The notes under the pieces: generated by a model
What the model was told of the DNA's origin: nothing
Database searches by the model: none
Seen by the model: the letters and a program-made list of their open reading frames with translations, nothing else
NCBI GenBank assembly: GCA_963849955.1
Contig: CAWKJU010000016.1
Coordinates: forward strand, 81,735 to 145,734
Length of the DNA: 64,000 nucleotides
Source: an uncultured Cytophagales bacterium
GTDB taxonomy: Bacteria; Bacteroidota; Bacteroidia; Cytophagales; JAAEPT01
Direction: 5' to 3'
Shown: piece by piece, positions 1 through 64,000 of the stretch
Layout of the letters: each line of letters begins with the position of its first letter
Position numbering within the stretch: the first letter of the stretch is position 1
Translations under genes and position numbers: made by a program

Positions 1-42
1 GCTTACTAAAGCCATTGAAACTACAAGAATTGTTTTTTTCAT
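1..42 (-). CDS. 5' end of a signal-peptide-bearing CDS running off the left edge (partial)
   Basis: Reverse complement of 1-42 reads ATG AAA AAA ACA ATT CTT GTA GTT TCA ATG GCT TTA GTA AGC = MKKTILVVSMALVS. It is on the same strand as, and 47 nt downstream of, the 90-524 gene. Only 14 codons are visible. Confidence 0.3.
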   Translation of the reverse strand, partial: MKKTILVVSMALVS

Positions 43-89
43 TTTAGTGTATTTTATTAGTTAAACATTTGATTATTAATAAGAAATTT

Positions 90-524
90 TTATTCACTAG
101 TAATTCCTTCATGCATAAATTCGGCTTTCACTACTTTACCTTTAATCAGTAACTCAACCACACAGTGAAAAGCCGTAGAACTTGTGAGTTGAGCAGTAAA
201 AGAATATTCTCCTTTTGCATTTAGTTTTGATTCAATTTCTTGGTCGTTATAATGTATCGTTACCGTGCCAGAAATTTCTTTGTTTTCCAGAGGCTTTAAG
301 TTTGACTTATAAACGTAAAAAGTAAGCTGATCTTTTTTTAGAAATAAGTCGGTGACCATTTCTACTTTATATTTATCAGCATTACTTATCTTTCCTCTGT
401 GCGGGGCTACTTTATTAGGGGTGGTGTTCGAGGTGTTTCCATGCCCACCACTACCATGATCATGTTGTGCCATGGCAAAACAACTAGCTAAAACTAAAGG
501 GATGATTAAAATTATTTTTTTCAT
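90..524 (-). CDS. Secreted His-rich small protein, probable periplasmic metal-binding accessory protein of the efflux island
   Basis: 144-aa ORF with a signal peptide (MKKIILIIPLVLASCFAMA) followed by a His/Gly-rich stretch (QHDHGSGGHGN). It is the last gene of the metal operon. Function is inferred from context only. Confidence 0.6.
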   Translation of the reverse strand: MKKIILIIPLVLASCFAMAQHDHGSGGHGNTSNTTPNKVAPHRGKISNADKYKVEMVTDLFLKKDQLTFYVYKSNLKPLENKEISGTVTIHYNDQEIESKLNAKGEYSFTAQLTSSTAFHCVVELLIKGKVVKAEFMHEGITSE

Positions 525-564
525 TTCTATTTAATATTAAGTGTGCTTTATTTAAGTAGTTGTG

Positions 565-699
565 TCACTTGTTGTATAGTAATTGTAGAACAGCTACCCC
601 AACTATTATTAAAACCAATAGGATCCAGCCTATTTTTTTAGACCAAACTTGTAGTTTGGTAGGTGGTTTTTCATTCCCCGTTTTGCAGCATTCTTTCAT
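565..699 (-). CDS. Unlisted 44-aa small membrane protein with an N-terminal Cys-Cys motif, translationally coupled to the adaptor gene
   Basis: Hand translation gives MKECCKTGNEKPPTKLQVWSKKIGWILLVLIIVGVAVLQLLYNK*. The ATG (699-697) overlaps the TGA stop (698-696) of the upstream CusB-like gene as ATGA. It has one clear C-terminal TM helix. It is below the size cut-off of the ORF track. Confidence 0.45.
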   Translation of the reverse strand: MKECCKTGNEKPPTKLQVWSKKIGWILLVLIIVGVAVLQLLYNK

Positions 700-2426
700 T
701 TTAATGTTGATTTTACTTCACCACAAGAACTCATCGCTTGTCCGAAATAAGGGTTTTTGATTGCCTTTTCTGAGCTAATCCAATCCGCTCCTTTGTCTTT
801 ATTTGCCATTGGGCAGTGTTGTACAAAGAGTGTTTGCGTGCTAAAGTCAAACGTTTTAACCAAGTCGATCATGGTTTCAGAAATACCTATAAAAGCACTA
901 CGAACTTCTTCTATCGATTGCCAATGCTCACTGTGCTCCAGCGACTTATTTAATGTCATTTGAAAGCCCATCCACTTGTCATGAGCAGGACCTTGAAAGT
1001 TTTTCATATCAACTTCTTGAAGCGCTTTTTTGAAGTTGGCTAAATCTGTTTTAACTGTTTTGAAATCATCCTTTACCAAATCATCTTTTAGTTTTAAATA
1101 AGTGTCAGACAGTTTTTGAAGTTGTTTTTTTGCCTTATCATTAATCAGCACATCAGCAGATCGTTCCATCAAATCATCCGATTCCATAGGATTCATCATA
1201 CTTGGTTTTCCAGCTAGTTGTGCCGCTGCGTCTATACTAAACGTACCGTTAACCGCAACCTCTTCTCCTTCTTCTAAGCCTTTATTAATGACAAAGCTAT
1301 CGCCTAATGAAGGTCCTAAGACCACTTGTCGCAATTGAAAACTGACTCCTTTTTCTTCACTGGTTTTTACATAGACCACCGACTTTTCACCTGTCCACAT
1401 CACCGCTGTTTTTGGAATTACAATGGTAGCTTTTGCGCCATTTAAAGCATTTTTAAGTATGCCCGACACAAACATTTCAGGCTTAAACCGCAAGCCTTTA
1501 TTGTTGATATCAATTCTTGCTTTTGCAACGCGAGTCTTTGGATTAATTATGGGGTCTAGAAAACTTATTTTTCCTGTAAACTTTTCTCCAGGAAATGACT
1601 GAATCGTGTACTCTACTTCGTTTCCTTTTTTTACAAACGACAAATCACTTTCATACACATCAAACAACACCCAAAGTGAGGAAAGATCTGCTATGTCATA
1701 CAAACCAGCACCCTGCGTAATATAGTCACCTTGGTTTACCATTTTATTGATGACCACACCACTTTTATCGGCATAAATCGAGAAGTTCTCCTTCGCCTTA
1801 CCCGTTTGTAAGAGTTCATCTACTTGTCTATCAGAAAGTTTCCAGTTTTTCAATTTTTCTTTTGCAGCATTAAAAAGAGCGGGATTAGTCGTTTTGATTT
1901 TCTCAGCTTGAAAGAGTTCTTCTTGCGCAGAAACTAATTCTGGAGAGTATATGGAGCCAATTACTTGCCCTTTAGTAATAAACTCACCCGTGTAGTTGAC
2001 AGACAACTGTTCTACCCGCCCACCTATATGAGCGGTTTGAGCAACTACTTTTCGTTCGTCTGCTTGTATTTTACCATTCAGACGGATTTCCTTAAACGGA
2101 AGTTGTTTTTTAACTACAGCCGTTTGTACACTGGCTAGCTGCATAGCCGTTGGCGACATTTTTACTTCCAGAGGGTTTTCATCGGACTCATCACCTCCTC
2201 CAACAGGAATTAAATCCATCCCGCATATAGGGCATTGCCCTGGTTCTGGCATACGTATTTGAGGATGCATACTACATGTCCATATTTCGTTTTTTGATTC
2301 TTCAATTTGCTGATGTGCTGATGTATTGTCTTGATTTTTTGATGGGATAATTAGCCAGCCTATTATTATTCCAGCTACTAGGGTAGCACCTACTAAAAAC
2401 CATTTATTATTTATTACTTTTTTCAT
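696..2426 (-). CDS. Efflux RND periplasmic adaptor (CusB/MFP family) with an N-terminal Cys-rich metal-binding motif and a C-terminal DUF3347-like domain
   Basis: 576 aa with an N-terminal TM anchor. The motif CSMHPQIRMPEPGQCPICGMDL is the same CxMHP...CPxCGMDL motif as in the neighbouring ATPase. The central part is barrel-sandwich/beta-barrel MFP-like. The C-terminal part (HCPMANKDKGADWISSEKAIKNPYFGQAMSSCGEV) is typical of DUF3347. Confidence 0.9.
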   Translation of the reverse strand: MKKVINNKWFLVGATLVAGIIIGWLIIPSKNQDNTSAHQQIEESKNEIWTCSMHPQIRMPEPGQCPICGMDLIPVGGGDESDENPLEVKMSPTAMQLASVQTAVVKKQLPFKEIRLNGKIQADERKVVAQTAHIGGRVEQLSVNYTGEFITKGQVIGSIYSPELVSAQEELFQAEKIKTTNPALFNAAKEKLKNWKLSDRQVDELLQTGKAKENFSIYADKSGVVINKMVNQGDYITQGAGLYDIADLSSLWVLFDVYESDLSFVKKGNEVEYTIQSFPGEKFTGKISFLDPIINPKTRVAKARIDINNKGLRFKPEMFVSGILKNALNGAKATIVIPKTAVMWTGEKSVVYVKTSEEKGVSFQLRQVVLGPSLGDSFVINKGLEEGEEVAVNGTFSIDAAAQLAGKPSMMNPMESDDLMERSADVLINDKAKKQLQKLSDTYLKLKDDLVKDDFKTVKTDLANFKKALQEVDMKNFQGPAHDKWMGFQMTLNKSLEHSEHWQSIEEVRSAFIGISETMIDLVKTFDFSTQTLFVQHCPMANKDKGADWISSEKAIKNPYFGQAMSSCGEVKSTLK

Positions 2427-2475
2427 AGTCGTTTCATTTTTATAAGTCCTTTTTTAATAAGTATAATCAGCAAAT

Positions 2476-2545
2476 CTCGCCTTCGTCAGTGTCCCCACTG
2501 ACGAACTAAGCGGTAAATGTTTGTGGGGACACAAACATTGGCGAG
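2476..2545. promoter_or_regulatory. 70-nt element of perfect stems (three-way junction) containing a 10-4-10 palindrome TTCGTCAGTG-N4-CACTGACGAA, 50 nt upstream of the adaptor gene start
   Basis: P1 is ctcgcc 2476-2481 paired with ggcgag 2540-2545. P2 is 2482-2491 paired with 2496-2505. P3 is aatgtttgtg 2516-2525 paired with cacaaacatt 2530-2539. All pairings were verified by hand. Function is unknown (operator or RNA element). Confidence 0.4.
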
Positions 2546-2615
2546 TTAACGCGAACTCAAAACTTATTTCAACAATCTCATTCCTCTGTATCATTATTCT
2601 TTAATTTTTATAAAC

Positions 2616-2717
2616 AATCAAAATCAGTCATTAGAACATCGATTCATCAACACATTAGCACATCAAACAATCAGCACATTAGCACATCAGCACATCAGCA
2701 CATCAATTAATCAACTA
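2616..2717 (-). repeat. Phased 8-nt tandem array (coding-strand NNNNTGAT/TAAT) starting on the copA-like stop codon
   Basis: Eleven indel-free octamers span 2630-2717: attagaac atcgattc atcaacac attagcac atcaaaca atcagcac attagcac atcagcac atcagcac atcaatta atcaacta. The last unit contains the TAG stop (2715-2717). Degenerate units extend to about 2616. Confidence 0.85.
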
Positions 2718-5216
2718 ACCAATACTCTGAACCCGCAACCTCAATGCATTACCAATCACCGAAACCGAACTGAAACTCATCGCCAGGGCTGCTATCATCG
2801 GAGATAACAAGACACCAAAGAACGGAAAGAGCAAACCCGCTGCAATTGGAATACCTAAGACGTTATATGCCAAAGCAAAAAACAGGTTTTGTTTGATGTT
2901 GCTCATCACTTTCATACTTAGGTTTCTCGCTTTCACGATACCGTGTAAGTCGCCTTTTACCAATGTGATGGAAGCACTTTCGATGGCTACATCGGTGCCC
3001 GTTCCCATAGCAATACCGACATCACTTTGAGCCAATGCAGGGGCATCGTTTATTCCATCACCCGCCATGGCTACTATCCGTCCGTTTTCTTGTAATTTTT
3101 TTACTTCGTTTAGTTTGTCTTCAGGTAACATGCCTGCTTTGAAATCTGCTAAGTTGAGTTCGTTGGCAACGGCTTGCGCGGTGTTGAAATTATCACCCGT
3201 CAACATGATTACCTCAATCCCACTTTCTTGCAATTCTTTGATTGCCTGAGCACTGGTTTGTTTTATTTTATCACCGATAACCACATAACCAATTACCTGA
3301 TTTTCTACCGATAAGTAAGAAACCGTTTTACCTTGTTTTTGAAATTTTTCAGCTGTTTGCGTAGCTTGTTCATCAATAGTAGCCTCGGAATGCTGCATCA
3401 TTTTATCATTACCCAAGGCTACTTTTTTTCCCTCAATTTTTCCTTCTACACCTTTTCCAGTTACTGCATTAAAATCTTCTAATTTGAGCAACTCCACTTC
3501 TTTTTCTTTACCATATTTCACAGTGGCTTGCGCCAAAGGATGTTCACTCTGTTGATTCAGCGAAGCAATCAACTGTAATACTTTTTCTTCTGTATATGCA
3601 TCCCCGAAAACGCCAATAGTGTCTACAGTTGGTTTTCCTTCAGTGATTGTTCCTGTTTTATCGATGATCAAAACATCCACTTTATTCATTTTTTCTAATG
3701 CTTCAGCACTCTTAATTAAGACTCCGTTTTGAGCTCCTTTACCTACTCCAACCATCACAGACATAGGCGTAGCCAAACCTAAAGCACAGGGGCATGCGAT
3801 AATTAAAACCGCAATCGCATTGACCAGTGCATACACATAAGCTGGCTCTGGACCATAAATAGCCCAAACCGCAAAGGTGATGGCTGAAATAATGACTACG
3901 ATAGGCACAAAATAACCAGAGACTTGATCGGCCAATTTTTGAATGGGTGCTTTACTTCTACTGGCGTTGTTTACCATCTCAATAATTTGAGAAAGCAAGG
4001 TATCAGAACCCACTCGCTCGGCTTTCATCAGAAAAGATTGGTTACCATTAATGGTTCCGCTGCTTACTTTGTCATCGGCAGTTTTGTTCACAGGTATCGG
4101 CTCGCCCGTAATCATGGATTCATCTATAGATGTGCTTCCCTCAGTAAGAATTCCATCCACTGGAATTTTCTCTCCTGGCTTTACCCGAAGAATATCACCG
4201 ACTTGAATAGCATCTATAGAAATCGTTTCTTCTTTTCCATCCGTAACTCGAACAGCTTTGTTCGGAGCTAGTTTTAGTAGTGATTTTACTGCGTCAGTTG
4301 TTTTACTGTGCGCTCGGGCTTCCAGCACTTGTCCCATTAAAACTAAGGTCAAAATCACAGAGGCTGCTTCAAAATAGACATGCACACTACCAGATTCTGT
4401 TTTAAATTGGTCAGGGAAAAAATCAGGAAACAACATGCCAAACAAACTAAACAACCACGCTAATCCCGCTCCGATGCCAATGAGTGTGAACATATTTAAA
4501 TTCCAAGTGACCACTGAGCGATAGGCTCTTTTGAAGAACATCCACGTAGCATAAAATACTACAGGCAAGGAAAGTGTGAATTGTACCCAATTCCAGTATT
4601 TCAGTTCCATCAGTTGGTACAATGGATTGTTAGGGACCATCTCCGACATAGCAATCAAAAAGATAGGCACCGTAAAAGCGGCTGCTATCCACAACTTTTT
4701 TGAGAGTTTTTTGTAGGTTTTTTCTTCTGCCGAAGCTTCTGGGTTTTTTGGGACTAAATCCATTCCGCATTTCGGGCATGCACCAGGTCCATCTTGCACT
4801 ACTTCTGGATGCATTGGACACGTATATTCTTCTGATGAGGTAGGTTTTGTACTTGCCTGTGCAACTAAGTCCATTCCACAAACAGGACAATCACCAGGTT
4901 TGTCATACGTTTTATCACCCTCACAATGCATCGGACAATAATAAACACCTTTACCTGAGGTAACAGGTGCTGATTTTTTCTTAGGCACGTCAACAATTTT
5001 TTCACTTGGAAGATGAATGGAATACCGCCCGCCATCATTTTTTAAAGCTTCTTGAAAAGTCTCAATAGGAATATGAGTTTCCATTTCGATGGTGGCTTCT
5101 GCCTTTTCCAAATCCACCACTGCATTAGAAACTCCTTCAATTCCTTGCAGCGTTTTTTCTACATGCCCCCGACACCCATTACAGGTCATTCCTTGTATTT
5201 TATAAGTATATATCAT
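2715..5216 (-). CDS. copA: Copper-translocating P1B-type ATPase (CopA-like)
   Basis: 833 aa. It has an N-terminal HMA domain (GMTCNGCRGHVEK) and two CPMH...CPxCGMDL metal-binding repeats. It also carries the TM CPC motif (ACPCALGLATP), the DKTGT phosphorylation site, the GDGINDAP hinge, and the YN (ALAYNVLGIP) and MSxSS (AMSFSSVSV) signatures of the Cu(I) subgroup. Confidence 0.95.
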   Translation of the reverse strand: MIYTYKIQGMTCNGCRGHVEKTLQGIEGVSNAVVDLEKAEATIEMETHIPIETFQEALKNDGGRYSIHLPSEKIVDVPKKKSAPVTSGKGVYYCPMHCEGDKTYDKPGDCPVCGMDLVAQASTKPTSSEEYTCPMHPEVVQDGPGACPKCGMDLVPKNPEASAEEKTYKKLSKKLWIAAAFTVPIFLIAMSEMVPNNPLYQLMELKYWNWVQFTLSLPVVFYATWMFFKRAYRSVVTWNLNMFTLIGIGAGLAWLFSLFGMLFPDFFPDQFKTESGSVHVYFEAASVILTLVLMGQVLEARAHSKTTDAVKSLLKLAPNKAVRVTDGKEETISIDAIQVGDILRVKPGEKIPVDGILTEGSTSIDESMITGEPIPVNKTADDKVSSGTINGNQSFLMKAERVGSDTLLSQIIEMVNNASRSKAPIQKLADQVSGYFVPIVVIISAITFAVWAIYGPEPAYVYALVNAIAVLIIACPCALGLATPMSVMVGVGKGAQNGVLIKSAEALEKMNKVDVLIIDKTGTITEGKPTVDTIGVFGDAYTEEKVLQLIASLNQQSEHPLAQATVKYGKEKEVELLKLEDFNAVTGKGVEGKIEGKKVALGNDKMMQHSEATIDEQATQTAEKFQKQGKTVSYLSVENQVIGYVVIGDKIKQTSAQAIKELQESGIEVIMLTGDNFNTAQAVANELNLADFKAGMLPEDKLNEVKKLQENGRIVAMAGDGINDAPALAQSDVGIAMGTGTDVAIESASITLVKGDLHGIVKARNLSMKVMSNIKQNLFFALAYNVLGIPIAAGLLFPFFGVLLSPMIAALAMSFSSVSVIGNALRLRVQSIG

Positions 5217-5306
5217 TTTGTTTCTCTTTTTTGGTTATTAATAAATTCTTAAATCCAACTCAACTTCGTTAATGTCCTGAAGATGATGTTTGTGAAGACC
5301 CCCGCC

Positions 5307-5330
5307 TTCGTCAGTATCCTCACTGACGAG
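5307..5330. promoter_or_regulatory. Second copy of the CGTCAGT...ACTGACG palindrome, 91 nt upstream of the copA-like start
   Basis: tcgtcagt (5308-5315), loop atcctc, then actgacga (5322-5329). Positions 5304-5329 are 24/26 identical to 2479-2504 (gccttcgtcagtNtccNcactgacga). Confidence 0.4.
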
Positions 5331-5341
5331 CACGTATAAAA

Positions 5342-5461
5342 ATCAACCCATCAACCCATCAGCACATCAAACAATCAGCTCATCATCAAATCAACCCATC
5401 ATCACATCAACTCATCAGCACATTAACATATCAAACAATCAGCACATCATCAAATCATTCC
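5342..5461 (-). repeat. Phased 8-nt tandem array (15 units, coding-strand NNNNTGAT) starting on the tolC-like stop codon
   Basis: The 120 bp parse with no indel into 15 octamers that all begin AT(C/T)A. The last unit, atcattcc (5454-5461), contains the TGA stop at 5455-5457. Confidence 0.9.
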
Positions 5462-6687
5462 CCTTTAGCAGTCAAGTAATCGATTTGAGCCAATGCGATA
5501 TAGAAATTTTTTACCGCTGTTACCCCTGCCGTTTCATAAGCAAGAAGTTGCTGTTGCATGCGCAGAATTTCCTCAAAATCTTTACCAGAATTGCTGTAGG
5601 ATACATAGAGTAACTCCACGACCTGCTGCGTTTTTTTTGATTGAGTTGCATACAATTCGCTCATCTGCCTAGATTTTTCTAACTCATACCACGCCATTTC
5701 ATATTGGCTTGTAAGTCTATTTTCTATGACTATTTTTTGAGACGTAAGCGCGGTTTCCATCAATGTTGCTTCTTTTCTTAGCGCTTTATATTTTCCTCTA
5801 TAAATAGGTAAACTCATAGAAACCATTGGCATAATCGCGTCTTGTCCGTTTTGTGGAATAGATACATCGGGTCTTTTAGCGATCACTACATAATCGATAC
5901 CTACTCCAAATTGTGGTCTTCCTTGTTTTTCTGCCAAAGATTCATTGATATGAGCTGCTTGAATTTGTAAATCCAAAGCTTGTAATGTAGGATTTGCTGC
6001 GAAAAGACTGTCTTGGGTAGTACTTATGGGTTTTTCGCTCAATTCTAAAGAATCCTCAATAACTACTGAAAGTGAATCATTGCGGCTGAGCAAGCGATTA
6101 AATGCCACTTCTAATGGCTTTTTCTTGTCTTTCAACAATTGAATATCGGTTTTCAATTCATCCATCATAATATCTACACGAAGCGCGTCAACCAAAGCAC
6201 TTTTACCATTTGAAAACGCGATGGTCGCTAACTCTTTATAAGTCGTTAAAATGGCTAAGTTCTTTTTTTGCAGTCGCAACTGTGCCTCCAGTTCATAGAG
6301 GGGATAATATGCTGATTTCACTTGAAAGTAAAGCTCGTTTTGATCGTCCAAAAAGAGTTGATACTTCGCATCTGCATTCAACGAAGCGACATTACCGCTA
6401 GCTTTCAGTGTCCCAAACCAAGGAAACATTTGAGTCAAAGAAATACGTGCCTGCTGCTGACCAACGCGTGTTTCAATCATTCGCCCAAAAGCACTTACAG
6501 ATAAGTTAGGGTCTGGTAATGCTCTCATTTGTGATATTTGCTGCAAGGCTACTTCAAACTCTGCATGAGATGCTTTTAAGTTGGGGTTGTTCTCCGCAGC
6601 TTCCTTTAGGTAATCGTCTAGGGTTTGAGAGACACATGGAGATATCGTTGAAATAAATAGAAATAAATAGAAATAGATAGCCTTCAT
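5455..6687 (-). CDS. TolC-family outer membrane efflux protein (OMF)
   Basis: 410 aa with a signal peptide. It has the two-repeat alpha/beta OMF-like pattern (LDDYLKEAAENNPNLKA ... PQFGVGIDY) and sits between the RND pump and adaptor genes. Confidence 0.85.
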   Translation of the reverse strand: MKAIYFYLFLFISTISPCVSQTLDDYLKEAAENNPNLKASHAEFEVALQQISQMRALPDPNLSVSAFGRMIETRVGQQQARISLTQMFPWFGTLKASGNVASLNADAKYQLFLDDQNELYFQVKSAYYPLYELEAQLRLQKKNLAILTTYKELATIAFSNGKSALVDALRVDIMMDELKTDIQLLKDKKKPLEVAFNRLLSRNDSLSVVIEDSLELSEKPISTTQDSLFAANPTLQALDLQIQAAHINESLAEKQGRPQFGVGIDYVVIAKRPDVSIPQNGQDAIMPMVSMSLPIYRGKYKALRKEATLMETALTSQKIVIENRLTSQYEMAWYELEKSRQMSELYATQSKKTQQVVELLYVSYSNSGKDFEEILRMQQQLLAYETAGVTAVKNFYIALAQIDYLTAKGE

Positions 6688-7067
6688 TTTTTTGCATTTT
6701 GTTTTGTGACCGCGATGAAATTATTGAGTTTAATTTCAAGAGGTTTGTGAATTTCTTGAAGTGAATCAAATATGGTTTGAGTAATAATTTTTCTTTCCAA
6801 CATTAGTTCTGCCCAATGTTGACAAGCTTCAGATAGTGAGCCTCTTGAGAAATGATAAAACCGTGCTTTTTCTAAGTAGTGATACCGAGCATATCCTTCA
6901 GCGATATTAGCACCAACCGAATCCGCAGACCGAATAAATTGATCACCAATTATTTTTTTCTGTTCATAATTAAGATTTGAATAAATATCCCACGCCAACG
7001 AAGAAAGCTTTCGAGCAAGCTGATAGACTTGCAAATCCTTTAAGGCTATATATGTCGTTGTTTCCAT
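6684..7067 (-). CDS. Four-helix-bundle protein (23S rRNA intervening-sequence protein family)
   Basis: 127 aa. The pattern DLQVYQLARKL...QFIRSADSVGANIAEGYAR...ARFYHFSRGSLSE matches the remembered signature of the TIGR02436-type family. Its TGA stop overlaps the tolC-like ATG as ATGA (6684-6687). Confidence 0.8.
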   Translation of the reverse strand: METTTYIALKDLQVYQLARKLSSLAWDIYSNLNYEQKKIIGDQFIRSADSVGANIAEGYARYHYLEKARFYHFSRGSLSEACQHWAELMLERKIITQTIFDSLQEIHKPLEIKLNNFIAVTKQNAKK

Positions 7068-7079
7068 TTTATTTAATAT

Positions 7080-10000
7080 TCAATTTATATCAACCTTATT
7101 TCTTTGAGCTTTTTTAAGTGAATATTCCTCTCTTAAAGCAAACAACACCGGCACAATAAAGTAAGAACTGATGTCGATAATCATTCCCCCAAAAGCAGGT
7201 ATCGCCATAGGAATCATGATATCCGATCCTCTTCCTGTTGAGGTGAAAATGGGTAGTAGTGCAATAATTGTGGTTGTGGTAGTCATCACGCAGGCTTTTA
7301 TTCTTCGGTGTCCACCTTCAATTGCTGCTTTTCTGATTTCTTCTACCGAAGTCGTTTTTCTGTCCTTAAATGTTTGCGTCAAGTATGTTCCCATCAATAC
7401 ACCATCATCGGTTGCTAAACCAAACAAGGCAATAAATCCTACCCAAACGGCCACACTGAGATTAATGGGCTGCATTTGAAATAAGTCCCTCATATTTGTG
7501 CCGAATAAATCGAAATTCATAAACCACGGCACTCCCCACAGCCAGAGCATAATAAAACCACCACTAAATGCTACAGATATACCTGTAAAAATCATGAGTG
7601 AGGTAGTTACTGAACGAAATTGGAAATAAAGAATTAAGAAGACGATTCCTAATACAAGAGGCACTACAATAGTAAGTCGTTTTTCAGCACGGATTTGATT
7701 TTCATAACTACCAGAGAACTTGTAGCTAATTCCAGCAGGGACTATCAGTTCTTTCTGATCTATTTTATTCTGAATAAAGCGCTGCGCTTCTTCGACTACA
7801 TCCACTTCTGCATAACCCGCTTTTTTATCCAACAAGACATAACCCACCAAAAAGGTGTTTTCACTTTTTATCATTTGAGGGCCAGCCACGTATTCAATAT
7901 CTACTAAATCCCCAAGGGGAACTTGAACACCTGTTGGCGTTGGGATATAGATTTTTGCAATACTACTTGGATCCTCCCTTAATTCTCTTGGATATCGAAC
8001 TCTAACAGGAAACCTCTCTCTACCTTCAACGGTAGAGGTGATTTGCATTCCACCGATAGCTATTTCTATTGTTTGCTGTACATCTTCAATGGTTAGTCCA
8101 TACCGAGAAATGGCATCTCTATCGATATTGAGTTGCAGATAGGGCTTCCCGACTATTCGATCAGCAAATACGGCTTCACTTTTTATCGAAGGCACTTCTT
8201 TTAAAATAGCTTCTAATTTTACTCCGAAATCTTCGATCGTTTGAAGGTTTGGCCCATACACTTTAATCCCCATTGGTGCTCTCATACCTGTTTGGAGCAT
8301 GATTAAGCGCGTTTCAATCGGTTGTAATTTGGGAGCAGAAGTAACCCCAGGTATTTTTGTTACCCGTACAATTTCATTCCAGATGTCATCAGGTGTTTTA
8401 ATTTCTTCACGCCAGTTTCTGAAATAATTACCTGAAGCATCCTCGATTAAACTAATAGAGCTAATTCCTTGTACCAGTGCCTCATTATTAGACACAGTAT
8501 CGCCAGTAGTTAAAATAAATCGATTTTCATTATCTGTTTTAAACCGTTCGCGATGCCCTTTTTTGTTTAAAGCATATTCTGGTTTGTAGTTGATAATGTT
8601 TTCATACATCGAAATGGGTGCTGGATCCAACGCGGTTTCTGACCTCCCCAATTTACCAACTGCCAGTTCTACTTCAGGAATATTAGCGAGTAGCATATCC
8701 AACTGCTGTACTACACGTTTACTTTGTTCAACTCCTGCATGAGGCATTGAGGTGGGCATCAATAAAAAGCTACCTTCATTCAAAGAAGGCATAAACTCTT
8801 TACCAACACCTGGAAAGGTATGCGATAAGCCACTCCAAACAGACGTAGTTCTAATGTTTAAATGTACAGCATCAAACCCAGTTGCCACAAAGCCAAATAG
8901 TGAATTAAAGCCTAACCAAATGGTAATTCCCAGTACAACTAAAAAGGTAGGAATGGAAAGAAAAGCCAATTTATGATCTAAACACCATGCTAAAATTTTT
9001 CTGTAATAAAGATCTAATAAGGTAAACGTGCCGAGCACTAACGTAACCATTAAAGCAACAAACAGAAAGTTGTAGGTTAATGATTTTGAAGCTCCAAGTG
9101 GCATCCAATAATTCGCCAATAAACTTGTCACTGAAATTACGGCTACAATTACGGATAGATTATTAGTCAACCAATTTTTCTTAGGGCTGTACTCTTGCAC
9201 GAACCAAGCAATTCCGAAAGCCATTAAAGTCAAGCCTGACCAAAGCGAAACCCAAATAGACGTAGCTAAGCCAGAAAGAATTAACAGGACATTAAAAAGT
9301 TGTCCTCTTCTATTTTTATTGATTTTAATGCCGAAAAACCAATGAGCGAAACTAGGAAGAATGAGCAAAGCAACAATTAAAGAAGCGATGAGCGCAAAAG
9401 TTTTTGTGTATGCCAAAGGTCCAAACAACTTTCCTTCGGCAGCTTCCATGGTGAATACAGGTAGAAAACTGACCACGGTTGTGGCAACGGCTGTTACAAT
9501 AGCTGAACTCACTTCAGCCGCAGCGTTATAAATAGTATCGACTAATTTTTGTTCGGGCGGAGCATCTTCAATATGTTGAATCACGTTTTCGGAAAGCACA
9601 ATTCCTAAATCGACCATCGTACCAATGGCAATCGCAATACCTGAAAGAGCTACAATGTTGGCATCAATATGAAAATAGCGCATCGCAATAAATACCATCA
9701 ACACTGCAATAGGCAATAAACTCGCAATAAGTATAGATGCTCTAAGATTCAGCACCATCACAATAATCACAAGTATGGTAATGAGTATTTCAAGCGAAAG
9801 TGCTTCTTCTAAAGTGCCTAAAGTTTCATTGATGAGTTGTGTTCTATCATAAAAAGGGACAACAGTCAACTGACTTTCAACACCATTTGCCAATATTTTC
9901 TTAGGCAATCCTGGGGCAATCTCTTTTATGCGTTCTTTAATATGATTGATGACCGCTAAAGGATTAGAACCATATCGGGCGATAACAACTCCCCCAACTA

Positions 10001-10898
10001 CTTCTGCTCCATCTTTATCTAAACCGCCTCGCCTCGGTGCGGGACCAAGTGACACTACACCAATATCTTTAATTCGAATGGGTACATTTTCTTCTATCCC
10101 AACTACAGCTTTTTCTATGTCCTCTATCGATGTGATATAACCCAAACCACGAACAAGGTATTCCACTTGATTAATTTCGATGGTTTCTGCACCTACATCT
10201 CTATTCGATGATTTTACTGCTTCCATCACTTTGTAAAGCGGGATATTGTATGCTCTTAGGGCGTCTGGATTTACATCTATTTGATATTCTTGCACATAAC
10301 CTCCAATAGAAGCTACTTCAGAAACATCGTCTACACCGTTTAATCCATATTTTACATAAAAATCTTGCACCTTTCTTATTTCATGCAAGTCCCAACCGCC
10401 TGTAGGGTTTCCTTCTTTATCCCGACCTTCTAAGGTATACCAATACACCTGTCCGAGTGCCGTAGCGTCTGGGCCTAAGGTGGGCTTTACGTCTTGGGGA
10501 AGTAACCCTGGCGCCAGTGAATTGAGTTTTTCCAACACCCGAGAGCGCGACCAGTAAAATTCAATATCATCTTTAAAAATGATATTGATTATTGACGCAC
10601 CAAACATAGAGGTACAGCGGATCGATTTTACACCGGGAATACCTAAAAGAGTCGTAGTAAGTGGATAGGTGATTTGATTTTCAACATCTTGAGGCGACCT
10701 CCCAGACCAGTCAGTAAATACAATTTGTTGATTTTCACCAATATCTGGAATAGCATCAACAGGCACGGGGTCGGAGGGTAAGAACCCAGTTTTCCAGCCG
10801 AATGGAGAAGTCACTAAACCCCAACCGATAATTAATATGAGGAATAAAAGCGTTACTAACTTGTTATCAAGAAAGTATCGAATGATACGATTTAACAT
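7080..10898 (-). CDS. CusA/CzcA-family heavy-metal efflux RND permease (unusually long, 1272 aa)
   Basis: It has the 12-TM RND architecture with two large periplasmic loops and typical HME-RND N-terminal sequence (MLNRIIRYFLDNKLVTLLF...). An extra hydrophobic block at about aa 525-640 and an extended second periplasmic loop account for the extra length. Confidence 0.95.
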   Translation of the reverse strand: MLNRIIRYFLDNKLVTLLFLILIIGWGLVTSPFGWKTGFLPSDPVPVDAIPDIGENQQIVFTDWSGRSPQDVENQITYPLTTTLLGIPGVKSIRCTSMFGASIINIIFKDDIEFYWSRSRVLEKLNSLAPGLLPQDVKPTLGPDATALGQVYWYTLEGRDKEGNPTGGWDLHEIRKVQDFYVKYGLNGVDDVSEVASIGGYVQEYQIDVNPDALRAYNIPLYKVMEAVKSSNRDVGAETIEINQVEYLVRGLGYITSIEDIEKAVVGIEENVPIRIKDIGVVSLGPAPRRGGLDKDGAEVVGGVVIARYGSNPLAVINHIKERIKEIAPGLPKKILANGVESQLTVVPFYDRTQLINETLGTLEEALSLEILITILVIIVMVLNLRASILIASLLPIAVLMVFIAMRYFHIDANIVALSGIAIAIGTMVDLGIVLSENVIQHIEDAPPEQKLVDTIYNAAAEVSSAIVTAVATTVVSFLPVFTMEAAEGKLFGPLAYTKTFALIASLIVALLILPSFAHWFFGIKINKNRRGQLFNVLLILSGLATSIWVSLWSGLTLMAFGIAWFVQEYSPKKNWLTNNLSVIVAVISVTSLLANYWMPLGASKSLTYNFLFVALMVTLVLGTFTLLDLYYRKILAWCLDHKLAFLSIPTFLVVLGITIWLGFNSLFGFVATGFDAVHLNIRTTSVWSGLSHTFPGVGKEFMPSLNEGSFLLMPTSMPHAGVEQSKRVVQQLDMLLANIPEVELAVGKLGRSETALDPAPISMYENIINYKPEYALNKKGHRERFKTDNENRFILTTGDTVSNNEALVQGISSISLIEDASGNYFRNWREEIKTPDDIWNEIVRVTKIPGVTSAPKLQPIETRLIMLQTGMRAPMGIKVYGPNLQTIEDFGVKLEAILKEVPSIKSEAVFADRIVGKPYLQLNIDRDAISRYGLTIEDVQQTIEIAIGGMQITSTVEGRERFPVRVRYPRELREDPSSIAKIYIPTPTGVQVPLGDLVDIEYVAGPQMIKSENTFLVGYVLLDKKAGYAEVDVVEEAQRFIQNKIDQKELIVPAGISYKFSGSYENQIRAEKRLTIVVPLVLGIVFLILYFQFRSVTTSLMIFTGISVAFSGGFIMLWLWGVPWFMNFDLFGTNMRDLFQMQPINLSVAVWVGFIALFGLATDDGVLMGTYLTQTFKDRKTTSVEEIRKAAIEGGHRRIKACVMTTTTTIIALLPIFTSTGRGSDIMIPMAIPAFGGMIIDISSYFIVPVLFALREEYSLKKAQRNKVDIN

Positions 10899-10902
10899 GG
10901 TT

Positions 10903-10974
10903 TGATGTGTTGATTATTTGATGTGCTAATTAAATAATGTGCTGATGTGTTGATTAAATAATGTGCTGATTTTT
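10903..10974. repeat. Phased 8-nt array in the opposite orientation (TGATNNNN on the + strand), immediately upstream of the RND pump start
   Basis: Nine indel-free octamers: tgatgtgt tgattatt tgatgtgc taattaaa taatgtgc tgatgtgt tgattaaa taatgtgc tgattttt. Confidence 0.85.
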
Positions 10975-11010
10975 GAAGACATAGGTATTCTCCAAACTAA
11001 AAGTAATGAT

Positions 11011-11058
11011 ATCGACACATCATCGAATCACCACATCAGCACATTAATAAATCAAATA
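11011..11058 (-). repeat. Phased 8-nt array (ATCANNNN on the + strand) starting on the stop codon of the HYC/CC/PP-motif gene
   Basis: Six octamers: atcgacac atcatcga atcaccac atcagcac attaataa atcaaata. The last contains the TGA stop at 11052-11054. Positions 11032-11046 are the exact reverse complement of 10935-10949. Confidence 0.85.
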
Positions 11059-11462
11059 AGGAAAGACTGGTGTAATACGGGAAGATCTCGCTGAACGAGT
11101 GGTGGATTGTAAGCTAAAAATGAAGGTTGTTTTTCAACTGCAACCTCAGGTAAAAGGAATGAATAAAAGAAAGTAGCGACAAAAACTGGATGAAGATTCA
11201 CTTCAACATTTACCAATTGAAAATCGTCATCCACTTGAAAAGCGTTGAAATGATTTTCACAGCAATTTTTCTTTTTGATAGCAGTTCCATGTGTTGCGCA
11301 AGTAGAAGAAGTTGCTATCTTCATTCCACAACTCAGTTTATGTTGCGTGAGTTGCACATCAGATTTAATTGCTTTACCATAACAAAAATGCGTATTTACC
11401 CCAAACCCCACAGATGTGGCTAGGAAATAAATGGCAAGCGTGATGGAAAAGAATTTTTTCAT
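11052..11462 (-). CDS. Secreted Cys-rich protein with ordered H-F/Y-C, C-C and P-P motifs (resembles the 'HYC_CC_PP' family name as I remember it); first gene of the metal island
   Basis: 136 aa with a signal peptide. The ordered motifs are THFCYG, KKNCCENHF and AYNPPLV. Family assignment is from memory and needs an HMM check. Confidence 0.6.
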   Translation of the reverse strand: MKKFFSITLAIYFLATSVGFGVNTHFCYGKAIKSDVQLTQHKLSCGMKIATSSTCATHGTAIKKKNCCENHFNAFQVDDDFQLVNVEVNLHPVFVATFFYSFLLPEVAVEKQPSFLAYNPPLVQRDLPVLHQSFLI

Positions 11463-11575
11463 GTGTCAAATATACAAATTATTATTTAATAACAATTAAA
11501 TCACAACTTTTTTTACCCACTCTAAATAATTTATTCAATCACAAAACTACTCTTCGATTCAATCGCTTGATTGCT

Positions 11576-11607
11576 ACTTTGACAAAGTTTTAAGACTTTG
11601 TCAAAGT
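11576..11607. repeat. REP-like palindrome, 5' copy (actttgacaaagt-tttaag-actttgtcaaagt)
   Basis: The 13-bp perfect arms are 11576-11588 and 11595-11607, extendable to 14 bp with t11575/a11608. Confidence 0.85.
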
Positions 11608-11623
11608 AATAAATTTTTCAACT

Positions 11624-12262
11624 ATGAATCTCAACAAACCTTTAGAAACAGGTTGTTTTTATCATATTTATAATCGTGGAATCAATGGGGAAGATCTTTT
11701 TAAAAGTGAAAAAAGCTATACGCATTTCTTGAAAAAATATGACCAATACCTTTCTCCGGTTGTGGATACTTTTGCCTACTGTTTACTTAAAAATCATTTT
11801 CATATTCTAATTAGAGTAAAAGAAAAGGATGCATTACAACATTTTTTCAAAGAACAATATCCCGAAAAAAAACAAGAAGCAGAAAATGGCTTACACAGTA
11901 TCGATTTTATTGTAAGTAAACAATTCGCCCGACTCTTTAGTAGCTTTACTCAAACGATAAATAAAATACATCAAAGAAAAAGTTCTCTTTTTGATACTCC
12001 TTTTAAACGGATACATGTAGCAAATGATGTTTACTTCACTCAGTTAATTTGGTATATACATTTCAATCCTCAAAAACATCACTTTGTTACTGATTTCAGA
12101 GAATATCCTCATTCCTCCTATCATAGTCACTTATCAACTAAACAGACAAAACTGTATAGGCAAGAAGTATTAAGTTGGTTTGGGGGTAAAAGTAATTATG
12201 AAACATTTCATAATGGTCAACAATCAGAATTTGAGATCAGAAACTTGATTGTTGAATTTTAA
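11624..12262 (+). CDS. REP-associated tyrosine transposase-like protein (IS200/IS605 Y1 HUH superfamily, RayT-like)
   Basis: 212 aa. It begins FYHIYNRGINGEDLF, has an HUH motif (HFHILIRV) and a C-terminal catalytic-Tyr helix (LIWYIHFNPQKHHF). No TnpB partner is present. Confidence 0.75.
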   Translation: MNLNKPLETGCFYHIYNRGINGEDLFKSEKSYTHFLKKYDQYLSPVVDTFAYCLLKNHFHILIRVKEKDALQHFFKEQYPEKKQEAENGLHSIDFIVSKQFARLFSSFTQTINKIHQRKSSLFDTPFKRIHVANDVYFTQLIWYIHFNPQKHHFVTDFREYPHSSYHSHLSTKQTKLYRQEVLSWFGGKSNYETFHNGQQSEFEIRNLIVEF

Positions 12263-12265
12263 GAT

Positions 12266-12297
12266 ACTTTGACAAAGTCTTAAGACTTTGTCAAAGT
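12266..12297. repeat. REP-like palindrome, 3' copy (perfect 32-bp palindrome actttgacaaagtcttaagactttgtcaaagt)
   Basis: The arms are 12266-12278 and 12285-12297. The central cttaag is itself palindromic, so the whole 32 bp is self-complementary. Confidence 0.85.
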
Positions 12298-12368
12298 GTT
12301 TATCATAAAAAACTTTTAATACTTCATCAATAATTTTAATTTCCTACTATTATTAAATTCCTCTAGCT

Positions 12369-13058
12369 ATGAAAAAAATCTCACTCTCCGCACTTATTCT
12401 ATTGCTATTTAGCTCTGTATGGGCACAAAACTGCTCCTACTACCCTATGAAAAAAGGGACTATGTTAACGTACGAGTCATATAATTCTAAGGACAAATTA
12501 GAATCAAGTTCTAAAACAGAGCTTTTAAGCGTTTCTACATCAGGAAATAAAACTACCGCAACTGCTGAGGTAGCCTCTTATGATAAAAAAGGAGAGGAAG
12601 TTTATAAAACTGAAGTTCCTATAGTATGTAATAAGGGCGAATTAATTATTGACATGAAGTCATTGATTCCAGAGGAGACCTTGGAAGGTTTTAAAAATAT
12701 GGATGTGGATATTACGACCGATAATTTAACTATCCCTAAAGACGCTGCTCCTGGACAAAAGTTAAATGATGGTCACATGTCTATTTCGGTTTCAACTTCA
12801 GGTATGTCAATGGGTACGTTTAAATTTGATATCACCAACAGGTTAGTTGAAGGAAAAGAAAAAATAACGGTAGAAGGTAAGGAATATAGTGCTTTGAAAA
12901 TCACCTATGATTTTGCTGCTAAAGCAATGATTATAAACAAACAATATAAAGTTGCCGATTGGTATGTGGAAGGTTTGGGCATGGTGAAATCAGTTACGTA
13001 TAAGTCAGACGGGAATAGTATAGTTAGTTACACCCTTTTAAAAGAATTTAATTTCTGA
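12369..13058 (+). CDS. Secreted hypothetical protein
   Basis: 229 aa with a signal peptide (MKKISLSALILLLFSSVWA). It looks beta-rich and has no motif I recognise. Confidence 0.6.
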   Translation: MKKISLSALILLLFSSVWAQNCSYYPMKKGTMLTYESYNSKDKLESSSKTELLSVSTSGNKTTATAEVASYDKKGEEVYKTEVPIVCNKGELIIDMKSLIPEETLEGFKNMDVDITTDNLTIPKDAAPGQKLNDGHMSISVSTSGMSMGTFKFDITNRLVEGKEKITVEGKEYSALKITYDFAAKAMIINKQYKVADWYVEGLGMVKSVTYKSDGNSIVSYTLLKEFNF

Positions 13059-13519
13059 TGATTCAAGAAATAATAGTTACCTACTTACACTTTCTTGGCT
13101 TCATTAGCATATTTGTGGCTATTGTTGTCGAAAAAGTGTTGTTAAAAAAAGAACTAACATCAACTAACGCTAACACAATCAGAAAGTTTGATGCCTTGTA
13201 TGGCGTTGCTGCAATCATTATGTTAGCCACTGGTTTTTCAAAAATGTATTGGTTTGGTAAGGGTATGGATTACTATATGCACAATCATATTTTTTGGACC
13301 AAAATATTGATTTTCACCATTGTTGGCTTACTTTCTATTTATCCGACCATCACGTTTATGAAATGGAAAAAGGTATTGAAAGAAAAGAGCACTATTACTT
13401 TATCTGACAAGCAATACAATTTAATTTCAAAAACGCTGACTGCCGAACTAGTATTAATGATTTTGATTCCTCTTTGTGCCCATTTTATGGCGAGGGGCTT
13501 TGGTTATATTGCGAATTAG
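13058..13519 (+). CDS. Small integral membrane protein (DUF2214-like, 4 TM)
   Basis: 153 aa with four hydrophobic segments. Its start overlaps the upstream stop as TGATG (13056-13060). The family name is from memory. Confidence 0.55.
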   Translation: MIQEIIVTYLHFLGFISIFVAIVVEKVLLKKELTSTNANTIRKFDALYGVAAIIMLATGFSKMYWFGKGMDYYMHNHIFWTKILIFTIVGLLSIYPTITFMKWKKVLKEKSTITLSDKQYNLISKTLTAELVLMILIPLCAHFMARGFGYIAN

Positions 13520-14784
13520 GCTACTGACTTCTCCAAGTTAAAAAGATCTTGAAGTACTTCTACTAGAGACTCAGAGTCACCGCGCTTGCAGGCAGCTTTT
13601 AATTCTAACACTGGTAATTTTATTATTTTCTGAATCATTCCCGCAGTTATTGCCTCAACTACCTCAGATTGCTGCTCGTTGAGCTTCCCAAAATATCGTG
13701 ACAACTCTTGCTTCCTGATGTCTTCTAAGGCTGTTTTCAGCTGTTGAATGATTGGGAAGACATCTTGCTCTTGTTTCCAAGAACTAAACTCAGCAACACT
13801 TTCTTCTATAATTTGATTCACAGCCGGTATTTCAGATTTTCGCATCGCCAAGGCTGTTTGTACTTTTTCGTTTAAATGATCTACATTCAGTAGGGTTACC
13901 GCCTTGTTAGATTCTACATCTAAATCAACGTTTCTTGGTACACCCAGATCAATGATTAAAGTTGGGTTAAGTGAAGGAGTAAAATGGCTTTTGTTCAACA
14001 ACGGCTTATCCATCTGCACCGAACTAATCACCACATCCATGGTTGACAAGTATTGCTGTAGTGAACTAAAATCTTCTGATTTGAATCCATATTCTGCTGC
14101 CAAAGCATCAGATTTTTCTTTGCTTCGGTTAAACAAATATACTTCTCCTTCAAACTCGCGAAGGTTGCAAGCCACGTTGCTGCCAATTTCTCCTAAGCCT
14201 ACAATAGCAATTTTAGGGTTGGACTTATTTTTAATAAATTTCTTTGTTTGCTCTACAGACACAGATGCCACGGAAGCATTCCCGTCTTTAAAAACAGTCT
14301 GATTGGCGATGCGTTTATTCGTAAAAAAGATGGTATGTAAAAGCCGATGCAAATAAGCGGTACACATATTTAAATCAGCAGTTAGCTGATACGCTCGTTT
14401 TACCTGATTAATGATTTGAATATCCCCCAACACCATGGAGTCTAAACCTAGAGCCACTTCAAACAAATGTTTGATGGCATTATCTCCTTCAAATTTTAAG
14501 AAATATGGGGAGATGGATGTCGAGGTTAAGCCTTTAAGAATACTTAAATAACTAATTAATTGTGCAGACAAATCGAACTCAGAATAATAATAAACCTCCG
14601 TTCGATTACAGGTTGATAACACCAACACATCTTCTAGTTGAAAGATGTCTTTGCAGTTCCTCAAAAATGCAGCAGTAATATCATCATCCATACTCACTTG
14701 TTCCCGAATAGATAGTGGGGCTGACTTGTAAGAAATGGTAAGGGTTCTAAATTGATTCATGTGCTTTTGAGTTAGCAGGTTCAA
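13516..14784 (-). CDS. hemA: Glutamyl-tRNA reductase
   Basis: 422 aa. It has the catalytic-Cys motif LSTCNRTEVY, an NADPH-binding glycine motif (IAIVGLGEIG) and a C-terminal dimerisation helix. Confidence 0.9.
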   Translation of the reverse strand: MNLLTQKHMNQFRTLTISYKSAPLSIREQVSMDDDITAAFLRNCKDIFQLEDVLVLSTCNRTEVYYYSEFDLSAQLISYLSILKGLTSTSISPYFLKFEGDNAIKHLFEVALGLDSMVLGDIQIINQVKRAYQLTADLNMCTAYLHRLLHTIFFTNKRIANQTVFKDGNASVASVSVEQTKKFIKNKSNPKIAIVGLGEIGSNVACNLREFEGEVYLFNRSKEKSDALAAEYGFKSEDFSSLQQYLSTMDVVISSVQMDKPLLNKSHFTPSLNPTLIIDLGVPRNVDLDVESNKAVTLLNVDHLNEKVQTALAMRKSEIPAVNQIIEESVAEFSSWKQEQDVFPIIQQLKTALEDIRKQELSRYFGKLNEQQSEVVEAITAGMIQKIIKLPVLELKAACKRGDSESLVEVLQDLFNLEKSVA

Positions 14785-14938
14785 AGGTGTCTCCTATTGT
14801 GGAAAATAAATATGACTTCTATCAGTTTTTTTAATGACTTAGTATGATACCCCTACTCCAAGTTTTGGGTTTTTCCAGCAACAGATTAATTTACAAAACA
14901 TTGAAGCGGGGCATCAAACCTAGTCTTAACCAAAATTA

Positions 14939-15514
14939 TTATTTCTGAACTACAGGTGCTCGGAGCGTTTCAACAAGAGCACCAATTTCTCCTATGATTG
15001 CATCAGGTACATTGTTCTTTTTTGCTCCCACCACTAAGTCTGCAATAAATGCATCAAAAGCAGCATCATCAGCCATTCCTGTCATTCGGTTGTTTTTGCT
15101 TGGGTCGTGTGCTTCAACCATATCTAACCCTCCATAGGTGATGTTTTTTGAGCCTGTTGCTTCTGAGAAGAAATCCGTTAAATCTTTACTCAAAGCAGTA
15201 AATCCAGAGTAATCACTTCCATCTAGCTCTGCGAGCAAAACAGCGAAATAAGGTTTTAGTTCATCATCGCCCCCAATGACGAAAATTGTAGAATCTACCA
15301 CACTTCTTAGTGCTAAACGCCCAGCTTCAATCATCATTCCTCCATTTGATGGATCCTCGACCATTTCATCGCCCCCTACTTTTTCGTATATAGTCGGCTC
15401 TGACATTGTTGTGTCATCTTTTTCTTTTTTTTTGTCTTCATCGTCTCCACAACTGGATAAAAGAAGTGCTCCTGACATCAAGAGCATTGCGATAAGTTTA
15501 AATTGCTTTTTCAT
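14939..15514 (-). CDS. Lipoprotein with a truncated-hemoglobin-like (group I trHb) domain
   Basis: 191 aa. It has a lipobox (LLLSSCGDD), then TIYEKVGGDEMVED (trHb-type GG motif), KPYFAVL and GGLDMVEAHDP...FDAFIADL, which resembles the trHb F/G/H helix pattern. The call is by eye. Confidence 0.5.
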   Translation of the reverse strand: MKKQFKLIAMLLMSGALLLSSCGDDEDKKKEKDDTTMSEPTIYEKVGGDEMVEDPSNGGMMIEAGRLALRSVVDSTIFVIGGDDELKPYFAVLLAELDGSDYSGFTALSKDLTDFFSEATGSKNITYGGLDMVEAHDPSKNNRMTGMADDAAFDAFIADLVVGAKKNNVPDAIIGEIGALVETLRAPVVQK

Positions 15515-15547
15515 AAGAATTAAGGTTTAGGTTATTCTGTTTATTTG

Positions 15548-15985
15548 TTAGCTGCTGGGAAGTATTTTTTTAATCAAAGCGCTAAACCGATAGGTAAATG
15601 AATTTTTATCGATTACAGGACAGCCTGTTGCTTCTGATATTAATGGTGCTTTAAATGGCTTTGCTCTAAAGTCCCCTTTAGTCATAAATTCGACAAACAC
15701 TTCGTGTGCGTTTAATGCTTTTGTTTCATAAGCATAAACCACATTTTGGTGTTCTCGATTGATGTTTGTTGCTTTTATTCCCTCAATAGACTTTAAAGCT
15801 TGATTGATTTCTTTTGCTTTTTCATCCGTTATAGGTTCCTCAAAGTCGATCCGCGATAACTGCCAATTTTGGTGATGAGTCTGTTCACTCGGGGTAACAA
15901 GATATAAATGAATACCCAAAGTGATTACCGCGAGAAGAAGTAGGGATAATAAGAAAATTGAAATGCGTGTGATGTATTTTTTCAT
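15548..15985 (-). CDS. Membrane-anchored hypothetical protein
   Basis: 145 aa with an N-terminal TM helix. The C-terminal part has a ferredoxin-like/HMA-like pattern (IEGIKATNINREHQNVVYAYE) but lacks the CxxC motif. Confidence 0.45.
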   Translation of the reverse strand: MKKYITRISIFLLSLLLLAVITLGIHLYLVTPSEQTHHQNWQLSRIDFEEPITDEKAKEINQALKSIEGIKATNINREHQNVVYAYETKALNAHEVFVEFMTKGDFRAKPFKAPLISEATGCPVIDKNSFTYRFSALIKKILPSS

Positions 15986-16347
15986 AGTCTGAGTTGGATT
16001 TGATGATGATGCTTACAAAACCTACGACCAGACTTAGCGATTTGGATTTATTGAATTGAAAAAAACTTAAAAAAAATGAATTGATAGTTAAAACTAACTG
16101 GTTTTTAACTATTTATATTGTATCTCTTTATTTTTTTGCTATCATTATTTTTTGACTCGTTCAACTCGAGCCACCTACATTGTTCCTATTTATCTTGATA
16201 AAAAAAACAAAACCTGGACAGTTTGGAAAACTGTGATTAGTTACGCTTATTAATTTGTGATCTAACTATCGGTCTCATCAAAAAGCGTGAAGAGATTAGT
16301 GACTAGGAGGTGAGCTAAAAAAATAATGAATCAGTAAAAATAAGCTC

Positions 16348-17187
16348 TTAGGTATTTCCAATTACATATAGTTGTTCAAGGTTAGGTGTTGGACTACCAC
16401 CTTTTTTCTCTAATGTAATGGCAAATGCCTGGGCGCCTCTAACATCTGGAATTGCTTGTAGAGTATTTATTTCGGTATTTATAGTCACTACACCCATATC
16501 TACTGGTGAGCCATCTACAATTGCCCACAGTTGATAGTCTTGTTCGCTCGGAGGAGCAGGAAGGTTTTGAATAGACATCATTCCTTTTTGTGTGTTTGGA
16601 TTCCAATACACCGTAGATTGCGTTTCTGGATGGGCTTCTGTTCCCTTAAGTATTATTTTAGCCGTGTTTTCGTTGGACAAAAAGGCAATTTGTTCTTGAG
16701 TGGTTTCCATTTCTGCTCTGATACTGGCTAGTGTATTTTCAAGCTGTTGCTTTTCCTCGGCCGCAGTTTCCAATTGAGCTACATATTGGTTTTGCTGTTG
16801 ATTGCCACTATAAAGTAAAGAAGCGGTAATAATAAACCCAATTACCGCTGCGGCTGCCAACCATTTCCAAGAGCCAGCCCCTTGTATTTCAGATTCTAAT
16901 GCTACAATTTTTGCTTCTTTGGGAGAGGATGTTGTTTTATCTTGTTCTTCCTTTTCTTGTGGTAGGTTATCTATTGCTGCTAACAAATCCGTTTTGACAT
17001 GTACAGGAACTACTTCTTTAGACCTGAAAGCAAACGACTCCATAGCCAGCTCAATGGCATGTAGTTCTTCTTTTATTTCGGGGTAAATATGAGACATACA
17101 TTCTACTTCCTGCTTTTCCTGAGAAGAAGCGGTGCCTAGAATGTAACTCTCCAGTATCCCTGACGATATGTAAGCTTGAATATCCAA
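16348..17187 (-). CDS. Anti-sigma factor (RskA-like C-terminal domain)
   Basis: 279 aa. It has an N-terminal zinc-finger-like anti-sigma region, a central TM helix (WKWLAAAAVIGFIITASLLY) and the C-terminal pattern YQLWAIVDGSPVDMGV...AFAITLEKKGGSPTP. It lies 1 nt downstream of the sigma gene. Confidence 0.8.
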   Translation of the reverse strand: MDIQAYISSGILESYILGTASSQEKQEVECMSHIYPEIKEELHAIELAMESFAFRSKEVVPVHVKTDLLAAIDNLPQEKEEQDKTTSSPKEAKIVALESEIQGAGSWKWLAAAAVIGFIITASLLYSGNQQQNQYVAQLETAAEEKQQLENTLASIRAEMETTQEQIAFLSNENTAKIILKGTEAHPETQSTVYWNPNTQKGMMSIQNLPAPPSEQDYQLWAIVDGSPVDMGVVTINTEINTLQAIPDVRGAQAFAITLEKKGGSPTPNLEQLYVIGNT

Positions 17188-17188
17188 G

Positions 17189-17656
17189 TTATGTACCTAC
17201 TATTTTTCGCAATTCTATCAATGCACTCCTGGCTCTCGTTTTCACTGTCCCTAGGGGAATATTTAGTTCTTCAGATAATTCCTGTTGGGTATACCCTTTG
17301 AAATATAAATATTCAAGAACAAGTTGATAATCAGGATTCAATTTTGCAATGACTTCTGTCAGTCCTATTGAATTGGTTTTAATATCTAAGCTATCCGATT
17401 CAACATTACTTACGCTATTGTCAAATCTTTGGATTGGTGACTCGCTCTCACGTTTTGTTTTTCGATACTGATCTATTGCCGAATTTCTCGCAATATTAAG
17501 CATCCACGTAAAAATAGTTGATTTTTCTCGATCGTATTGCGCAATTTTTGACCAGATTTTAACAAAAGTGGCTTGTAATACGTCTGCGGCAACCTCTTCA
17601 GATTGTACAATCCTAAAAATAACACCATACAATGCCCCCGAATAGTTATCATACAA
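17189..17656 (-). CDS. ECF-type RNA polymerase sigma-70 factor (true start probably upstream of 17656; no canonical ATG)
   Basis: Region 2 (FRIVQSEEVAADVLQATFVKIW...) and region 4 (YFKGYTQQELSEELNIPLGTVKTRARSAL) are present. The track start is a TTG. The frame stays open to 17749 and encodes a typical sigma N-terminus (TEQLVLLVKQGDKKAFEEL). Confidence 0.85.
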   Translation of the reverse strand: MYDNYSGALYGVIFRIVQSEEVAADVLQATFVKIWSKIAQYDREKSTIFTWMLNIARNSAIDQYRKTKRESESPIQRFDNSVSNVESDSLDIKTNSIGLTEVIAKLNPDYQLVLEYLYFKGYTQQELSEELNIPLGTVKTRARSALIELRKIVGT

Positions 17657-17833
17657 CTCTTCAAAAGCTTTTTTATCTCCTTGTTTTACAAGTAAGACCA
17701 GTTGTTCGGTATGTTCGGTTTGGCCTATTGGTTCAGTGTTAATTAAGCCTCAAAGTAAAGAAATCTATTTAGACTTAATGAACACTGATCTATTTATTTT
17801 AAGTTTTTTCGGTAAAAAATTGTAAAGCTAAAA

Positions 17834-19786
17834 TCAATATATACTGATTTCTATCCTTCTATTCCTGGCTCTTTCAAGTGCTGAATGGCCTTTTGTGATC
17901 GGCTCTTTTTCGCCCATAGCTTGAGTAGTTATTCGGTGTTTTGCTACACCTTGCTTTTTTAGATATTCAGCTGCCATCTCAACTCTTAAGGCTGAAAGTT
18001 TTAAGTTGTACTCTTCAGATCCAATTTCATCAGAATGCCCTACAAGGGCTACTTTTAAGTCTTTGTTTTGATTCAATTTGACTGACACCGCCTGTAATAT
18101 TTCTTGCGACATCTTATTTAGTTCGGTTTTATTATAGTCAAACATCAGCATCGACACGCCATACCCCTCTTCTAATAAAGAACCTATTTCTTCACTGGCT
18201 AACATTTCTTCTGAGGTTTCTGCAGTTTCCGGGTTAGTTAATAGGATGACATATTTCACACTTTCCCCTTTTACTAGTGTTTTTTCAATTTCAACAACCT
18301 CTTCTTTAATTATTTTATCCCCTTGTGTTACAAAAACGCGATATGCATTATCAGATACTAACTGTTTCTCGAAAGTACCATCTGCAGCAACCTGAACCTG
18401 AGCGCTGAATGGATGCTGTACTCCACCTTCTGAGTTAAAGAACACTAACAATTCTTCCGAAGCATTAGTCGTCTTATTTGAAACTGTGCCTACGACATTC
18501 ACCATTTGCACATTATAAGCCATGTAGATATCTAGCTGACCTTTTCCTTCTTCACGATGAGAAGCAAAAGTCGCTATCGTCTTGTTTCTATTTTCCTGAT
18601 AATACAAATCGTGGTGTGCAGTATTGATTGGGTATCCTAAATTTTCTGGTGCAGACCAATAGCCCCCTGGTAAGAAGGTGGATTTAAAGATGTCAAAACC
18701 ACCCATGCTTTTGTCGTTATTAGAAGAGAAATACAGACTTTTTCCATCAGGAGAAAGGAATGGAGATGTTTCATCAAAGTGTGTATTTAACGGTTCACCG
18801 AGTGGTTGTGGTTCTTCCCAAAAACCCCAATTATTTCTAGAGCTATAATACAAGTCCGAGTCTTGGCGAAACAATCCTTTCGCCTTTTTTGAAAAGATAA
18901 TCATGTTCCCATCATCGCTTACTGTAGCATGACCATCCGTTCCAAAATTGTTGATCTCAATCAGTTGATCAGAAGTGAACCAGTTGCCTCGATGATCTTT
19001 TTTGAGCATAAAAATTTTGCCTTTACCCTCTCCACGATACGCCAACATTTGGTTATCACCACCAAATAACTGGATACAAGCTTCATGTTGTTCGTTATTT
19101 CGCTTTCTTATCGATTGAGGAACACTCCACAGTCCCATTGCATTTTTTTGAGTCACAAATACCGTTTCGTAATAATCACCATTCTTGTCTTGTGGTGCTT
19201 CTTCATGAAGCTTTGTTTTTGAGGTATAATATATAGTAGATCCGTTGTCTCCAATAATAGGACTATGGTCATCATATTCGCTATTAGTTCCATTATTAAA
19301 TGCAACTATTACCGTTTCATTTGGATTGGACATTAGCCTCTCCCCATTATATGCCTGCTTAATAAGTGTCAATAGTTCATGACGTGCTTTATCTGATCTG
19401 TTTAGCGACCTTAAATAATTTGCATATTCATTAACTGCTAAATCAAATTGATGATTTTGGTGATACGCTCGTCCTAACCAATAACTATAGGCTTCGTCTA
19501 CTCCACTAATAGGATCTATATCATAAGCTTTTTTAAGATGGATTAAGGCTGTTTCAAAAGAAGAAGTGTGCAAACAACTGATTCCTAAACTGTAGTGAAA
19601 CCAAGCATCATCAGGGTCCTCCTCAACAATTCTTTTTAACAACTCTTTGGCATTATGGTAACGTTCAGAAGCCAGTTCAGCAGTGGCTTCTTTCTTCATT
19701 TTTTCAATATCATTGTTCGCAAAAACTGTTATTGCCACAAAGACAAGTATGATAATGATTATCGGTTCAATTATATTCTTTCCCAT
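17834..19786 (-). CDS. TPR / PD40 (TolB-like beta-propeller) / OmpA-family C-terminal domain protein
   Basis: 650 aa with an N-terminal anchor and TPR-like helices. Repeated 'SPxxSxDGxxxxFxS' PD40 motifs are present. The C-terminal OmpA_C-like domain carries GHSDEIGSEEYNLKLSALRV...NRRIEI. Confidence 0.85.
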   Translation of the reverse strand: MGKNIIEPIIIIILVFVAITVFANNDIEKMKKEATAELASERYHNAKELLKRIVEEDPDDAWFHYSLGISCLHTSSFETALIHLKKAYDIDPISGVDEAYSYWLGRAYHQNHQFDLAVNEYANYLRSLNRSDKARHELLTLIKQAYNGERLMSNPNETVIVAFNNGTNSEYDDHSPIIGDNGSTIYYTSKTKLHEEAPQDKNGDYYETVFVTQKNAMGLWSVPQSIRKRNNEQHEACIQLFGGDNQMLAYRGEGKGKIFMLKKDHRGNWFTSDQLIEINNFGTDGHATVSDDGNMIIFSKKAKGLFRQDSDLYYSSRNNWGFWEEPQPLGEPLNTHFDETSPFLSPDGKSLYFSSNNDKSMGGFDIFKSTFLPGGYWSAPENLGYPINTAHHDLYYQENRNKTIATFASHREEGKGQLDIYMAYNVQMVNVVGTVSNKTTNASEELLVFFNSEGGVQHPFSAQVQVAADGTFEKQLVSDNAYRVFVTQGDKIIKEEVVEIEKTLVKGESVKYVILLTNPETAETSEEMLASEEIGSLLEEGYGVSMLMFDYNKTELNKMSQEILQAVSVKLNQNKDLKVALVGHSDEIGSEEYNLKLSALRVEMAAEYLKKQGVAKHRITTQAMGEKEPITKGHSALERARNRRIEISIY

Positions 19787-19991
19787 GATGTTGATGGTTT
19801 GTTATTGGATATAAAACTAGACAAAGTAAATGCACAAAACCATTTATGATAATTAATGTATTTAATGATTTGCATTAAATTTTTTAATCATAAAATAAAG
19901 AACAGCAAGTGATAGGTTGCAATAAAAGTAGCCTTTTAATTCAAGTAAAAAATAGAGAAAAAGCAATTTACGTATTAATACTCAGTAGACG

Positions 19992-20285
19992 CTATAGCTT
20001 AATACCGAAGCGACTAAGCATTTTCTTCTCAAACATCCAAGCAAATTTCCATTGCCCAAGAAGAAAACCAAAACCTAAAAACAGTAATTGATAAATAGGG
20101 AAAACTACTAATATTCTAATTGGCCAATATAACCAAGGATTCATCTCATCTGTTACACCTATAAGCTCAAGCAATGGTTTTGCAACTCGAACAGCTGTAG
20201 AACCTGTTATTGCAAACAAAATAATAACCACTACAACTGACCAATTATTTTTAAGCTGCCACCTTTCTTTTAGCTTTTCCCACAT
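19992..20285 (-). CDS. Small membrane protein (DUF6787-like)
   Basis: 97 aa with two or three TM segments. It is a conserved-looking partner 2 nt downstream of the pseudouridine synthase gene. The family name is from memory. Confidence 0.45.
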   Translation of the reverse strand: MWEKLKERWQLKNNWSVVVVIILFAITGSTAVRVAKPLLELIGVTDEMNPWLYWPIRILVVFPIYQLLFLGFGFLLGQWKFAWMFEKKMLSRFGIKL

Positions 20286-20287
20286 GA

Positions 20288-21007
20288 TTATATCCTTTTC
20301 AAATCTCGTTTGTCAATTTTATCAAATACTAACCACTGTTCCCAAAATTGGTCTTCGGGTAAAGGGCCTTTTATTTGCATAGCTTCTTTGGTAACCGGAT
20401 GCTCAAAATTTACTTTTCGAGCGTGCAAATTGATGCTTCTATCAGGATTAGGTTTGTCAAAACCATATTTAATATCCCCTCTTATTGGACAGCCCATACT
20501 GGCTAATTGTACACGAATTTGGTGAGGCCGACCAGTAATTGGGAGTACCTCTAATAAATAATGATCATTTAGGGCTCCTAATAATTTGTAGGTCAACTCG
20601 GCTTTTTTTGAGTTAGGTACTTCTTCATCATGCGCAGTGACTGTATTGGTTTTTTCTTCTTTAATGAGCCAATGAGTTAACTTACCTGATGGGTTTTTGG
20701 GTTTCTCTTTTACCACAGCCCAATAAGTTTTATAGATTTTTTTCTCGCGAAGCATTTTATTCATTCGCTCCAAGGCTTTTGACGTTCGCGCAAACATCAC
20801 CAAACCGCTTACAGGTCTGTCAATGCGATGAATTGTCCCTAAATAAACAGCCCCTGGTTTTTTATACTTCAGCTTGATATAGTCTTTTACATAATCTGCC
20901 AAACACTTATCCCCTGTGTTGTCACCTTGCACAAGTATGCGGCTTTTTTTGTTGACCACGATGAGGTGGTTGTCTTCGTATACTGGGAAAAAGGGACGTT
21001 TATCCAT
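20288..21007 (-). CDS. RluA-family RNA pseudouridine synthase
   Basis: 239 aa. It has the catalytic Asp motif HRIDRPVSGLV and the GRPHQIRVQL motif. Confidence 0.9.
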   Translation of the reverse strand: MDKRPFFPVYEDNHLIVVNKKSRILVQGDNTGDKCLADYVKDYIKLKYKKPGAVYLGTIHRIDRPVSGLVMFARTSKALERMNKMLREKKIYKTYWAVVKEKPKNPSGKLTHWLIKEEKTNTVTAHDEEVPNSKKAELTYKLLGALNDHYLLEVLPITGRPHQIRVQLASMGCPIRGDIKYGFDKPNPDRSINLHARKVNFEHPVTKEAMQIKGPLPEDQFWEQWLVFDKIDKRDLKRI

Positions 21008-21010
21008 TTT

Positions 21011-21829
21011 CTAATAACTTTCTTTATCATTCGGGAAATCACCTGATTTCACGTCTTTTATATAATTTTCTACAGCCCCAGTCATGATGGTATGCAAATC
21101 AGCATATCTTCTTAAGAAGCGAGGTTTGAACTCTTTATTGATACCCATCATATCGTGCGTCACTAATACTTGTCCATCAACATGATTTCCTGCCCCAATA
21201 CCTATGACGGGTATTGAAAGCTCTGAGGCTACGCGTTTAGCAAGTGCTTCGGGAATTTTTTCTAATACTACTGCAAAGCAACCGATATCTTGAAGTAAAC
21301 GAGCATCTTCTAACAGTTTATTCGCCTCTTCTTCTTCTGTTGCACGTACAGCATACGTTCCAAACTTGTATATGGATTGAGGCGTTAATCCCAAATGCCC
21401 CATAACTGGTATTCCTGCTGACAAAATTCGAATAATCGATTCTTTGATCTCTGCTCCACCTTCTAGTTTCAATGAATGGGCTTCCGATTCTTTCATGATT
21501 CGAATTGCTGAACGTAGGGCTTCTGAAGAATTTCCTTGGTAAGACCCGAAAGGCATATCCACAACTACTAATGCGCGGTTGACTCCTCGGATAACGGATT
21601 TCGCATGGTAAATCATTTCATCCAAGGTCATAGGGACAGTAGTTTCTCTGCCAGCCATCACATTTGAAGCCGAATCTCCTACTAATAATACATCGATGCC
21701 TGCACTATCCAATATAGTGGTCATCGAAAAATCATATGCTGTAAGCATGGAAATTTTTTCGCCACGGGCTTTCATTTCCTGAAGCTGGTGGGTGGTGACC
21801 TTTTTGATTTTTGATTTTGCTGCAGACAT
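21011..21829 (-). CDS. panB: 3-methyl-2-oxobutanoate hydroxymethyltransferase
   Basis: 272 aa. It carries the PanB signature stretches [26 protein letters not shown] and KLEGG. Confidence 0.95.
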
Positions 21830-21833
21830 GCGT

Positions 21834-22607
21834 TTATTTGATTAAATACATCGTTCCAAATACACCTGCGTCTATCCAACCACGATCTTTTTCTTCTCCC
21901 TCAATCACCATCGTACCCACAAAGTTTTCACGGGTCTCACTGGTGTCATTGTCACAATAGGCTAACGCAAACCCCATCTCTTTTCCTTCTTTTAAGTCTA
22001 CTGTTGCATTATCTTCTTTCCCATCAACATAGGTGTTATTGAAAATAGTGATTGCAAATTCCCATGTCGACTTCTTTCCATTTGTCGTTCGCTTCATTTG
22101 AACATGATTGTTATACAAGTGGGGTTGTTCGTCTGGACCAAGATCTACCACATTTCCATCAGTTAGTACATGATAGGCGAAAGCATTGTGATTAAATTGG
22201 TGCTCTCCATCCGAGTTATCTTCATCAATAAAAATTTCCACGCAGTCGTTATCCCACCATTTATTATCCCAGTTAGGGTGAATAGTGATTACGGTATCAT
22301 CCAAAATTTCCACTAAAAGGTATAAAGTTGAGTCATTCCACACGGCTTTAAATTTCCCTTGAAAATCGGTAGAGTCATACTTCTCTCCCAACCACCGCTC
22401 GTCTATTGGATAGAAAGTAGCTTCATCCCAAATTGCTTCATTAGCCATTCCATCCACAAATACTTCTTCTGTGGTGTACTTGGCTTTATGCTCACCTTTT
22501 TGGGGAGACGCCTCTACTTGTGTCTCTTCTTTTTCGGTTGGTGTAGTTTCTGGGCTAGAGCATGCAACCAACCCACTTAATAATAAGGCAACAAAAGTGT
22601 ATTTCAT
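21834..22607 (-). CDS. Lipoprotein with a carbohydrate-binding family 9-like domain
   Basis: 257 aa with a lipobox (LSGLVACSS). The aromatic-rich beta-sandwich pattern ([13 protein letters not shown]..., [28 protein letters not shown]) is reminiscent of CBM9/DOMON-like sugar-binding proteins. Confidence 0.55.
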
Positions 22608-22647
22608 CTAATTCTTTTTTTTTCGAAAAACAAAGATAGGATTAAAG

Positions 22648-23949
22648 TTACAAACCCGAAGATTTTAGTGGTGCATTCATTTGTTTTACCTCTCGAAGAA
22701 TAAAAAATACTACCACAAAAAACTGTATCCACAGTACCCAGGGTGATTGTGTAAATTGAGTGGTTTGATAAGTAATGTAGGTAAAACAGCAAGTAAAACT
22801 CCAGACAAGCACATAGTTTAGTTTAGTAAATGCTCCATAGAACACTAAAGCGGCTACATACCATGGATGAATGGTTGAAGAGAATAAAAAATATACCGTG
22901 AAGACAAGTAAACTGCTTCGCAACAACTCCTGAGTAGAAATGATGGGACGGGTATAAACACACCCAATTAAACCTAGCGCAATTAACTTAATAATTAAAT
23001 CCAAACCATTGAATACATAACCATCAAGCCACTTGCCTATTTGGTGGATTGCACCGTAAAATTCAAAGTGATTAAAGTATAAACTCAAACCCTTATGAGC
23101 ATTCAAGACTTCCGGAGAAATAAAAGGGATGAACAATACCATCGAAAACCCAATCGCAATCATTCCTAGTTTTAATCCATTTTTCCAACCTATTTTAGTA
23201 ATCAGTAGTGGCAAGATGAGTAGAGGAATCAATTTACTACAAATGGCAAAAGCCAAACTTATTCCCGCTAGGTGATTTCTTTTTTTAATAAAGAGTGCTA
23301 CAAATAAAGCTATAAAAAACACCATAAAGGCTTCAGAATGTGCATTAGCGCTTAACTCCACCACCACCAAAGGGTTAAGTCCATAAATTACTAATGGTAA
23401 ATTGCCTTGTTTAAAATGCCTACTAATTTTTATGAATAAAAAAAGAGTTCCAATCTCTGCTGAAATAGCTAATACTTTCAAAATTAGCACTGATGCGCTT
23501 AAACTACCGCCCAACGCACTGAGGGCAAACATCAGTTGATTGGTAGGAGGGTATACCGAATAAAAATTGGGTGAATTCATTTGCTCATAAAAAACAGAAG
23601 TATGCATTAACCCATTTTCAATTGCTTCAGAAGGTGTGTAGGCAAAGGGGTTAATTCCTTTCAACACCAACTGTCCGTCCCAAATATAACGATAGAAATC
23701 ATCCGTCAAGGAAGGGAGCGAGCCAACTAAAACTACCCGAAACAAAATGGCTATCCATAAGATTTGCCGCTCAGAAAATTGATTATGGTTTTTAAGAAAA
23801 TAGAGGTAAAAAGCAAACAGACTGATAAAACAGGTAATCAAATAGATAAACTCACTTCTAGGAAAAGTATACCCAATCGCTACATATGCAATCAAAGAAA
23901 GTGCTGAAGCAGCAAAGAATTGCGCTTTGTTTTTAACTGTATCGAGCAT
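22648..23949 (-). CDS. Polytopic GT-C-like membrane glycosyltransferase (DUF2029/PMT_2-like)
   Basis: 433 aa with about 11 or more TM segments. An early loop carries an acidic motif (SLTDDFYRYIWDG) typical of GT-C enzymes. It overlaps the upstream GT2 gene by 17 nt. Confidence 0.55.
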   Translation of the reverse strand: MLDTVKNKAQFFAASALSLIAYVAIGYTFPRSEFIYLITCFISLFAFYLYFLKNHNQFSERQILWIAILFRVVLVGSLPSLTDDFYRYIWDGQLVLKGINPFAYTPSEAIENGLMHTSVFYEQMNSPNFYSVYPPTNQLMFALSALGGSLSASVLILKVLAISAEIGTLFLFIKISRHFKQGNLPLVIYGLNPLVVVELSANAHSEAFMVFFIALFVALFIKKRNHLAGISLAFAICSKLIPLLILPLLITKIGWKNGLKLGMIAIGFSMVLFIPFISPEVLNAHKGLSLYFNHFEFYGAIHQIGKWLDGYVFNGLDLIIKLIALGLIGCVYTRPIISTQELLRSSLLVFTVYFLFSSTIHPWYVAALVFYGAFTKLNYVLVWSFTCCFTYITYQTTQFTQSPWVLWIQFFVVVFFILREVKQMNAPLKSSGL

Positions 23950-25417
23950 GTTTAATAGAAAAATAAAAGACTGTTGCGAAACCCATCATCAACATGATAT
24001 GAAAAGCTACTAAGTAATAATCATGATAATGAACACCTAACCAGATACCAAAACCAAAATAGAGTGTTAACACACCTTCTAAAATGGTTAACCAACCTAT
24101 GTTTTTAGCTTTGTAAATGTTCTCCTTCCAACTGTCCCCTTTTTCTTTGATGTTAAATTTGGGTGTACGAATGAAGGGAGATTTTTTCCCCAGATAGCCT
24201 TCAATTACTGCAATGCCATTATGTAGTGACAATCCCATGGATAAACTCAGAAACAGTGGGAAGTGAAATAGAAAAGATAATATAGCCTTGAACGATTTTC
24301 CATTAAGCTGGAAATAGGAAACACCATAAAACAGACCTAGGGTCAATAAACTCAGCAAAAAAATTGATGCAGCTTGAAAAAGAAAAACCAAATGGCTAGG
24401 GACGTGGGTTTTAGCAAGTATAACCGGCACACTCAACAAAGAAGAAATTAAAACGGAAAGGAATACACCGCTATTCAATAAATGAAAGGTTGAATGAAAT
24501 TTGGTGCCAAACGGTAGCTTTTTTTCAAATACTCGTTTGAGGTTTTTCATGGTGTTTTCAGCTGCTCCTTTCGTCCATCGGAATTGTTGTGATTTTAGCG
24601 CATTCATGGTGGCGGGCAATTCAGCAGGAGCGCCTATGTGTTCGAGGTATTTAAAATCCCAACCACAGAGTTGCGCGCGATAACTCAAGTCTAAATCTTC
24701 GGTTAGCGTATCTGCCTGCCAGTTGCCTGCATCATAAATACAAGCTTTTCGCCAAACACCACCCGTGCCATTGAAGTTGATAAAATGACCCGCGGAATTT
24801 CTCCCCACTTGTTCTACCGTAAAGTGTGCATCCAAACCAAAAGCCTGTAATTTAGTAAGGTATGAATAGTCTTTATTGAGATGTTCCCAACGGGTTTGGA
24901 CCACGCCTAGTTTTTGATTGGTCACCAAATGAGGTATCGTTTTTAAAAGAAAGTCTACCCGGGGTAAAAAATCTGCATCAAAAATCGCAATGAACTCACC
25001 TTTTGCTTTTTCTAAACCATATTTCAAAGCACCAGCTTTGTAGCCAGTTCTATCGGGTCTTCTAATCAGTTGAATATCTAACCCTACCGATTGGTACTTG
25101 TTTATTTTTTTTTCAATAATAGCTGTCGTTTCATCGTTAGAGTCATCCAGAAGTTGTATCTCCAGTTTTTCTTTCGGATAATGAAGTGAAGCGATGCAGT
25201 CTATTAATCGATCCACCACATACAATTCATTGTATAAAGGTAGCTGAACGGTGACTAGCGGATAGTCTTTAATTTCTAATTTTGGAGTTTCAACAGGCTG
25301 GTTTTGTTTGTCCTTCAAATACAAAATCACTAAATGCATTTGGGATAAGCTATAGAAGAAAATGAAAGCAAGTGCTAACGCATAAAAAATTAAAAGAATC
25401 CAACTTCCGATGATCAT
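23933..25417 (-). CDS. Processive family-2 glycosyltransferase (cellulose-synthase/CslA-like, membrane-embedded)
   Basis: 494 aa with an N-terminal TM helix. The GT-A domain has the DDS, DAD (AIFDADF) and TED (TLTEDLDLS) motifs and the QxxRW motif (QQFRWTKG). Four to five C-terminal TM helices follow. Confidence 0.8.
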   Translation of the reverse strand: MIIGSWILLIFYALALAFIFFYSLSQMHLVILYLKDKQNQPVETPKLEIKDYPLVTVQLPLYNELYVVDRLIDCIASLHYPKEKLEIQLLDDSNDETTAIIEKKINKYQSVGLDIQLIRRPDRTGYKAGALKYGLEKAKGEFIAIFDADFLPRVDFLLKTIPHLVTNQKLGVVQTRWEHLNKDYSYLTKLQAFGLDAHFTVEQVGRNSAGHFINFNGTGGVWRKACIYDAGNWQADTLTEDLDLSYRAQLCGWDFKYLEHIGAPAELPATMNALKSQQFRWTKGAAENTMKNLKRVFEKKLPFGTKFHSTFHLLNSGVFLSVLISSLLSVPVILAKTHVPSHLVFLFQAASIFLLSLLTLGLFYGVSYFQLNGKSFKAILSFLFHFPLFLSLSMGLSLHNGIAVIEGYLGKKSPFIRTPKFNIKEKGDSWKENIYKAKNIGWLTILEGVLTLYFGFGIWLGVHYHDYYLVAFHIMLMMGFATVFYFSIKHARYS

Positions 25418-26103
25418 AGATATTTAAAGATAGTCCAAATGATTTTTATTCCAGCCGATACTGCTCCTTTTAACGTTCCTGAGATCTTTGAAACACCAAT
25501 TCGTACGCGGTAATTTACAGGCACTTCTGTGGTTATCATTTTATGCTTTGCAGCTTTCAATTGCATTTCAATCGTCCAACCATAGGTAGGATCTTGCATG
25601 TTTAACGCTATCAAGCTTTCCCATTTAATTGCTCGAAATGGTCCTAAATCAGTATAATGAACACCATAGAACAAGCTCATCAACCGGGTGGCTAACCAAT
25701 TACCGAACACTTGTTGTTGGGTTAGAGATCCTTCTTCTCTTTTTCCAAGGACACGAGATCCAATTACCATATCATAATTCTGATGGATGATGGGGGTAAC
25801 TAATTTTGTTATCTCCTCTGGATAGTCCGAAAAATCACCATCTAAAAAGACAATCACATTAGGTTGAGGAGTGCTTTTTTTGATATAGTCTATGCCTTTT
25901 AGGCAAGCATTTCCATATCCCTTTTTGAGTTCTAATAATACTGTTGCCCCCGCTTCTCGCGCTACTTTTTCGGTATGATCTGTAGAATTGTTATTGACAA
26001 CTATTACTTCCAAGACGTTTTCTTTTGGAATTGCCTGCACTACTTTCCCTATCGAATGTTCTTCGTTGTAGGCTGGAATAATAACTGTAATGCAAAAATT
26101 CAT
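25414..26103 (-). CDS. Family-2 glycosyltransferase (polyprenol-phosphate sugar synthase/DPM1-like)
   Basis: 229 aa, soluble GT-A fold (VIIPAYNEEHSIGKVV..., FLDGDFSD). Its stop overlaps the next gene's ATG (ATGA, 25414-25417). Confidence 0.85.
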   Translation of the reverse strand: MNFCITVIIPAYNEEHSIGKVVQAIPKENVLEVIVVNNNSTDHTEKVAREAGATVLLELKKGYGNACLKGIDYIKKSTPQPNVIVFLDGDFSDYPEEITKLVTPIIHQNYDMVIGSRVLGKREEGSLTQQQVFGNWLATRLMSLFYGVHYTDLGPFRAIKWESLIALNMQDPTYGWTIEMQLKAAKHKMITTEVPVNYRVRIGVSKISGTLKGAVSAGIKIIWTIFKYL

Positions 26104-26201
26104 GGATGCAAAACTACATTTTTAAAACAGGAAGAAATGTCTTTCTGTTGACCATCTTTACCTGTCCTACAATTTTCTGTTAACTTGTAAGAAAAAAACT
26201 T

Positions 26202-26438
26202 ATGAAAACAATGACTTGCAACCAGCTCGGAGGAGCATGTGAAGTTGAGTTTAAAGGCGAAACTTTTGAAGAGATCATAGAACAAAGTAAAAATCATGGT
26301 ATGGAAATGTTTCAAAAAAACGATCCGGATCACCTGAAAGCTATTGGCGAAATACAAGTGTTAATGCAATCGCCAACAGCCATGATGGAGTGGTTTGAAA
26401 GTAAGAAAAGGTTGTTTGACCAGCTATCTGAAGATTAA
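26202..26438 (+). CDS. DUF1059-domain small protein
   Basis: 78 aa. The N-terminus MKTMTCNQLGGACEVEFKGETFEEIIEQSKNHGMEMF matches the remembered DUF1059 pattern. Confidence 0.7.
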   Translation: MKTMTCNQLGGACEVEFKGETFEEIIEQSKNHGMEMFQKNDPDHLKAIGEIQVLMQSPTAMMEWFESKKRLFDQLSED

Positions 26439-26621
26439 AGCCAGTTTAGTTTTTTTACGCCATTATCTTAGCATCTCCTCGCTCCCATGCGAAGTGAGTA
26501 ATGGTGCACAACAATAACATATAACCTAACACCTGATCAAAAGCCATCAGTTACTATTTGGTATAGATATTTTTGGAATTATGTTCCTGATTGAAAAAAT
26601 TATGGATTAGATTCAACCCAT

Positions 26622-27869
26622 ATGAAAAGTAAATTGATGTTTCTTTTACATCGAGTAAAAGGCAAATTATGGTTTAGACCATTACTCTATTGTTTTATTT
26701 CCATTGCCTGTGCATTAATTGCAGAGTTTGCAGATGAGACAGGTTTGGGTGAATTAGTACCGAAGATTAAAGTTGACTCCGTGGAGTCTCTCCTTAAAAC
26801 AATTTCGGCAAGTATGTTGGTGATTTCAACCTTTGCCGTAGGTTCAATGATTTCTGCATTTTCGGTTGCGAGTTCTACTGCTACACCGCGCTCATTTAAA
26901 TTAGTGGTATCGGATGATGTTTCAAAAAATGCCTTATCCGCGTTTATTGGCTCATTTATTTTTAGTGTGGTGGCACAAGTCGCTTTGAATAACGGTTACT
27001 ATGGTAAAGCGGGAATCTTTACCTTATTTGCTATTACTATATTAATTTTCATCGTTGTTATTCTCACCTTTCTGCGATGGGTCGATCGTATTTCACGATT
27101 AGGTCGGTTAGGTCATACCATAGAGATTATTGAAAAAGCTACACTTAAATCAATAAAGGAAATCAAAAAATCTCCCTTCTATAAAAAATCGGATCAAACC
27201 CTTCACTACAAGAAAATCATGCCGATTTATGCCTCATCAATCGGTTATATTCAAACCATTAATTTAAAATCCCTCCAAGATTTTGCTGAAAAACACGAAT
27301 TATTTATTACTGTCACTTGTCTTCCTGGCTCTTTTGTAACATTTAATAATCCCATTGCTTATTTGAGTAAAGATATTGAGGGTGATAAAATCAACAATTA
27401 CTTTGTAATAGGTCATAACCGTTCTTTTCAGGAAGATCCACGATTTGGTCTAGTTGCATTGAGTGAAATTGCAAGTAGAGCTTTATCCCCAGCTGTAAAT
27501 GACCCAGGAACAGCTATTGGCATATTAAATACCTACGTGCGCCTTTTTGATGCTTGGTCTGATTTTGGTGAAGAAGTTGAAGAAAAAGAAGTATACGATC
27601 GATTGGCTCTGAATCAAATTCAGTTGGATGACTTATTTGATGATGCCTTTCGTCCAATTGCACGCGATGGCGCCAGCACTATTGAAGTGATGATTCGACT
27701 ACAAAAAACACTTCAATTAATTGGTGAAAATGCTTCCTTTGAAATGAAAGCTTGCGTAAGAAATCATGCTGAAAATGCCCTGCAACGCGCTGAAATCAAA
27801 TTGGAGTATACACGAGACATTCAACTATTAAAAAACATTCATTCCGAAAGTGAATTTAACAAGATATAA
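26622..27869 (+). CDS. DUF2254-family membrane protein
   Basis: 415 aa with four N-terminal TM helices and a large soluble C-terminal domain (LSPAVNDPGTAI...). The family call is from memory. Confidence 0.65.
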   Translation: MKSKLMFLLHRVKGKLWFRPLLYCFISIACALIAEFADETGLGELVPKIKVDSVESLLKTISASMLVISTFAVGSMISAFSVASSTATPRSFKLVVSDDVSKNALSAFIGSFIFSVVAQVALNNGYYGKAGIFTLFAITILIFIVVILTFLRWVDRISRLGRLGHTIEIIEKATLKSIKEIKKSPFYKKSDQTLHYKKIMPIYASSIGYIQTINLKSLQDFAEKHELFITVTCLPGSFVTFNNPIAYLSKDIEGDKINNYFVIGHNRSFQEDPRFGLVALSEIASRALSPAVNDPGTAIGILNTYVRLFDAWSDFGEEVEEKEVYDRLALNQIQLDDLFDDAFRPIARDGASTIEVMIRLQKTLQLIGENASFEMKACVRNHAENALQRAEIKLEYTRDIQLLKNIHSESEFNKI

Positions 27870-28380
27870 CAAAAGGGCTCTAATTGGTGGAATTGTTGCT
27901 ACTTTAATAACAGGTGGTGGAGCTTATATATTGGGTAATATTAGTGGATATGAGGCTAAGATACTGATCCAAACATCGTTGCCTGGAATCAACACTTTGT
28001 GTAATACAATAGTACTAGCTTCCGCGACAATTCTAGCGTTACTCTTGACTCTTTTAAGTGTTAGTTCAGGAAGTAAATCCAAATTGAAAGAGGAGCATTA
28101 TCTCCATGTACTAATGATTGCGAAAATTGATACCATCGTGTTTGTATCCGCAATGATTACCTTTCAAATATTAAATATCCCAATTACTAAAGCAGAAAAT
28201 GTTCCTCCATCGTGGTACTCCTCGATCTATTATGTCAGTCTAGGATTATCTTCTATATTAAGTGGAGCTTTAATAAGTGTAGCACTAATGCTTTATAACG
28301 CAGTAACTAGTATCATAAAAATTGTAGGCTTAGGCATATCTGATCACCCTTTAATTAGCAGTGACAAAGATAGCGAATAA
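27850..28380 (+). CDS. Polytopic membrane protein of unknown function, overlapping partner of the DUF2254 gene
   Basis: 176 aa with four or five TM segments and a 20-nt overlap with the upstream gene. Confidence 0.5.
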   Translation: MNLTRYNKRALIGGIVATLITGGGAYILGNISGYEAKILIQTSLPGINTLCNTIVLASATILALLLTLLSVSSGSKSKLKEEHYLHVLMIAKIDTIVFVSAMITFQILNIPITKAENVPPSWYSSIYYVSLGLSSILSGALISVALMLYNAVTSIIKIVGLGISDHPLISSDKDSE

Positions 28381-28413
28381 GTCAGCCATGAACTTTCCCC
28401 CATTTAAGCTATG

Positions 28414-29967
28414 CTATTTACTGTTTATCCGTCCAATTTCAGGACCATTTTCTAATTTCAATACTCCTCGAGGGCACACCGCAGCACAAACTCCACAACC
28501 GACACAAGAGGCACGCACAATGTTTTCTCCTTTTTGCGCATACGCCCGTACATCAATTCCTTGTTCACAATAGGTGGAACAGTTACCACATGAAATGCAT
28601 TGTCCTCCATTTGTGGTAATTCTAAAACGCGACTTGAATCGTTGCACAATACCTAAATATGCTGCTAAAGGGCAACCAAAGCGACACCATACACGATTAC
28701 CTAACATTGGGTAAAAACCTGTTCCAATTACACCAGCGAAAATTGACCCAATTAAAAAGCCATAGGCCGAAGTAAGCATGTAAGTAGGGAAACCTAAAAA
28801 TGTGTCAGAATTAGTGATGTTAGCACCAACTGTTATTACTGTCATTACAATAGCAAACACCAATACCCCGTGCACTAACCACCGTTCAATTTGCCAAGCA
28901 ACTAGCTTTTTTGAGGACAACTGCCGATAGGGATCCCCTAAAGTTTCGGCTAAACCACCACAACCACACACCCAAGAGCAATACCATCTCTTACCATATA
29001 TATAAGCTAAGACGGGAACTACCACTAAAGCAAGTACCACTCCCCAAACGAGCAGCGCTGCACCTATCAAACCATGACTTTGAAGTTGGTCGATATTATA
29101 AGAATAAAAAAAGCTATAGTTTAAAGGCCAGGCGTTTTTCAAATCCATATACGGTTGATTGAACCTGACCATGATTTCCGGAATTAAAAAAGCAAAAGCA
29201 ATTTGGAAAAATAGTACGGAGGTGGTTCGTACCATTTGATAAATATTATGTCGGTATTTAATATACATTCGTACGGACATCGTCACCATGACTGCACAGT
29301 ACATAAAACCATACAAAAACCATCTGCTTGAAGGATTGCCACTCAATGCTTTGCTGAGTGGGTTAACGATTTCTACTTGATTAACTAATAAGTGATGATA
29401 AAAATAAAGTATGATATAAAACCCTATTAGATAAGCAAAAACAACCACTCCAACCCAACCACGATTAGTAGCTGACGAGTGATAAATATGATCGTTTTTA
29501 ATACCGGGACCACCTAATAAAATTACATCGGGTAACATGTACATCAACCCTCCGAGAATGGCTAAGCCAAAAGTTAAAAAAAACAGGAGCCAGGGATATG
29601 TATCAAATATGTTATTGGCCGATTTTCTTGCCAAGGAAAATGCAACGTCTGACGAACTTGCTTGCATCACATTATCCCAGTCTTTATTGGCTTTTATTTC
29701 TTCATTTAAATCGTCATAAACTCGAATAATATCCTTTGAAAAAGCAATGGGATTGTGAAAGACTTTGCCCGTAACATCTGCAGATTCATAGCGCTCTTTC
29801 AACAGTTGTGAGACCTCTGGTTGAATTTTTTCATTCTCAACGAGTTGATCTATTTCGCTCTTTAAAGTAACTCGCTTCAATTTAAAGTCACCATAAAAGG
29901 AGGCCGCTGTGAAAACAACTAAACCGATGACAAACACTACTATTCCACTTTTTTTAATTGTTTTCAT
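28414..29967 (-). CDS. Membrane-bound polyferredoxin (NapH/MauN-like 4Fe-4S protein)
   Basis: 517 aa with multiple TM helices. Membrane-proximal Cys clusters are YCSWVCGCGGL and WCRFGCPL. The C-terminus has two ferredoxin motifs, CISCGNCSTYCEQG and CVGCGVCAAVCPRG. Confidence 0.8.
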   Translation of the reverse strand: MKTIKKSGIVVFVIGLVVFTAASFYGDFKLKRVTLKSEIDQLVENEKIQPEVSQLLKERYESADVTGKVFHNPIAFSKDIIRVYDDLNEEIKANKDWDNVMQASSSDVAFSLARKSANNIFDTYPWLLFFLTFGLAILGGLMYMLPDVILLGGPGIKNDHIYHSSATNRGWVGVVVFAYLIGFYIILYFYHHLLVNQVEIVNPLSKALSGNPSSRWFLYGFMYCAVMVTMSVRMYIKYRHNIYQMVRTTSVLFFQIAFAFLIPEIMVRFNQPYMDLKNAWPLNYSFFYSYNIDQLQSHGLIGAALLVWGVVLALVVVPVLAYIYGKRWYCSWVCGCGGLAETLGDPYRQLSSKKLVAWQIERWLVHGVLVFAIVMTVITVGANITNSDTFLGFPTYMLTSAYGFLIGSIFAGVIGTGFYPMLGNRVWCRFGCPLAAYLGIVQRFKSRFRITTNGGQCISCGNCSTYCEQGIDVRAYAQKGENIVRASCVGCGVCAAVCPRGVLKLENGPEIGRINSK

Positions 29968-29976
29968 TTTATAGAA

Positions 29977-31311
29977 TTACTTGGTAAGTGCAAGAATACG
30001 TTTCCAGCTTTTTGCTTTCACCGTTAAAGTGGTTTTATTTTCATAGTTGAATTTTTCTACAATTTCGTATTCGTATTTTTTATAAAACTCGGGGTCAAAA
30101 TTAGCATCTTTCAAATGTTGTAAAACATATTCAATAGTTTGTTTCTCGTTGAGCCACCGATCAAACACTTCGTGTCTTAAGCGTATACCAAAGGTGTTAA
30201 TGCCAATAAATTGTTTTGACTCTTTGTTGAACACAAAATGCATACTCAGCTTTTTGTCGCGGTTTTCCCAATAGAAAGATGCTTCATCTTCTTTTAAATC
30301 AGGAAATACCCAACCATAGGTTTGATATTCGATATCAAGGAATTTGGCGGAATTAAACCAATGACCAGGAGCATATGCTGTAGGATTGCCACAAATGGTT
30401 TTAGCGACTGTTTCCCCCATTATTTTTCCTGTATACCATACTTGCTCTATACTCCTCCTTCCGGGAAGAGGATCTGAAAACTGGGCACAGTCACCCAAAG
30501 CGTACACACCTTGAATATTGGTTTCAAGTTGTCGATTTACAAGAATACCTTTATCTGTTTCTAAAGCACTTCCTTTAAGAAAATCAATATTAGGACTCAC
30601 CCCTGTTGTTAAACCAACTAGTTGACATTCGATTTCTTCACCCTTAGCAGTGATTACTTTTGCAACTCGTCCATTTGTTCCAGCTACAATCTCTTTTAGC
30701 TCACTTTCTAAGCGCAAATCAATATGGTGTTCAGCTATATGCCTGTTTATCATTGCTGATTGGTCAGCGGGCAAAACATTACTCCAAAAGCTCTTTTCTC
30801 GTACTAAAAATACCACTTCTATTCCTCGGGTAACTAACATCTCAGCTAATTCAATTCCGATTAACCCTCCTCCTATAATTATTGCTTTTTTTGCATCTTT
30901 TGAATTTTCTTCTAATTGTTCCAAATCTTGGTAAGAATATAAGCCCTGTACTCCAGGAAGATCTTGGCCTGGCCACCCAAATTTGTTAGGCTTGGATCCT
31001 GTAGCAAGAATTAGTTTATCGTAAGTTATTTTTTCACCATCAGAAAGTTGAATCACCTTGACGTCAAAATCAACTTGTTTTACCCATCCCCTTTTTAAAT
31101 CGATACGATTTTTTTTCCAAAACCAATCTTCGTATGGTTTAGTATGCTCATACTTCATATGCCCCATATAAATGTACATAAGAGCTGTTCTGGAAAAGAA
31201 AAAATCGGTTTCACCAGACACAACAGTAATGCGCTTATCACTCTGTTTTCTGATGTGTCTGGCAGCTGTAATGCCTGATATTCCGTTACCTATTATTACG
31301 ATGTGTTCCAT
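29977..31311 (-). CDS. NAD(P)/FAD-dependent pyridine-nucleotide-disulfide-family oxidoreductase
   Basis: 444 aa. It has an N-terminal FAD Rossmann motif (IVIIGNGISGITAA), a second dinucleotide motif (AIIIGGGLIGIELAE) and the GDCAQ motif. It lies 9 nt upstream of the polyferredoxin gene. Confidence 0.85.
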   Translation of the reverse strand: MEHIVIIGNGISGITAARHIRKQSDKRITVVSGETDFFFSRTALMYIYMGHMKYEHTKPYEDWFWKKNRIDLKRGWVKQVDFDVKVIQLSDGEKITYDKLILATGSKPNKFGWPGQDLPGVQGLYSYQDLEQLEENSKDAKKAIIIGGGLIGIELAEMLVTRGIEVVFLVREKSFWSNVLPADQSAMINRHIAEHHIDLRLESELKEIVAGTNGRVAKVITAKGEEIECQLVGLTTGVSPNIDFLKGSALETDKGILVNRQLETNIQGVYALGDCAQFSDPLPGRRSIEQVWYTGKIMGETVAKTICGNPTAYAPGHWFNSAKFLDIEYQTYGWVFPDLKEDEASFYWENRDKKLSMHFVFNKESKQFIGINTFGIRLRHEVFDRWLNEKQTIEYVLQHLKDANFDPEFYKKYEYEIVEKFNYENKTTLTVKAKSWKRILALTK

Positions 31312-31468
31312 AAGCTAACCTAAAGATTGCGCTTAACTTACGAATTATTTGTCTTTAAACAGACCTTAAATTAAATCCTTAGGGATTAACCTTGTACATA
31401 ATTAGCATGAAGTAAAATTCTACTATGAAACTTATGGATTTTTAGTATCTTGACAACTTATTCGACCC

Positions 31469-31969
31469 ATGAAAAGCGCACAATTTTCCGTTGCCATCCT
31501 CTCTCAGTTAGAAGAGGTTATACACCAGTTGAACAACGACTTGTATTGCAACACTATGGAAGTGTTTTCCGGAGCTAGTATCGGACAACATATTCGTCAC
31601 ATTTTGGAGTTTTATTCCTGCGTAATTGAACAAAAAAACACAGGAGAACTCTGTTATGATAATAGAAAAAGGGATTTAGCTCTCGAAGAAAATAAATCAA
31701 CAGCATTGCATTTTATTCAATCGATTAAAAAAGGGTTGGAAAATTTTTCAAAAGATAAGAATCTAGTTCTGGTATCAACGCTACAAGACATTCAAGTAAA
31801 AACTCCTTCAAGCTTATCTCGTGAACTACTCTATGCCTTGGAGCATGCTGTTCATCACATGGCAATCATCAAAATTGGCCTTTTGATTGGCTGTCCACAA
31901 ATTCAACTCCCTAAAAACTTTGGAGTGGCTGACTCCACGATTCAGTACCGCGATCAATGTGTACAGTAA
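31469..31969 (+). CDS. DinB-superfamily-like four-helix-bundle protein
   Basis: 166 aa. The His-containing helices GQHIRHILEFY and LEHAVHHMAIIK resemble the DinB metal-binding His triad. Confidence 0.5.
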   Translation: MKSAQFSVAILSQLEEVIHQLNNDLYCNTMEVFSGASIGQHIRHILEFYSCVIEQKNTGELCYDNRKRDLALEENKSTALHFIQSIKKGLENFSKDKNLVLVSTLQDIQVKTPSSLSRELLYALEHAVHHMAIIKIGLLIGCPQIQLPKNFGVADSTIQYRDQCVQ

Positions 31970-32679
31970 GTTATGTTCCGCTTAAGGGTTATGATTTTAT
32001 ATTAACCTCCAACCGCGATGAAGCCATTAGCAGAGCTGAAACATTTTTTCCTAGTTCAATTACAGCGAATCATATACCCGTTTATTTTCCAAAAGACAGT
32101 CGTGCCGGGGGTAGTTGGATAGCTTCTTCGGGAAAGCTTACTGCGTGTTTGTTAAACGGAGCCTTTAAAAAACACACACGGGAAACGGACTATAAAATCA
32201 GTCGTGGCCTCATGTTGTTAGCTGCTTTTGATTATGATCACGTTCAGCAATTTACAAGCAATTATGACTTTAAAGGAATAGAGCCTTTTACCCTCATTTT
32301 AGTTTACAAAAATTCTGACGTTGAGTTATTCGAAATTCGATGGGATGGTGTACAAATCTATTTCAAAGAACTGGCTTCTCACAAACCCTATATTTGGGCT
32401 TCAGCAACCTTATATACACCGGAAGTCATTATACAACGAGAAACTGCTTTTGAAATCTTAATGAGTCGTTTTAATTATTCCCAAGAAGAAATTATTGATT
32501 TCCATTCTTTCCAAACTGAAGATAATGAAAACGGAATCATGATGAATAGAGGAGAAAAGCGAACTATAAGTATCACTTCTATTAAGTCAACATCCCAAGC
32601 CACAACAATGCTTTATAATGACTTAATTGCCCAAAAAACTAAAACAATATCAATAATAGATGAGTCAGCAAAAGTCTAA
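31957..32679 (+). CDS. NRDE-family protein (TANGO2-like)
   Basis: 240 aa. The N-terminus MCTVSYVPLKGYDFILTSNRDE contains the conserved Cys2 and the eponymous NRDE motif. Confidence 0.8.
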   Translation: MCTVSYVPLKGYDFILTSNRDEAISRAETFFPSSITANHIPVYFPKDSRAGGSWIASSGKLTACLLNGAFKKHTRETDYKISRGLMLLAAFDYDHVQQFTSNYDFKGIEPFTLILVYKNSDVELFEIRWDGVQIYFKELASHKPYIWASATLYTPEVIIQRETAFEILMSRFNYSQEEIIDFHSFQTEDNENGIMMNRGEKRTISITSIKSTSQATTMLYNDLIAQKTKTISIIDESAKV

Positions 32680-33673
32680 ATGGCTAAAGTGGGAATTTTG
32701 GCCTTTCTGGTTTTTCTATATTCCAGTCTATGTAGTTTATCTATGGTATAGTCTGCGATCTTTGTCGATGGTTTTTTTCTCTGCTGCCAACCCTTGTATG
32801 GAAATAGGTGGGTTTGTTGACTATTCTAAATGGAAAATCCTTTCAAAAATCAATCAAAAATTTCTTCCTAAAGGAAAGCTTTTCACGATTGGCTCAAAGA
32901 ATGAAACTTTAGCTTGGGTAAACAACAACCTTCACTTCCCAATCATTTGTAAACCAGACAAAGGTGAACGTGGATTTGGGGTTGAAAAAATCAATAATGA
33001 AAAACAGCTAGACAACTACCTTAAGAAAATAGACCGTAATTTTATTGTTCAGGAATATATCAACTACCCGATGGAGTTAGGGATAATGTATTCACGCATT
33101 CCAGGAGCAAAGAGAGGAAACATCCACTCGGTGGTTCAAAAAGAATTTTTAACGGTGGTCGGAAACGGAAAATCAACTTTGAAAGAATTATTTCAAACAA
33201 ACGATCGAACACTTTATCATTACGATATGTTATTGGAAATGTATTATGAAGAACTGAAAATAGTATTAGATTATGGTGAAAAAAAGGAATTGATTTCCAT
33301 CGGTAATCACTGTCGTGGCACCACCTTTTTGAATGGAAATCATCTAATTAGTCAAAAACTAGTTGCCGTTTTCGACTCCATTGCTAAACCCATTGAAGGT
33401 TTTTATTTTGGCCGATTTGATTTGAGAGTTTCCTCATTAGATGATTTATACCAAGGCGACAACATTAAAATAATGGAATTAAACGGCACTAATTCGGAGC
33501 CTGCCCACATTTATGACCCCAACATGTCATTATTTGAAGCTTATCGTGTGCTATTTCACCATTGGGGAATTATCTATCGCATCAGTTCAATAAATCACCA
33601 AAATGGAGTACCTTTCGAGCCGCTTTGGAAAACAGTAAACACAGTTATACAACACATAAAAAGTAAACAATAA
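32660..33673 (+). CDS. Membrane-anchored ATP-grasp ligase
   Basis: 337 aa with an N-terminal TM helix (FWPFWFFYIPVYVVYLWY). It has ATP-grasp-like elements: PIICKPDKGERGFGV, FIVQEYI and a Mg-binding E-x-N (IMELNGTNSEP). Confidence 0.65.
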   Translation: MSQQKSKWLKWEFWPFWFFYIPVYVVYLWYSLRSLSMVFFSAANPCMEIGGFVDYSKWKILSKINQKFLPKGKLFTIGSKNETLAWVNNNLHFPIICKPDKGERGFGVEKINNEKQLDNYLKKIDRNFIVQEYINYPMELGIMYSRIPGAKRGNIHSVVQKEFLTVVGNGKSTLKELFQTNDRTLYHYDMLLEMYYEELKIVLDYGEKKELISIGNHCRGTTFLNGNHLISQKLVAVFDSIAKPIEGFYFGRFDLRVSSLDDLYQGDNIKIMELNGTNSEPAHIYDPNMSLFEAYRVLFHHWGIIYRISSINHQNGVPFEPLWKTVNTVIQHIKSKQ

Positions 33674-33674
33674 A

Positions 33675-34601
33675 ATGAGTCTATTAGTAATAGGAACCGT
33701 AGCCTTTGATGCTATAGAAACACCATTCGGCAAAACAGACAAGATAGTAGGGGGTTCAGCGACTTATGTAGCGCTTTCTGCCTCTTACTTAACTAAAAAA
33801 GTAAACTTAGTTGCTGTGGTTGGTGAAGATTTTTCAGAAACCAACATCAACATGATTCAGCGTCACGGTGTAAATACCCAAGGACTTCAAATCAAACATG
33901 GTCAAAAATCTTTTTTTTGGAGTGGTAAGTACCACAATGATATGAACTCACGAGACACATTAGTGACTGAACTTAATGTGCTAGAATCTTTTGACCCCAT
34001 TATTCCGAATAGCTATCAGGATTGTGAGTACTTAATGTTAGGAAATTTGGCTCCACAAATTCAACGTACAGTCATTGAGCGCTTAAAAAAGAGACCAAAA
34101 TTGATTGTCATGGATACCATGAATTTTTGGATGGACATTGCCATGGACGAGCTATTAAAAACCATACAGCTAGTAGATGTGCTATCCATCAATGATGAAG
34201 AAGCACGTCAACTTTCAGGTGAATTTTCCTTGAGAAAAGCAGCAAAGAAAATTATGGGAATGGGACCAAAAACGCTAATTATTAAAAAAGGAGAGCATGG
34301 CGCTTTATTGTTTAGGGGCAACGATGTGTTTTTTGCTCCAGCCTTGCCTTTAGAAGATGTATTTGATCCAACAGGTGCGGGCGATACTTTTGCTGGTGGT
34401 TTTATTGGTTATTTGGCTAGTACTGATGACACCTCATTCGAGAATATGAAACGAGCAATTATACACGGTTCAGCCATGGCTTCGTTCTGCGTTGAAAAAT
34501 TCGGAACGGAACGAGTTGTTGGCTTACAACAGCATGATTTAGAAGATCGAATCCAGGAGTTTGTGGACTTAGTGCAATTTGAAATGCGATTAGAAGACTA
34601 G
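33675..34601 (+). CDS. PfkB-family carbohydrate/nucleoside kinase
   Basis: 308 aa. It has an N-terminal GG motif (VGGSATYVA) and the C-terminal catalytic signature DPTGAGDTFAGGF. Confidence 0.85.
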   Translation: MSLLVIGTVAFDAIETPFGKTDKIVGGSATYVALSASYLTKKVNLVAVVGEDFSETNINMIQRHGVNTQGLQIKHGQKSFFWSGKYHNDMNSRDTLVTELNVLESFDPIIPNSYQDCEYLMLGNLAPQIQRTVIERLKKRPKLIVMDTMNFWMDIAMDELLKTIQLVDVLSINDEEARQLSGEFSLRKAAKKIMGMGPKTLIIKKGEHGALLFRGNDVFFAPALPLEDVFDPTGAGDTFAGGFIGYLASTDDTSFENMKRAIIHGSAMASFCVEKFGTERVVGLQQHDLEDRIQEFVDLVQFEMRLED

Positions 34602-34627
34602 GCATAAATAATATTAGGCATAAAAAA

Positions 34628-34667
34628 AGGCGATCCCGACTAAATTAGTCGGGATCGCCTTTTTATT
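34628..34667. terminator. Bidirectional rho-independent terminator between the convergent pfkB-family and secDF genes
   Basis: The 12-bp GC-rich stem is ggcgatcccgac (34629-34640) paired with gtcgggatcgcc (34648-34659), with loop taaatta. An A-run lies on the left and a T-run on the right. Confidence 0.85.
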
Positions 34668-34684
34668 TTATCTGATTTCAAAGA

Positions 34685-37600
34685 TTACTCTTCGTCTTTT
34701 TTATCAGTCGTGGTAACATCTAATACTACTGGTGTAGCAATAAATATTGATGAATAAGTACCAATCAAGATTCCCATAAATAAAGCAAACGAGAACCCTC
34801 TTAATGCTTCACCACCAAAGATTAACAAGATAGCCACTACTAATAATGTAGTTAACGAAGTCATCATCGTACGACTTAGAGTGCTATTAATTGAGTTATT
34901 CAAAATTGCTGACATTTCAGCTTTTGATGTGTTTTTCTTAGTCGTGCCCGCTAAAAACTCACGCACACGGTCAAACACAACCACGGTATCATTAATTGAA
35001 TAACCAACTATTGTCAACATTGCCGCTATAAAGACTTCGTCAATTTCAAACGAGAAGCCTAAAACTCTTGCAATGGCAAATACAGAAAGAACCATTAATA
35101 CGTCATGCAATAATGCAATGAAAGCACCAATACCAAATCCAATTTTTCTAAATCGGAAAACGATGTAAATGAATATACAAACCAACGCAATGATGATAGA
35201 CTCCAATGAGGTTGTCTTGATATCATCAGCAATTGTTGGACCGACAACAATTGTTTGAACAACTTCTGGTTTCAAATCATTATATGGCGCTAAACCTTCC
35301 ATAAGTTTAACTCTAACCAACGAATCAGCATTCCGTGCTTCTGAGTTGATCATGTAACTCGTAGTGATTTGAATTTGATCATTCCCATCAAACGATTTAA
35401 CTTCAGTACTTGCGTCAGTAAACACGTTGTTCAACTCGCCTTTTACTTTAGTAGCACTAACTTCGCCACCAAACTTCACGATGTAGGAGTGACCACCTTG
35501 GAAAGCAACACCTAAGTTTAATCCTTGAGTGAACATCAAACCTAGACCAGCAATAATTACAATTCCAGAAGCGATGTAAGCGATTTTTCTTTTACCCATA
35601 AAATCATGCTGTGGGTTTTTAAATAGTCCTCTTGAAATTGCCGTTTCAAAAGTAATCCCTGATTCACTTTTCCCTTTTACTAGATATTCTACCACTAGGC
35701 GTGTAATGAATACTGCTGAGAAGAAAGAAGAAACGATACCAATTCCTAAGGTAACTGCAAAACCTTTTACCAAACCTGATCCAAAATAAGCTAAGATTAA
35801 AGCAATCATTAACGTAGTGATGTTGGAGTCAAAAATTGTCCAGAAGGCACGAGAGTACCCGTTATCGATAGCGATTTTTAAAGGTTTGCCAGCCGCAAGC
35901 TCTTCGCGAATACGCTCAAATATTAGTACGTTAGCATCAATGGCCATACCCATGGTTAACACGATACCAGCAATACCTGGCAATGTTAAAGCTGCTCCAA
36001 CTCCTTTTTGAGCTAGTAACCCAAGAATAAAGAAGATGTTAAACAACAAAGCAATATCAGCTACTAAACCACCTTTGCTGTAGTACAACACCATAAACAA
36101 CACTACTAATACTAAACCAGCAACCAAACTTAACAAACCTCTATCAATAGCTGCCTGACCTAAAGAAGGCCCTACAACAACCATTCGCTCAATGTCCATA
36201 GGAGCAGGAAGACGACCCGCTTTTAAGATTCTAGCTAAGGTTTTCGTTTCTTCCATATCGAAGTTTCCGCTGATAACAGACTTACCATTCGGAATAGCCG
36301 TGTTCACCACTGGAGCAGAAAACACCACGTTATCCAAGGTTACTGCTACTTGCTTACCAATGTTTTCTTCGGTCAATCGTTTCCACTTTTTAGCGCCTTC
36401 AACATTCATATCCATTCCTACAGAGGGACGGCCTTTATCATCCATACTTGAGTAAGCATCTACAATTACCTCCCCGGTTAATGGTGCTTCAACATATTCA
36501 CCTTTTTTCAACACATACATTTCAACTACTCCACCATCTGCGCCAACTGCAGAGCGATCGCCCCAAGCAAAGGTCATATCTTCTGGTAGTAATGCTTGAA
36601 CATCCTTGTTATTCAACAATGCTTCGATTTTATCATAATCCTGCACACGAGCGAATATTCTACCTGACTGGGGATCAATCTGAAAATAATTAAAGATTGG
36701 ATTATCTTTCAAGAAATTTTCTTGTGCTATAGCATTGCTATCTTTTACTGCCGTATCATTTTCTAACGATTCAGAGTCTGCGAATAATTGATCATCCGCT
36801 TTTTCTTCTTTTACTGTAGTATCTCCTTCTTGTGCAAACAAACCTGCATCATCGGACCCTGGAGCAGATTGAGTTTTCTCCTCTTTGCCATCTTCTGTTT
36901 CTCCTTGTTCTACCAAATACTGATTAATTTTTTGGATATAAGGATAACTCTCTTGAATGTCCCAAACTTCACTAAACTCCAATTTAGCCACCGCTTTCAA
37001 TTGGTAAGCTATGTTTTCTTGGTCATCAGCACCTGGTAACTCTACTTCAATTCTTCCAGTTGATTTCACTGCTTGAATGACTGGAGAAGCTGTACCGAAC
37101 TTATCAATACGCGATCTTAAAACGATTAATGAACGGTCGATCGCATCATCCAATTCACCATCAATGATTTTAATGATTTCTTCATCCGTTGAATTCGGGT
37201 TGATTTCAAACTTGTTGTCTACATTGACAAAAATCTCAGACATCTTATCTTTTCCTTTTCGCTCTTGAAAAGCATTTAAGAAAAGTGTTGTGAATTTTTC
37301 TTGTGTCGATTTTTGAGCAGTTTTAGCTTCTTCAATCGCTGCAAGAAAATCTTCGTCTTGACTGTTGTCACTCATTGCTTTTAAAATCTCTACTGGAGAA
37401 ACTATCAACGTAGCATGAATACCACCCTGAAGATCAAGACCTAAGTTAAGTGACCATTGTTTTACTTCTTGAAAAGTATAGCCTAAATAGACTTCTTTTT
37501 TCCAAAGGGAGTCTCTATAGGCACGCATAGAGGTCTTTCTTAATGAATCAAGATTTATGTTTTCATTCGCAGCTCTAGCTTCGGCTACTCTTGCTTCACC

Positions 37601-37714
37601 ATGTTCGGCAATTTCTGTGTCAATTTTATTTGCCATATAGGTAAATGACAGCGAGAAGAGACATATCGCTGTAATAGCCACTGACAAAAAGATGATAGCA
37701 CCTTTGTTTTTCAT
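34685..37714 (-). CDS. secDF: Protein translocase subunit SecDF (fused)
   Basis: 1009 aa. An N-terminal TM helix and a large periplasmic domain are followed by two 6-TM SecD/SecF modules (GIAGIVLTMGMAIDANVLIFERIREE and LTIVGYSINDTVVVFDRVRE). Confidence 0.95.
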   Translation of the reverse strand: MKNKGAIIFLSVAITAICLFSLSFTYMANKIDTEIAEHGEARVAEARAANENINLDSLRKTSMRAYRDSLWKKEVYLGYTFQEVKQWSLNLGLDLQGGIHATLIVSPVEILKAMSDNSQDEDFLAAIEEAKTAQKSTQEKFTTLFLNAFQERKGKDKMSEIFVNVDNKFEINPNSTDEEIIKIIDGELDDAIDRSLIVLRSRIDKFGTASPVIQAVKSTGRIEVELPGADDQENIAYQLKAVAKLEFSEVWDIQESYPYIQKINQYLVEQGETEDGKEEKTQSAPGSDDAGLFAQEGDTTVKEEKADDQLFADSESLENDTAVKDSNAIAQENFLKDNPIFNYFQIDPQSGRIFARVQDYDKIEALLNNKDVQALLPEDMTFAWGDRSAVGADGGVVEMYVLKKGEYVEAPLTGEVIVDAYSSMDDKGRPSVGMDMNVEGAKKWKRLTEENIGKQVAVTLDNVVFSAPVVNTAIPNGKSVISGNFDMEETKTLARILKAGRLPAPMDIERMVVVGPSLGQAAIDRGLLSLVAGLVLVVLFMVLYYSKGGLVADIALLFNIFFILGLLAQKGVGAALTLPGIAGIVLTMGMAIDANVLIFERIREELAAGKPLKIAIDNGYSRAFWTIFDSNITTLMIALILAYFGSGLVKGFAVTLGIGIVSSFFSAVFITRLVVEYLVKGKSESGITFETAISRGLFKNPQHDFMGKRKIAYIASGIVIIAGLGLMFTQGLNLGVAFQGGHSYIVKFGGEVSATKVKGELNNVFTDASTEVKSFDGNDQIQITTSYMINSEARNADSLVRVKLMEGLAPYNDLKPEVVQTIVVGPTIADDIKTTSLESIIIALVCIFIYIVFRFRKIGFGIGAFIALLHDVLMVLSVFAIARVLGFSFEIDEVFIAAMLTIVGYSINDTVVVFDRVREFLAGTTKKNTSKAEMSAILNNSINSTLSRTMMTSLTTLLVVAILLIFGGEALRGFSFALFMGILIGTYSSIFIATPVVLDVTTTDKKDEE

Positions 37715-37823
37715 ATTCGTTTATTATTAAAATTTAGTTAATACAATTTAAGGGTATAGACAACTGGTCTAAGGCAGTAGGTTCGTCAGTAATAATTACT
37801 TAAAAACTAATTTAAAAAAAACG

Positions 37824-38153
37824 TTAGGGGGCATTGGTTGTAATGCACACCTCGAATAATACTTGAAAGTAGGAAAGAACAAGATGAAGTTGTTCCAACT
37901 CCAATACTGTTTTTTGTAGTGTTTCGAAAGAAAATAGTGCTACAATATAGCTCCACTTTATGAGTTGAAATGTACTTGCAGGTATCACCGCCTCTGGATG
38001 AGCTGCTTGGATAAAATCCCCCTGATCAGCGTCTTCCTGCTCAATTGTGTCTTGAGTATCTACCGTATCAGTGCTAAACGCAACCGATTGTACTAGAATA
38101 CAACACAACAAGCTGAAGATTAAAATTCGATATGTGGCAGATAGTTTGACCAT
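37824..38153 (-). CDS. Hypothetical small secreted or membrane protein
   Basis: 109-aa ORF with a signal-like N-terminus and an acidic stretch. It has no recognisable motif, so coding status is uncertain. Confidence 0.3.
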   Translation of the reverse strand: MVKLSATYRILIFSLLCCILVQSVAFSTDTVDTQDTIEQEDADQGDFIQAAHPEAVIPASTFQLIKWSYIVALFSFETLQKTVLELEQLHLVLSYFQVLFEVCITTNAP

Positions 38154-38259
38154 TTCAAGCCTGCAATGTTACAAATTACCTGTGGATAAGTCAATGTTGA
38201 TGGGGTTTATTTGCTTTCATTCATATTTGTTTGATAGATTTATTTTAATTTGAGTCTAA

Positions 38260-39969
38260 ATGAGAGAGATCATAATTACTAAAGGCACTCTTGAAGGAGA
38301 GTTATATAAGTCAATATGCTTACTTACTTCTATTTTATGTGCTATTTGTGTGATTATCAATCATTTTTTAAATCTTGATCTCTTTTTAGATATTTCACTA
38401 GCCTTTTTCAGTCTCATTTTTGGCTGGTTGTATTTTGATTTTATTAAAAAAGATTTAACTAAGTGCCATTTTTATCTTTTCGTTTTATCATTGTTTGTGA
38501 TATATACGGTTGCTTGGCATTATTCTAATGGATTAGTTGGAGGTATGATTTCCATGTTCGGTCTTCTCCAGCTGATTCTTCTAGTAATAGTTAAAGCAAA
38601 AAAGTTAAAGTATATAAGCATAGCCGTTATCATGTATTTTAGCGCGTTATACATTTTTCAAAACTACTTTGAAAATGCTGTGGTTCCCTATAAATCTTTA
38701 CAGGAACAAGAAACCGACATCTTCATCACCACCATTATCTCGCTAATATTTGGAGGTTTAATTATGTGGAAATTCAAAAACGCTTATGAAGACGAACGTA
38801 AACAACTAAAACAAAGCAGAGATATTGAAGAAAAAGCTAAAAAAGAAGCAGAACGATACAATAACTTGCAATCAGAATTTTTAGCAAACATGAGCCATGA
38901 AATTCGTACCCCTTTGAATGGTATTATTGGTAACTCAGAATTACTACTTAACACAAAAGATCCAAAAGGTCAGCGAGAACATATTGAAGCTATTGTTCAA
39001 AGTGGTCAAATGCTATTAAGCTTAGTAAACAATGTGCTTGACTTATCGAAACTGGAATCAAATAAGCTTGAATTAAACCCCACTTATTTTTATGTCAAAG
39101 ATATATTTAATCAAGTAGAAAGTGTTTTTATTAGTATTGCACGAAAAAAAAACATTCAATTAAAATTTCACATTGACAAGAGTGTTCCTGCTTCTTTAAT
39201 AGGAGACGCTAGCCAATTAAAACAAATACTGGTAAATCTAGTCGGTAATGCTTTAAAATTCACCCATCAAGGAGTAGTTTCCATAACTGTTTCTGCAAAT
39301 TTTGAAAAAGAAGACGTAAATCTCTATTTTGAAATTTCTGATACGGGTATAGGGATTTCAGAAGAACATCAGCACCGCATTTTTGACCGTTTCTATCAGG
39401 TAAATCAACGCATTAACAGAGAATTTCAAGGTACTGGGCTGGGTTTAATTATTGCAAAAAACCTTATTGAACTCATGGAAGGAGCTATCTGGGTAGACAG
39501 CGAAGTGGGAAAAGGAAGTGTGTTTTCATTTAGTGTCAAAATGAAAGAAGCAAAAGTATTTAAACCTTCTTCTGCCTCATTATCTGATTTCCATTTACCG
39601 AATCTTCATATTCTAATAGCCGAGGATAATGAAATCAATCAAAAATTATTACAGAAACAACTCTTAGGTTTCGGGGTGAAATCAACCATTGTGGCAAACG
39701 GTTTTGAAGCGGTGAAATGTTTTGATAAAAAATCGTATGATTTAGTACTTATGGACATACAAATGCCAATATTAGATGGTATTGCTGCCTCAAAAGCTAT
39801 CCGAAAAAACACTCGAATAAAGCAGCCTATAATAATTGCACTAACCGCTAATGCTTTGAAAGATGATCGTGAAGCCTGCTTTGAAGCTGGTATGAATGAT
39901 TATTTATCGAAGCCCGTTTCTCTTCAAAATATGAAAGAAACACTCATAAAATGGTGTGGCACAAACTAA
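38260..39969 (+). CDS. Hybrid sensor histidine kinase/response regulator
   Basis: 569 aa with about 5 N-terminal TM helices. It has the H-box [12 protein letters not shown]1/G2 boxes (VGNALKF, DTGIGI, GTGLGL) and a C-terminal receiver domain ([11 protein letters not shown]..., [11 protein letters not shown]). Confidence 0.9.
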
Positions 39970-39977
39970 TGAGGAAG

Positions 39978-41738
39978 TTAAACCTCCTCACTATGTCGTA
40001 CATCTATATTTAATTCATCTAATTGTTCTTGGGCAATAAATGATGGCGAATCAATCATCACGTCTCTACCTGCATTATTTTTTGGGAAAGCGATAAAGTC
40101 ACGGATAGAATCTGAGCCACCAAACAAGGAACATAAGCGATCAAATCCTAACGCCAAACCTGCATGTGGTGGAGCACCGTATTCAAACGCATCCATTAGA
40201 AACCCAAACTGTGCTTTTGCTTCTTCCGCAGTAAACCCTAAATGTTTGAACATCGTTGCTTGCATTTCTCTATCGTGAATTCGAACTGAACCACCTCCAA
40301 CTTCAACACCATTAATCACCATATCATACGCGTTAGCTCTTACTTCGCCTGGTTTTGTATCCAATAGCGCAAAGTCTTCTGGTTTTGGTGACGTAAACGG
40401 ATGATGCATGGCATGGTAGCGTTTGGTGTCTTCATCCCATTCCAACAGCGGGAAATCGATCACCCACAAACAGGAGAATTTTTTTGGATCTCTTAAACCC
40501 AATCGGCTACCCATTTCCAATCGTAACTCATTCATTTGTTTACGTGTGGCATCTGTATCGCCACTTAAAACCAATATTAAATCACCCGGTTCGGCACCAG
40601 TTGCATCAGCCCAGGCTTTTAAATCTTCTTGCGAATAAAATTTATCTACAGATGATTTGAAAGACCCATCTGCGTTACATTTCACATAAACTAATCCTTT
40701 AGCACCAATTTGTGGTTTTTTCACAAACTCCGTTAAGGCATCTAATTCTTTTCTGGTATACTCTGCACACCCTTTAGCACAAATACCCACTACTAACTCT
40801 GCTGAATCAAATATGCTAAATCCTTTGTTTTGAGCTAATGTATTTAACTCTACAAATTTCATATCAAAACGTGTATCCGGCTTATCACAACCATAGTACT
40901 TCATTGCATCTGCATAATCCATACGTGGTAATTCAGGAATATCAATTCCTTTCACTGTTTTGAATAGGTGACGGACAAAACCTTCGAACATGTTCAACAC
41001 ATCTTCTTGCGTAACAAATGACATTTCACAGTCAATTTGTGTAAACTCCGGCTGGCGATCTGCTCGTAAATCTTCATCGCGGAAACATTTCACAATCTGG
41101 AAATAACGGTCGAAACCACTTACCATCAACAATTGCTTAAACGTTTGTGGGGATTGTGGTAAGGCGTAAAACTGCCCTGGATTCATTCGGGATGGCACCA
41201 CAAAGTCACGTGCTCCTTCGGGAGTTGATTTAATTAAAACTGGGGTTTCTACTTCCAAGAAATTTTGACCATCCAAATAGTTTCTAGTTTCACGCATCAA
41301 CCGATGGCGCAATTCTAGATTTTTACGTACTGGATTTCTTCTTAAATCTAAATAACGGTACTTCATTCGAAGATCATCACCACCATCTGTTTCATCTTCT
41401 ATTAAGAAGGGAGGTAGCTTCGCGGGATTTAACACGTTGATATTAGCTATTTTAATATCGATATCACCAGTCGCCATTTTATCATTTTTTGACACTCGCT
41501 CTATGACTTCCCCCTCTACTTGCAACACAAATTCTCTTCCGAGGTGACTCGCTTTTTCAAACACGGATTTGTCAGTGATACTCTCATCTAAGATTAATTG
41601 TGTGATTCCATAACGGTCACGTAAATCAACCCAAATAAGTGCTCCTTTGTCGCGTACGCGCTGTACCCAACCGCATAGAGTTACCTGATTTCCAACATGT
41701 TCTAATCTTAATTCACCGCAAGTATGTGTTCTAAGCAT
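39978..41738 (-). CDS. aspS: Aspartate--tRNA ligase
   Basis: The start is moved to the ATG at 41738 ([11 protein letters not shown]..., the canonical AspRS N-terminus). Class II motifs are present ([35 protein letters not shown]). The 28-codon extension in the ORF track is not homologous-looking. Confidence 0.95.
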
Positions 41739-41822
41739 AATGGTCTGTTTTTTGAAGACTGCAAATTTAAGTAATTCACCATCATATTTACTAAATTGCA
41801 ACTCTTTTAACATAAAAAGCAC

Positions 41823-42413
41823 ATGAAAAACGTCACCATTTTCCTTATATTATTAGCTATTTCGGTATGTAAAGCGCAAGAAACACCTGTTTTGAAGAAA
41901 ACAGATGTGAATGGAAAAGTAAGTATTTTAGTGCCCACCGCTTTTCATCAACTGTCTGAGCAAGATTTAGTGCAACAGTTTGGAATGGTTCATATGCCTG
42001 AAGCTGCTTACGCTAGTACCAACAATGAGGTGACCTTGGCAATCTCTATTCGCGTGGATTCGGTGAGTTCTACCATCAAATATAAAAGTACGGAGGGTAA
42101 AAAAGACTCGTTAGATTTAGCGATAGAAAAATCATTTTATAAAGCATCTTTAGGAGCAACTTATGAAGAAATAACTTTCTTAAAAGATGCTATTGTTACC
42201 ATCGACAAACACCCTTTTATGGTGTTTGAGTTTGAGTCTACTTTAGTAGGTGAAACCTCAAAAGGAGCAGAAATAAGCACTAAGCAGTACAACTATCTTG
42301 CGCATGGATATAAAGGGAAAAAGAAATACATTATCACTTTTTCATGCCCCTTGGAGTTGAAGGCTACCTGGCAACCGTTAGCACAACAAATTATTGATTC
42401 GGTAAAGATTTAA
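41823..42413 (+). CDS. Secreted hypothetical protein
   Basis: 196 aa with a signal peptide ([18 protein letters not shown]). It has no recognisable motif. Confidence 0.5.
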
Positions 42414-42421
42414 TCTACATA

Positions 42422-43486
42422 TTAATTCTTTACAATTTTAATATGGTCGGTATGATTTATCGTTAATCGATATACACCTGATTTTAGAGATTTCAACTCT
42501 AAAGAATTTGCCCAAAATGCTTTTCCACTTGTAATTACTTTTCCATAGCTATTGGTTATTTCATAATCAAAATCTATTTCAGTTTCACTATTTGGAGAAT
42601 ATACTCTAGTTTGATTATTTACTGGGTTAGGGTAGGCTGTTACCACCTCTTCAAAGCTTGAATTATGAATAGCAACAATATCAAAGGATTCAAAATTCCC
42701 ATCTAAATCGTATTGAGTAAGTCTGTAATAAAGAGTAGTTATTTTGGGTAAGTAATCGTCTACAAAAGAATACTCTTTTATTTGTTGACTATGCTTACTT
42801 CCAACAACCTCACCTATACTGTAAAAGTCAATCCCATTTTCGCTTCGTTCAATTTCAAAATAATCATTATTTAATTCCATTGCTGTTTTCCAACTTACAA
42901 TGATATTAGAATTAACTTTTTTTGCATCAAAGCTTAATAATGCTATAGGTAGCGGTGCAACACCGACATTTATCCCTCCGCTATCAATAATTGACGAAGC
43001 AAACTGGTTTCCTCTATAGGAAGTTGTTCCGATATTAATCCGCACATTTCCACCATTTGGTGCAGACAACCCTAATTGTCCATCAGCATCATTAGCGTCA
43101 CCATTATTCGCTGGGTTCACTTGAATATAGGAAGAGTTATTCATGCTTAATACCCTCGCTGAACGACCACTTCCAGGAAAAGAAAGCTGACTGGTTTGCC
43201 CAATTAAATTCAGAAGAACCTTATAGTTTCTTAAATCCCAATCGTCTCCTAACTCAACTTTAGTACCGTCAGGCACCCTAACCTCCACCATTGTTGAACC
43301 ACCAATAACAGAACATGTTATTGGACAAACATTAGCGATACATTTAATGATATTTGCATTCTTAGTCACACCTGAATTTAATGTACACACCTGTGATAGT
43401 GTTAAAGAATCAACAGTTAATACCAATAGAAAAGCGGTTGTTATTTTTATATAATAATTAATTATCTTACTTATATATATTTCCAT
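42422..43486 (-). CDS. Secreted protein with a T9SS type-A C-terminal sorting domain
   Basis: 354 aa. The C-terminal roughly 80 aa (YPNPVNNQTRVY...LKSGVYRLTI...KIVK) fits the Por/T9SS CTD pattern. The N-terminal region is Cys-containing and beta-rich. Confidence 0.7.
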   Translation of the reverse strand: MEIYISKIINYYIKITTAFLLVLTVDSLTLSQVCTLNSGVTKNANIIKCIANVCPITCSVIGGSTMVEVRVPDGTKVELGDDWDLRNYKVLLNLIGQTSQLSFPGSGRSARVLSMNNSSYIQVNPANNGDANDADGQLGLSAPNGGNVRINIGTTSYRGNQFASSIIDSGGINVGVAPLPIALLSFDAKKVNSNIIVSWKTAMELNNDYFEIERSENGIDFYSIGEVVGSKHSQQIKEYSFVDDYLPKITTLYYRLTQYDLDGNFESFDIVAIHNSSFEEVVTAYPNPVNNQTRVYSPNSETEIDFDYEITNSYGKVITSGKAFWANSLELKSLKSGVYRLTINHTDHIKIVKN

Positions 43487-43778
43487 GATCTTGTTGTTTA
43501 GTAATCATGGATACGGATGTTTTTTAATAAAGTATTTGATTAAAAATGTATTTAAAACGTTTAAATAGCTTTTTACGGTGAATCAGATCATTTAAACGTT
43601 AAAACAAAAATAATTAATTAATATTTTAAATATTACATCACAAAAAAAAATGAACAATAATGTAAGTATTTGAAATTTCGTATTGTCTTCCAGAAAAAAA
43701 GAAGCCTCTAATTTAAATTAATCTGTTAGCTATAAAAATTAGATTCTTCCATGAGGAGTGATCCAAATTGGTAGCCTT

Positions 43779-44342
43779 TCAATAGTTAATATTAATGTAT
43801 CCTGGATACTTCACCTGTTTTCCTGCAATTTGAAAAGAGGGCTTTAACTTAAAAGTAAACACATTGGGGTTGCTTGGGTTATCAGAAATTGCCCAAAGAA
43901 TGGATGTTATTTCTGAATAACTATAATCGCTAAGCACTTTAAATATATCAAAGCTCGCCTTAAGGGGAAGTGTCCCTTTTCCTCCATTGCCAAGCACCTC
44001 TATTCGCTGACTGGTAGTACCCAATAGCACCTCTTTGTTTTTCACCTGAAGAATCCAATCCACCGTATTGAGTACCGCTTTTTTAGGGTTCTCATTTACT
44101 ACCTCGACATCCATTTGAAGGTCAATTTTCAAACTTCGTTCTGCAAAGGCTTTTGACAAGCTAAAACTCTCAGCCGTACTAAAGTCTGACAGTTCATCTT
44201 TTCCTAAAACATTAATACTATTAGCCTTTAATTCAACAACTTCGTCATAATTAAAATCACATTTTGCAAACCGTGCAGAACGGGTGAGGACGCAGCCTGT
44301 AGCAAAAATTATTAGCGGAATAATAAAGAGGTGTTTTTTCAT
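43779..44342 (-). CDS. Lipoprotein, LEA-2/NDR1-HIN1-like beta-sandwich (tentative)
   Basis: 187 aa with a lipobox (FATGCVL). The fold guess is by eye only. Confidence 0.5.
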   Translation of the reverse strand: MKKHLFIIPLIIFATGCVLTRSARFAKCDFNYDEVVELKANSINVLGKDELSDFSTAESFSLSKAFAERSLKIDLQMDVEVVNENPKKAVLNTVDWILQVKNKEVLLGTTSQRIEVLGNGGKGTLPLKASFDIFKVLSDYSYSEITSILWAISDNPSNPNVFTFKLKPSFQIAGKQVKYPGYININY

Positions 44343-44410
44343 GCTTTTTTTTAAGCTATTAGCAGTTGGTTTTTAGTTTTTAGCTAAAAATAAGATTTCT
44401 ATCTACTTCA

Positions 44411-44480
44411 GTCTTGATTCTTGGTTCATGTATCTAGTTTCTTGGTTCTTGGTTCTTGACTCTATCATCTTGGTTCTATA
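44411..44480 (-). repeat. Phased 7-nt tandem array (TTCTTGG consensus on +, CCAAGAA on the coding strand) ending 3 nt from the polA stop codon
   Basis: Ten indel-free heptamers: gtcttga ttcttgg ttcatgt atctagt ttcttgg ttcttgg ttcttga ctctatc atcttgg ttctata. Confidence 0.8.
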
Positions 44481-44483
44481 AAA

Positions 44484-47315
44484 TTAATGCGCCTCCAACC
44501 AATTCAAACCTTCACCTAATCCTATTTCCATCGGTACATCTAATGGGATAGCCGTTTTCATAAATTCCGGCACTTTAGTTTTGATTAATTCAAGTTCGCT
44601 AAGATGGGTGTCAAAAACCAGTTCATCATGCACTTGTAATATCATTTTAGACTTCAACTTTTCATCCTTCATCCATCGGTGGATGTTAATCATTGCTACC
44701 TTTATCATATCGGCCGCAGATCCTTGTATTGGGGCGTTGATGGCGTTACGTTCTGCATATCCTCTGGTGGTTTGGTTTCGGGAATTGATGTCACGCAGGT
44801 AGCGTCTCCTCCCTAAGATGGTTTCTACATATTCGTGCTCACGGGCGTTGTTAATGGTAGCATCCATAAAGGTTTTTACAGCGGAAAACTCCGTGAAATA
44901 CGACTCAATAATTTCTGCAGCTTCTGTTCTGGAGATATTTAAATTTTGAGATAAACCAAAAGCCGAAATGCCATAAATAATCCCGAAGTTTACTGCTTTA
45001 GCTTGCCCACGTTGTTCCCGAGTAACTTCCTCTAAAGGGGTTTTAAATACTTTAGCTGCCGTTGTGGCGTGGATATCTCGCCCTTCCTTAAACGCAGTAA
45101 TCATGTTTTCATCCTTAGCAAACGCTGCCATGATTCGCAGTTCAATTTGCGAATAATCGGCAGAAACTAAGATGTGGTTTTCGTCTGTTGGCACAAAGGC
45201 TTTTCTTATAGCACGACCTTTTTCAGTTCGAATTGGAATGTTTTGTAAGTTAGGATTATCAGAACTTAGACGTCCAGTAGCTGCAACAGCTTGTCTATAG
45301 GAAGTATGAATTCTACCAGTTTTTTCTATTACCATTTTTGGTAACGCATCCACATAGGTTGATTTCAACTTCCGGTATTCACGAAAGCTGAGGATGTCAT
45401 CTATGATTTTATGTTCTTCCGCTAAACGCGAAAGCACACTTTCATCCGTTTTATATTGACCAGTTTTGGTTTTCTTAGCCTTGGGATCAAGTTGTAATTT
45501 ATCAAACAGAATTTCCCCCAATTGCTTGGGTGAGGCGATGTTAAATTGTGCTCCAGCTTGTTCATATATTTTTTGCTCTAGCGCTACGCTGTCTTTCTCT
45601 AATTCCTCTGACATCTGCTCTAAGACAGCCACATCCAACTTAACCCCGTTACGCTCAATATCAGCTAATACATTAATCAACGGAATTTCTACCTCGTCAA
45701 ATAATTTTTTATTTACGGTATCTATTTCTGGAGTAAACACTTCTTTTAACTGCCAGGTGATATCAGCATCTTCTGCGGCATAATCAGAAATTTCTTCTGG
45801 TTGCAAGTCAGCCATGTTTCCCTGATTAACCCCTTTCTTTCCAATCAACTCGGTGATGGATACGGGTTCATAATTCAGATAAGTGGAAGCCAAAAAATCC
45901 ATGTTATGTCGTAAGTCGGGTTGTAAAAGATAATGCGCAATCATGGTATCAAAAAGAGGGCCTTTTACTTCGATAGCATAGTTTTTTAACACCATGATAT
46001 CATATTTAAGGTTTTGCCCTACCTTTCCGATAGCCGCGTTCTCAAATACTGGTTTAAACTCTTCTACTAAATTTTGCGCTTCTTTTTCGTCCTGGGGTAC
46101 GGGCACATAATAGGCCTCTCCTTTGCGGTAGCAAAATGACATGCCTACTAACTTTGCTTCTACCGCATTTAAACTGGTGGTTTCAGTGTCAAAACAAAAT
46201 TCTTTTTGTTTCGATAAGAACTCAATTAAACGCACACGATCTTCATTTTTATCCACTAAATAATAATCGTGTAAGGTGCTATCAATAGTTTCCTTAGGAA
46301 TTAAAATAACCCCTTCTCCATCATCAGAAGGAAGTATCTCCGACTTTTTTTCTGGAGTAACCGCTGGGGCGCTAAACAAATCCATTTGATTGGATGGGGC
46401 AGCTGCTTTAACGGTCGCTTTTGGAGTAGCAATTTCTTCTTCCCCAAAAAGTCGTTTTTTGAATGTTTTAAATTCGAGCTCGTCAAATATCGGCTCTAGT
46501 TTTTCTTTGTCTGGCTTTACATAAATCAGCTTATCAGCATCCCATTCAACAGGTACATCTAAAATAATGGTCGCTAATTTTTTAGAAAGTATGCCTTGTT
46601 CACCGAAGTTAATGACATTTTCTTTTTGCTTTCCTTTTAAATCTTCGGCATTCGCGACTAAATTCTCAACACTTCCATAGGTTTCAATTAACTTTTTAGC
46701 TGTTTTTTCACCAATACCTGGAATTCCAGGAATGTTATCCACTGCGTCACCCCATAAACCTAATATATCAGCCACTTGGTCTACACGTTCAACACCCCAC
46801 TTTTCTTTAACCTTAGCGATATCATACACTTCGGTCCCACGACCAAACGTTGAAAGTTTATACAGAAAAATATTTTCATCAACCAGCTGGGCATAATCCT
46901 TATCGAGCGTCATCATATATACTTCGAATCCATCTGCCTGAGCTTTCTTCGCTAGCGTACCAACTACATCATCTGCCTCGTAACCCTCTGCTTGAAGTAT
47001 CGGAATACCCCACGCTTCAAGAATTCTTCTTATGTAGGGTGTGGCGACAAGTATATCTTCAGGAGTCTCTTCCCGATGTGCTTTATATTCGGCATATTCT
47101 TCCGTTCGTACAGTACCTCCAGGTAAATCAAATGCCACCCCGATATGGGTTGGTTTTTCTTTATTGATGACCTCCATCATGGAATTTAAAAAACCAAAAA
47201 CGGCACTCGAGTTGATGCCTGTGGAAGTAATTCTAGGAGTTTTACTAAACGCAAAATGTGCTCTAAAAATGATAGCGTAAGCATCAAGGAGAAATAGTTT
47301 TTTCTTTTCTGACAT
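44484..47315 (-). CDS. polA: DNA polymerase I
   Basis: The start is moved to the ATG at 47315 (MSEKKKLFLLDAYAIIFRAHF, the canonical 5'-nuclease N-terminus). It has a 3'-5' exonuclease-like domain. Polymerase motifs A (DYSQIELRI), B (RGQAKAVNFGIIYG) and C (QVHDELVF) are present. Confidence 0.95.
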   Translation of the reverse strand: MSEKKKLFLLDAYAIIFRAHFAFSKTPRITSTGINSSAVFGFLNSMMEVINKEKPTHIGVAFDLPGGTVRTEEYAEYKAHREETPEDILVATPYIRRILEAWGIPILQAEGYEADDVVGTLAKKAQADGFEVYMMTLDKDYAQLVDENIFLYKLSTFGRGTEVYDIAKVKEKWGVERVDQVADILGLWGDAVDNIPGIPGIGEKTAKKLIETYGSVENLVANAEDLKGKQKENVINFGEQGILSKKLATIILDVPVEWDADKLIYVKPDKEKLEPIFDELEFKTFKKRLFGEEEIATPKATVKAAAPSNQMDLFSAPAVTPEKKSEILPSDDGEGVILIPKETIDSTLHDYYLVDKNEDRVRLIEFLSKQKEFCFDTETTSLNAVEAKLVGMSFCYRKGEAYYVPVPQDEKEAQNLVEEFKPVFENAAIGKVGQNLKYDIMVLKNYAIEVKGPLFDTMIAHYLLQPDLRHNMDFLASTYLNYEPVSITELIGKKGVNQGNMADLQPEEISDYAAEDADITWQLKEVFTPEIDTVNKKLFDEVEIPLINVLADIERNGVKLDVAVLEQMSEELEKDSVALEQKIYEQAGAQFNIASPKQLGEILFDKLQLDPKAKKTKTGQYKTDESVLSRLAEEHKIIDDILSFREYRKLKSTYVDALPKMVIEKTGRIHTSYRQAVAATGRLSSDNPNLQNIPIRTEKGRAIRKAFVPTDENHILVSADYSQIELRIMAAFAKDENMITAFKEGRDIHATTAAKVFKTPLEEVTREQRGQAKAVNFGIIYGISAFGLSQNLNISRTEAAEIIESYFTEFSAVKTFMDATINNAREHEYVETILGRRRYLRDINSRNQTTRGYAERNAINAPIQGSAADMIKVAMINIHRWMKDEKLKSKMILQVHDELVFDTHLSELELIKTKVPEFMKTAIPLDVPMEIGLGEGLNWLEAH

Positions 47316-47559
47316 AATTATGGATTCTAGCTTCATCAAAGAAAACAAAATTAACACGTTTCTAAAATGGAAAGATGTGATTCCATCCAAAGTTAACGAT
47401 AACTACTTGTTGATCAGCCTTAGATCATTGACTATTTGATATTTAAATGAATCATAAAAAAACTGAAATAAGCAATCATTCATTATACTCGCAAAAATTA
47501 ATCGATTTTTCTTAGTGGTTAAGGCTTAGGTGTGGTATATTCAATATCTTTTTTCATAA

Positions 47560-50499
47560 ATGAGAGTATCAAGTAGTCAACCATATCGTTTAATCTATTC
47601 GCTTTTCGAACACGAATACCTGGGGTTTTTATTGGAATCCTTTGTGGTACAACTGAATGAAGCGGGTGAGTTATCCTATTTACATCAAAACATTTCAGCT
47701 AAAAACATGGAAGAGTTTTCTGCTGTGATGGATGAAACTGATTTTGAACTGATCAAGCTGATGGACTCCATTCAGCAAGATGTGGTGGCACATAAGTACC
47801 AAAATAAACACCTTAAGCCTGATGAGTTTTTCTTAAAGATTTATGACCAAGGAAAAGGGGATGAAACAATTCAAAAGCTAATTCAAGAATATGTAGACCG
47901 GATTATGTCTACTATACTTCCCTTGCTCCATGGTAAAGAAGTCTATTCAATGGGTAATGATGGTGAACCTGTGGGTAAACGTATTATCATTCCAGAAACT
48001 AAAGCATCAATCTTATTTCATTTCATGCGAAATGAAGATAACACGCATTATTTCCCAACCATAAAGCATGATGGACAGAAGGTAGAGTTTCAATACAACA
48101 GTTCACAGATTATTTGTCATAATCCTGCTTGGCTACTAGTAAACGAAGAAACTTTATACACATTTGAAAAAGAAGTGTCTGCAAACAAATTGAAGCCTTT
48201 CTTGAACAAAAAGTTCATTATGGTTCCTAAAAAAGTGGAAGACACCTATTATCAAAAGTTTGTCACTCAAATTGTGCAAGATTTTGATGTTCATGCCAAA
48301 GGGTTTGAAATAGCAGAAGAGAAATACAAACCCACACCAAAACTTACCTTCAAGGAACTGGCGAGTGTACAACAACCAACGATGAGTTTGTTTGGAGACG
48401 ACACCGCCCAAACCACAGTGGATGAAGGTGGTAAAATAGTTTTCGATTTATCGTTTAATTACGGCCAATATAATTTTAACGCTTCTAGCGAAAGCCATAG
48501 CAGTGTGAAAATGGAAAAAATGGGCGATAGCTTTTTATTCCATAAAATATCGCGGGATGCCAAATGGGAAAAGGAACAAATTAAATTCCTCGGTAACACC
48601 GGTCTCAAAATTAAAAATGGAAAAGCAGTAGTAGAAAGGGGTACTGCTTTTAGTTGGATCAACACAAATCGCCCCAACCTTGAGGATATTGGTTATGAAA
48701 TTACACAAAGCGCTTCTGATGGCAGACGTTATTTCATGGGCTCCTCTTCTATCAACATAGAAGTAAGAGAAAGCAACGATTGGTTTGATATTTATGCGGT
48801 AGTTAAATTTGGTGATTATGAAGTTCCTTTCATAAAACTCCGATCCTTAATCATTGCAAAAAAACGGGAGTTCACGCTTCCCAATGGGGAAATAGCAGTA
48901 ATACCCGATGAGTGGTTAACGCAATATGCTGACATCTTAGCTTTTAGTGAGGAACATGATGACGGTTTAGGTTTAAAACTCAAGAAACATCACGTTGCGT
49001 TAGTACAGGAGCTTGACAATGATAGTCTTGCGAAAGTGGTTATTGACAGAAAACTAGAGAGTCTCAAAGACTTTGAGTCAATTGATGATTACCCGCTTCC
49101 AGCCAAATTTAACGGAACGCTTCGCCCGTATCAAAAAGCAGGTTATAACTGGCTGCATTTTTTAAGAAGTTTCAAATTTGGAGGCTGTTTGGCTGATGAT
49201 ATGGGTCTGGGTAAAACCATTCAAACATTAGCATTACTACAGTACCATAAAGAGCAAGGCGACACTAGCGCTTCACTCATCATTATGCCAACGTCATTGG
49301 TGTATAACTGGGAAATGGAAGCGGCTAAATTTGTACCTGACTTAAAAGTACTTGTATACACGGGCACTTACCGCGATAAAGACGTTGAACAGTTTCAAAA
49401 TTATGATGTGGTGCTTACCTCGTATGGCATTACGCGAATAGATATTCAGTTGTTGGAAAAATATTATTTCAACTACATCATTTTAGATGAGGCTCAGGCG
49501 ATTAAAAACCCAACGTCTAACATCTCATTAGCAGTAAAAAAACTTAAGTCAAGAAACAAACTAATTCTAACGGGAACACCTATAGAAAATAGCACGATGG
49601 ATTTGTGGTCTCAAATGACCTTTGCAAACCCAGGCCTATTAGGTTCACAAAATTTCTTCAAAAAAGAATACCTCAACGACATTGAGAAAAAACACGATGA
49701 CGGCAAAAAACACAAACTTCATGCGATCATCAAGCCTTTTATTCTAAGAAGATTAAAAGAAAATGTACTGACCGAACTTCCTCCAAAAATGGAGCAAATT
49801 TGGTATAGTCAAATGAACGAAGATCAGGAGAAAGAGTATGAAGAAGTAAAATCATTCTACAGAAATAAGATTTTATCAGAGATTGAGTCCAATGGGATGA
49901 ACAAATCTCAAATCATCTTATTACAAGGGCTTACGAAACTTCGTCAAATAGCTAATCACCCAAAAATGGTGGACGAAAATTATAGTGGTTCTTCTGGCAA
50001 ATTGGACGATGTATTAGAAATGATGAACAACGCCATTGCTAAAAAACATAAAATATTGATTTTTAGCCAATTTGTTAAGCACTTGGCCTTGTTCAAAGCA
50101 GAGCTTCAAAAACAAAAAATTGAATTCGCTTACTTAGATGGCTCTACAAAATCACGTCAGCAGGAAGTTGAATCTTTTCAGCAAAATGAAGATTTAAGGG
50201 TGTTCTTAATTTCCTTAAAAGCTGGAGGTCTAGGGTTAAATCTAACCGCAGCAGATTATGTGTTTATTCTTGATCCTTGGTGGAACCCAGCAATTGAAGC
50301 ACAAGCTATTGACCGTGCTTATCGTATGGGTCAAAAGAATACAGTACACACCTATAAATTCATTACCAAAAACACGGTAGAAGAAAAAATATTAAAACTT
50401 CAGCAACACAAACGCGCATTGGCAAATGATTTAATTTCATCGGAAGATAGTTTTGTGAAAAGTCTTTCTAAAGAGGATATTGAGGAAATATTAAAATAG
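47560..50499 (+). CDS. SNF2-family helicase/translocase with a long N-terminal domain
   Basis: 979 aa. It has helicase motif I (ADDMGLGKTIQ), motif II (DEAQAIKN), and the C-terminal helicase domain (ISLKAGGLGLNLTAADYVFILDPWWNP, QAIDRAYRMGQ). Confidence 0.9.
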   Translation: MRVSSSQPYRLIYSLFEHEYLGFLLESFVVQLNEAGELSYLHQNISAKNMEEFSAVMDETDFELIKLMDSIQQDVVAHKYQNKHLKPDEFFLKIYDQGKGDETIQKLIQEYVDRIMSTILPLLHGKEVYSMGNDGEPVGKRIIIPETKASILFHFMRNEDNTHYFPTIKHDGQKVEFQYNSSQIICHNPAWLLVNEETLYTFEKEVSANKLKPFLNKKFIMVPKKVEDTYYQKFVTQIVQDFDVHAKGFEIAEEKYKPTPKLTFKELASVQQPTMSLFGDDTAQTTVDEGGKIVFDLSFNYGQYNFNASSESHSSVKMEKMGDSFLFHKISRDAKWEKEQIKFLGNTGLKIKNGKAVVERGTAFSWINTNRPNLEDIGYEITQSASDGRRYFMGSSSINIEVRESNDWFDIYAVVKFGDYEVPFIKLRSLIIAKKREFTLPNGEIAVIPDEWLTQYADILAFSEEHDDGLGLKLKKHHVALVQELDNDSLAKVVIDRKLESLKDFESIDDYPLPAKFNGTLRPYQKAGYNWLHFLRSFKFGGCLADDMGLGKTIQTLALLQYHKEQGDTSASLIIMPTSLVYNWEMEAAKFVPDLKVLVYTGTYRDKDVEQFQNYDVVLTSYGITRIDIQLLEKYYFNYIILDEAQAIKNPTSNISLAVKKLKSRNKLILTGTPIENSTMDLWSQMTFANPGLLGSQNFFKKEYLNDIEKKHDDGKKHKLHAIIKPFILRRLKENVLTELPPKMEQIWYSQMNEDQEKEYEEVKSFYRNKILSEIESNGMNKSQIILLQGLTKLRQIANHPKMVDENYSGSSGKLDDVLEMMNNAIAKKHKILIFSQFVKHLALFKAELQKQKIEFAYLDGSTKSRQQEVESFQQNEDLRVFLISLKAGGLGLNLTAADYVFILDPWWNPAIEAQAIDRAYRMGQKNTVHTYKFITKNTVEEKILKLQQHKRALANDLISSEDSFVKSLSKEDIEEILK

Positions 50500-50538
50500 T
50501 AAATTTGAATACTTCCTTTAATTTACTCAACAGGGCTT

Positions 50539-50949
50539 ATGATTGAAAACACCATACAAGTAAGAGTACGTTACGCAGAAACCGATCAAATGGGCTATGT
50601 CTATTATGGTAATTATGCCACTTACTTTGAAGTTGCTCGTGTAGAAACCTTTCGTTCATTAGGTTTTAGTTACAAAGAAATGGAGGAGGAAGGCATTATG
50701 ATGCCGGTGTTGGAATATAAAACAAAGTTTATTCGTCCTGCTAAATATGATGACCTGCTCACCATTAAAATCTTTGTGAAAGAAAAACCAGGTGTTCGAA
50801 TCAGGTTTGAGTATGAAATATATAATGAAGAAGGAACGTTGCTAAACATTAGCGAGACTACGTTGGTTTTTATAAGTAAAACAACTGGCAAGCCTGCAGT
50901 GCCTACTGGACGTTTTCTCCAAGTAATTGAACAACCTTTCATCTTATGA
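50539..50949 (+). CDS. Acyl-CoA thioesterase, YbgC/4HBT hotdog family
   Basis: 136 aa. The N-terminal signature is VRVRYAETDQMGYVYYGNYATYFE. Confidence 0.85.
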   Translation: MIENTIQVRVRYAETDQMGYVYYGNYATYFEVARVETFRSLGFSYKEMEEEGIMMPVLEYKTKFIRPAKYDDLLTIKIFVKEKPGVRIRFEYEIYNEEGTLLNISETTLVFISKTTGKPAVPTGRFLQVIEQPFIL

Positions 50950-51911
50950 AAACAAGGTTTAAAGATCGAGTCCTTAATTCTACCCCAATAACCAAAGTTT
51001 TTGACTTTGCAGATAAAATAAAAGTTAGTAAAACAGAAGATGTATCGCTGTTCACAGCAATAGATTATTTTATAAAAGAGTTAAAAAACAATGACATCAA
51101 TTCGGAGGCTAAATCTGTAGCTTTCAGTTTTACTTTAGCGATATTTCCTTCAATCATCTTTTTTTTCACATTAATCCCGTATTTCCACCTACCCTGGTTG
51201 ACTGAAACCGCAATTGTTGAGTTTTTAAGGGACGGACTACAGCTACCACAAGCGATGTACGAAGGCCTTTCTGAAACCATTTTAGATATAGCTCATAAGC
51301 CACGAGGGGGGCTTTTATCTGTTGGTTTTGCCATGGCTCTATTCATGGCAACCAATGGGATGTTAGCCTTAATGGATGCATTCAATAAGTGTTATCGATC
51401 AAAAGAAAAACGCCACTTTGTAAAAAGACGGTTAATTGCTATTGCGTTAACAGGCATGCTCTCTTTAGTACTTATCATGTCAATGATTGTACTGGTATTT
51501 GGATCAAGCATCCTTAACCTACTTGAAAATTATGGCGTATTTCCTATTTGGATTATTGAGTTTGTAAGAAACCTACGAATCATTGAATACGGTGTATTTT
51601 TCCTTTTATTCTTCTTTGCCATATCCATGATCTATTATTTTGCACCAGCCATACATAAACGATGGCGCTTTTTTTCTTATGGTGCTTTCATTGCTACCTT
51701 ATTAAGCGTATTAATTTCAGCGCTTTTTTCATTCTATGTTAATAATTTCGGCACTTATAATAAGCTGTATGGTTCCATAGGAACACTTATAGGCTTTTTG
51801 ATTTGGCTCAACTTTATCACATTAGTTATTTTAATAGGTTTTGAAATAAACGTATCGATTGATCGGGCAAAAATAGATTCTCAAAAAAGAAATGAAAAAA
51901 ATGTTGGGTGA
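50946..51911 (+). CDS. YihY/BrkB-family membrane protein
   Basis: 321 aa with six TM segments. It carries YGSIGTLIGFLIWLNF, typical of YihY. Its ATG overlaps the upstream stop (ATGA). Confidence 0.85.
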   Translation: MKTRFKDRVLNSTPITKVFDFADKIKVSKTEDVSLFTAIDYFIKELKNNDINSEAKSVAFSFTLAIFPSIIFFFTLIPYFHLPWLTETAIVEFLRDGLQLPQAMYEGLSETILDIAHKPRGGLLSVGFAMALFMATNGMLALMDAFNKCYRSKEKRHFVKRRLIAIALTGMLSLVLIMSMIVLVFGSSILNLLENYGVFPIWIIEFVRNLRIIEYGVFFLLFFFAISMIYYFAPAIHKRWRFFSYGAFIATLLSVLISALFSFYVNNFGTYNKLYGSIGTLIGFLIWLNFITLVILIGFEINVSIDRAKIDSQKRNEKNVG

Positions 51912-51960
51912 TTTAACTGAAAAACCTATTTTTGCACTCCCATAGAACGTATGGGAATAG

Positions 51961-52045
51961 AGAGAGATGGCAGAGTGGTCGATTGCGGTAGTCTTGAAAA
52001 CTATTGACTGTTAAAGGTCCGGGGGTTCGAATCCCTCTCTCTCTG
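51961..52045 (+). tRNA. tRNA-Ser (anticodon UGA)
   Basis: Hand-folded cloverleaf. The acceptor stem is agagaga/tctctct and the D arm is gca...tgc. The anticodon stem is gtagt/actat with loop ct-TGA-aa. There is a long variable arm, a T arm ggggg-ttcgaat-ccctc and discriminator g. CCA is not encoded. Confidence 0.9.
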
Positions 52046-52050
52046 CATTG

Positions 52051-52083
52051 AAAGCCCGAAACATAAGTTTTGGGCTTTTTTTA
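52051..52083 (+). terminator. Rho-independent terminator after tRNA-Ser
   Basis: The stem is aaagcccgaaac (52051-52062) paired with gttttgggcttt (52067-52078), with loop ataa, followed by a T-run. Confidence 0.8.
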
Positions 52084-52160
52084 TGCTCAAAAACTATTTA
52101 ACTTTTTTATATGGAGTGTCAGTGAAATGCTATGACTAGAGAAAACTTACCTAAAAACTT

Positions 52161-52194
52161 AAAAAAAACGCACAATGTATTTCTACATTGTGCG
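52161..52194 (-). terminator. Rho-independent terminator of the superoxide dismutase gene
   Basis: The stem is cgcacaatgta (52169-52179) paired with tacattgtgcg (52184-52194). On the minus strand it is followed by T8 (52161-52168). It lies 27 nt after the stop. Confidence 0.8.
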
Positions 52195-52220
52195 CCATTA
52201 TTTTTCTAATACGTTTCGTA

Positions 52221-52829
52221 TTATTTATTCGCAGCGTAAAGCTCACTTACTTTCGTCCAGTTAATTACGTTAAAAAACGCAGCAACGTAATCAGGTCTTT
52301 TGTTCTGATAGTTCAAGTAATAAGCGTGCTCCCACACATCTAAACCTAAGATTGGGAATCCACCACAACCAACACCTGGCATTAATGGATTGTCCTGGTT
52401 TGGAGTAGAACAAACATCTACTTTACCTCCTTTATGAACACATAACCAAGCCCAACCAGAACCAAATTGTGTAGCTGCTGCATTGGAAAATTTTTCTTTG
52501 AATGCATCAAACGAACCAAATGCAGCATCAATTGCTGAAGCTAATTCTCCTGATGGTTTTCCTCCTCCGTCTGGAGACATTACAGTCCAAAACAAGTTAT
52601 GGTTGTAAAAACCACCTCCATTATTTCTAACTGCAGAATTTTTTAGGTCTAAACCAGTCATTATCTCTTCGATTGACTTGCCTGCTAAAGGGGTTCCTTC
52701 AATAGCATCGTTCAACTTACTTGTGTAAGCAGCATGGTGTTTATCATGATGGATCTCCATCGTTTTAGCATCAATATGTGGTTCTAGCGCATTGGTTGCA
52801 TAAGGCAACTTTGGTAATTCAAAAGCCAT
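52221..52829 (-). CDS. Fe/Mn-family superoxide dismutase
   Basis: 202 aa. It has [32 protein letters not shown] and the C-terminal DVWEHAYYL metal-ligand motif. Confidence 0.95.
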
Positions 52830-52954
52830 TTTTATAAAATTTTAAGGTTTAACAATCTATTTACTGTAACAACATAAAAATAGGAGAAACTGTTTTGCGA
52901 CCAAAGGAAAACTCTCTTTTAAAGAAAAGAATCGTAACAATAGTAATTCTTGAT

Positions 52955-53407
52955 TTATTTTTTTCTCAACGCTTTAAAAAAATCAAGTACAATAGCTGAA
53001 CATTCATCTTTCATTAAGCCTTGCACTATTTGGGTTTTCGGATGAAGAATGTTTTCTGATAGTCGAAGAAAGCCGCGGTCAGGGTCAGGTGCACCAATTA
53101 CTACTTTATCAATTTGACTCCAAGCTAAGGCTCCCGCACACATAACACAGGGCTCTAAAGTAATAAACAAGGTGCATTCATGAAGATACTTCCCTCCGAG
53201 AGCATTCGAAGCAGAAGTAATTGCTACCATTTCTGCATGCGCTGTTACATCACTGAGCAGCTCCGTTTCATTGTGCGCCCGGGCTATTATTTTATTTCTA
53301 CAAACTATAACTGCCCCTACTGGAATTTCACCTTTTTCAGAAGCCTTTTTGGCTTCTTTAAAGGCTTCTTTCATAAAATAGTGGTCATCAAAAACGGTAA
53401 GTGTCAT
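52955..53407 (-). CDS. tadA: tRNA adenosine(34) deaminase
   Basis: 150 aa. The CDA zinc motifs HAEMVAI and PCVMCAGAL are present. Confidence 0.9.
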   Translation of the reverse strand: MTLTVFDDHYFMKEAFKEAKKASEKGEIPVGAVIVCRNKIIARAHNETELLSDVTAHAEMVAITSASNALGGKYLHECTLFITLEPCVMCAGALAWSQIDKVVIGAPDPDRGFLRLSENILHPKTQIVQGLMKDECSAIVLDFFKALRKK

Positions 53408-53434
53408 GTTGTAGTTTTAACTGTAAAATTAAAA

Positions 53435-54073
53435 CTAAGCTTCATCATATCTAAATACTGAATCTAAATCTTCATTGGAATTGATCGATTGTTTCAAATC
53501 TTTGATAAGCCCGTTTTTTAAATCATACACCCAACCATGTATGTATGGGTACTCACCATTATTCCATTCTTCTTGAATAAAAGACACTTTTCCTAAATTA
53601 GTCACCTGTTCCAGGATGTTCAATTCCACAAAACGATCAAATCGTTTGTCTTCGTCTTTCTCTGCATCCAGTTCAGCGCTATGTAAACGATAAACATCTT
53701 TGATATTCATCAACCAGTTGTCTAAAAAACCAAATGACTGGTTGCCCATTGCAGCTTTAACACCGCCACAGCCATAGTGTCCACAAACAATGATGTGTTT
53801 CACCTTCAACACCTTTACTGCGTAATAAACTACACTCAACAAATTCGAGTCCGTATGAACTACCATGTTGGCAATGTTTCTTTGCACGAAAATGGAGCCA
53901 GGCATAGCATTCGTGATTTCTGTTGCAGGTACTCGGCTATCAGAACAACCAATCCAAAGATATTGCGGAGTTTGGGCTTTGGATAACTTTTCGAAAAAAT
54001 CGGGAAGCGTTTTGTTGATATTAGCTACCCATTTTACATTTCCTTCTATTAATTCTTTTATTAATTCTGCCAT
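53435..54073 (-). CDS. Beta-class carbonic anhydrase
   Basis: 212 aa. It has the zinc-site motifs CSDSRV (CxDxR) and HYGCGG (HxxC). Confidence 0.9.
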   Translation of the reverse strand: MAELIKELIEGNVKWVANINKTLPDFFEKLSKAQTPQYLWIGCSDSRVPATEITNAMPGSIFVQRNIANMVVHTDSNLLSVVYYAVKVLKVKHIIVCGHYGCGGVKAAMGNQSFGFLDNWLMNIKDVYRLHSAELDAEKDEDKRFDRFVELNILEQVTNLGKVSFIQEEWNNGEYPYIHGWVYDLKNGLIKDLKQSINSNEDLDSVFRYDEA

Positions 54074-54178
54074 TATTTTCTCAACTCAGTTAATTTACTA
54101 ATTAACAAAAAAATCAATGTTGAAACTATCAATTTCAGAAATTTTTCAGAATTCGGTTTATGGAAAAGTTAAAATGCC

Positions 54179-56047
54179 TTAAGAGGTTTTTCTAGCAGAT
54201 TCGTGATAGGTTTTAACATGTGGACCAAGAAAAACACGTGTATAGATTCGAATCATTGATAAACCATTCACTAAAAACGACATCAATAGTATAGCTAATA
54301 ATGTGTATTCACCATCTTGCGCTCCACTCAATATCAACTCAGAACCTAGAAATGCTGATGTGATTGGAAACCCCATTAAACCAAGTGCTGAAGTTAAAAA
54401 CAAAAATTCGGTTGTAGGGTATTCATAACAATGGCCCTGGTAACCGTGCAAAGAAATTGTTTTTTCTTTTTTACGGATAGTGTCAATTGCAAGCTGACCT
54501 AGGAGATAAGCAATGGTTACACCTCCAAAATAGAAACTCAAATCATATAAATTCATACCGTGTAAATACATAGCATAAATAATTAATAAATGAAAAAAAG
54601 CGACTTTAATCCAGGCATTTATAACTTTTTCTTTTTCGGTAAATACTAAAAGAATAGTTGCAAAAGCAATGATTACAATACACAGTACTACAGGATAGGT
54701 AGGTAAATTAATCACGTTTTTTCTTATTGCCAACACCAGGAAAGGCAGTGTAAGCACCAGCGTTTTAAGAAAATTTAAAATGTATATTTTGGGGATGTGC
54801 TGCAAGATTTGCCCCATCCATTTGAAAGGACCCCACACCATTTTGTACATCAAACCATCCATATACCACTCATTCAAACTCAGGATGTAAATAGAATTAC
54901 TAATATTTCTTAAAAAGGGAGGTAGCCCTAACCTTTTTACTGGAGTGAAATTGTAAAACTGTTCTTTAATAGAATAACTCACGATGGATGGAGAAATTAA
55001 TAATTGGTAACTTCTAAGCATCGCATGGCTAGCAAAGTGAATAACCACTAAAGTATGCCAGCCCAAGGCAACTTCAATAAACATAAGACCGACTTGAGCC
55101 ACTACCGAATAAGCAATTTGGCCTTTAATAGAAGGTTGAATTCGCGAAGTGATAGTGCCCAGTAGAAAAGTTGTTCCACCCAGTGCAATTAAAACCCACG
55201 TCATATAGGGTACAAGACTCCAAAACTCATATGTCCGTAATAGCACTAATACACCTAAATGTACCGCTAGTGAGCTATAGAAAATAGCGCTAGAGGGGGT
55301 TGGTCCTTCCATGGCTCGGGAAAGCCAGGCTGAAAAAGGAAATTGTGCTGACTTAATAGCCGCAGCTACAAATATACACAGTGAAAAACCGATGGCAGTA
55401 CCTGTGTGATTATTGATATGGCTTGTAACAAGATCCGTATTTTGAAATTCAAATAAACTAATGTTTTTATGCCAAATGTGATGACTGAGCCACATAGCCA
55501 ACATGATACTAATATCCCCTAACCGATAAATTGAAAATATCTTTATCGCATTTTTTACTGGGATATATCTATTTCTATAATAGGCGATAAGCAAAAACGA
55601 TGAAATACCAGCAATTTCCCAACCTACAAATATCGTAGTCAAGTTACCAGAAAGTACAATCGTGTTATATCCGAGATAGAAGAAAAGAATAGTAGTAAAG
55701 AATCGCTTGAAACCCTTCTCTCGATGTAAATAATTTCGACTATAAGCAGTAATTAGAAAAGCAATGAAGGCACCGACTAACAAAAATACCGCTGTATAAC
55801 TGTTATATTTAAAGTCGATGTACACATCAAATTCATTAAAGCGTAAGAGCGTAATTTGTTTTTTGTAAAGCGTCTCTGCACCAGTTATTGCCCACCGAAT
55901 AGTAAAAACTAATGTAGCTAAAAACTGTAACCCCATGGTAACAAATGACACTTGTGATAAACGTACTTCATCGTCTTTTGAAGTAAGTGTATTAGCCAAA
56001 AATCCTAATAATGGAATAATGATAAATAGGGATATGTACTGTTCCAT
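54179..56047 (-). CDS. dabB: DabB-like proton-conducting membrane subunit (NuoL/MrpA PF00361-type)
   Basis: 622 aa and polytopic. It has the NuoL-like stretch FVGWEIAGISSFLLIAYY. It lies 7 nt downstream of the DUF2309 gene. Confidence 0.8.
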   Translation of the reverse strand: MEQYISLFIIIPLLGFLANTLTSKDDEVRLSQVSFVTMGLQFLATLVFTIRWAITGAETLYKKQITLLRFNEFDVYIDFKYNSYTAVFLLVGAFIAFLITAYSRNYLHREKGFKRFFTTILFFYLGYNTIVLSGNLTTIFVGWEIAGISSFLLIAYYRNRYIPVKNAIKIFSIYRLGDISIMLAMWLSHHIWHKNISLFEFQNTDLVTSHINNHTGTAIGFSLCIFVAAAIKSAQFPFSAWLSRAMEGPTPSSAIFYSSLAVHLGVLVLLRTYEFWSLVPYMTWVLIALGGTTFLLGTITSRIQPSIKGQIAYSVVAQVGLMFIEVALGWHTLVVIHFASHAMLRSYQLLISPSIVSYSIKEQFYNFTPVKRLGLPPFLRNISNSIYILSLNEWYMDGLMYKMVWGPFKWMGQILQHIPKIYILNFLKTLVLTLPFLVLAIRKNVINLPTYPVVLCIVIIAFATILLVFTEKEKVINAWIKVAFFHLLIIYAMYLHGMNLYDLSFYFGGVTIAYLLGQLAIDTIRKKEKTISLHGYQGHCYEYPTTEFLFLTSALGLMGFPITSAFLGSELILSGAQDGEYTLLAILLMSFLVNGLSMIRIYTRVFLGPHVKTYHESARKTS

Positions 56048-56054
56048 TTACTGA

Positions 56055-58553
56055 TTAATTGTTTTTGATAAGATATACCGGGAAATTTTCCTCGTGAGAT
56101 TCAATTAACTTGTCGATATCTTCCACAGTATCTAAAAGTTTTTTTAGTGGTTGATACCGTTCCATTTCACCCTTTTCAAAACGGTAGGTTTCCTGGGTTT
56201 CGGGGTGAACTACTGCTAAAATCACCCAATTGTTTTCAATCCATTGATACGTGCTTGAGTTCTTTTTTACTGTTTCTAACACTACTTCCGGATAATGTTC
56301 TACAATCAACATCAATCGAATCGGGTCGTGTACTTCAATCATTTGTAAGGGCAGCCCCGGACGCAAATCTCCTTCAACACCGTTAGCAACACCAATAAGT
56401 CCGACAACGTTGTGGGGTAGCTTTGAACCAGCACCCATTTTTTGATTGTCAACTCGTGAAAAATAGTACTCCAAATTAATACCTCCACAAACTGGTGCAG
56501 CAGCATTTAATATATTCAAAAGCAACTCACCCTTCAAATCCAAAGTATAGTCATAGGAATTAGAAAATGCTCTTCTATCTAAGAATAGGCCTTCATTTAA
56601 ACTGTGTCGACCAACAATGCATAAGGCGTTCGTAGAATGATTCAATTCAGGACGTGGTTCAAACAGAGAAATAGATCTGTTTTTTACGAGTTCATGGATT
56701 TTCGAGGCCTTCTGCTTCGAATTAATTGAAAAAAACCTTCGTGATCTTTCTTTCGCATTCATATCTAACGCCTCTTTGAACATTCTAAGGTTTTTGACAT
56801 GCGCTACTCTATTGGCTTCGGACAAGATATCTTCATCGTAGAATTCAAATTCGTCACGTGTTGTATCATGTAATCCACCGACAAATTGTGTTGCGTCAGG
56901 AATATCAATACCCTGTTCACGCAATTTTTCTCTAACTTCAGGATTGTTAGCCATGTAGGCAAACACACGTGCATTCACTGAACCTGGCCTACCCGAACAG
57001 GCACCACAATCATAACCAGCATAGTGCGTATTATTGATACTACTACCTCCATGACCGATATCATATACCAACTTCCCAAAGTCTTCAATCAATCCTATAC
57101 TTCTTAAGACCGATGAAACAATTGAAATCATTTCGTCTAAGGTAAAACCAATTTGAAGTCCTTCATAGGTGTCATCCAATCTTTCATTAACGATGCTTAA
57201 CTTTGATTTTTTACCCATGTGGGCAAAAGAGGAGGTAGCAAGCACATTAAAATTAGGTTTAAAGATGTTTAAAAACATCATTAGTCCCGACCAAAAACCG
57301 ACCCCTAAAGCATAAAAAAAACTTACTATAGGGTTTTGAGCTAACTTAGAGAAATGAATTTCAGAACCTAACTTTTCTGACTCGCCAATTTCTTTTACTA
57401 AATGTTTGGGGGTAATGGATCCTGGGCATACCTGCGTGTAAAACTTACTGTCCTTCGGCTGGTAATACATCGCAATGCCAAAGTGACCTGGTGTGCCGTA
57501 GGTTTCGCAGCGGGGATCTAATTTTTCAATATACCGCCTGATCGAGCCTTCACGATCATCAATACAGAAGAAGGCTTGAAAAGTTTTTTGAGCTTTTTTG
57601 TGGGACTTTCCTTTTTGTTTTTGAATGCCCGCCAACACACTATCGTAATAACTCCACTCATATGCTTCTTGCCAGATACCTATTGCTTCGTCTTCAATAG
57701 TTTTAGGTGTTGGAGCAAAAATATATTCTGGTCGCTGAAAATTGTGTTCACCCAGTGGTTTCCATTTATTTTTATGACGGTTTTCAATGGCATCAATTTC
57801 CAGAATTAACTCAAACTTGATAAGATCTTCTAGAGTAATAGGTCTATTATCCAATAACGATTTAGGTTGCTTTTCAACCATGGTAACCATTCCGGACCAA
57901 CCGGGGTGAGTAAACTGTTGCTCGAATAAGTAGTTCTCATACAGGGACTCATCTCCTACTAATAGTTTTAATAACTCTGTAATAGTGATTTGCTCATTCG
58001 CTAAAAGAGACAGCCCTAATTTAGTGTTTACAAAATCAGCTAAACTCTTTTGCTCGAGATTTCTAACCGAAGCTAAAAACCCTTTTTCATCAAACGGAAA
58101 GTGCCAGATGGCAATTCCTTGATCTAAGTAAGCGGCTAATAGCTTAAAGAGCACATTATTGATTTCGTGATCAAGATCGACTTGATAGGCATTTTTCCAC
58201 CAGGTTCTAAAATTACCTATTCGCGAAGAAATAGAGTTGTCATATTGTTTGTGAAAAAGATTATGAATCCACTCATCTGCTTGATCTTGTCCTTTTCGTT
58301 TGATGATGACTTGCTCCAGAATATCTTCTCGAATCAGGTGCTTTTTATAAAGTTCTCGGTATTCTTCAATATTGAGGGATGTTTTATATCCAAATATTTT
58401 AGAAGCTCTAGCGATTGCTTCCTCAAAGGGATACTCTTGAAAGCAGCTTAGCGTATTGTGGTGAACAAAATCTTTAAGTGGAGCTTGATGAGGTAAATAG
58501 TGCTTTAATTTCTTTAGCACTTCATATTCATCGAATTTAGGAACATCATTCAT
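56055..58553 (-). CDS. dabA: DabA-like DUF2309 protein (catalytic subunit of the DAB inorganic-carbon pump)
   Basis: 832 aa, the size typical of DUF2309. It has beta-CA-like zinc-site motifs FFCIDDREGS (CxDxR) and IGHGGSS...AGYDCGACSG. Confidence 0.85.
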   Translation of the reverse strand: MNDVPKFDEYEVLKKLKHYLPHQAPLKDFVHHNTLSCFQEYPFEEAIARASKIFGYKTSLNIEEYRELYKKHLIREDILEQVIIKRKGQDQADEWIHNLFHKQYDNSISSRIGNFRTWWKNAYQVDLDHEINNVLFKLLAAYLDQGIAIWHFPFDEKGFLASVRNLEQKSLADFVNTKLGLSLLANEQITITELLKLLVGDESLYENYLFEQQFTHPGWSGMVTMVEKQPKSLLDNRPITLEDLIKFELILEIDAIENRHKNKWKPLGEHNFQRPEYIFAPTPKTIEDEAIGIWQEAYEWSYYDSVLAGIQKQKGKSHKKAQKTFQAFFCIDDREGSIRRYIEKLDPRCETYGTPGHFGIAMYYQPKDSKFYTQVCPGSITPKHLVKEIGESEKLGSEIHFSKLAQNPIVSFFYALGVGFWSGLMMFLNIFKPNFNVLATSSFAHMGKKSKLSIVNERLDDTYEGLQIGFTLDEMISIVSSVLRSIGLIEDFGKLVYDIGHGGSSINNTHYAGYDCGACSGRPGSVNARVFAYMANNPEVREKLREQGIDIPDATQFVGGLHDTTRDEFEFYDEDILSEANRVAHVKNLRMFKEALDMNAKERSRRFFSINSKQKASKIHELVKNRSISLFEPRPELNHSTNALCIVGRHSLNEGLFLDRRAFSNSYDYTLDLKGELLLNILNAAAPVCGGINLEYYFSRVDNQKMGAGSKLPHNVVGLIGVANGVEGDLRPGLPLQMIEVHDPIRLMLIVEHYPEVVLETVKKNSSTYQWIENNWVILAVVHPETQETYRFEKGEMERYQPLKKLLDTVEDIDKLIESHEENFPVYLIKNN

Positions 58554-58712
58554 TAGTACAAATAGCTGATTTCAAGAACTACACATAACATATACAATTG
58601 TACATATTTTTTTTCTTGCATAAGCAACAATCAATTAGATTGTGAACTACTAAGAAAAATCTGAAAACTATCTGAAAAGATAGCATTATTCTATAACCAA
58701 ATCAATTGCATT

Positions 58713-59054
58713 GTGGCATACGATACGTATTTAGAAGAACGCATAACCCGTATTCTGGAAGAAAATAAAACAAATTTTTTGGCAAAAAAAATGATGGGTG
58801 GCTTGTGTTATATGGTTGAAGGAAAAATGTGTGTAGGTATTATCAAAGACCAATTGATGTGTCGTGTAGGAGAAGAAGCGTATGAAACCTGTATCCAAAA
58901 GGAAGGCTGTAAACCCATGGATTTTACTAAGCGACCGATGAAAGGTTATGTGTATGTAGTGCCCGAAGCGGTTGATAATGATGAAGTACTGGCAGCATGG
59001 ATCCAAGTGTGTTTGGACTTTAATCCATTGGCTAAGGCGAGTAAAAAGAGATAA
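58713..59054 (+). CDS. TfoX/Sxy N-terminal-domain family protein
   Basis: 113 aa with a GTG start. The pattern LEERITRIL...KKMMGGLCYMVEGKMCVGI fits TfoX_N. Confidence 0.65.
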   Translation: MAYDTYLEERITRILEENKTNFLAKKMMGGLCYMVEGKMCVGIIKDQLMCRVGEEAYETCIQKEGCKPMDFTKRPMKGYVYVVPEAVDNDEVLAAWIQVCLDFNPLAKASKKR

Positions 59055-59143
59055 GCAACTATAGAAATAGCATTTCCTTTTAAAAATTATAAGCCGCGAG
59101 CTTAAATGAATTAGAAGTTCGTCTGTCTACTTTACTCTTTGCT

Positions 59144-60391
59144 CTATCTAGCTAACCACAATTGTGGATCTAACTTCTCCTTACCATTCCAGATTTGAAA
59201 TTCTAATTCCGTTTCATTGTTGCCGTTGGTATACACTCTACCTATAGGTGATTTGGCGGTGATTTTATCTCCTGTGCTTACATAGACCGCCTCCAGTTTT
59301 GCATATACTGAAAAATAATCCCCATGTTTTACCATGACTATTTTGTTCATTCCTGGTATGGTCGCCACAGTAGTTACCGTGCCATCAAAGACCGCTTTTA
59401 CTTCAGAACTTTTTTCGCACTGTAATCCCAACCCGTTGTTCATTGTATATACACTTGCCAATACGGGATGCGGTTGTTTCCCAAATTTTCTAGAGATAAA
59501 ACAGCGTGTCAATGGCCACGGCAAACGACCTTTGTTTGCGGAGAAATTATTGGATATAATGGTAGTTTCTTTTGTTGACTCAAGTTTAGAATTGGAAGAA
59601 GAGGTTGTTGCATTCTTTTTTGCTTCCGCAGCTGCTCGAGCGCGTTCTTTGGCAATTTCTTCTTCGATGATGTCCTTGATTAACTTATTGAGTTTCTCCT
59701 GTTCTTTTTCGTATTGTTTAATTTTACTTAAAAATTCTTTTTCTCTGGAAGAAAGCTGTGACAATAAGCTTTGTTGTTTTTGTTGTAAACTCGCTAACTG
59801 ATTTTTTTCGTTCTCTAATTTCTTCAGTGTCTCCTTTTTCTCATTGAGTTTCTCCTGCAAATCAACTTCTTTCTCCACCAGGTAATCCTTCATCTGTTGA
59901 ATTTTCTCAACCTGAGCTTTCCGCGCCCTTCGAAATTGATCAAGGTATTTTATACGCATCATCAGCTGGTTGTAGGACTGCGAGGTAAATAAAAAGGAAA
60001 GTTTGCTAAACGCATTATTAGCTTTGTAGGTGATGTACACCATTTCGCTATATTCTTTTTTGAGGGAATCCAAATCTCGCTGGAGCGCATAAATGATATC
60101 TTCCATTTCACTCATCTCGTTATTGATAAGCTGCACTTCACTTTGTAAGTTCTTGAGGTAAGACTCCTGCGTAAAAATCCGTTGATTTAGTGCTCTTAAT
60201 TCACTCTCCGAAGATTTTTTTTCGTTTTTGGTTTCAGCCAACAACTTTGCCGCATCCGCCATTTTCTTTTGAATTTCCTTCCGCTCTTTTTCTAATGAAT
60301 AGCGTGTTTTCTTCTGAGCAGTAACTAGTACGCTTGAAAAAATAAAGAATAAGAGAAAGAGAAAAAGCTTATTTGCGAACATACCGATCAC
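59144..60391 (-). CDS. Coiled-coil M23-family peptidase / murein hydrolase activator (EnvC-like)
   Basis: 415 aa with a signal peptide and a long heptad-rich coiled coil. The C-terminal LytM/M23 domain carries GLGLQCEKSSEVKAVFDGTV...VMVKHGDYFSVYAKL. Confidence 0.85.
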   Translation of the reverse strand: MIGMFANKLFLFLLFFIFSSVLVTAQKKTRYSLEKERKEIQKKMADAAKLLAETKNEKKSSESELRALNQRIFTQESYLKNLQSEVQLINNEMSEMEDIIYALQRDLDSLKKEYSEMVYITYKANNAFSKLSFLFTSQSYNQLMMRIKYLDQFRRARKAQVEKIQQMKDYLVEKEVDLQEKLNEKKETLKKLENEKNQLASLQQKQQSLLSQLSSREKEFLSKIKQYEKEQEKLNKLIKDIIEEEIAKERARAAAEAKKNATTSSSNSKLESTKETTIISNNFSANKGRLPWPLTRCFISRKFGKQPHPVLASVYTMNNGLGLQCEKSSEVKAVFDGTVTTVATIPGMNKIVMVKHGDYFSVYAKLEAVYVSTGDKITAKSPIGRVYTNGNNETELEFQIWNGKEKLDPQLWLAR

Positions 60392-61097
60392 TTACCGTAA
60401 ATGGAAAGTCTAATTTATCATTCGTAAAATTAACATTTTTATGTTGCATCTCTACTGCCGCTGAAAAACTACTTGAACTTACCTGTAAATCAGCTTTTTC
60501 GGGAATAATTCTACCATCGTGTTTTTGGTAATCTTCATACACCAGATTAATGTTTCCTTGTTGCACTCTACTGTTGACCAGCACTTCTTTTATTTTATTT
60601 CCTTCTAAAAAATTTAAAATTGAATAACTACCTGCCGTTTGCTTTACGACCATGCGGTTGTCTTGTGATACGATTTTCGATTTATTATCAAATAATAAGT
60701 TACCCAACAACAAGTTTTGCACTTGCCTTACTGAAATATCTGTCCCGTTTTTTCTGTTAAAAGCTTCTACTGAATAAGCCGAATATGTTTTGTCTGGGTA
60801 ATCTTGAAGTATCAATATGGAGTCTTGTGTTAGTTTTAATTTCCCAACTTTTATTCCAAATGGACCTAAAACGCTTAACCAAACTATTTCATCTTTTTTC
60901 ATCCGGAGTCCTGCATTTAATCCTATGGATTGATTTTCATCACTGTAATTCACTTTTAACTTCGAACTAAAATAGTCAAAATCAACCTGATCTAAGCCTT
61001 TGACTTTAGTCATCGGGGCACCAGATTTTTTATTTTTACACGCAGTCAATAAAAACATGAACATTAAGAAACTAACAATGATTTTGAGTTTACTCAT
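60369..61097 (-). CDS. DUF4292-like lipoprotein
   Basis: 242 aa with a lipobox (LLTACKN). It overlaps both neighbours (23 nt and 8 nt). The family name is from memory. Confidence 0.6.
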   Translation of the reverse strand: MSKLKIIVSFLMFMFLLTACKNKKSGAPMTKVKGLDQVDFDYFSSKLKVNYSDENQSIGLNAGLRMKKDEIVWLSVLGPFGIKVGKLKLTQDSILILQDYPDKTYSAYSVEAFNRKNGTDISVRQVQNLLLGNLLFDNKSKIVSQDNRMVVKQTAGSYSILNFLEGNKIKEVLVNSRVQQGNINLVYEDYQKHDGRIIPEKADLQVSSSSFSAAVEMQHKNVNFTNDKLDFPFTVSDRYVRK

Positions 61098-62907
61098 ACA
61101 GTTTTTTATCTTTTATTTTTTTGTCAACTAGGTCCGAAGCACCACCTTGTTCTTTGGCCTTTATCCAATATTCTAATGCTGATTCTTCTTTTCCCATTTG
61201 ATATAACACATCACCATAGTGTTCGATTACGGTACCATCATTCGTGTTTTTAAGTGCCTTTTCTAAATATTTTTTTGCACCATGATAATCTTTCATTTTA
61301 TACAATACCCAAGCATAGGTGTCTAGATAGGTTGCCTCCTCAGGATGCATGCGCACCACCCGCTCTGACATGGCTTTTGCCTCATCGAGTTTATCATTTC
61401 TTAATGAAAGAAAATAGCTATAGTTATTTAACACATGTACATTATTAGGGTCATATTCCAAAGCTCTACCATAAGCTTCGTCTGATTTTTCATAAGCCTT
61501 TATGTCGTTGTAAGCATCACCTAATTGAGCATTGAACTGGCTTTCCAGTGCTGGATCATCCTTAGCGAGTTTTAAACCTTTTTCATAGGAAGTAACCGCT
61601 TTCATCTTTTGTTTGGTCATTTGATAACCTAAGCCGTTATACAACCACAATAGAGGGCTTTCTGGAAAATAGTTTAAAGCCTCTTCAGTATGAGCAATTA
61701 AACTATCATTTTGATTTAAATCGATGTCCAAACCTACAAGTTGTTGCCATAACAAAAACTTAGTGGTATCTAATTTAGCAGCGGTATAATAAACGTCACG
61801 TGCTGCTGCTTTTTCATTGTTTAAAAATAATACATCGGCATATATAGAATGGGCCTGAGGTTTATCGGGGTGTGTTTTAGTAACCTTTAAAGCTAGTTTT
61901 AAAGCGGTTGCTCTTTTCTCCTGATCATCTGTATATTGTAAATAAGTGGAAATCATTTTTACCTTTGAATCCACATCCATTTTAGGATTGTTAAATGCCA
62001 ACTCAAGGTATTCATCTGCTTTTTTAGATTCACCAATTCCCTCATAAAAATCAGATAACATAAGCAAGGGTGTTGGTTCATCAGGCATTTCTTCAGCGAC
62101 TTTCTTCATATAATCAATGGCCTGTTGCTGTCTGTCATTGGAATAGATTAACTCCGCTAAGTTTAGTTTATAACGGATCTCATCTGGAAAGGCAGCAATC
62201 AGCTTTTTACCCTCCTCGATGGCTTCATCTACTTTATTTAAACCAAGATAGAGACGTTGTTTTTTAAATGTTAATTCCTCGTGTACGTCAAAATGTTGTT
62301 CTGCTTGAGTATATGCTGCGATGGCTTTTTCACTATATTCCTCAATCGATTTTTCAATTTCTTTTTGTTTTCCTGAGTTGCCTTGGTATAACGCCTTTTT
62401 TGATCTTTCGCCTTTTGCTAATTCATTGTATAACTCGCCTAACTCAAAATAATATTCTTCTGTACCCTCAACATTTTCCAACATTTGTTCATACACCTCT
62501 GCGGATGCTTCAAACTCCATGTTGTTCAAGTAGATATCACCTAACATCACGTAATACTCTTGTCGCTTGTTGTTTTGTTCTAAAGCTTTTTTAGCAAATT
62601 CAATAGCTTTATCAAGCACACCCATGTGAAAATAACTTTCTGCTATTTTGTAATTAATCACTTCGTTATTAGGTGAGTGGTGCAGGGCTTCACTGTATAG
62701 GGCAATGGCCTTAGGGTATTCTTTTAATAAAAAATGACCCTCGCCTTTTATAAAAAGATATTGCGCTGTATTCTCTTCATCAACAGATTTTTCCGTTTGC
62801 GCGCCTTTCTTTTTTTTATTTTTTTTCTTGTTTTTAGAATAAGCGTCTTGAGGAAACAAAATGCTTGTTCCAAGTATGAGGGTGAGTATAAATAAGAGTT
62901 TCTTCAC
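61090..62907 (-). CDS. Tetratricopeptide-repeat protein (secreted)
   Basis: 605 aa with a signal peptide, a Lys-rich linker and many 34-aa TPR-like repeats (A..Y..AL...P.N). Confidence 0.85.
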   Translation of the reverse strand: MKKLLFILTLILGTSILFPQDAYSKNKKKNKKKKGAQTEKSVDEENTAQYLFIKGEGHFLLKEYPKAIALYSEALHHSPNNEVINYKIAESYFHMGVLDKAIEFAKKALEQNNKRQEYYVMLGDIYLNNMEFEASAEVYEQMLENVEGTEEYYFELGELYNELAKGERSKKALYQGNSGKQKEIEKSIEEYSEKAIAAYTQAEQHFDVHEELTFKKQRLYLGLNKVDEAIEEGKKLIAAFPDEIRYKLNLAELIYSNDRQQQAIDYMKKVAEEMPDEPTPLLMLSDFYEGIGESKKADEYLELAFNNPKMDVDSKVKMISTYLQYTDDQEKRATALKLALKVTKTHPDKPQAHSIYADVLFLNNEKAAARDVYYTAAKLDTTKFLLWQQLVGLDIDLNQNDSLIAHTEEALNYFPESPLLWLYNGLGYQMTKQKMKAVTSYEKGLKLAKDDPALESQFNAQLGDAYNDIKAYEKSDEAYGRALEYDPNNVHVLNNYSYFLSLRNDKLDEAKAMSERVVRMHPEEATYLDTYAWVLYKMKDYHGAKKYLEKALKNTNDGTVIEHYGDVLYQMGKEESALEYWIKAKEQGGASDLVDKKIKDKKLYE

Positions 62908-63917
62908 TATTTTTGTATCGTGTTGAAGTCTCCAAGGCTTACAACTTCTGCTTTGGAGAGGTAGTTAACTTGATTGCCAATCATCGAATCGGTAATGATG
63001 GCATTTTTTATCGTTGACTTTTCTTGAATAATGGTGTTGGAAACTACCGAATTGTGAATTTCAGTATTATCCCCAATAGAAACGTAAGGACCAACTACAC
63101 TATTGTGCAACTTGACATTTTCACCAATAAAAACAGGTTCAATAATCACGCTGTTTTCAATTTTAGCAGAGTCAGCAATTAGTTTTTGTCCTGCTAGATA
63201 AGTCAAGTAACGCTGATTTGTATTTACTACAGCATCTTTGTTACCACAGTCTAACCATTCGGTGACCTCACCTGGTTCCAAACTTAGTCCTTTATTTTTC
63301 ATGTTTTCCAAGGCATCGGTCAACCCAAACTCACCGCCTTTAATCCGGATATCATTATCAATCAAGTATTGAAGCTCTGACCGCAAGTTTTCTCCGTCTT
63401 TGAAGTAATAGATTCCAATGATGGCCAGGTCAGAAACAAAAGTCTCTGGTTTTTCAACAAAATCCGTAATTTGATTTTGTTCGTTGATTTTAACGACCCC
63501 ATAGGCTGAAGGATCTTCCACTTTTTGTACCCAAATTATACCATCTTTATTTAGATCCAATTGGAAATCTGCCTTGAATAGAATGTCTGCAAAGGCTACT
63601 AGCACATTTCCTTTTAAAGCTTCTTCTGCCATCAAAATAGCATGGGCAGTACCTAGTTTTTCATCTTGATAACAAATTGTTCCCGTGGCATTTAATTTTG
63701 CAGCGATTGCTTTTAAATCTTTTTCTACCTGCGTACCAAAACTTCTATCAATCACAAAAGCAACTTCGCTAATTGGTGTATGACACACTGAAGCTAAGTC
63801 CTCAATTAACCGCTGAACGATGGGTTTTCCAGCAATGGGGATTAATGGTTTAGGGACTGTGAGTGTATGGGGTCGAAGGCGAGTTCCTCTGCCCGCCATG
63901 GGTACAATTATTTTCAT
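62907..63917 (-). CDS. Sugar-phosphate nucleotidyltransferase with a C-terminal left-handed beta-helix
   Basis: 336 aa. It has the N-terminal motif PMAGRGTRLRPHTLTVPKPL and C-terminal hexapeptide-like repeats (IENSVIIEPVFIGENVKLHNSVVGPYVSIGDNTEIHNSVV). Confidence 0.85.
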   Translation of the reverse strand: MKIIVPMAGRGTRLRPHTLTVPKPLIPIAGKPIVQRLIEDLASVCHTPISEVAFVIDRSFGTQVEKDLKAIAAKLNATGTICYQDEKLGTAHAILMAEEALKGNVLVAFADILFKADFQLDLNKDGIIWVQKVEDPSAYGVVKINEQNQITDFVEKPETFVSDLAIIGIYYFKDGENLRSELQYLIDNDIRIKGGEFGLTDALENMKNKGLSLEPGEVTEWLDCGNKDAVVNTNQRYLTYLAGQKLIADSAKIENSVIIEPVFIGENVKLHNSVVGPYVSIGDNTEIHNSVVSNTIIQEKSTIKNAIITDSMIGNQVNYLSKAEVVSLGDFNTIQK

Positions 63918-64000
63918 TTATTTCAATCTATAAAATACTTTACAAAAAGTAGCTGCCTGGTAAACAAAAGGACGACTTACAGTGGTCTTTTATTTTCTGG

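Follow-up and report, generated by a model that had tools for sequence, protein, structure and literature searches.

The most plausible reading of the 120-nt array at 5342-5461 is a decayed tandem repeat with an eight-base unit, of a type that is common between Bacteroidota genes, and not a new translation device. It is probably a degenerate octanucleotide long simple-sequence repeat (LSSR) in an intercistronic spacer, born by slippage and filtered by selection. The array forms the first 120 nt of the 238-nt spacer between a TolC-family gene and a copA-like gene in the window, i.e., the whole 64-kb stretch of DNA that was analyzed, and three sister arrays are found in the same operon. The features are as follows:

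5342..5461, - strand: focal array of 15 phased octamers, AT(C/T)A-N4 on the + strand and N4-T(G/A)AT on the transcribed - strand
5455..6687, - strand: TolC-family gene of 410 aa, the sole long ORF ending at the array (TIGR01844, E 2.8e-12)
5455..5457, - strand: TGA stop of the TolC-family gene, inside the first mRNA-read unit of the array; complement of TCA in the last + strand unit
2646..2717, - strand: sister array of 9 units in the focal orientation, holding the TAG (2715-2717) of the copA-like P-type ATPase gene
11019..11058, - strand: sister array of 5 units in the focal orientation, holding the TGA (11052-11054) of the HYC_CC_PP gene
10899..10970, - strand: sister array of 9 units in the opposite orientation, with AT(C/T)A-N4 in the mRNA, ending 1 nt before the czcA ATG (10898)

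The focal array divides exactly into the 15 octamers listed in the preliminary description, with zero indels, and the core reads ATCA in 14 units and ATTA in one. TRF assigned it a period of 8, 14.5 copies and 70% matches, and just one pair of adjacent units is identical. The five-unit phased ATYA pattern had 22 overlapping matches in the window vs 0.00 in 100 dinucleotide-preserving shuffles, and a chance origin of the pattern is excluded. Departures from the majority base affect 1 of 60 core positions vs 24 of 60 positions in the variable part (Fisher p = 1e-7). The sole core change is C to T, which retains the stop on the opposite strand, and the variable parts, with 35% C on the + strand, are mainly xCAC or ACCC. 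A degenerate tail beside the array, at 5326-5341, reads ACGAGCAC GTATAAAA. The units lie head to tail, fall within the 5-11 nt range of LSSRs and continue for longer than chance, and the array is non-coding with a unit that is not a multiple of 3. No ORF of at least 20 aa was found within it on either strand, and its His-rich + strand translations lack a start codon; a coding array was thus rejected. Among the options in the preliminary description, a neutral microsatellite, which it had kept possible, comes closest to the reading supported here. However, the near-invariant core and the absence of indels over 120 nt argue against a purely neutral satellite, because even mutation would be expected there.

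The signals on the mRNA strand are as the preliminary description had stated. The first UGA of the array is the stop of the TolC-family gene itself. Stop triplets occur at +0, 24, 48, 69, 72, 75 and 96 in frame 0, at +16, 40, 43, 64, 88 and 112 in frame 1, and at +5, 8, 32, 53, 56, 80 and 104 in frame 2. These positions agree with the proposed rotation of stops through the frames, and each of the three frames is closed at intervals of at most 24 nt. The strand also carries 14 AUGs, nine of which form the UGAUG or UAAUG start-stop junctions that had been counted, and the TGATG stop/start overlap noted between genes at 13056-13060 is real. The complementary strand of the array contains no ATG, GTG or TTG, and 4 G per 120 nt.

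The spacer RNA does not fold significantly by itself (z = -1.6), and the Rfam search of 1-14000 gave nothing at gathering score. The E-value search of the same region gave nothing meaningful, and a known RNA was therefore rejected. A weak C/D-box snoRNA match at 5365-5419 (19.8 bits vs 44) is explained by the UGAUGA/CUGA strings of the array. No intrinsic terminator was found adjoining the array on the - strand, and no promoter-like spacing that depends on the array was detected in a scan that does not cover Bacteroidota promoters. Between the end of the array and the copA ATG are 126 nt, which include a palindrome of 7-bp stem. A phase-variation contingency locus was also rejected, given the 70% matches, the single identical adjacent pair, and the position of the array after the tolC stop and at this distance from copA.

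The four related arrays are the only short tandem arrays within the window. The preliminary description had reported a recurrence of the pattern behind two further genes only, and this holds for the arrays on the copA TAG (2646-2717) and the HYC_CC_PP TGA (11019-11058). An array in the opposite orientation at 10899-10970 and the degenerate tails of the arrays had been overlooked. The tail on the copA side extends down to approximately 2617, with indels and core mismatches at 2617-2645, and such degenerate tails are as expected of decaying satellites. The confinement of all four arrays to 11.5 kb of the 64 kb, on the other hand, is a point against a satellite reading. The arrays at 10899-10970 and 11019-11058 constitute the inverted repeat I9 (42 nt, 81% complementary), and the opposed pair at 10899-11058 forms a long hairpin of -50.1 kcal/mol (z = -6.25).

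The island encodes HYC_CC_PP, CzcA, a four-helix-bundle protein, TolC, CopA, CzcB and a 144-aa protein. Its GC content (0.37-0.39 at 1-12 kb) is not distinct from that of the remaining window (0.36-0.38), and a foreign island was rejected. The palindrome CGTCAGT-N6-ACTGACG(AAGGCG) has two copies only within the window, and a metagenome-wide scan for it gave two chance matches inside unrelated coding sequence; a composite mobile element consisting of array and hairpin was rejected on these grounds.

Comparison with relatives shows that the focal array is not conserved. At nine distinct orthologous tolC junctions, the gap is 1-57 nt, with an array at none of them, vs 238 nt in the focal genome. 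The gap is 57 nt at locus L001 (TolC 72% identical), which has merely 2-3 degenerate units, 31 nt at L123 (TolC 73% identical), and 1-2 nt at L002, L124, L132, L135, L136 and L137. Unit indels and stop capture are seen directly at the czcA-tolC junction of L001 and L002. Here, the two loci have homologous units in common, with one extra unit in L002, and czcA stops three units inside the array in L002 while it stops ahead of the array in L001. The units are identical at 29 of 32 positions in an alignment that was chosen post hoc and that could reflect convergence through a limited vocabulary, whereas the flanking genes are just 44-52% identical at third codon positions. The orthologous DUF8199-czcA spacers, which have unrelated sequences, fold end to end with z = -4.64, -3.76 and -2.35.

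A scan of 185,579 species genomes for at least six phased ATYA-N4 units gave at least 120 loci, at least 73 of which are in Bacteroidota. As the survey was ascertained on ATYA, it does not by itself prove that the core is special. Among the matches listed, both orientations are present, nearly all arrays are intergenic and most are single. Cultivable carriers among these matches include Chryseobacterium oleae DSM 25575 (L041), Hymenobacter daecheongensis DSM 21074 (L032), Pontibacter beigongshangensis (L075), Dyadobacter linearis (L062) and Empedobacter stercoris (L088). Both neighbours were called for 66 of the Bacteroidota arrays listed; 50 of these lie between co-directional genes, with the stop-free ATYA strand as sense in 30 and the stop-rich TRAT strand as sense in 20. 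The enrichment next to stop codons that the preliminary description had proposed as a test was found, since 23/35 TRAT-sense arrays vs 8/42 ATYA-sense arrays abut a stop codon (p = 5e-5, among the matches listed), but an overall bias towards the coding orientation was not. The reverse trend is seen at start codons, which are abutted by 14/42 ATYA-sense arrays vs 4/32 TRAT-sense arrays (p = 0.055), and by 14/42 ATYA-sense arrays in Bacteroidota vs 0/15 in other phyla (p = 0.012), both among the matches listed. Units starting with G, which form UGAUG, make up 0.46 of stop-abutting and 0.54 of start-abutting arrays (p = 0.94, among the matches listed). The unit ATYA-GCAC occurs in at least 12 Bacteroidota loci, units of the form x-CAC are far more widespread, and further recurrent units are ACCC and AACA. 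Under a position-independent model, GCAC was expected 5.2 times and observed 18 times among the matches listed, which also have a unit vocabulary common to Hymenobacter, Pontibacter, Niabella, Chitinophagaceae, Bacteroidales and Flammeovirgaceae. The link to metal genes that had been drawn from the island was not upheld. In a tblastn search with seven island proteins against the 120 loci, no island homologue adjoined any array among the matches listed, and a metal-specific element was rejected.

The preliminary description knew of no described element of such form, but LSSRs and the TAACTGA and GGGGAYT repeats are described already. LSSRs with units of 5-11 nt are a known class in prokaryotes and are attributed to polymerase slippage (Mrazek 2007, summarized in PMC4679880). 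According to that summary, they resemble the focal array in having short head-to-tail units far beyond chance length, in being non-coding where the unit length is not divisible by 3, and in their sporadic, lineage-specific occurrence. Genomes with LSSRs hold many arrays with differing units; among the matches listed, the survey loci contain a further 28 heptamer and 31 octamer arrays of unrelated units, while the window has the four related arrays only. However, the heptamer is the commonest unit in the summary, compared to 8 nt here, and Bacteroidota are absent from the LSSR-rich genomes it lists. Unlike the LSSRs as summarized there, the focal array is strongly degenerate yet perfectly phased, with an invariant tetramer core.

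The heptamer TAACTGA direct repeats found in Beggiatoaceae, Cyanobacteria and five Bacteroidetes are a close precedent, and a translational role has been proposed for them (MacGregor 2015, PMC4679880). They are intergenic, one orientation stops all three frames and sometimes overlaps the upstream stop codon, and, like the present arrays, they occur directly beside start codons where Shine-Dalgarno sites are rare. In Flavobacteriia, such arrays are missing from relatives with an otherwise identical gene neighbourhood (PMC4679880). They differ from the focal array in unit and length (7 nt vs 8 nt AT(C/T)A-N4) and in having near-perfect copies. In addition, their stop-containing orientation lies just upstream of starts, whereas here it lies on stop codons and the stop-free strand on starts. 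The focal array is 126 nt from the copA ATG instead of a few nt, and placement as in TAACTGA repeats was seen for only the 4/32 start-abutting stop-rich arrays among the matches listed. Another heptamer, GGGGA(C/T)T, is repeated in Xanthomonas and Nostoc with the same polarity of strand and position (Rehm et al. 2015, PMC4692102). There, the G-rich strand is sense up to 50 bp after, or overlapping, a stop codon, and antisense up to 50 bp upstream of an ORF, and spacers of co-directional ORFs are preferred. In contrast to the present arrays, which lack G-runs, those repeats form G-quadruplexes, are preferentially 4 units long and belong to high-GC genomes. A literature search for the unit strings themselves found no paper.

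The all-frame stops had suggested a dedicated translational insulator or relay, in which ribosomes would be stopped in every frame after tolC and the chain of UGAUG mini-ORFs might hand them to copA. The closure of all frames within 24 nt and the nine start-stop junctions agree with such a role, as do the three operon arrays that begin on a stop codon, the preference of the stop-rich orientation for stop codons (23/35 among the matches listed) and the C/T exchange, the sole core variation, which keeps a stop. TGAT and TAAT are also reportedly strong four-base stop signals in E. coli. Even so, we regard this role as quite unlikely. Arrays between co-directional genes are no rarer in the stop-free orientation (30 vs 20, among the matches listed), and the czcA array has this orientation in the very same operon. 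Moreover, UGAUG-forming units are not enriched at stop-abutting arrays among the matches listed, the array halts well short of copA with the palindrome between them, and the nine orthologous junctions with their short gaps manage without an array. An array for RNA-RNA pairing is more doubtful still. Here, opposed arrays on one transcript would pair, with the focal array as a remote counterpart of the czcA-leader array in regulation or processing of the polycistronic mRNA. The strong hairpin at 10899-11058 and the end-to-end folds of the unrelated DUF8199-czcA spacers are consistent with pairing, and inverted array pairs are also found at L039, L041, L064, L077 and L082 among the matches listed. 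The focal array is furthermore 72% complementary over 69 nt to 10902-10970 (inverted repeat I2). However, the czcA-leader array has a local partner 48 nt away, while 5.4 kb separate it from the focal array downstream. The focal spacer RNA is without significant structure, the survey arrays among the matches listed are mostly single, and relatives have no such array at the tolC junction.

A sequence-specific binding array, in which each subunit of a cooperative coating protein would recognize an ATYA (or UR-AU) core, is unlikely. On DNA, it could be likened to the ribbon-helix-helix protein ParG on ACTC boxes with 4-bp spacers, and on RNA to TRAP-type or OB-fold proteins. The invariant tetramer, the variable 4-nt spacer, the strict 8-nt phase, and the direct and inverted sets point in this direction, together with the unit vocabulary common to several orders and the 29/32 identity between L001 and L002. 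The ParG sites at the parH centromere and the OF operator of plasmid TP228 share exactly such a layout, with 8-12 degenerate tetramer boxes, direct and inverted, separated by 4 bp at an 8-bp period (PMC3130281). The conserved boxes, period and orientations are thus found here as well, but the spacers are not rich in AT, and no gene for a partition protein or repressor lies adjacent. The ParG sites are located on a plasmid upstream of the parFG cassette and have a known binder, while the present arrays have C-rich spacers, lie in a chromosomal operon and adjoin unrelated genes in many genomes. They are also gained or lost between relatives, the island encodes no ribbon-helix-helix protein, ParA or other candidate binder, and there is no Rfam match. 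The survey loci in addition hold many 7- and 8-nt arrays with unrelated units among the matches listed. Several further ideas found no testable support and were dropped: TTGAT as the target for IS200/IS605 elements (ISDra2, for instance), mimicry of the 3' tail of 16S rRNA (AUCACCUCC), utilisation sites for Rho on the C-rich strand, Chi-like octamers, and C/D-box kink-turns.

For the slippage-born repeat that we favour, the array would have arisen in the lineage of this operon, through slippage during replication or unequal exchange of its 8-nt units, and unit growth would have expanded the junction between tolC and the next gene from 1-57 nt, as in the relatives, to 238 nt. Survival of an array would then be decided by orientation-dependent selection on translation signals, which the data bear out in part. 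As the N4-TRAT strand offers a stop in each frame within 24 nt, an array in this orientation may abut or invade the 3' end of a gene, where gain or loss of 8-nt units would never lengthen the protein beyond a few residues. The stops of tolC, copA and HYC_CC_PP all lie in the first unit because this strand closes every frame. In Flavobacterium johnsoniae, Shine-Dalgarno sequences are not used, low structure and upstream adenines favour initiation, and AUG is depleted from -21 to -1 (PMC6847099). The TRAT strand is G/U-rich and filled with AUGs, which Bacteroidota avoid near starts, and it is therefore remote from the copA start. The A/C-rich strand is free of AUG and nearly free of G, and is therefore tolerated up to the start codon in hosts without Shine-Dalgarno use; the czcA array is an example. 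The focal array would thus act as a passive spacer that uncouples translation of tolC and copA and closes all frames. Units that share the ATYA core may stay able to misalign and be copied, and the core may therefore be kept by the repeat process itself.

Simple slippage is nevertheless not a sufficient account of the invariant core and the cross-order vocabulary (GCAC, ACCC, AACA). Together with the 29/32 identity between the small arrays of the diverged relatives L001 and L002, these two features leave a sequence-specific partner a small probability. It is conceivable, although improbable, that the arrays are a Bacteroidota-wide functional module in which a conserved protein or RNA factor reads the tetramer at an 8-nt phase and which has three uses. 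If so, one orientation would provide structure-free and AUG-free leaders driving Shine-Dalgarno-independent initiation, the other would provide frame-closing intercistronic insulators, and opposed pairs would form the stems of coupling hairpins, as before czcA.

With the focal array read as a slippage-born repeat, an eye-catching pattern is clarified as a member of an under-studied class of long simple-sequence repeats, and the fit of the array to the stop codon is typical for such repeats. Features that look like design, namely the all-frame stops and the placement on a stop codon, are a consequence of which repeats are spared by selection beside genes. The survey suggests that Bacteroidota are rich in intergenic arrays of 7-8 nt units. 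The lack of Shine-Dalgarno use in these bacteria lets such arrays extend as far as start codons, and the start-abutting arrays of Bacteroidota are a natural experiment on what a leader sequence needs and what is banned from it.

The array in the tolC-copA spacer is best read as a degenerate simple-sequence repeat with an octanucleotide unit, belonging to a known but neglected class. Its fit to the stop codon and its stops in all frames are properties of that class and would reflect which of these repeats are able to persist beside genes. On the + strand, 5342-5461 divides without indels into exactly the 15 octamers of the preliminary description, each with an AT(C/T)A core (ATYA; ATCA in 14 units, ATTA in one) and four variable bases, and the transcribed strand reads N4-T(G/A)AT (TRAT). 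Tandem Repeats Finder gives the tract a period of 8 with 14.5 copies and 70% matches, as well as a higher-order period of 40, and a decayed tail at 5326-5341 reads ACGAGCAC GTATAAAA. Five consecutive ATYA-N4 units have 22 overlapping matches in the window and none in 100 dinucleotide-preserving shuffles; the phased pattern is therefore not due to chance. The TGA of the 410-aa TolC-family ORF (5455..6687, -) is the complement of the TCA in the last unit, all three mRNA frames meet a new stop triplet at intervals of at most 24 nt, and the mRNA strand has 14 AUGs, nine of them of the UGAUG/UAAUG junction type. The TGATG gene overlap at 13056-13060 given in the preliminary description is real. The other strand contains no ATG, GTG or TTG and four G in 120 nt. 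No significant fold was found for the focal spacer RNA (z = -1.6).

The array belongs to a metal island operon, with these genes and sister arrays:

11462-11052, - strand, HYC_CC_PP
10898-7080, - strand, CusA/CzcA
7067-6684, - strand, four-helix-bundle protein (TIGR02436 / PF05635, family of 23S rRNA intervening-sequence proteins)
6687-5455, - strand, TolC
5216-2715, - strand, CopA
2426-696, - strand, CzcB/CusB adaptor
524-90, - strand, 144-aa protein
11019-11058, sister array holding the TGA of HYC_CC_PP
10899-10970, sister array in opposite orientation, ending one base before the czcA ATG
2646-2717, sister array holding the copA TAG

The recurrence previously noted after two more genes holds for 2646-2717 and 11019-11058, and the fourth array at 10899-10970 had been overlooked. 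The tail of the 2646-2717 array has decayed, with indels and a core mismatch at 2617-2645. No terminator-like site was found on the - strand near the arrays, and an intercistronic position is thus the simplest reading of them. The island cannot be told from the remainder of the window by its GC content.

Other features accompany the operon. The four-helix-bundle gene between czcA and tolC (6684-7067) is also found there in two operons from other genomes, L132 (9618-10004) and L133 (142-528), and is absent from this junction in three others (L001, L002 and L124); an array in the survey described below (L036, 3737-3784) also adjoins a gene of this family. A 27-nt element, CGCCTTCGTCAGT-N6-ACTGACGA, with a 7-8 bp palindrome, occurs exactly twice in the 64 kb (2478-2504 and 5303-5329), and both copies separate an array from the start of the following gene (copA, czcB). 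Next to the former copy lies a second palindrome, AATGTTTGTGGGGACACAAACATT, at 2518-2541, and next to the latter a half copy. The 27-nt element may serve as an operator or form an RNA hairpin; a metagenome-wide scan for it returned only two matches, both chance. Directly at the upstream edge of the operon, an ORF at 11624-12262 (+) has a match, below the cut-off, to a REP-associated tyrosine transposase family (NF047646, E 2e-11) and is flanked by 33-nt palindromic copies, TACTTTGACAAAGTyTTAAGACTTTGTCAAAGT, the unit spanning 11575-12297. The CzcB-like ORF (696-2426) contains two short runs of the array octamer, one per orientation: ATCAGCAC ATCAGCAG at 1143-1162 and TGCTGATG TGCTGATG at 2308-2324, the second encoding ..TSAHQQ.. 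close to the N-terminus. These runs may be due to chance or may be remnants of array sequence absorbed into the gene.

The named TolC relatives belong to Flavobacteriales and Cytophagales, which suggests a source within Bacteroidota, probably in Flavobacteriales. The focal array was compared with operons encoding TolC relatives at 55-73% identity.

TolC identity to the window and gap from tolC to the next gene
Window: gap 238 nt
L001: 72% identical, gap 57 nt containing no more than two or three degenerate units
L123: 73% identical, gap 31 nt
L002, L124, L132, L135, L136 and L137: 55-59% identical, gap 1-2 nt

Because these gaps are short in the relatives, the focal array is a lineage-specific expansion rather than a conserved operon component. 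At another junction, czcA-tolC, the closest relatives by CzcA (L001 and L002) each have a small array built of the unit types found in the window. In L001 (2259-2298) it follows the czcA stop and reads ATGGTGAT GTGTTGAT TGTTTGAT ATGCTAAT GATTTGAT; in L002 (4988-5028) it reads GTGTTGAT GTGACGAA TGTTTGAT CTGCTAAT GAACTGAT, and the czcA frame runs through three units to a stop in the fourth. The units are homologous and TRAT-sense, a direct example of unit gain or loss in which the protein ends at the stop that happens to be in frame. Leaving aside one additional unit, the two arrays agree at 29/32 positions, while the flanking genes agree at only 44-52% of their third codon positions, which counts against free drift.

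Phased arrays of this kind are widespread. In a scan of one genome from each of 185,579 species, at least 120 loci had six phased ATYA-N4 units. At least 73 of those listed are Bacteroidota by record title, among them Saprospiraceae, Chitinophagaceae, Cytophagales, Flavobacteriales and Bacteroidales, and the same units occur in several unclassified records. Bacteroidota make up about a tenth of the species in that taxonomy, and given this share they would be several-fold enriched. Among the matches listed, three or more distinct units occur in 54/84 Bacteroidota arrays and 15/42 others (p = 0.004), the latter being mostly near-perfect repeats. None of the matches listed (at least 120 loci) has an island-gene homologue beside its array, and the arrays of these matches show no tie to metal resistance. 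The listed loci also contain 28 heptamer and 31 octamer arrays of unrelated units (e.g., TTCGTTA x19, AGCATCC x23 and GAAGGTAT x30); these genomes are rich in 7-8 nt tandem repeats generally. Five loci (L039, L041, L064, L077 and L082) have two inverted ATYA arrays 50-250 nt apart in one spacer, the geometry of 10899-10970 and 11019-11058 in the window.

By simple greedy ORF calls, nearly all of the survey arrays listed are intergenic, and their placement is polar. Among the matches listed, 66 Bacteroidota arrays have both neighbors called, 50 between co-directional, nine between convergent and seven between divergent genes. A gene lies within 12 nt on the 3' side of the ATYA strand in 37/77 cases and on the opposite side in 12/74 (p = 3e-5). 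At gene 3' ends the stop-rich strand is sense, with the stop codon in or beside the first unit (stop-abutting in 23/35 arrays of this orientation vs 8/42 of the other among the matches listed, p = 5e-5). At 5' ends the strand free of stops and AUG is sense, with the array 0-9 nt from the start codon (14/42 vs 4/32 among the matches listed, p = 0.055); these start-abutting arrays are A/C-rich, the variable part being 41% A and 10% G. Outside Bacteroidota, none of the 15 stop-free-sense arrays listed abuts a start (p = 0.012). The window fits both rules, with three arrays on stops and the inverted one on the czcA start.

We infer that such short-unit repeats would be born by slippage in spacers and then sieved by selection on translation signals, of which the stop and start polarity rules would be the expected outcome. 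Near a stop, a frame-closing repeat could adjoin the gene end and vary in unit number without lengthening the protein, as seen in L001 and L002. Near a start, the AUG-rich, G-rich strand would be disfavored in organisms whose choice of start does not rely on a Shine-Dalgarno sequence. Flavobacterium johnsoniae initiates preferentially where structure is low and adenines lie upstream, and its positions -21 to -1 are depleted of AUG (PMC6847099). Outside Bacteroidota, the Shine-Dalgarno requirement would hold repeats at least a dozen bases off the start, in agreement with the lack of start-abutting arrays there. Long simple-sequence repeats with 5-11 nt units have been attributed to slippage (summarised in PMC4679880), and a close precedent is the intergenic TAACTGA heptamers of Beggiatoaceae, Cyanobacteria and five Bacteroidetes, which likewise provide all-frame stops, lie near start codons, in some cases overlap upstream stop codons, and are missing from close relatives (PMC4679880). 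The searchable literature yielded no account of ATYA-N-CAC octamer arrays from Bacteroidota.

The one place where arrays plausibly do something specific is the HYC_CC_PP-czcA junction, which involves the sister arrays and not the focal one. The two opposed arrays in the spacer there (10890-11065, -) form the stem of a predicted -50 kcal/mol hairpin (z = -6.25) linking the upstream stop region with the czcA start region. The corresponding HYC_CC_PP/DUF8199-czcA spacers of L132 (5650-5785, z = -4.64), L124 (6095-6215, z = -3.76) and L002 (1085-1205, z = -2.35) are unrelated in sequence and also fold end to end, which suggests that a structured junction is conserved here and might tie czcA translation to translation of the ORF upstream.

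The focal array itself likely acts as a passive spacer, keeping translation of tolC apart from that of copA and closing every frame. A dedicated stop or ribosome-relay device, as proposed in the preliminary description, predicts orientation specificity, reach to the next start and retention in orthologues, and none of these holds: among the matches listed the ATYA strand is sense in 30 co-directional arrays vs 20 for the TRAT strand, UGAUG-creating units are not enriched in stop-abutting arrays (0.46 vs 0.54, p = 0.94), the array ends 126 nt before copA with a palindrome in between, and orthologues lack the array. The contingency tract also considered there would be a near-perfect repeat located where an 8-nt change switches a gene, and the focal array is 70% matched and lies after a stop.

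Simple slippage and decay do not, on the other hand, account for the invariant core, the shared vocabulary and the near-identity of the L001 and L002 arrays. In a register chosen after the fact, departures in the focal array affect 1/60 core positions vs 24/60 of the other four positions (p = 1e-7), and the sole core change retains an mRNA-strand stop. A small vocabulary that recurs across distant orders supplies the variable part (Bacteroidota loci among the matches listed: GCAC 12, TCAC 10, CCAC 6, ACAC 6), with GCAC observed 18 times vs 5.2 expected under a position-independent model of the matches listed, and the di-unit TGTTTGAT ATG(C/T)TAAT is common to the focal array and the L001 czcA-tolC junction. 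One explanation requires no function: the repeat process itself may preserve the core, because units sharing it would still misalign and be copied. Alternatively, a factor might read the tetramer core at its 8-nt phase. Plasmid TP228 has ParG boxes of this layout in its parH centromere and OF operator, direct and inverted ACTC tetramers with 4-bp spacers (PMC3130281); however, the spacers of the ATYA arrays are C-rich, unlike those of ParG boxes, the island encodes no candidate binder, and the arrays are scattered beside unrelated genes. The pattern is striking; as a simple-sequence repeat the array is of modest interest, which would be higher should a specific binding partner lie behind the conserved core and the shared vocabulary.

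Follow-up and report, generated by a model that had tools for sequence, protein, structure and literature searches.

Why does the spacer between the first two genes of a heavy-metal efflux operon carry an array of 8-nt units in one orientation followed, before the next gene starts, by an array of the same kind in the other? The locus lies in a stretch of 64,000 nucleotides (the window, whose positions are used throughout) and belongs to an operon of a type common in Bacteroidota, occupying positions 90-11462 on the minus strand. The spacer under study, 153 nt long, separates the HYC_CC_PP gene from the gene for the metal pump. In order of transcription, the operon reads:

11052-11462, minus strand: HYC_CC_PP family gene, transcribed first; 136 aa with an N-terminal hydrophobic segment; NCBIfam NF047658 at 70.5 bits against a cut-off of 28
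11052-11054, minus strand: TGA stop codon of the HYC_CC_PP gene, inside the first unit of the hairpin 5' arm described below
7080-10898, minus strand: CusA/CzcA-type heavy-metal RND pump gene, second; 1272 aa; TIGR00914 at 760 bits, PF00873
10896-10898, minus strand: ATG of the pump gene
7067-6684, minus strand: four-helix-bundle protein of the 23S_rRNA_IVP family, third
6687-5455, minus strand: outer-membrane factor, fourth
5216-2715, minus strand: CopA-type P-type ATPase, fifth
2426-696, minus strand: CusB-like adaptor with HMBD and DUF3347 domains, sixth
524-90, minus strand: 144-aa protein of unassigned function with an N-terminal hydrophobic segment and several His, last

A literature search on HYC_CC_PP and DUF8199 returned nothing, and one on octamer or 8-bp tandem repeats returned nothing relevant. 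The spacer itself is built around two arrays:

11011-11058, minus strand: 5' arm of the hairpin; six phased units from the HYC stop codon onward, read as TGATNNNN on the mRNA
10903-10974, minus strand: 3' arm of the hairpin; nine phased units, read as ATCANNNN on the mRNA; 47% A, 22% C, 4% G and no AUG

On the plus strand, the nine in-phase units at 10903-10974 are TGATGTGT TGATTATT TGATGTGC TAATTAAA TAATGTGC TGATGTGT TGATTAAA TAATGTGC TGATTTTT, with TGAT in six and TAAT in three, and the six units at 11011-11058 are ATCGACAC ATCATCGA ATCACCAC ATCAGCAC ATTAATAA ATCAAATA, with ATCA in four, ATCG in one and ATTA in one. The exact tetramer is thus found in 10 of the 15 units, TAAT/ATTA in four and CGAT in one. 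An initial annotation of this DNA had placed the nine-unit array in the right phase and at the right positions, but its distance to the pump ATG is 4 bases (10899-10902) rather than the 5 given there. The same annotation had located the six-unit array with the HYC stop in its last plus-strand unit, and the sequence bears this out, since ATCA at 11051-11054 contains the reverse complement of the TGA at 11052-11054. The perfect 15-bp stem that it described is also exact, 10935-10949 being the reverse complement of 11032-11046 at all 15 nt. Wider arms (10929-10970 and 11011-11052) are 81% complementary across 42 nt and lie 40 nt apart, and on the mRNA the two arrays are separated by a 36-nt apical region. 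A proposed cruciform or inversion at this locus appears unlikely and found no evidence, given arms that are 81% matched around a 40-nt spacer and a spacer sequence that is identical in an independent assembly (L126, ERR12040027).

The periodicity was recovered independently by Tandem Repeats Finder (TRF), with periods of 8, 16 and 24 at 10901-10970 and of 8 at 11016-11044. These are head-to-tail short units, within the 5-11 nt span that defines such repeats, but they lack the near-identity expected of recent slippage, with TRF matches of 70-92% and only T(G/A)AT conserved. Taken together, 98 units of the window and three orthologous loci carried 1.3-2.0 bits per position in T(G/A)AT and 0.26-0.85 bits at positions 5-8, a contrast somewhat inflated by the fact that units were picked by phase. 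The window contains 33 occurrences of three phased ATCA tetramers (at most 1 mismatch), where 0.95 are expected (0 of 100 shuffles reached this count), and all but three of these matches fall in three spacers of the metal operon. No arrays were found in the other 52 kb of the window or in the non-operon flanks of the close orthologue loci.

The other two array-bearing spacers of the operon hold the repeat in a single orientation:

5338-5457, minus strand: sense array of 15 TGATNNNN units, starting at the TGA that terminates the outer-membrane factor gene
2616-2717, minus strand: sense array of about 11 units, starting 2 nt past the initial T of the TAG that ends the CopA-type ATPase gene

Neither has a complementary partner, and on their own these arrays fold only weakly (z = -3.0 and -0.6). 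They cannot form a hairpin of this kind, in line with the earlier expectation that single-orientation arrays would behave differently. At period 8, sense arrays put UGAU in all three reading frames, and UGAU is an efficient four-base stop signal, as known from stop-codon context effects in E. coli. Sense units are also rich in start codons, with 27 AUGs in 264 nt compared with none in the 72 nt of the antisense 3' array.

The mRNA strand of the spacer has a predicted fold far more stable than expected from its composition. For positions 10885-11070 we obtained -50.1 kcal/mol, compared with -28.3 +/- 3.2 kcal/mol for 200 dinucleotide shuffles (z = -6.83), none of which was as stable, and the long hairpin that the initial annotation had foreseen just upstream of the pump start is supported. 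It consists of one long stem with helices of 9, 3, 15, 5, 10 and 3 bp separated by small bulges, together a near-continuous duplex of about 45 bp, and an 8-bp apical hairpin. The paired segments of the 5' arm are 11059-11051, 11050-11048, 11046-11032, 11030-11026, 11024-11015 and 11013-11011, and it is the distal six units of the 3' arm with which they pair. The basal helix joins 11059-11051, stop codon included, to 10922-10914, which correspond to nucleotides -16 to -24 of the pump leader, and in the partition function the HYC stop codon is paired with a probability of about 0.99. Two further features complete the spacer:

10972-11010, minus strand: apical region between the arms, with an 8-bp hairpin (10996-10989 with 10979-10972) present in both the MFE and the centroid structures
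10899-10913, minus strand: A/C-rich leader UCAACACAUCAAACC, largely single-stranded and abutting the pump AUG, with A at -3, -12 and -13

Since both arms are periodic, the hairpin had been expected to be register-degenerate, but the calculation points the other way. The main register accounts for 32.5 expected pairs, and the next two (8.2 and 7.2) are the basal helix and the apical hairpin, that is, parts of the same structure. With one dominant register, and with a cost of 20.7 kcal/mol for forcing open 7 nt of the 15-bp core, the predicted hairpin is well defined. The spacer is also more stable as mRNA than as its complement (-47.7 and -40.8 kcal/mol, respectively). A terminator scan detected no intrinsic terminator in 10880-11070; the 3' arm is followed by UCAACACAUCAAACCAUG, without a U run, and a hairpin with no U-tract after it is not an intrinsic terminator. 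A pump promoter within the loop, another earlier suggestion, gained no support from a sigma-70-type promoter scan, which returned nothing on the minus strand in 10975-11010, nor from inspection of the loop by eye, where the Bacteroidota -7 box TAnnTTTG was seen only in forms with one mismatch and a -33 TTTG not at all. At gathering score, Rfam gave a single match in the window, a tRNA, and none in the spacer.

The predicted hairpin does not cover the initiation region. The probability of being unpaired at 10899-10913 is mostly 0.81-1.00, falling to 0.46-0.59 at 10905-10908 only, so that nucleotides -1 to -15 are more than 80% unpaired except at -7 to -10, and mean pairing from -15 to +3 is 0.25 compared with 0.54 when the spacer is shuffled. 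This openness follows from the geometry of the arms, as the 3' array exceeds the 5' array by three units and thereby leaves the last 15 nt before the AUG unpaired, A/C-rich and AUG-free. Such a leader resembles those favoured in Bacteroidia, which initiate without Shine-Dalgarno pairing and in which structure tunes initiation; initiation there is helped by A at -3, -6, -12 and -13 and uses unstructured, A-rich leaders, and AUGs are scarce around starts (PMC6847099).

To place the hairpin in an evolutionary context we turned to related operons. At 60-65% identity, only three further HYC proteins were detected (loci L001, L003 and L005), all on syntenic contigs. A layout with sense units downstream of the stop and antisense units upstream of the ATG recurs in the spacers of L005 and L003 (9 and 4 units detected, respectively), and in L001 the same sense-then-antisense pattern is present in degenerate form. 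All three spacers fold better than their shuffles (z = -5.1 for L001 and -2.5 for both L003 and L005), and other spacers of these operons likewise contain sense arrays starting at stop codons. Unit numbers vary between orthologous loci of different species. The closing helix comprises 13.8 expected pairs in L001 and 10.7 in L003 and sequesters the pump start in both, whereas L005 resembles the window in having 9 units detected on its 3' side. Mean pairing of the initiation region is 0.81 in L001, 0.69 in L003 and 0.50 in L005, with 0.63 for the wider family described next. Sequestration of the start, which is a property of known coupling elements, is therefore seen in L001, L003 and most array-free relatives but not in the window. 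Because L001 and L003, with short or degenerate arrays, sequester the start and the window and L005 are looser, arm-length asymmetry appears to decide whether the start is masked.

A metagenome scan with the pump N-terminus provided a more distant set of 80 loci (72-84% identity over 200 aa), nearly all of which have an HYC-like ORF with a Q-x-F-L-I-type tail 70-160 nt upstream. Phased arrays were found in none of the 72 more distant HYC-to-pump spacers, which together with the window and its three close orthologues make up 76 distinct spacers. Structure, on the other hand, is widespread among them. The mean z is -3.55, with z < -2 in 61 of 76, and in 68 of 76 the first and the last paired nucleotide belong to one outer helix; in the MFE structures the median first paired nucleotide is at -1.5 relative to the end of the stop codon and the median last one lies 2.5 nt before the ATG. 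As the two ends of an isolated RNA segment are prone to pair with each other, we relied on flanked, shuffled and permuted controls. With 30-nt flanks kept and spacers shuffled, expected pairs between the stop and start regions number 8.57 in the real sequences and 1.24 in the shuffled ones, and a count of at least 5 is reached at 61 of 76 loci as opposed to 0 of 76 for the shuffled means. Cognate end duplexes average -8.44 kcal/mol compared with -4.49 kcal/mol for non-cognate ones, a difference matched by 0 of 5000 permutations. These statistics describe 76 related, and hence not independent, sequences.

Compensatory changes in this pairing are seen within a ten-sequence subgroup. RNAalifold predicts for it a 14-bp closing helix that includes the AUG, along with three inner hairpins; 90.7% of cells are paired, compared with 79.8% for shuffled sequences and at most 42% with slid partners, and 15 pairs are changed on both sides where 5.5 are expected (0 of 500 shuffles). 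In 55 of 76 spacers the complement folds less stably than the mRNA strand (p = 1.3e-5), and of 2562 pairs in total 240 are G-U, which points to RNA rather than DNA as the structured molecule. When a covariance model of the subgroup (R1) was searched, all 21 matches at E <= 1 were HYC-to-pump spacers, and Rfam at E <= 1 on 18 related loci gave no spacer match. Overall, a predicted stop-to-start helix is conserved in most HYC_CC_PP-to-CusA operons, pairing nucleotides at the upstream stop codon or immediately past it with those that precede, and frequently include, the pump start codon; it closes a structured spacer of 70-160 nt that is not in Rfam and of which we found no description in the literature. 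This comparison strengthens the case for the hairpin in the window. A metal riboswitch was considered for these spacers and dropped, in view of low sequence conservation across groups in which the helices alone are kept.

The window has in common with this family the position of the structure and a basal helix that contains the stop codon, and departs from it in forming one long repeat-built duplex, in leaving the initiation region free and in giving no R1 match. Membership of the window in the R1 four-way-junction group was accordingly rejected, since neither it nor L001, L003 or L005 produced a covariance-model match at E <= 1. The link between the window structure and R1-type helices is one of equivalent position and end-to-end pairing.

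We also asked where else such arrays occur. A search for six phased TGAT units across 185,579 species genomes yielded at least 120 loci. Among the matches listed, many are in Bacteroidota and others in Planctomycetota, Longimicrobium, cyanobacteria and assorted taxa, often as perfect microsatellite-like units, and of 79 cases that could be evaluated, 23 have an array that provides the stop codon of a real gene (e.g. FolD, MalQ, RmuC, MetK). The arrays are not a mark of metal efflux, as weak matches to operon proteins were found at only 2 of the 120 loci listed and the flanking genes are FolD, MalQ, RmuC, MetK and the like. An apparent bias towards TGAT orientation after stops (40 and 8, among the matches listed) was likewise set aside because TGAT arrays close every frame, the unconfounded counts being 13 and 8. 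The order of stop, TGAT array, ATCA array and start recurs in two other genomes among the matches listed, between smpB and an mqnA-like gene of a Phycisphaeraceae MAG (-91.9 kcal/mol, z = -6.2) and between a phosphoglycerate-mutase-like gene and thrC of a Prolixibacteraceae MAG (z = -3.8), with partial versions in L044 and L074. The palindrome CGTCAGTGnnnnCACTGACG, considered as a shared operator, was absent from 206 of 206 loci, orthologues included, and was rejected.

These observations lend themselves to an explanation, to which we give about an even chance, in which the inverted arrays are the two strands of an mRNA hairpin that represents a repeat-built, lineage-specific version of a conserved intercistronic coupling helix. 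This assumes that the HYC and pump genes are co-transcribed. By analogy with known systems, the hairpin probably sets the dependence of pump translation on the HYC gene. RNA-unfolding coupling is established for rpmI-rplT (+52 nt spacing) and for the MS2 coat and lysis genes (-50 nt) (PMC12548453), and these models, taken with Shine-Dalgarno-independent initiation (PMC6847099), make translational linkage of the pump to HYC the most likely role of the helix. The helix would bring a ribosome terminating on HYC next to the pump start across a long spacer, and/or mask the start region until a ribosome at the HYC stop melts the 5' strand, and pump translation would in either case be tied to that of HYC. 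Coupling by unmasking fits the predicted folds of 61 of 76 spacers; its simple form does not apply to the window, where the modelled start is not sequestered. In the window and L005 the extra ATCA units may relax masking, making the pump start more open than in most relatives, and the open, AUG-free, A/C-rich leader that they create in the window would make coupling looser there. The number of 8-nt units per arm could thereby set coupling strength, and the antisense orientation near the start may serve to avoid the many AUGs of sense units.

One alternative is that slippage, in a lineage prone to 7-8-nt repeats, produced the arrays as neutral by-products and that the hairpin is accidental and without a function of its own. 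This is possible, though we consider it unlikely. Absence of the arrays from the 72 more distant spacers and variable unit numbers among close orthologues are what it would lead one to expect, the array-bearing loci examined hold 69 period-7 and 164 period-8 repeats (the latter including the seed arrays), and long simple-sequence repeats of such size are a described class (PMC4679880). A decaying slippage product would not be expected, however, to keep T(G/A)AT near-invariant next to variable positions 5-8, even allowing for the selection of units by phase; nor does neutrality readily account for a layout and a significant fold that persist in four genomes whose HYC proteins are 60-65% identical, at a position that matches the conserved, covarying structure of array-free relatives. 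The arrays could also be mutational by-products that preserve an older helix by chance. A role as a phase-variable contingency repeat was considered too and failed, since the arrays are imperfect and intercistronic with no promoter evident. Rather less probable is a role of the duplex of about 45 bp in mRNA processing or stability, through an RNase III cut or a block to 3' exonucleases that would uncouple the stabilities of the HYC and pump mRNAs. RNase III needs a duplex of roughly 20 bp, which the series of helices interrupted only by small bulges exceeds, but the closing helices of the relatives (about 10-17 bp on multi-branch loops) are poor substrates, which means that a processing role would have to be lineage-specific, and such a role leaves unexplained why the helix ends exactly at the stop and start codons.

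At the DNA level, the arrays might be operators for an oligomerising regulator of the ribbon-helix-helix type, a class that coats contiguous short repeats, whether direct or inverted. The period-8 layout, in which a conserved tetramer alternates with 4 variable bp, resembles the operators of ParG, which consist of ACTC boxes with 4-bp spacers; the Omega repressor binds WATCACW heptads similar in sequence to the units of the window; and within the 64 kb the arrays are confined to the metal operon. We nevertheless regard this reading as improbable, as a domain search of nine neighbouring proteins detected neither a ribbon-helix-helix gene nor any other regulator within the operon or next to it, the arrays start exactly at stop codons and end at a start codon and not at promoters, G-U pairs favour the structure on the mRNA strand, and similar arrays elsewhere follow unrelated housekeeping genes among the matches listed. 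Least probable of all, in our judgement, is that the C-rich, G-poor 3' array is a Rho-loading site, switched off when paired, that makes the spacer a Rho-dependent attenuator between HYC and the pump. While the mRNA 3' arm, at 22% C and 4% G over 72 nt, does present UC dinucleotides at 8-nt intervals, the dominant structure sequesters nearly all of the array and array-free relatives with the helix have no equivalent C-rich tract.

If the repeat-built coupling hairpin is the correct reading, the locus bears on how Bacteroidia keep the genes of an operon in stoichiometric step, which is poorly understood. A covarying stop-to-start helix leading from a small His/Cys-motif protein to a heavy-metal pump would offer a concrete and testable case of structure-based coupling in Bacteroidota. 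In the window the same architecture would have been rebuilt from simple-sequence repeats, which would connect 8-nt slippage, as a mutational process, with a regulatory structure and suggests that unit number could tune expression of a metal pump. Even if its function proves trivial, this is an unusually clear instance of a repeat array co-opted as an RNA stem. A broader proposal, which we put forward as speculative and doubtful, is that phased TGAT/ATCA arrays are a modular and evolvable builder of stop-to-start hairpins in Shine-Dalgarno-independent bacteria, in which sense units would nucleate at UGAU stops, antisense units would precede the next AUG, unit gain and loss would tune coupling stepwise, and a dedicated reader of the UGAU/AUCA phase might possibly exist. 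Were this true, the element in the window would be one instance, and the smpB/mqnA-like and phosphoglycerate-mutase-like/thrC pairs would be others.

Several known systems share parts of this architecture. REP/BIME palindromes and intrinsic terminators also place a stable stem-loop after a stop codon inside an operon, but the hairpin described here has no dispersed copies in the window, has periodic arms and no U-tract, and ends its stem at the next start. Closer in form are coupling elements such as those of E. coli rpmI-rplT, MS2 coat-lysis and f1 genes VII-IX (PMC12548453), in which the end of the upstream ORF pairs near the downstream start and the finishing ribosome must open the structure. 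The HYC-to-CusA spacers differ from these in being 70-160 nt long and closed from end to end, in a phylum that does without Shine-Dalgarno use (PMC6847099), and the window differs further in that its strands are phased 8-nt repeats, its start region is open and coupling is predicted from the fold. The R1 four-way-junction spacer shares with the window the gene pair, the position and the stop-to-start closing helix, but it has three inner hairpins and a paired AUG where the window has one long repeat-built stem and a free AUG region. For the repeats themselves, the closest described analogue is the class of intergenic heptamers such as TAACTGA (PMC4679880). That work covers long simple-sequence repeats, cyanobacterial heptamers and the TAACTGA repeats of Beggiatoaceae, Cyanobacteria and some Bacteroidetes, which are, like the arrays in the window, head-to-tail, intergenic and of a length that is not a multiple of 3; both kinds put stops in all three frames in one direction and are open in the other, and both often abut start or stop codons. 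Such intergenic repeats have been proposed to act post-transcriptionally (PMC4679880). The arrays of the window are set apart from them by a period of 8 rather than 7, by a T(G/A)AT core with four variable positions in place of near-identical units, by their restriction to one operon within 64 kb, and by an inverted pair that builds a hairpin.

Two spacers of the heavy-metal efflux operon carry phased octamer units in a single orientation, the sense orientation (TGAT core on the mRNA), and each array begins at a stop codon:

window 5338-5457, - strand: sense array starting at the stop codon of the outer-membrane-factor gene
window 2616-2717, - strand: sense array starting at the stop codon of the CopA gene

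Both are rich in G/U (G 30%, C 6%). TGA is present in each of their reading frames, and numerous overlapping UGAUG stop/start motifs amount to ATG-NNN-TGA mini-frames. Between each array and the next ATG lie 120-190 nt of non-array sequence.

Period-8 arrays with in-phase TGAT are widespread, with at least 120 loci (L006-L125) recovered in a scan of genome contigs. Among the matches listed, the units are mostly rich in G/T (TGATGGGG, TGATGGAG, TGATGTGG), and in 23 of the 79 evaluable cases a real gene terminates at one of the first three TGAs of the array. One of these loci, L103, has an array of 17 units, 15 of which are the window's own consensus, TGATGTGC. The window also holds a separate tandem array at 44412-44477 (TCTTGGT, period 7/28, 6.7 copies), which is unrelated to the octamer arrays.

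In two of the scanned genomes, unrelated gene pairs are joined by an identical order of elements, in which a stop codon is followed by a TGAT array, then an ATCA array and finally a start codon:

L047:3405-3560, - strand: smpB to an mqnA-like gene, Phycisphaeraceae MAG
L077:4695-4815, - strand: phosphoglycerate-mutase-like gene to thrC, Prolixibacteraceae MAG

The folds predicted for both of these spacers are much more stable than those of shuffled sequences.

Array-like units are also found within coding sequence, in both cases at a linker:

window 1140-1171, - strand: phased units inside the cusB-like gene, encoding the linker that joins the adaptor core to the DUF3347 domain (...SADVLIND...)
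L005:19391-19430: five ATCA-phase units in the N-terminal linker of CusB, on an orthologous contig

These units are possibly relics of spacer arrays that were taken into genes. On the same orthologous contig, gene calling splits both the pump gene and the CopA gene into two or three pieces (L005:10560-14338 and 16092-18549), either because the assembly contains frameshift errors or because the genes are pseudogenes.

A four-helix-bundle gene of the 23S_rRNA_IVP family occurs in differing neighbourhoods:

window 6684-7067: 23S_rRNA_IVP gene
L005:18761-19108: 23S_rRNA_IVP gene
L117:1735-2064: 23S_rRNA_IVP gene

It lies between the pump and outer-membrane-factor genes in the window and in the orthologous contig L001, between copA and cusB with arrays on its flanks in L005, and next to a (TGATGGAG)15 array in L117, where another copy is found. 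These placements suggest that the gene changes position, both inside a locus and from one locus to another.

Upstream of the operon lies a gene with flanking palindromes:

window 11624-12262: 212-aa gene that matches REP-associated tyrosine transposases weakly (44 bits against a cut-off of 80)
window 11575-11608 and 12265-12298: palindromes with a 15-bp stem, TACTTTGACAAAGT...ACTTTGTCAAAGTA

The same palindrome stands on both flanks of the gene, whose place is occupied by other genes in orthologous loci, and the region 11575-12298 has the appearance of a REP-transposase unit that was inserted here.

Another palindrome is shared by two spacers, those in front of the cusB-like gene and of copA, and a second hairpin lies at 2516-2539:

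window 2484-2503 and 5309-5328: perfect 8-bp palindrome CGTCAGTG-nnnn-CACTGACG with AAGGCG after it
window 2516-2539: second hairpin, AATGTTTGTG-TCCC-CACAAACATT

The tops of the two hairpin types are reverse complements (GTGTCCCCAC versus GTGGGGACAC). The 8-bp palindrome has no further copy in the window and is absent from all 206 fetched loci.

In other Bacteroidota, the HYC_CC_PP and CusA genes are separated by a structured spacer roughly 100 nt long (21 matches to R1, a covariance model built from ten such spacers), as in three more distant loci:

L160:6555-6670: model R1 match
L170:7891-8006: model R1 match
L180:719-834: model R1 match

Its fold is closed by a helix of 14 bp, in which the AUG is paired, and contains three hairpins; compensatory changes are present. 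Comparison of 18 related loci with Rfam returned no family match in the spacer, and we regard the R1 spacer as a candidate new cis-regulatory RNA motif.
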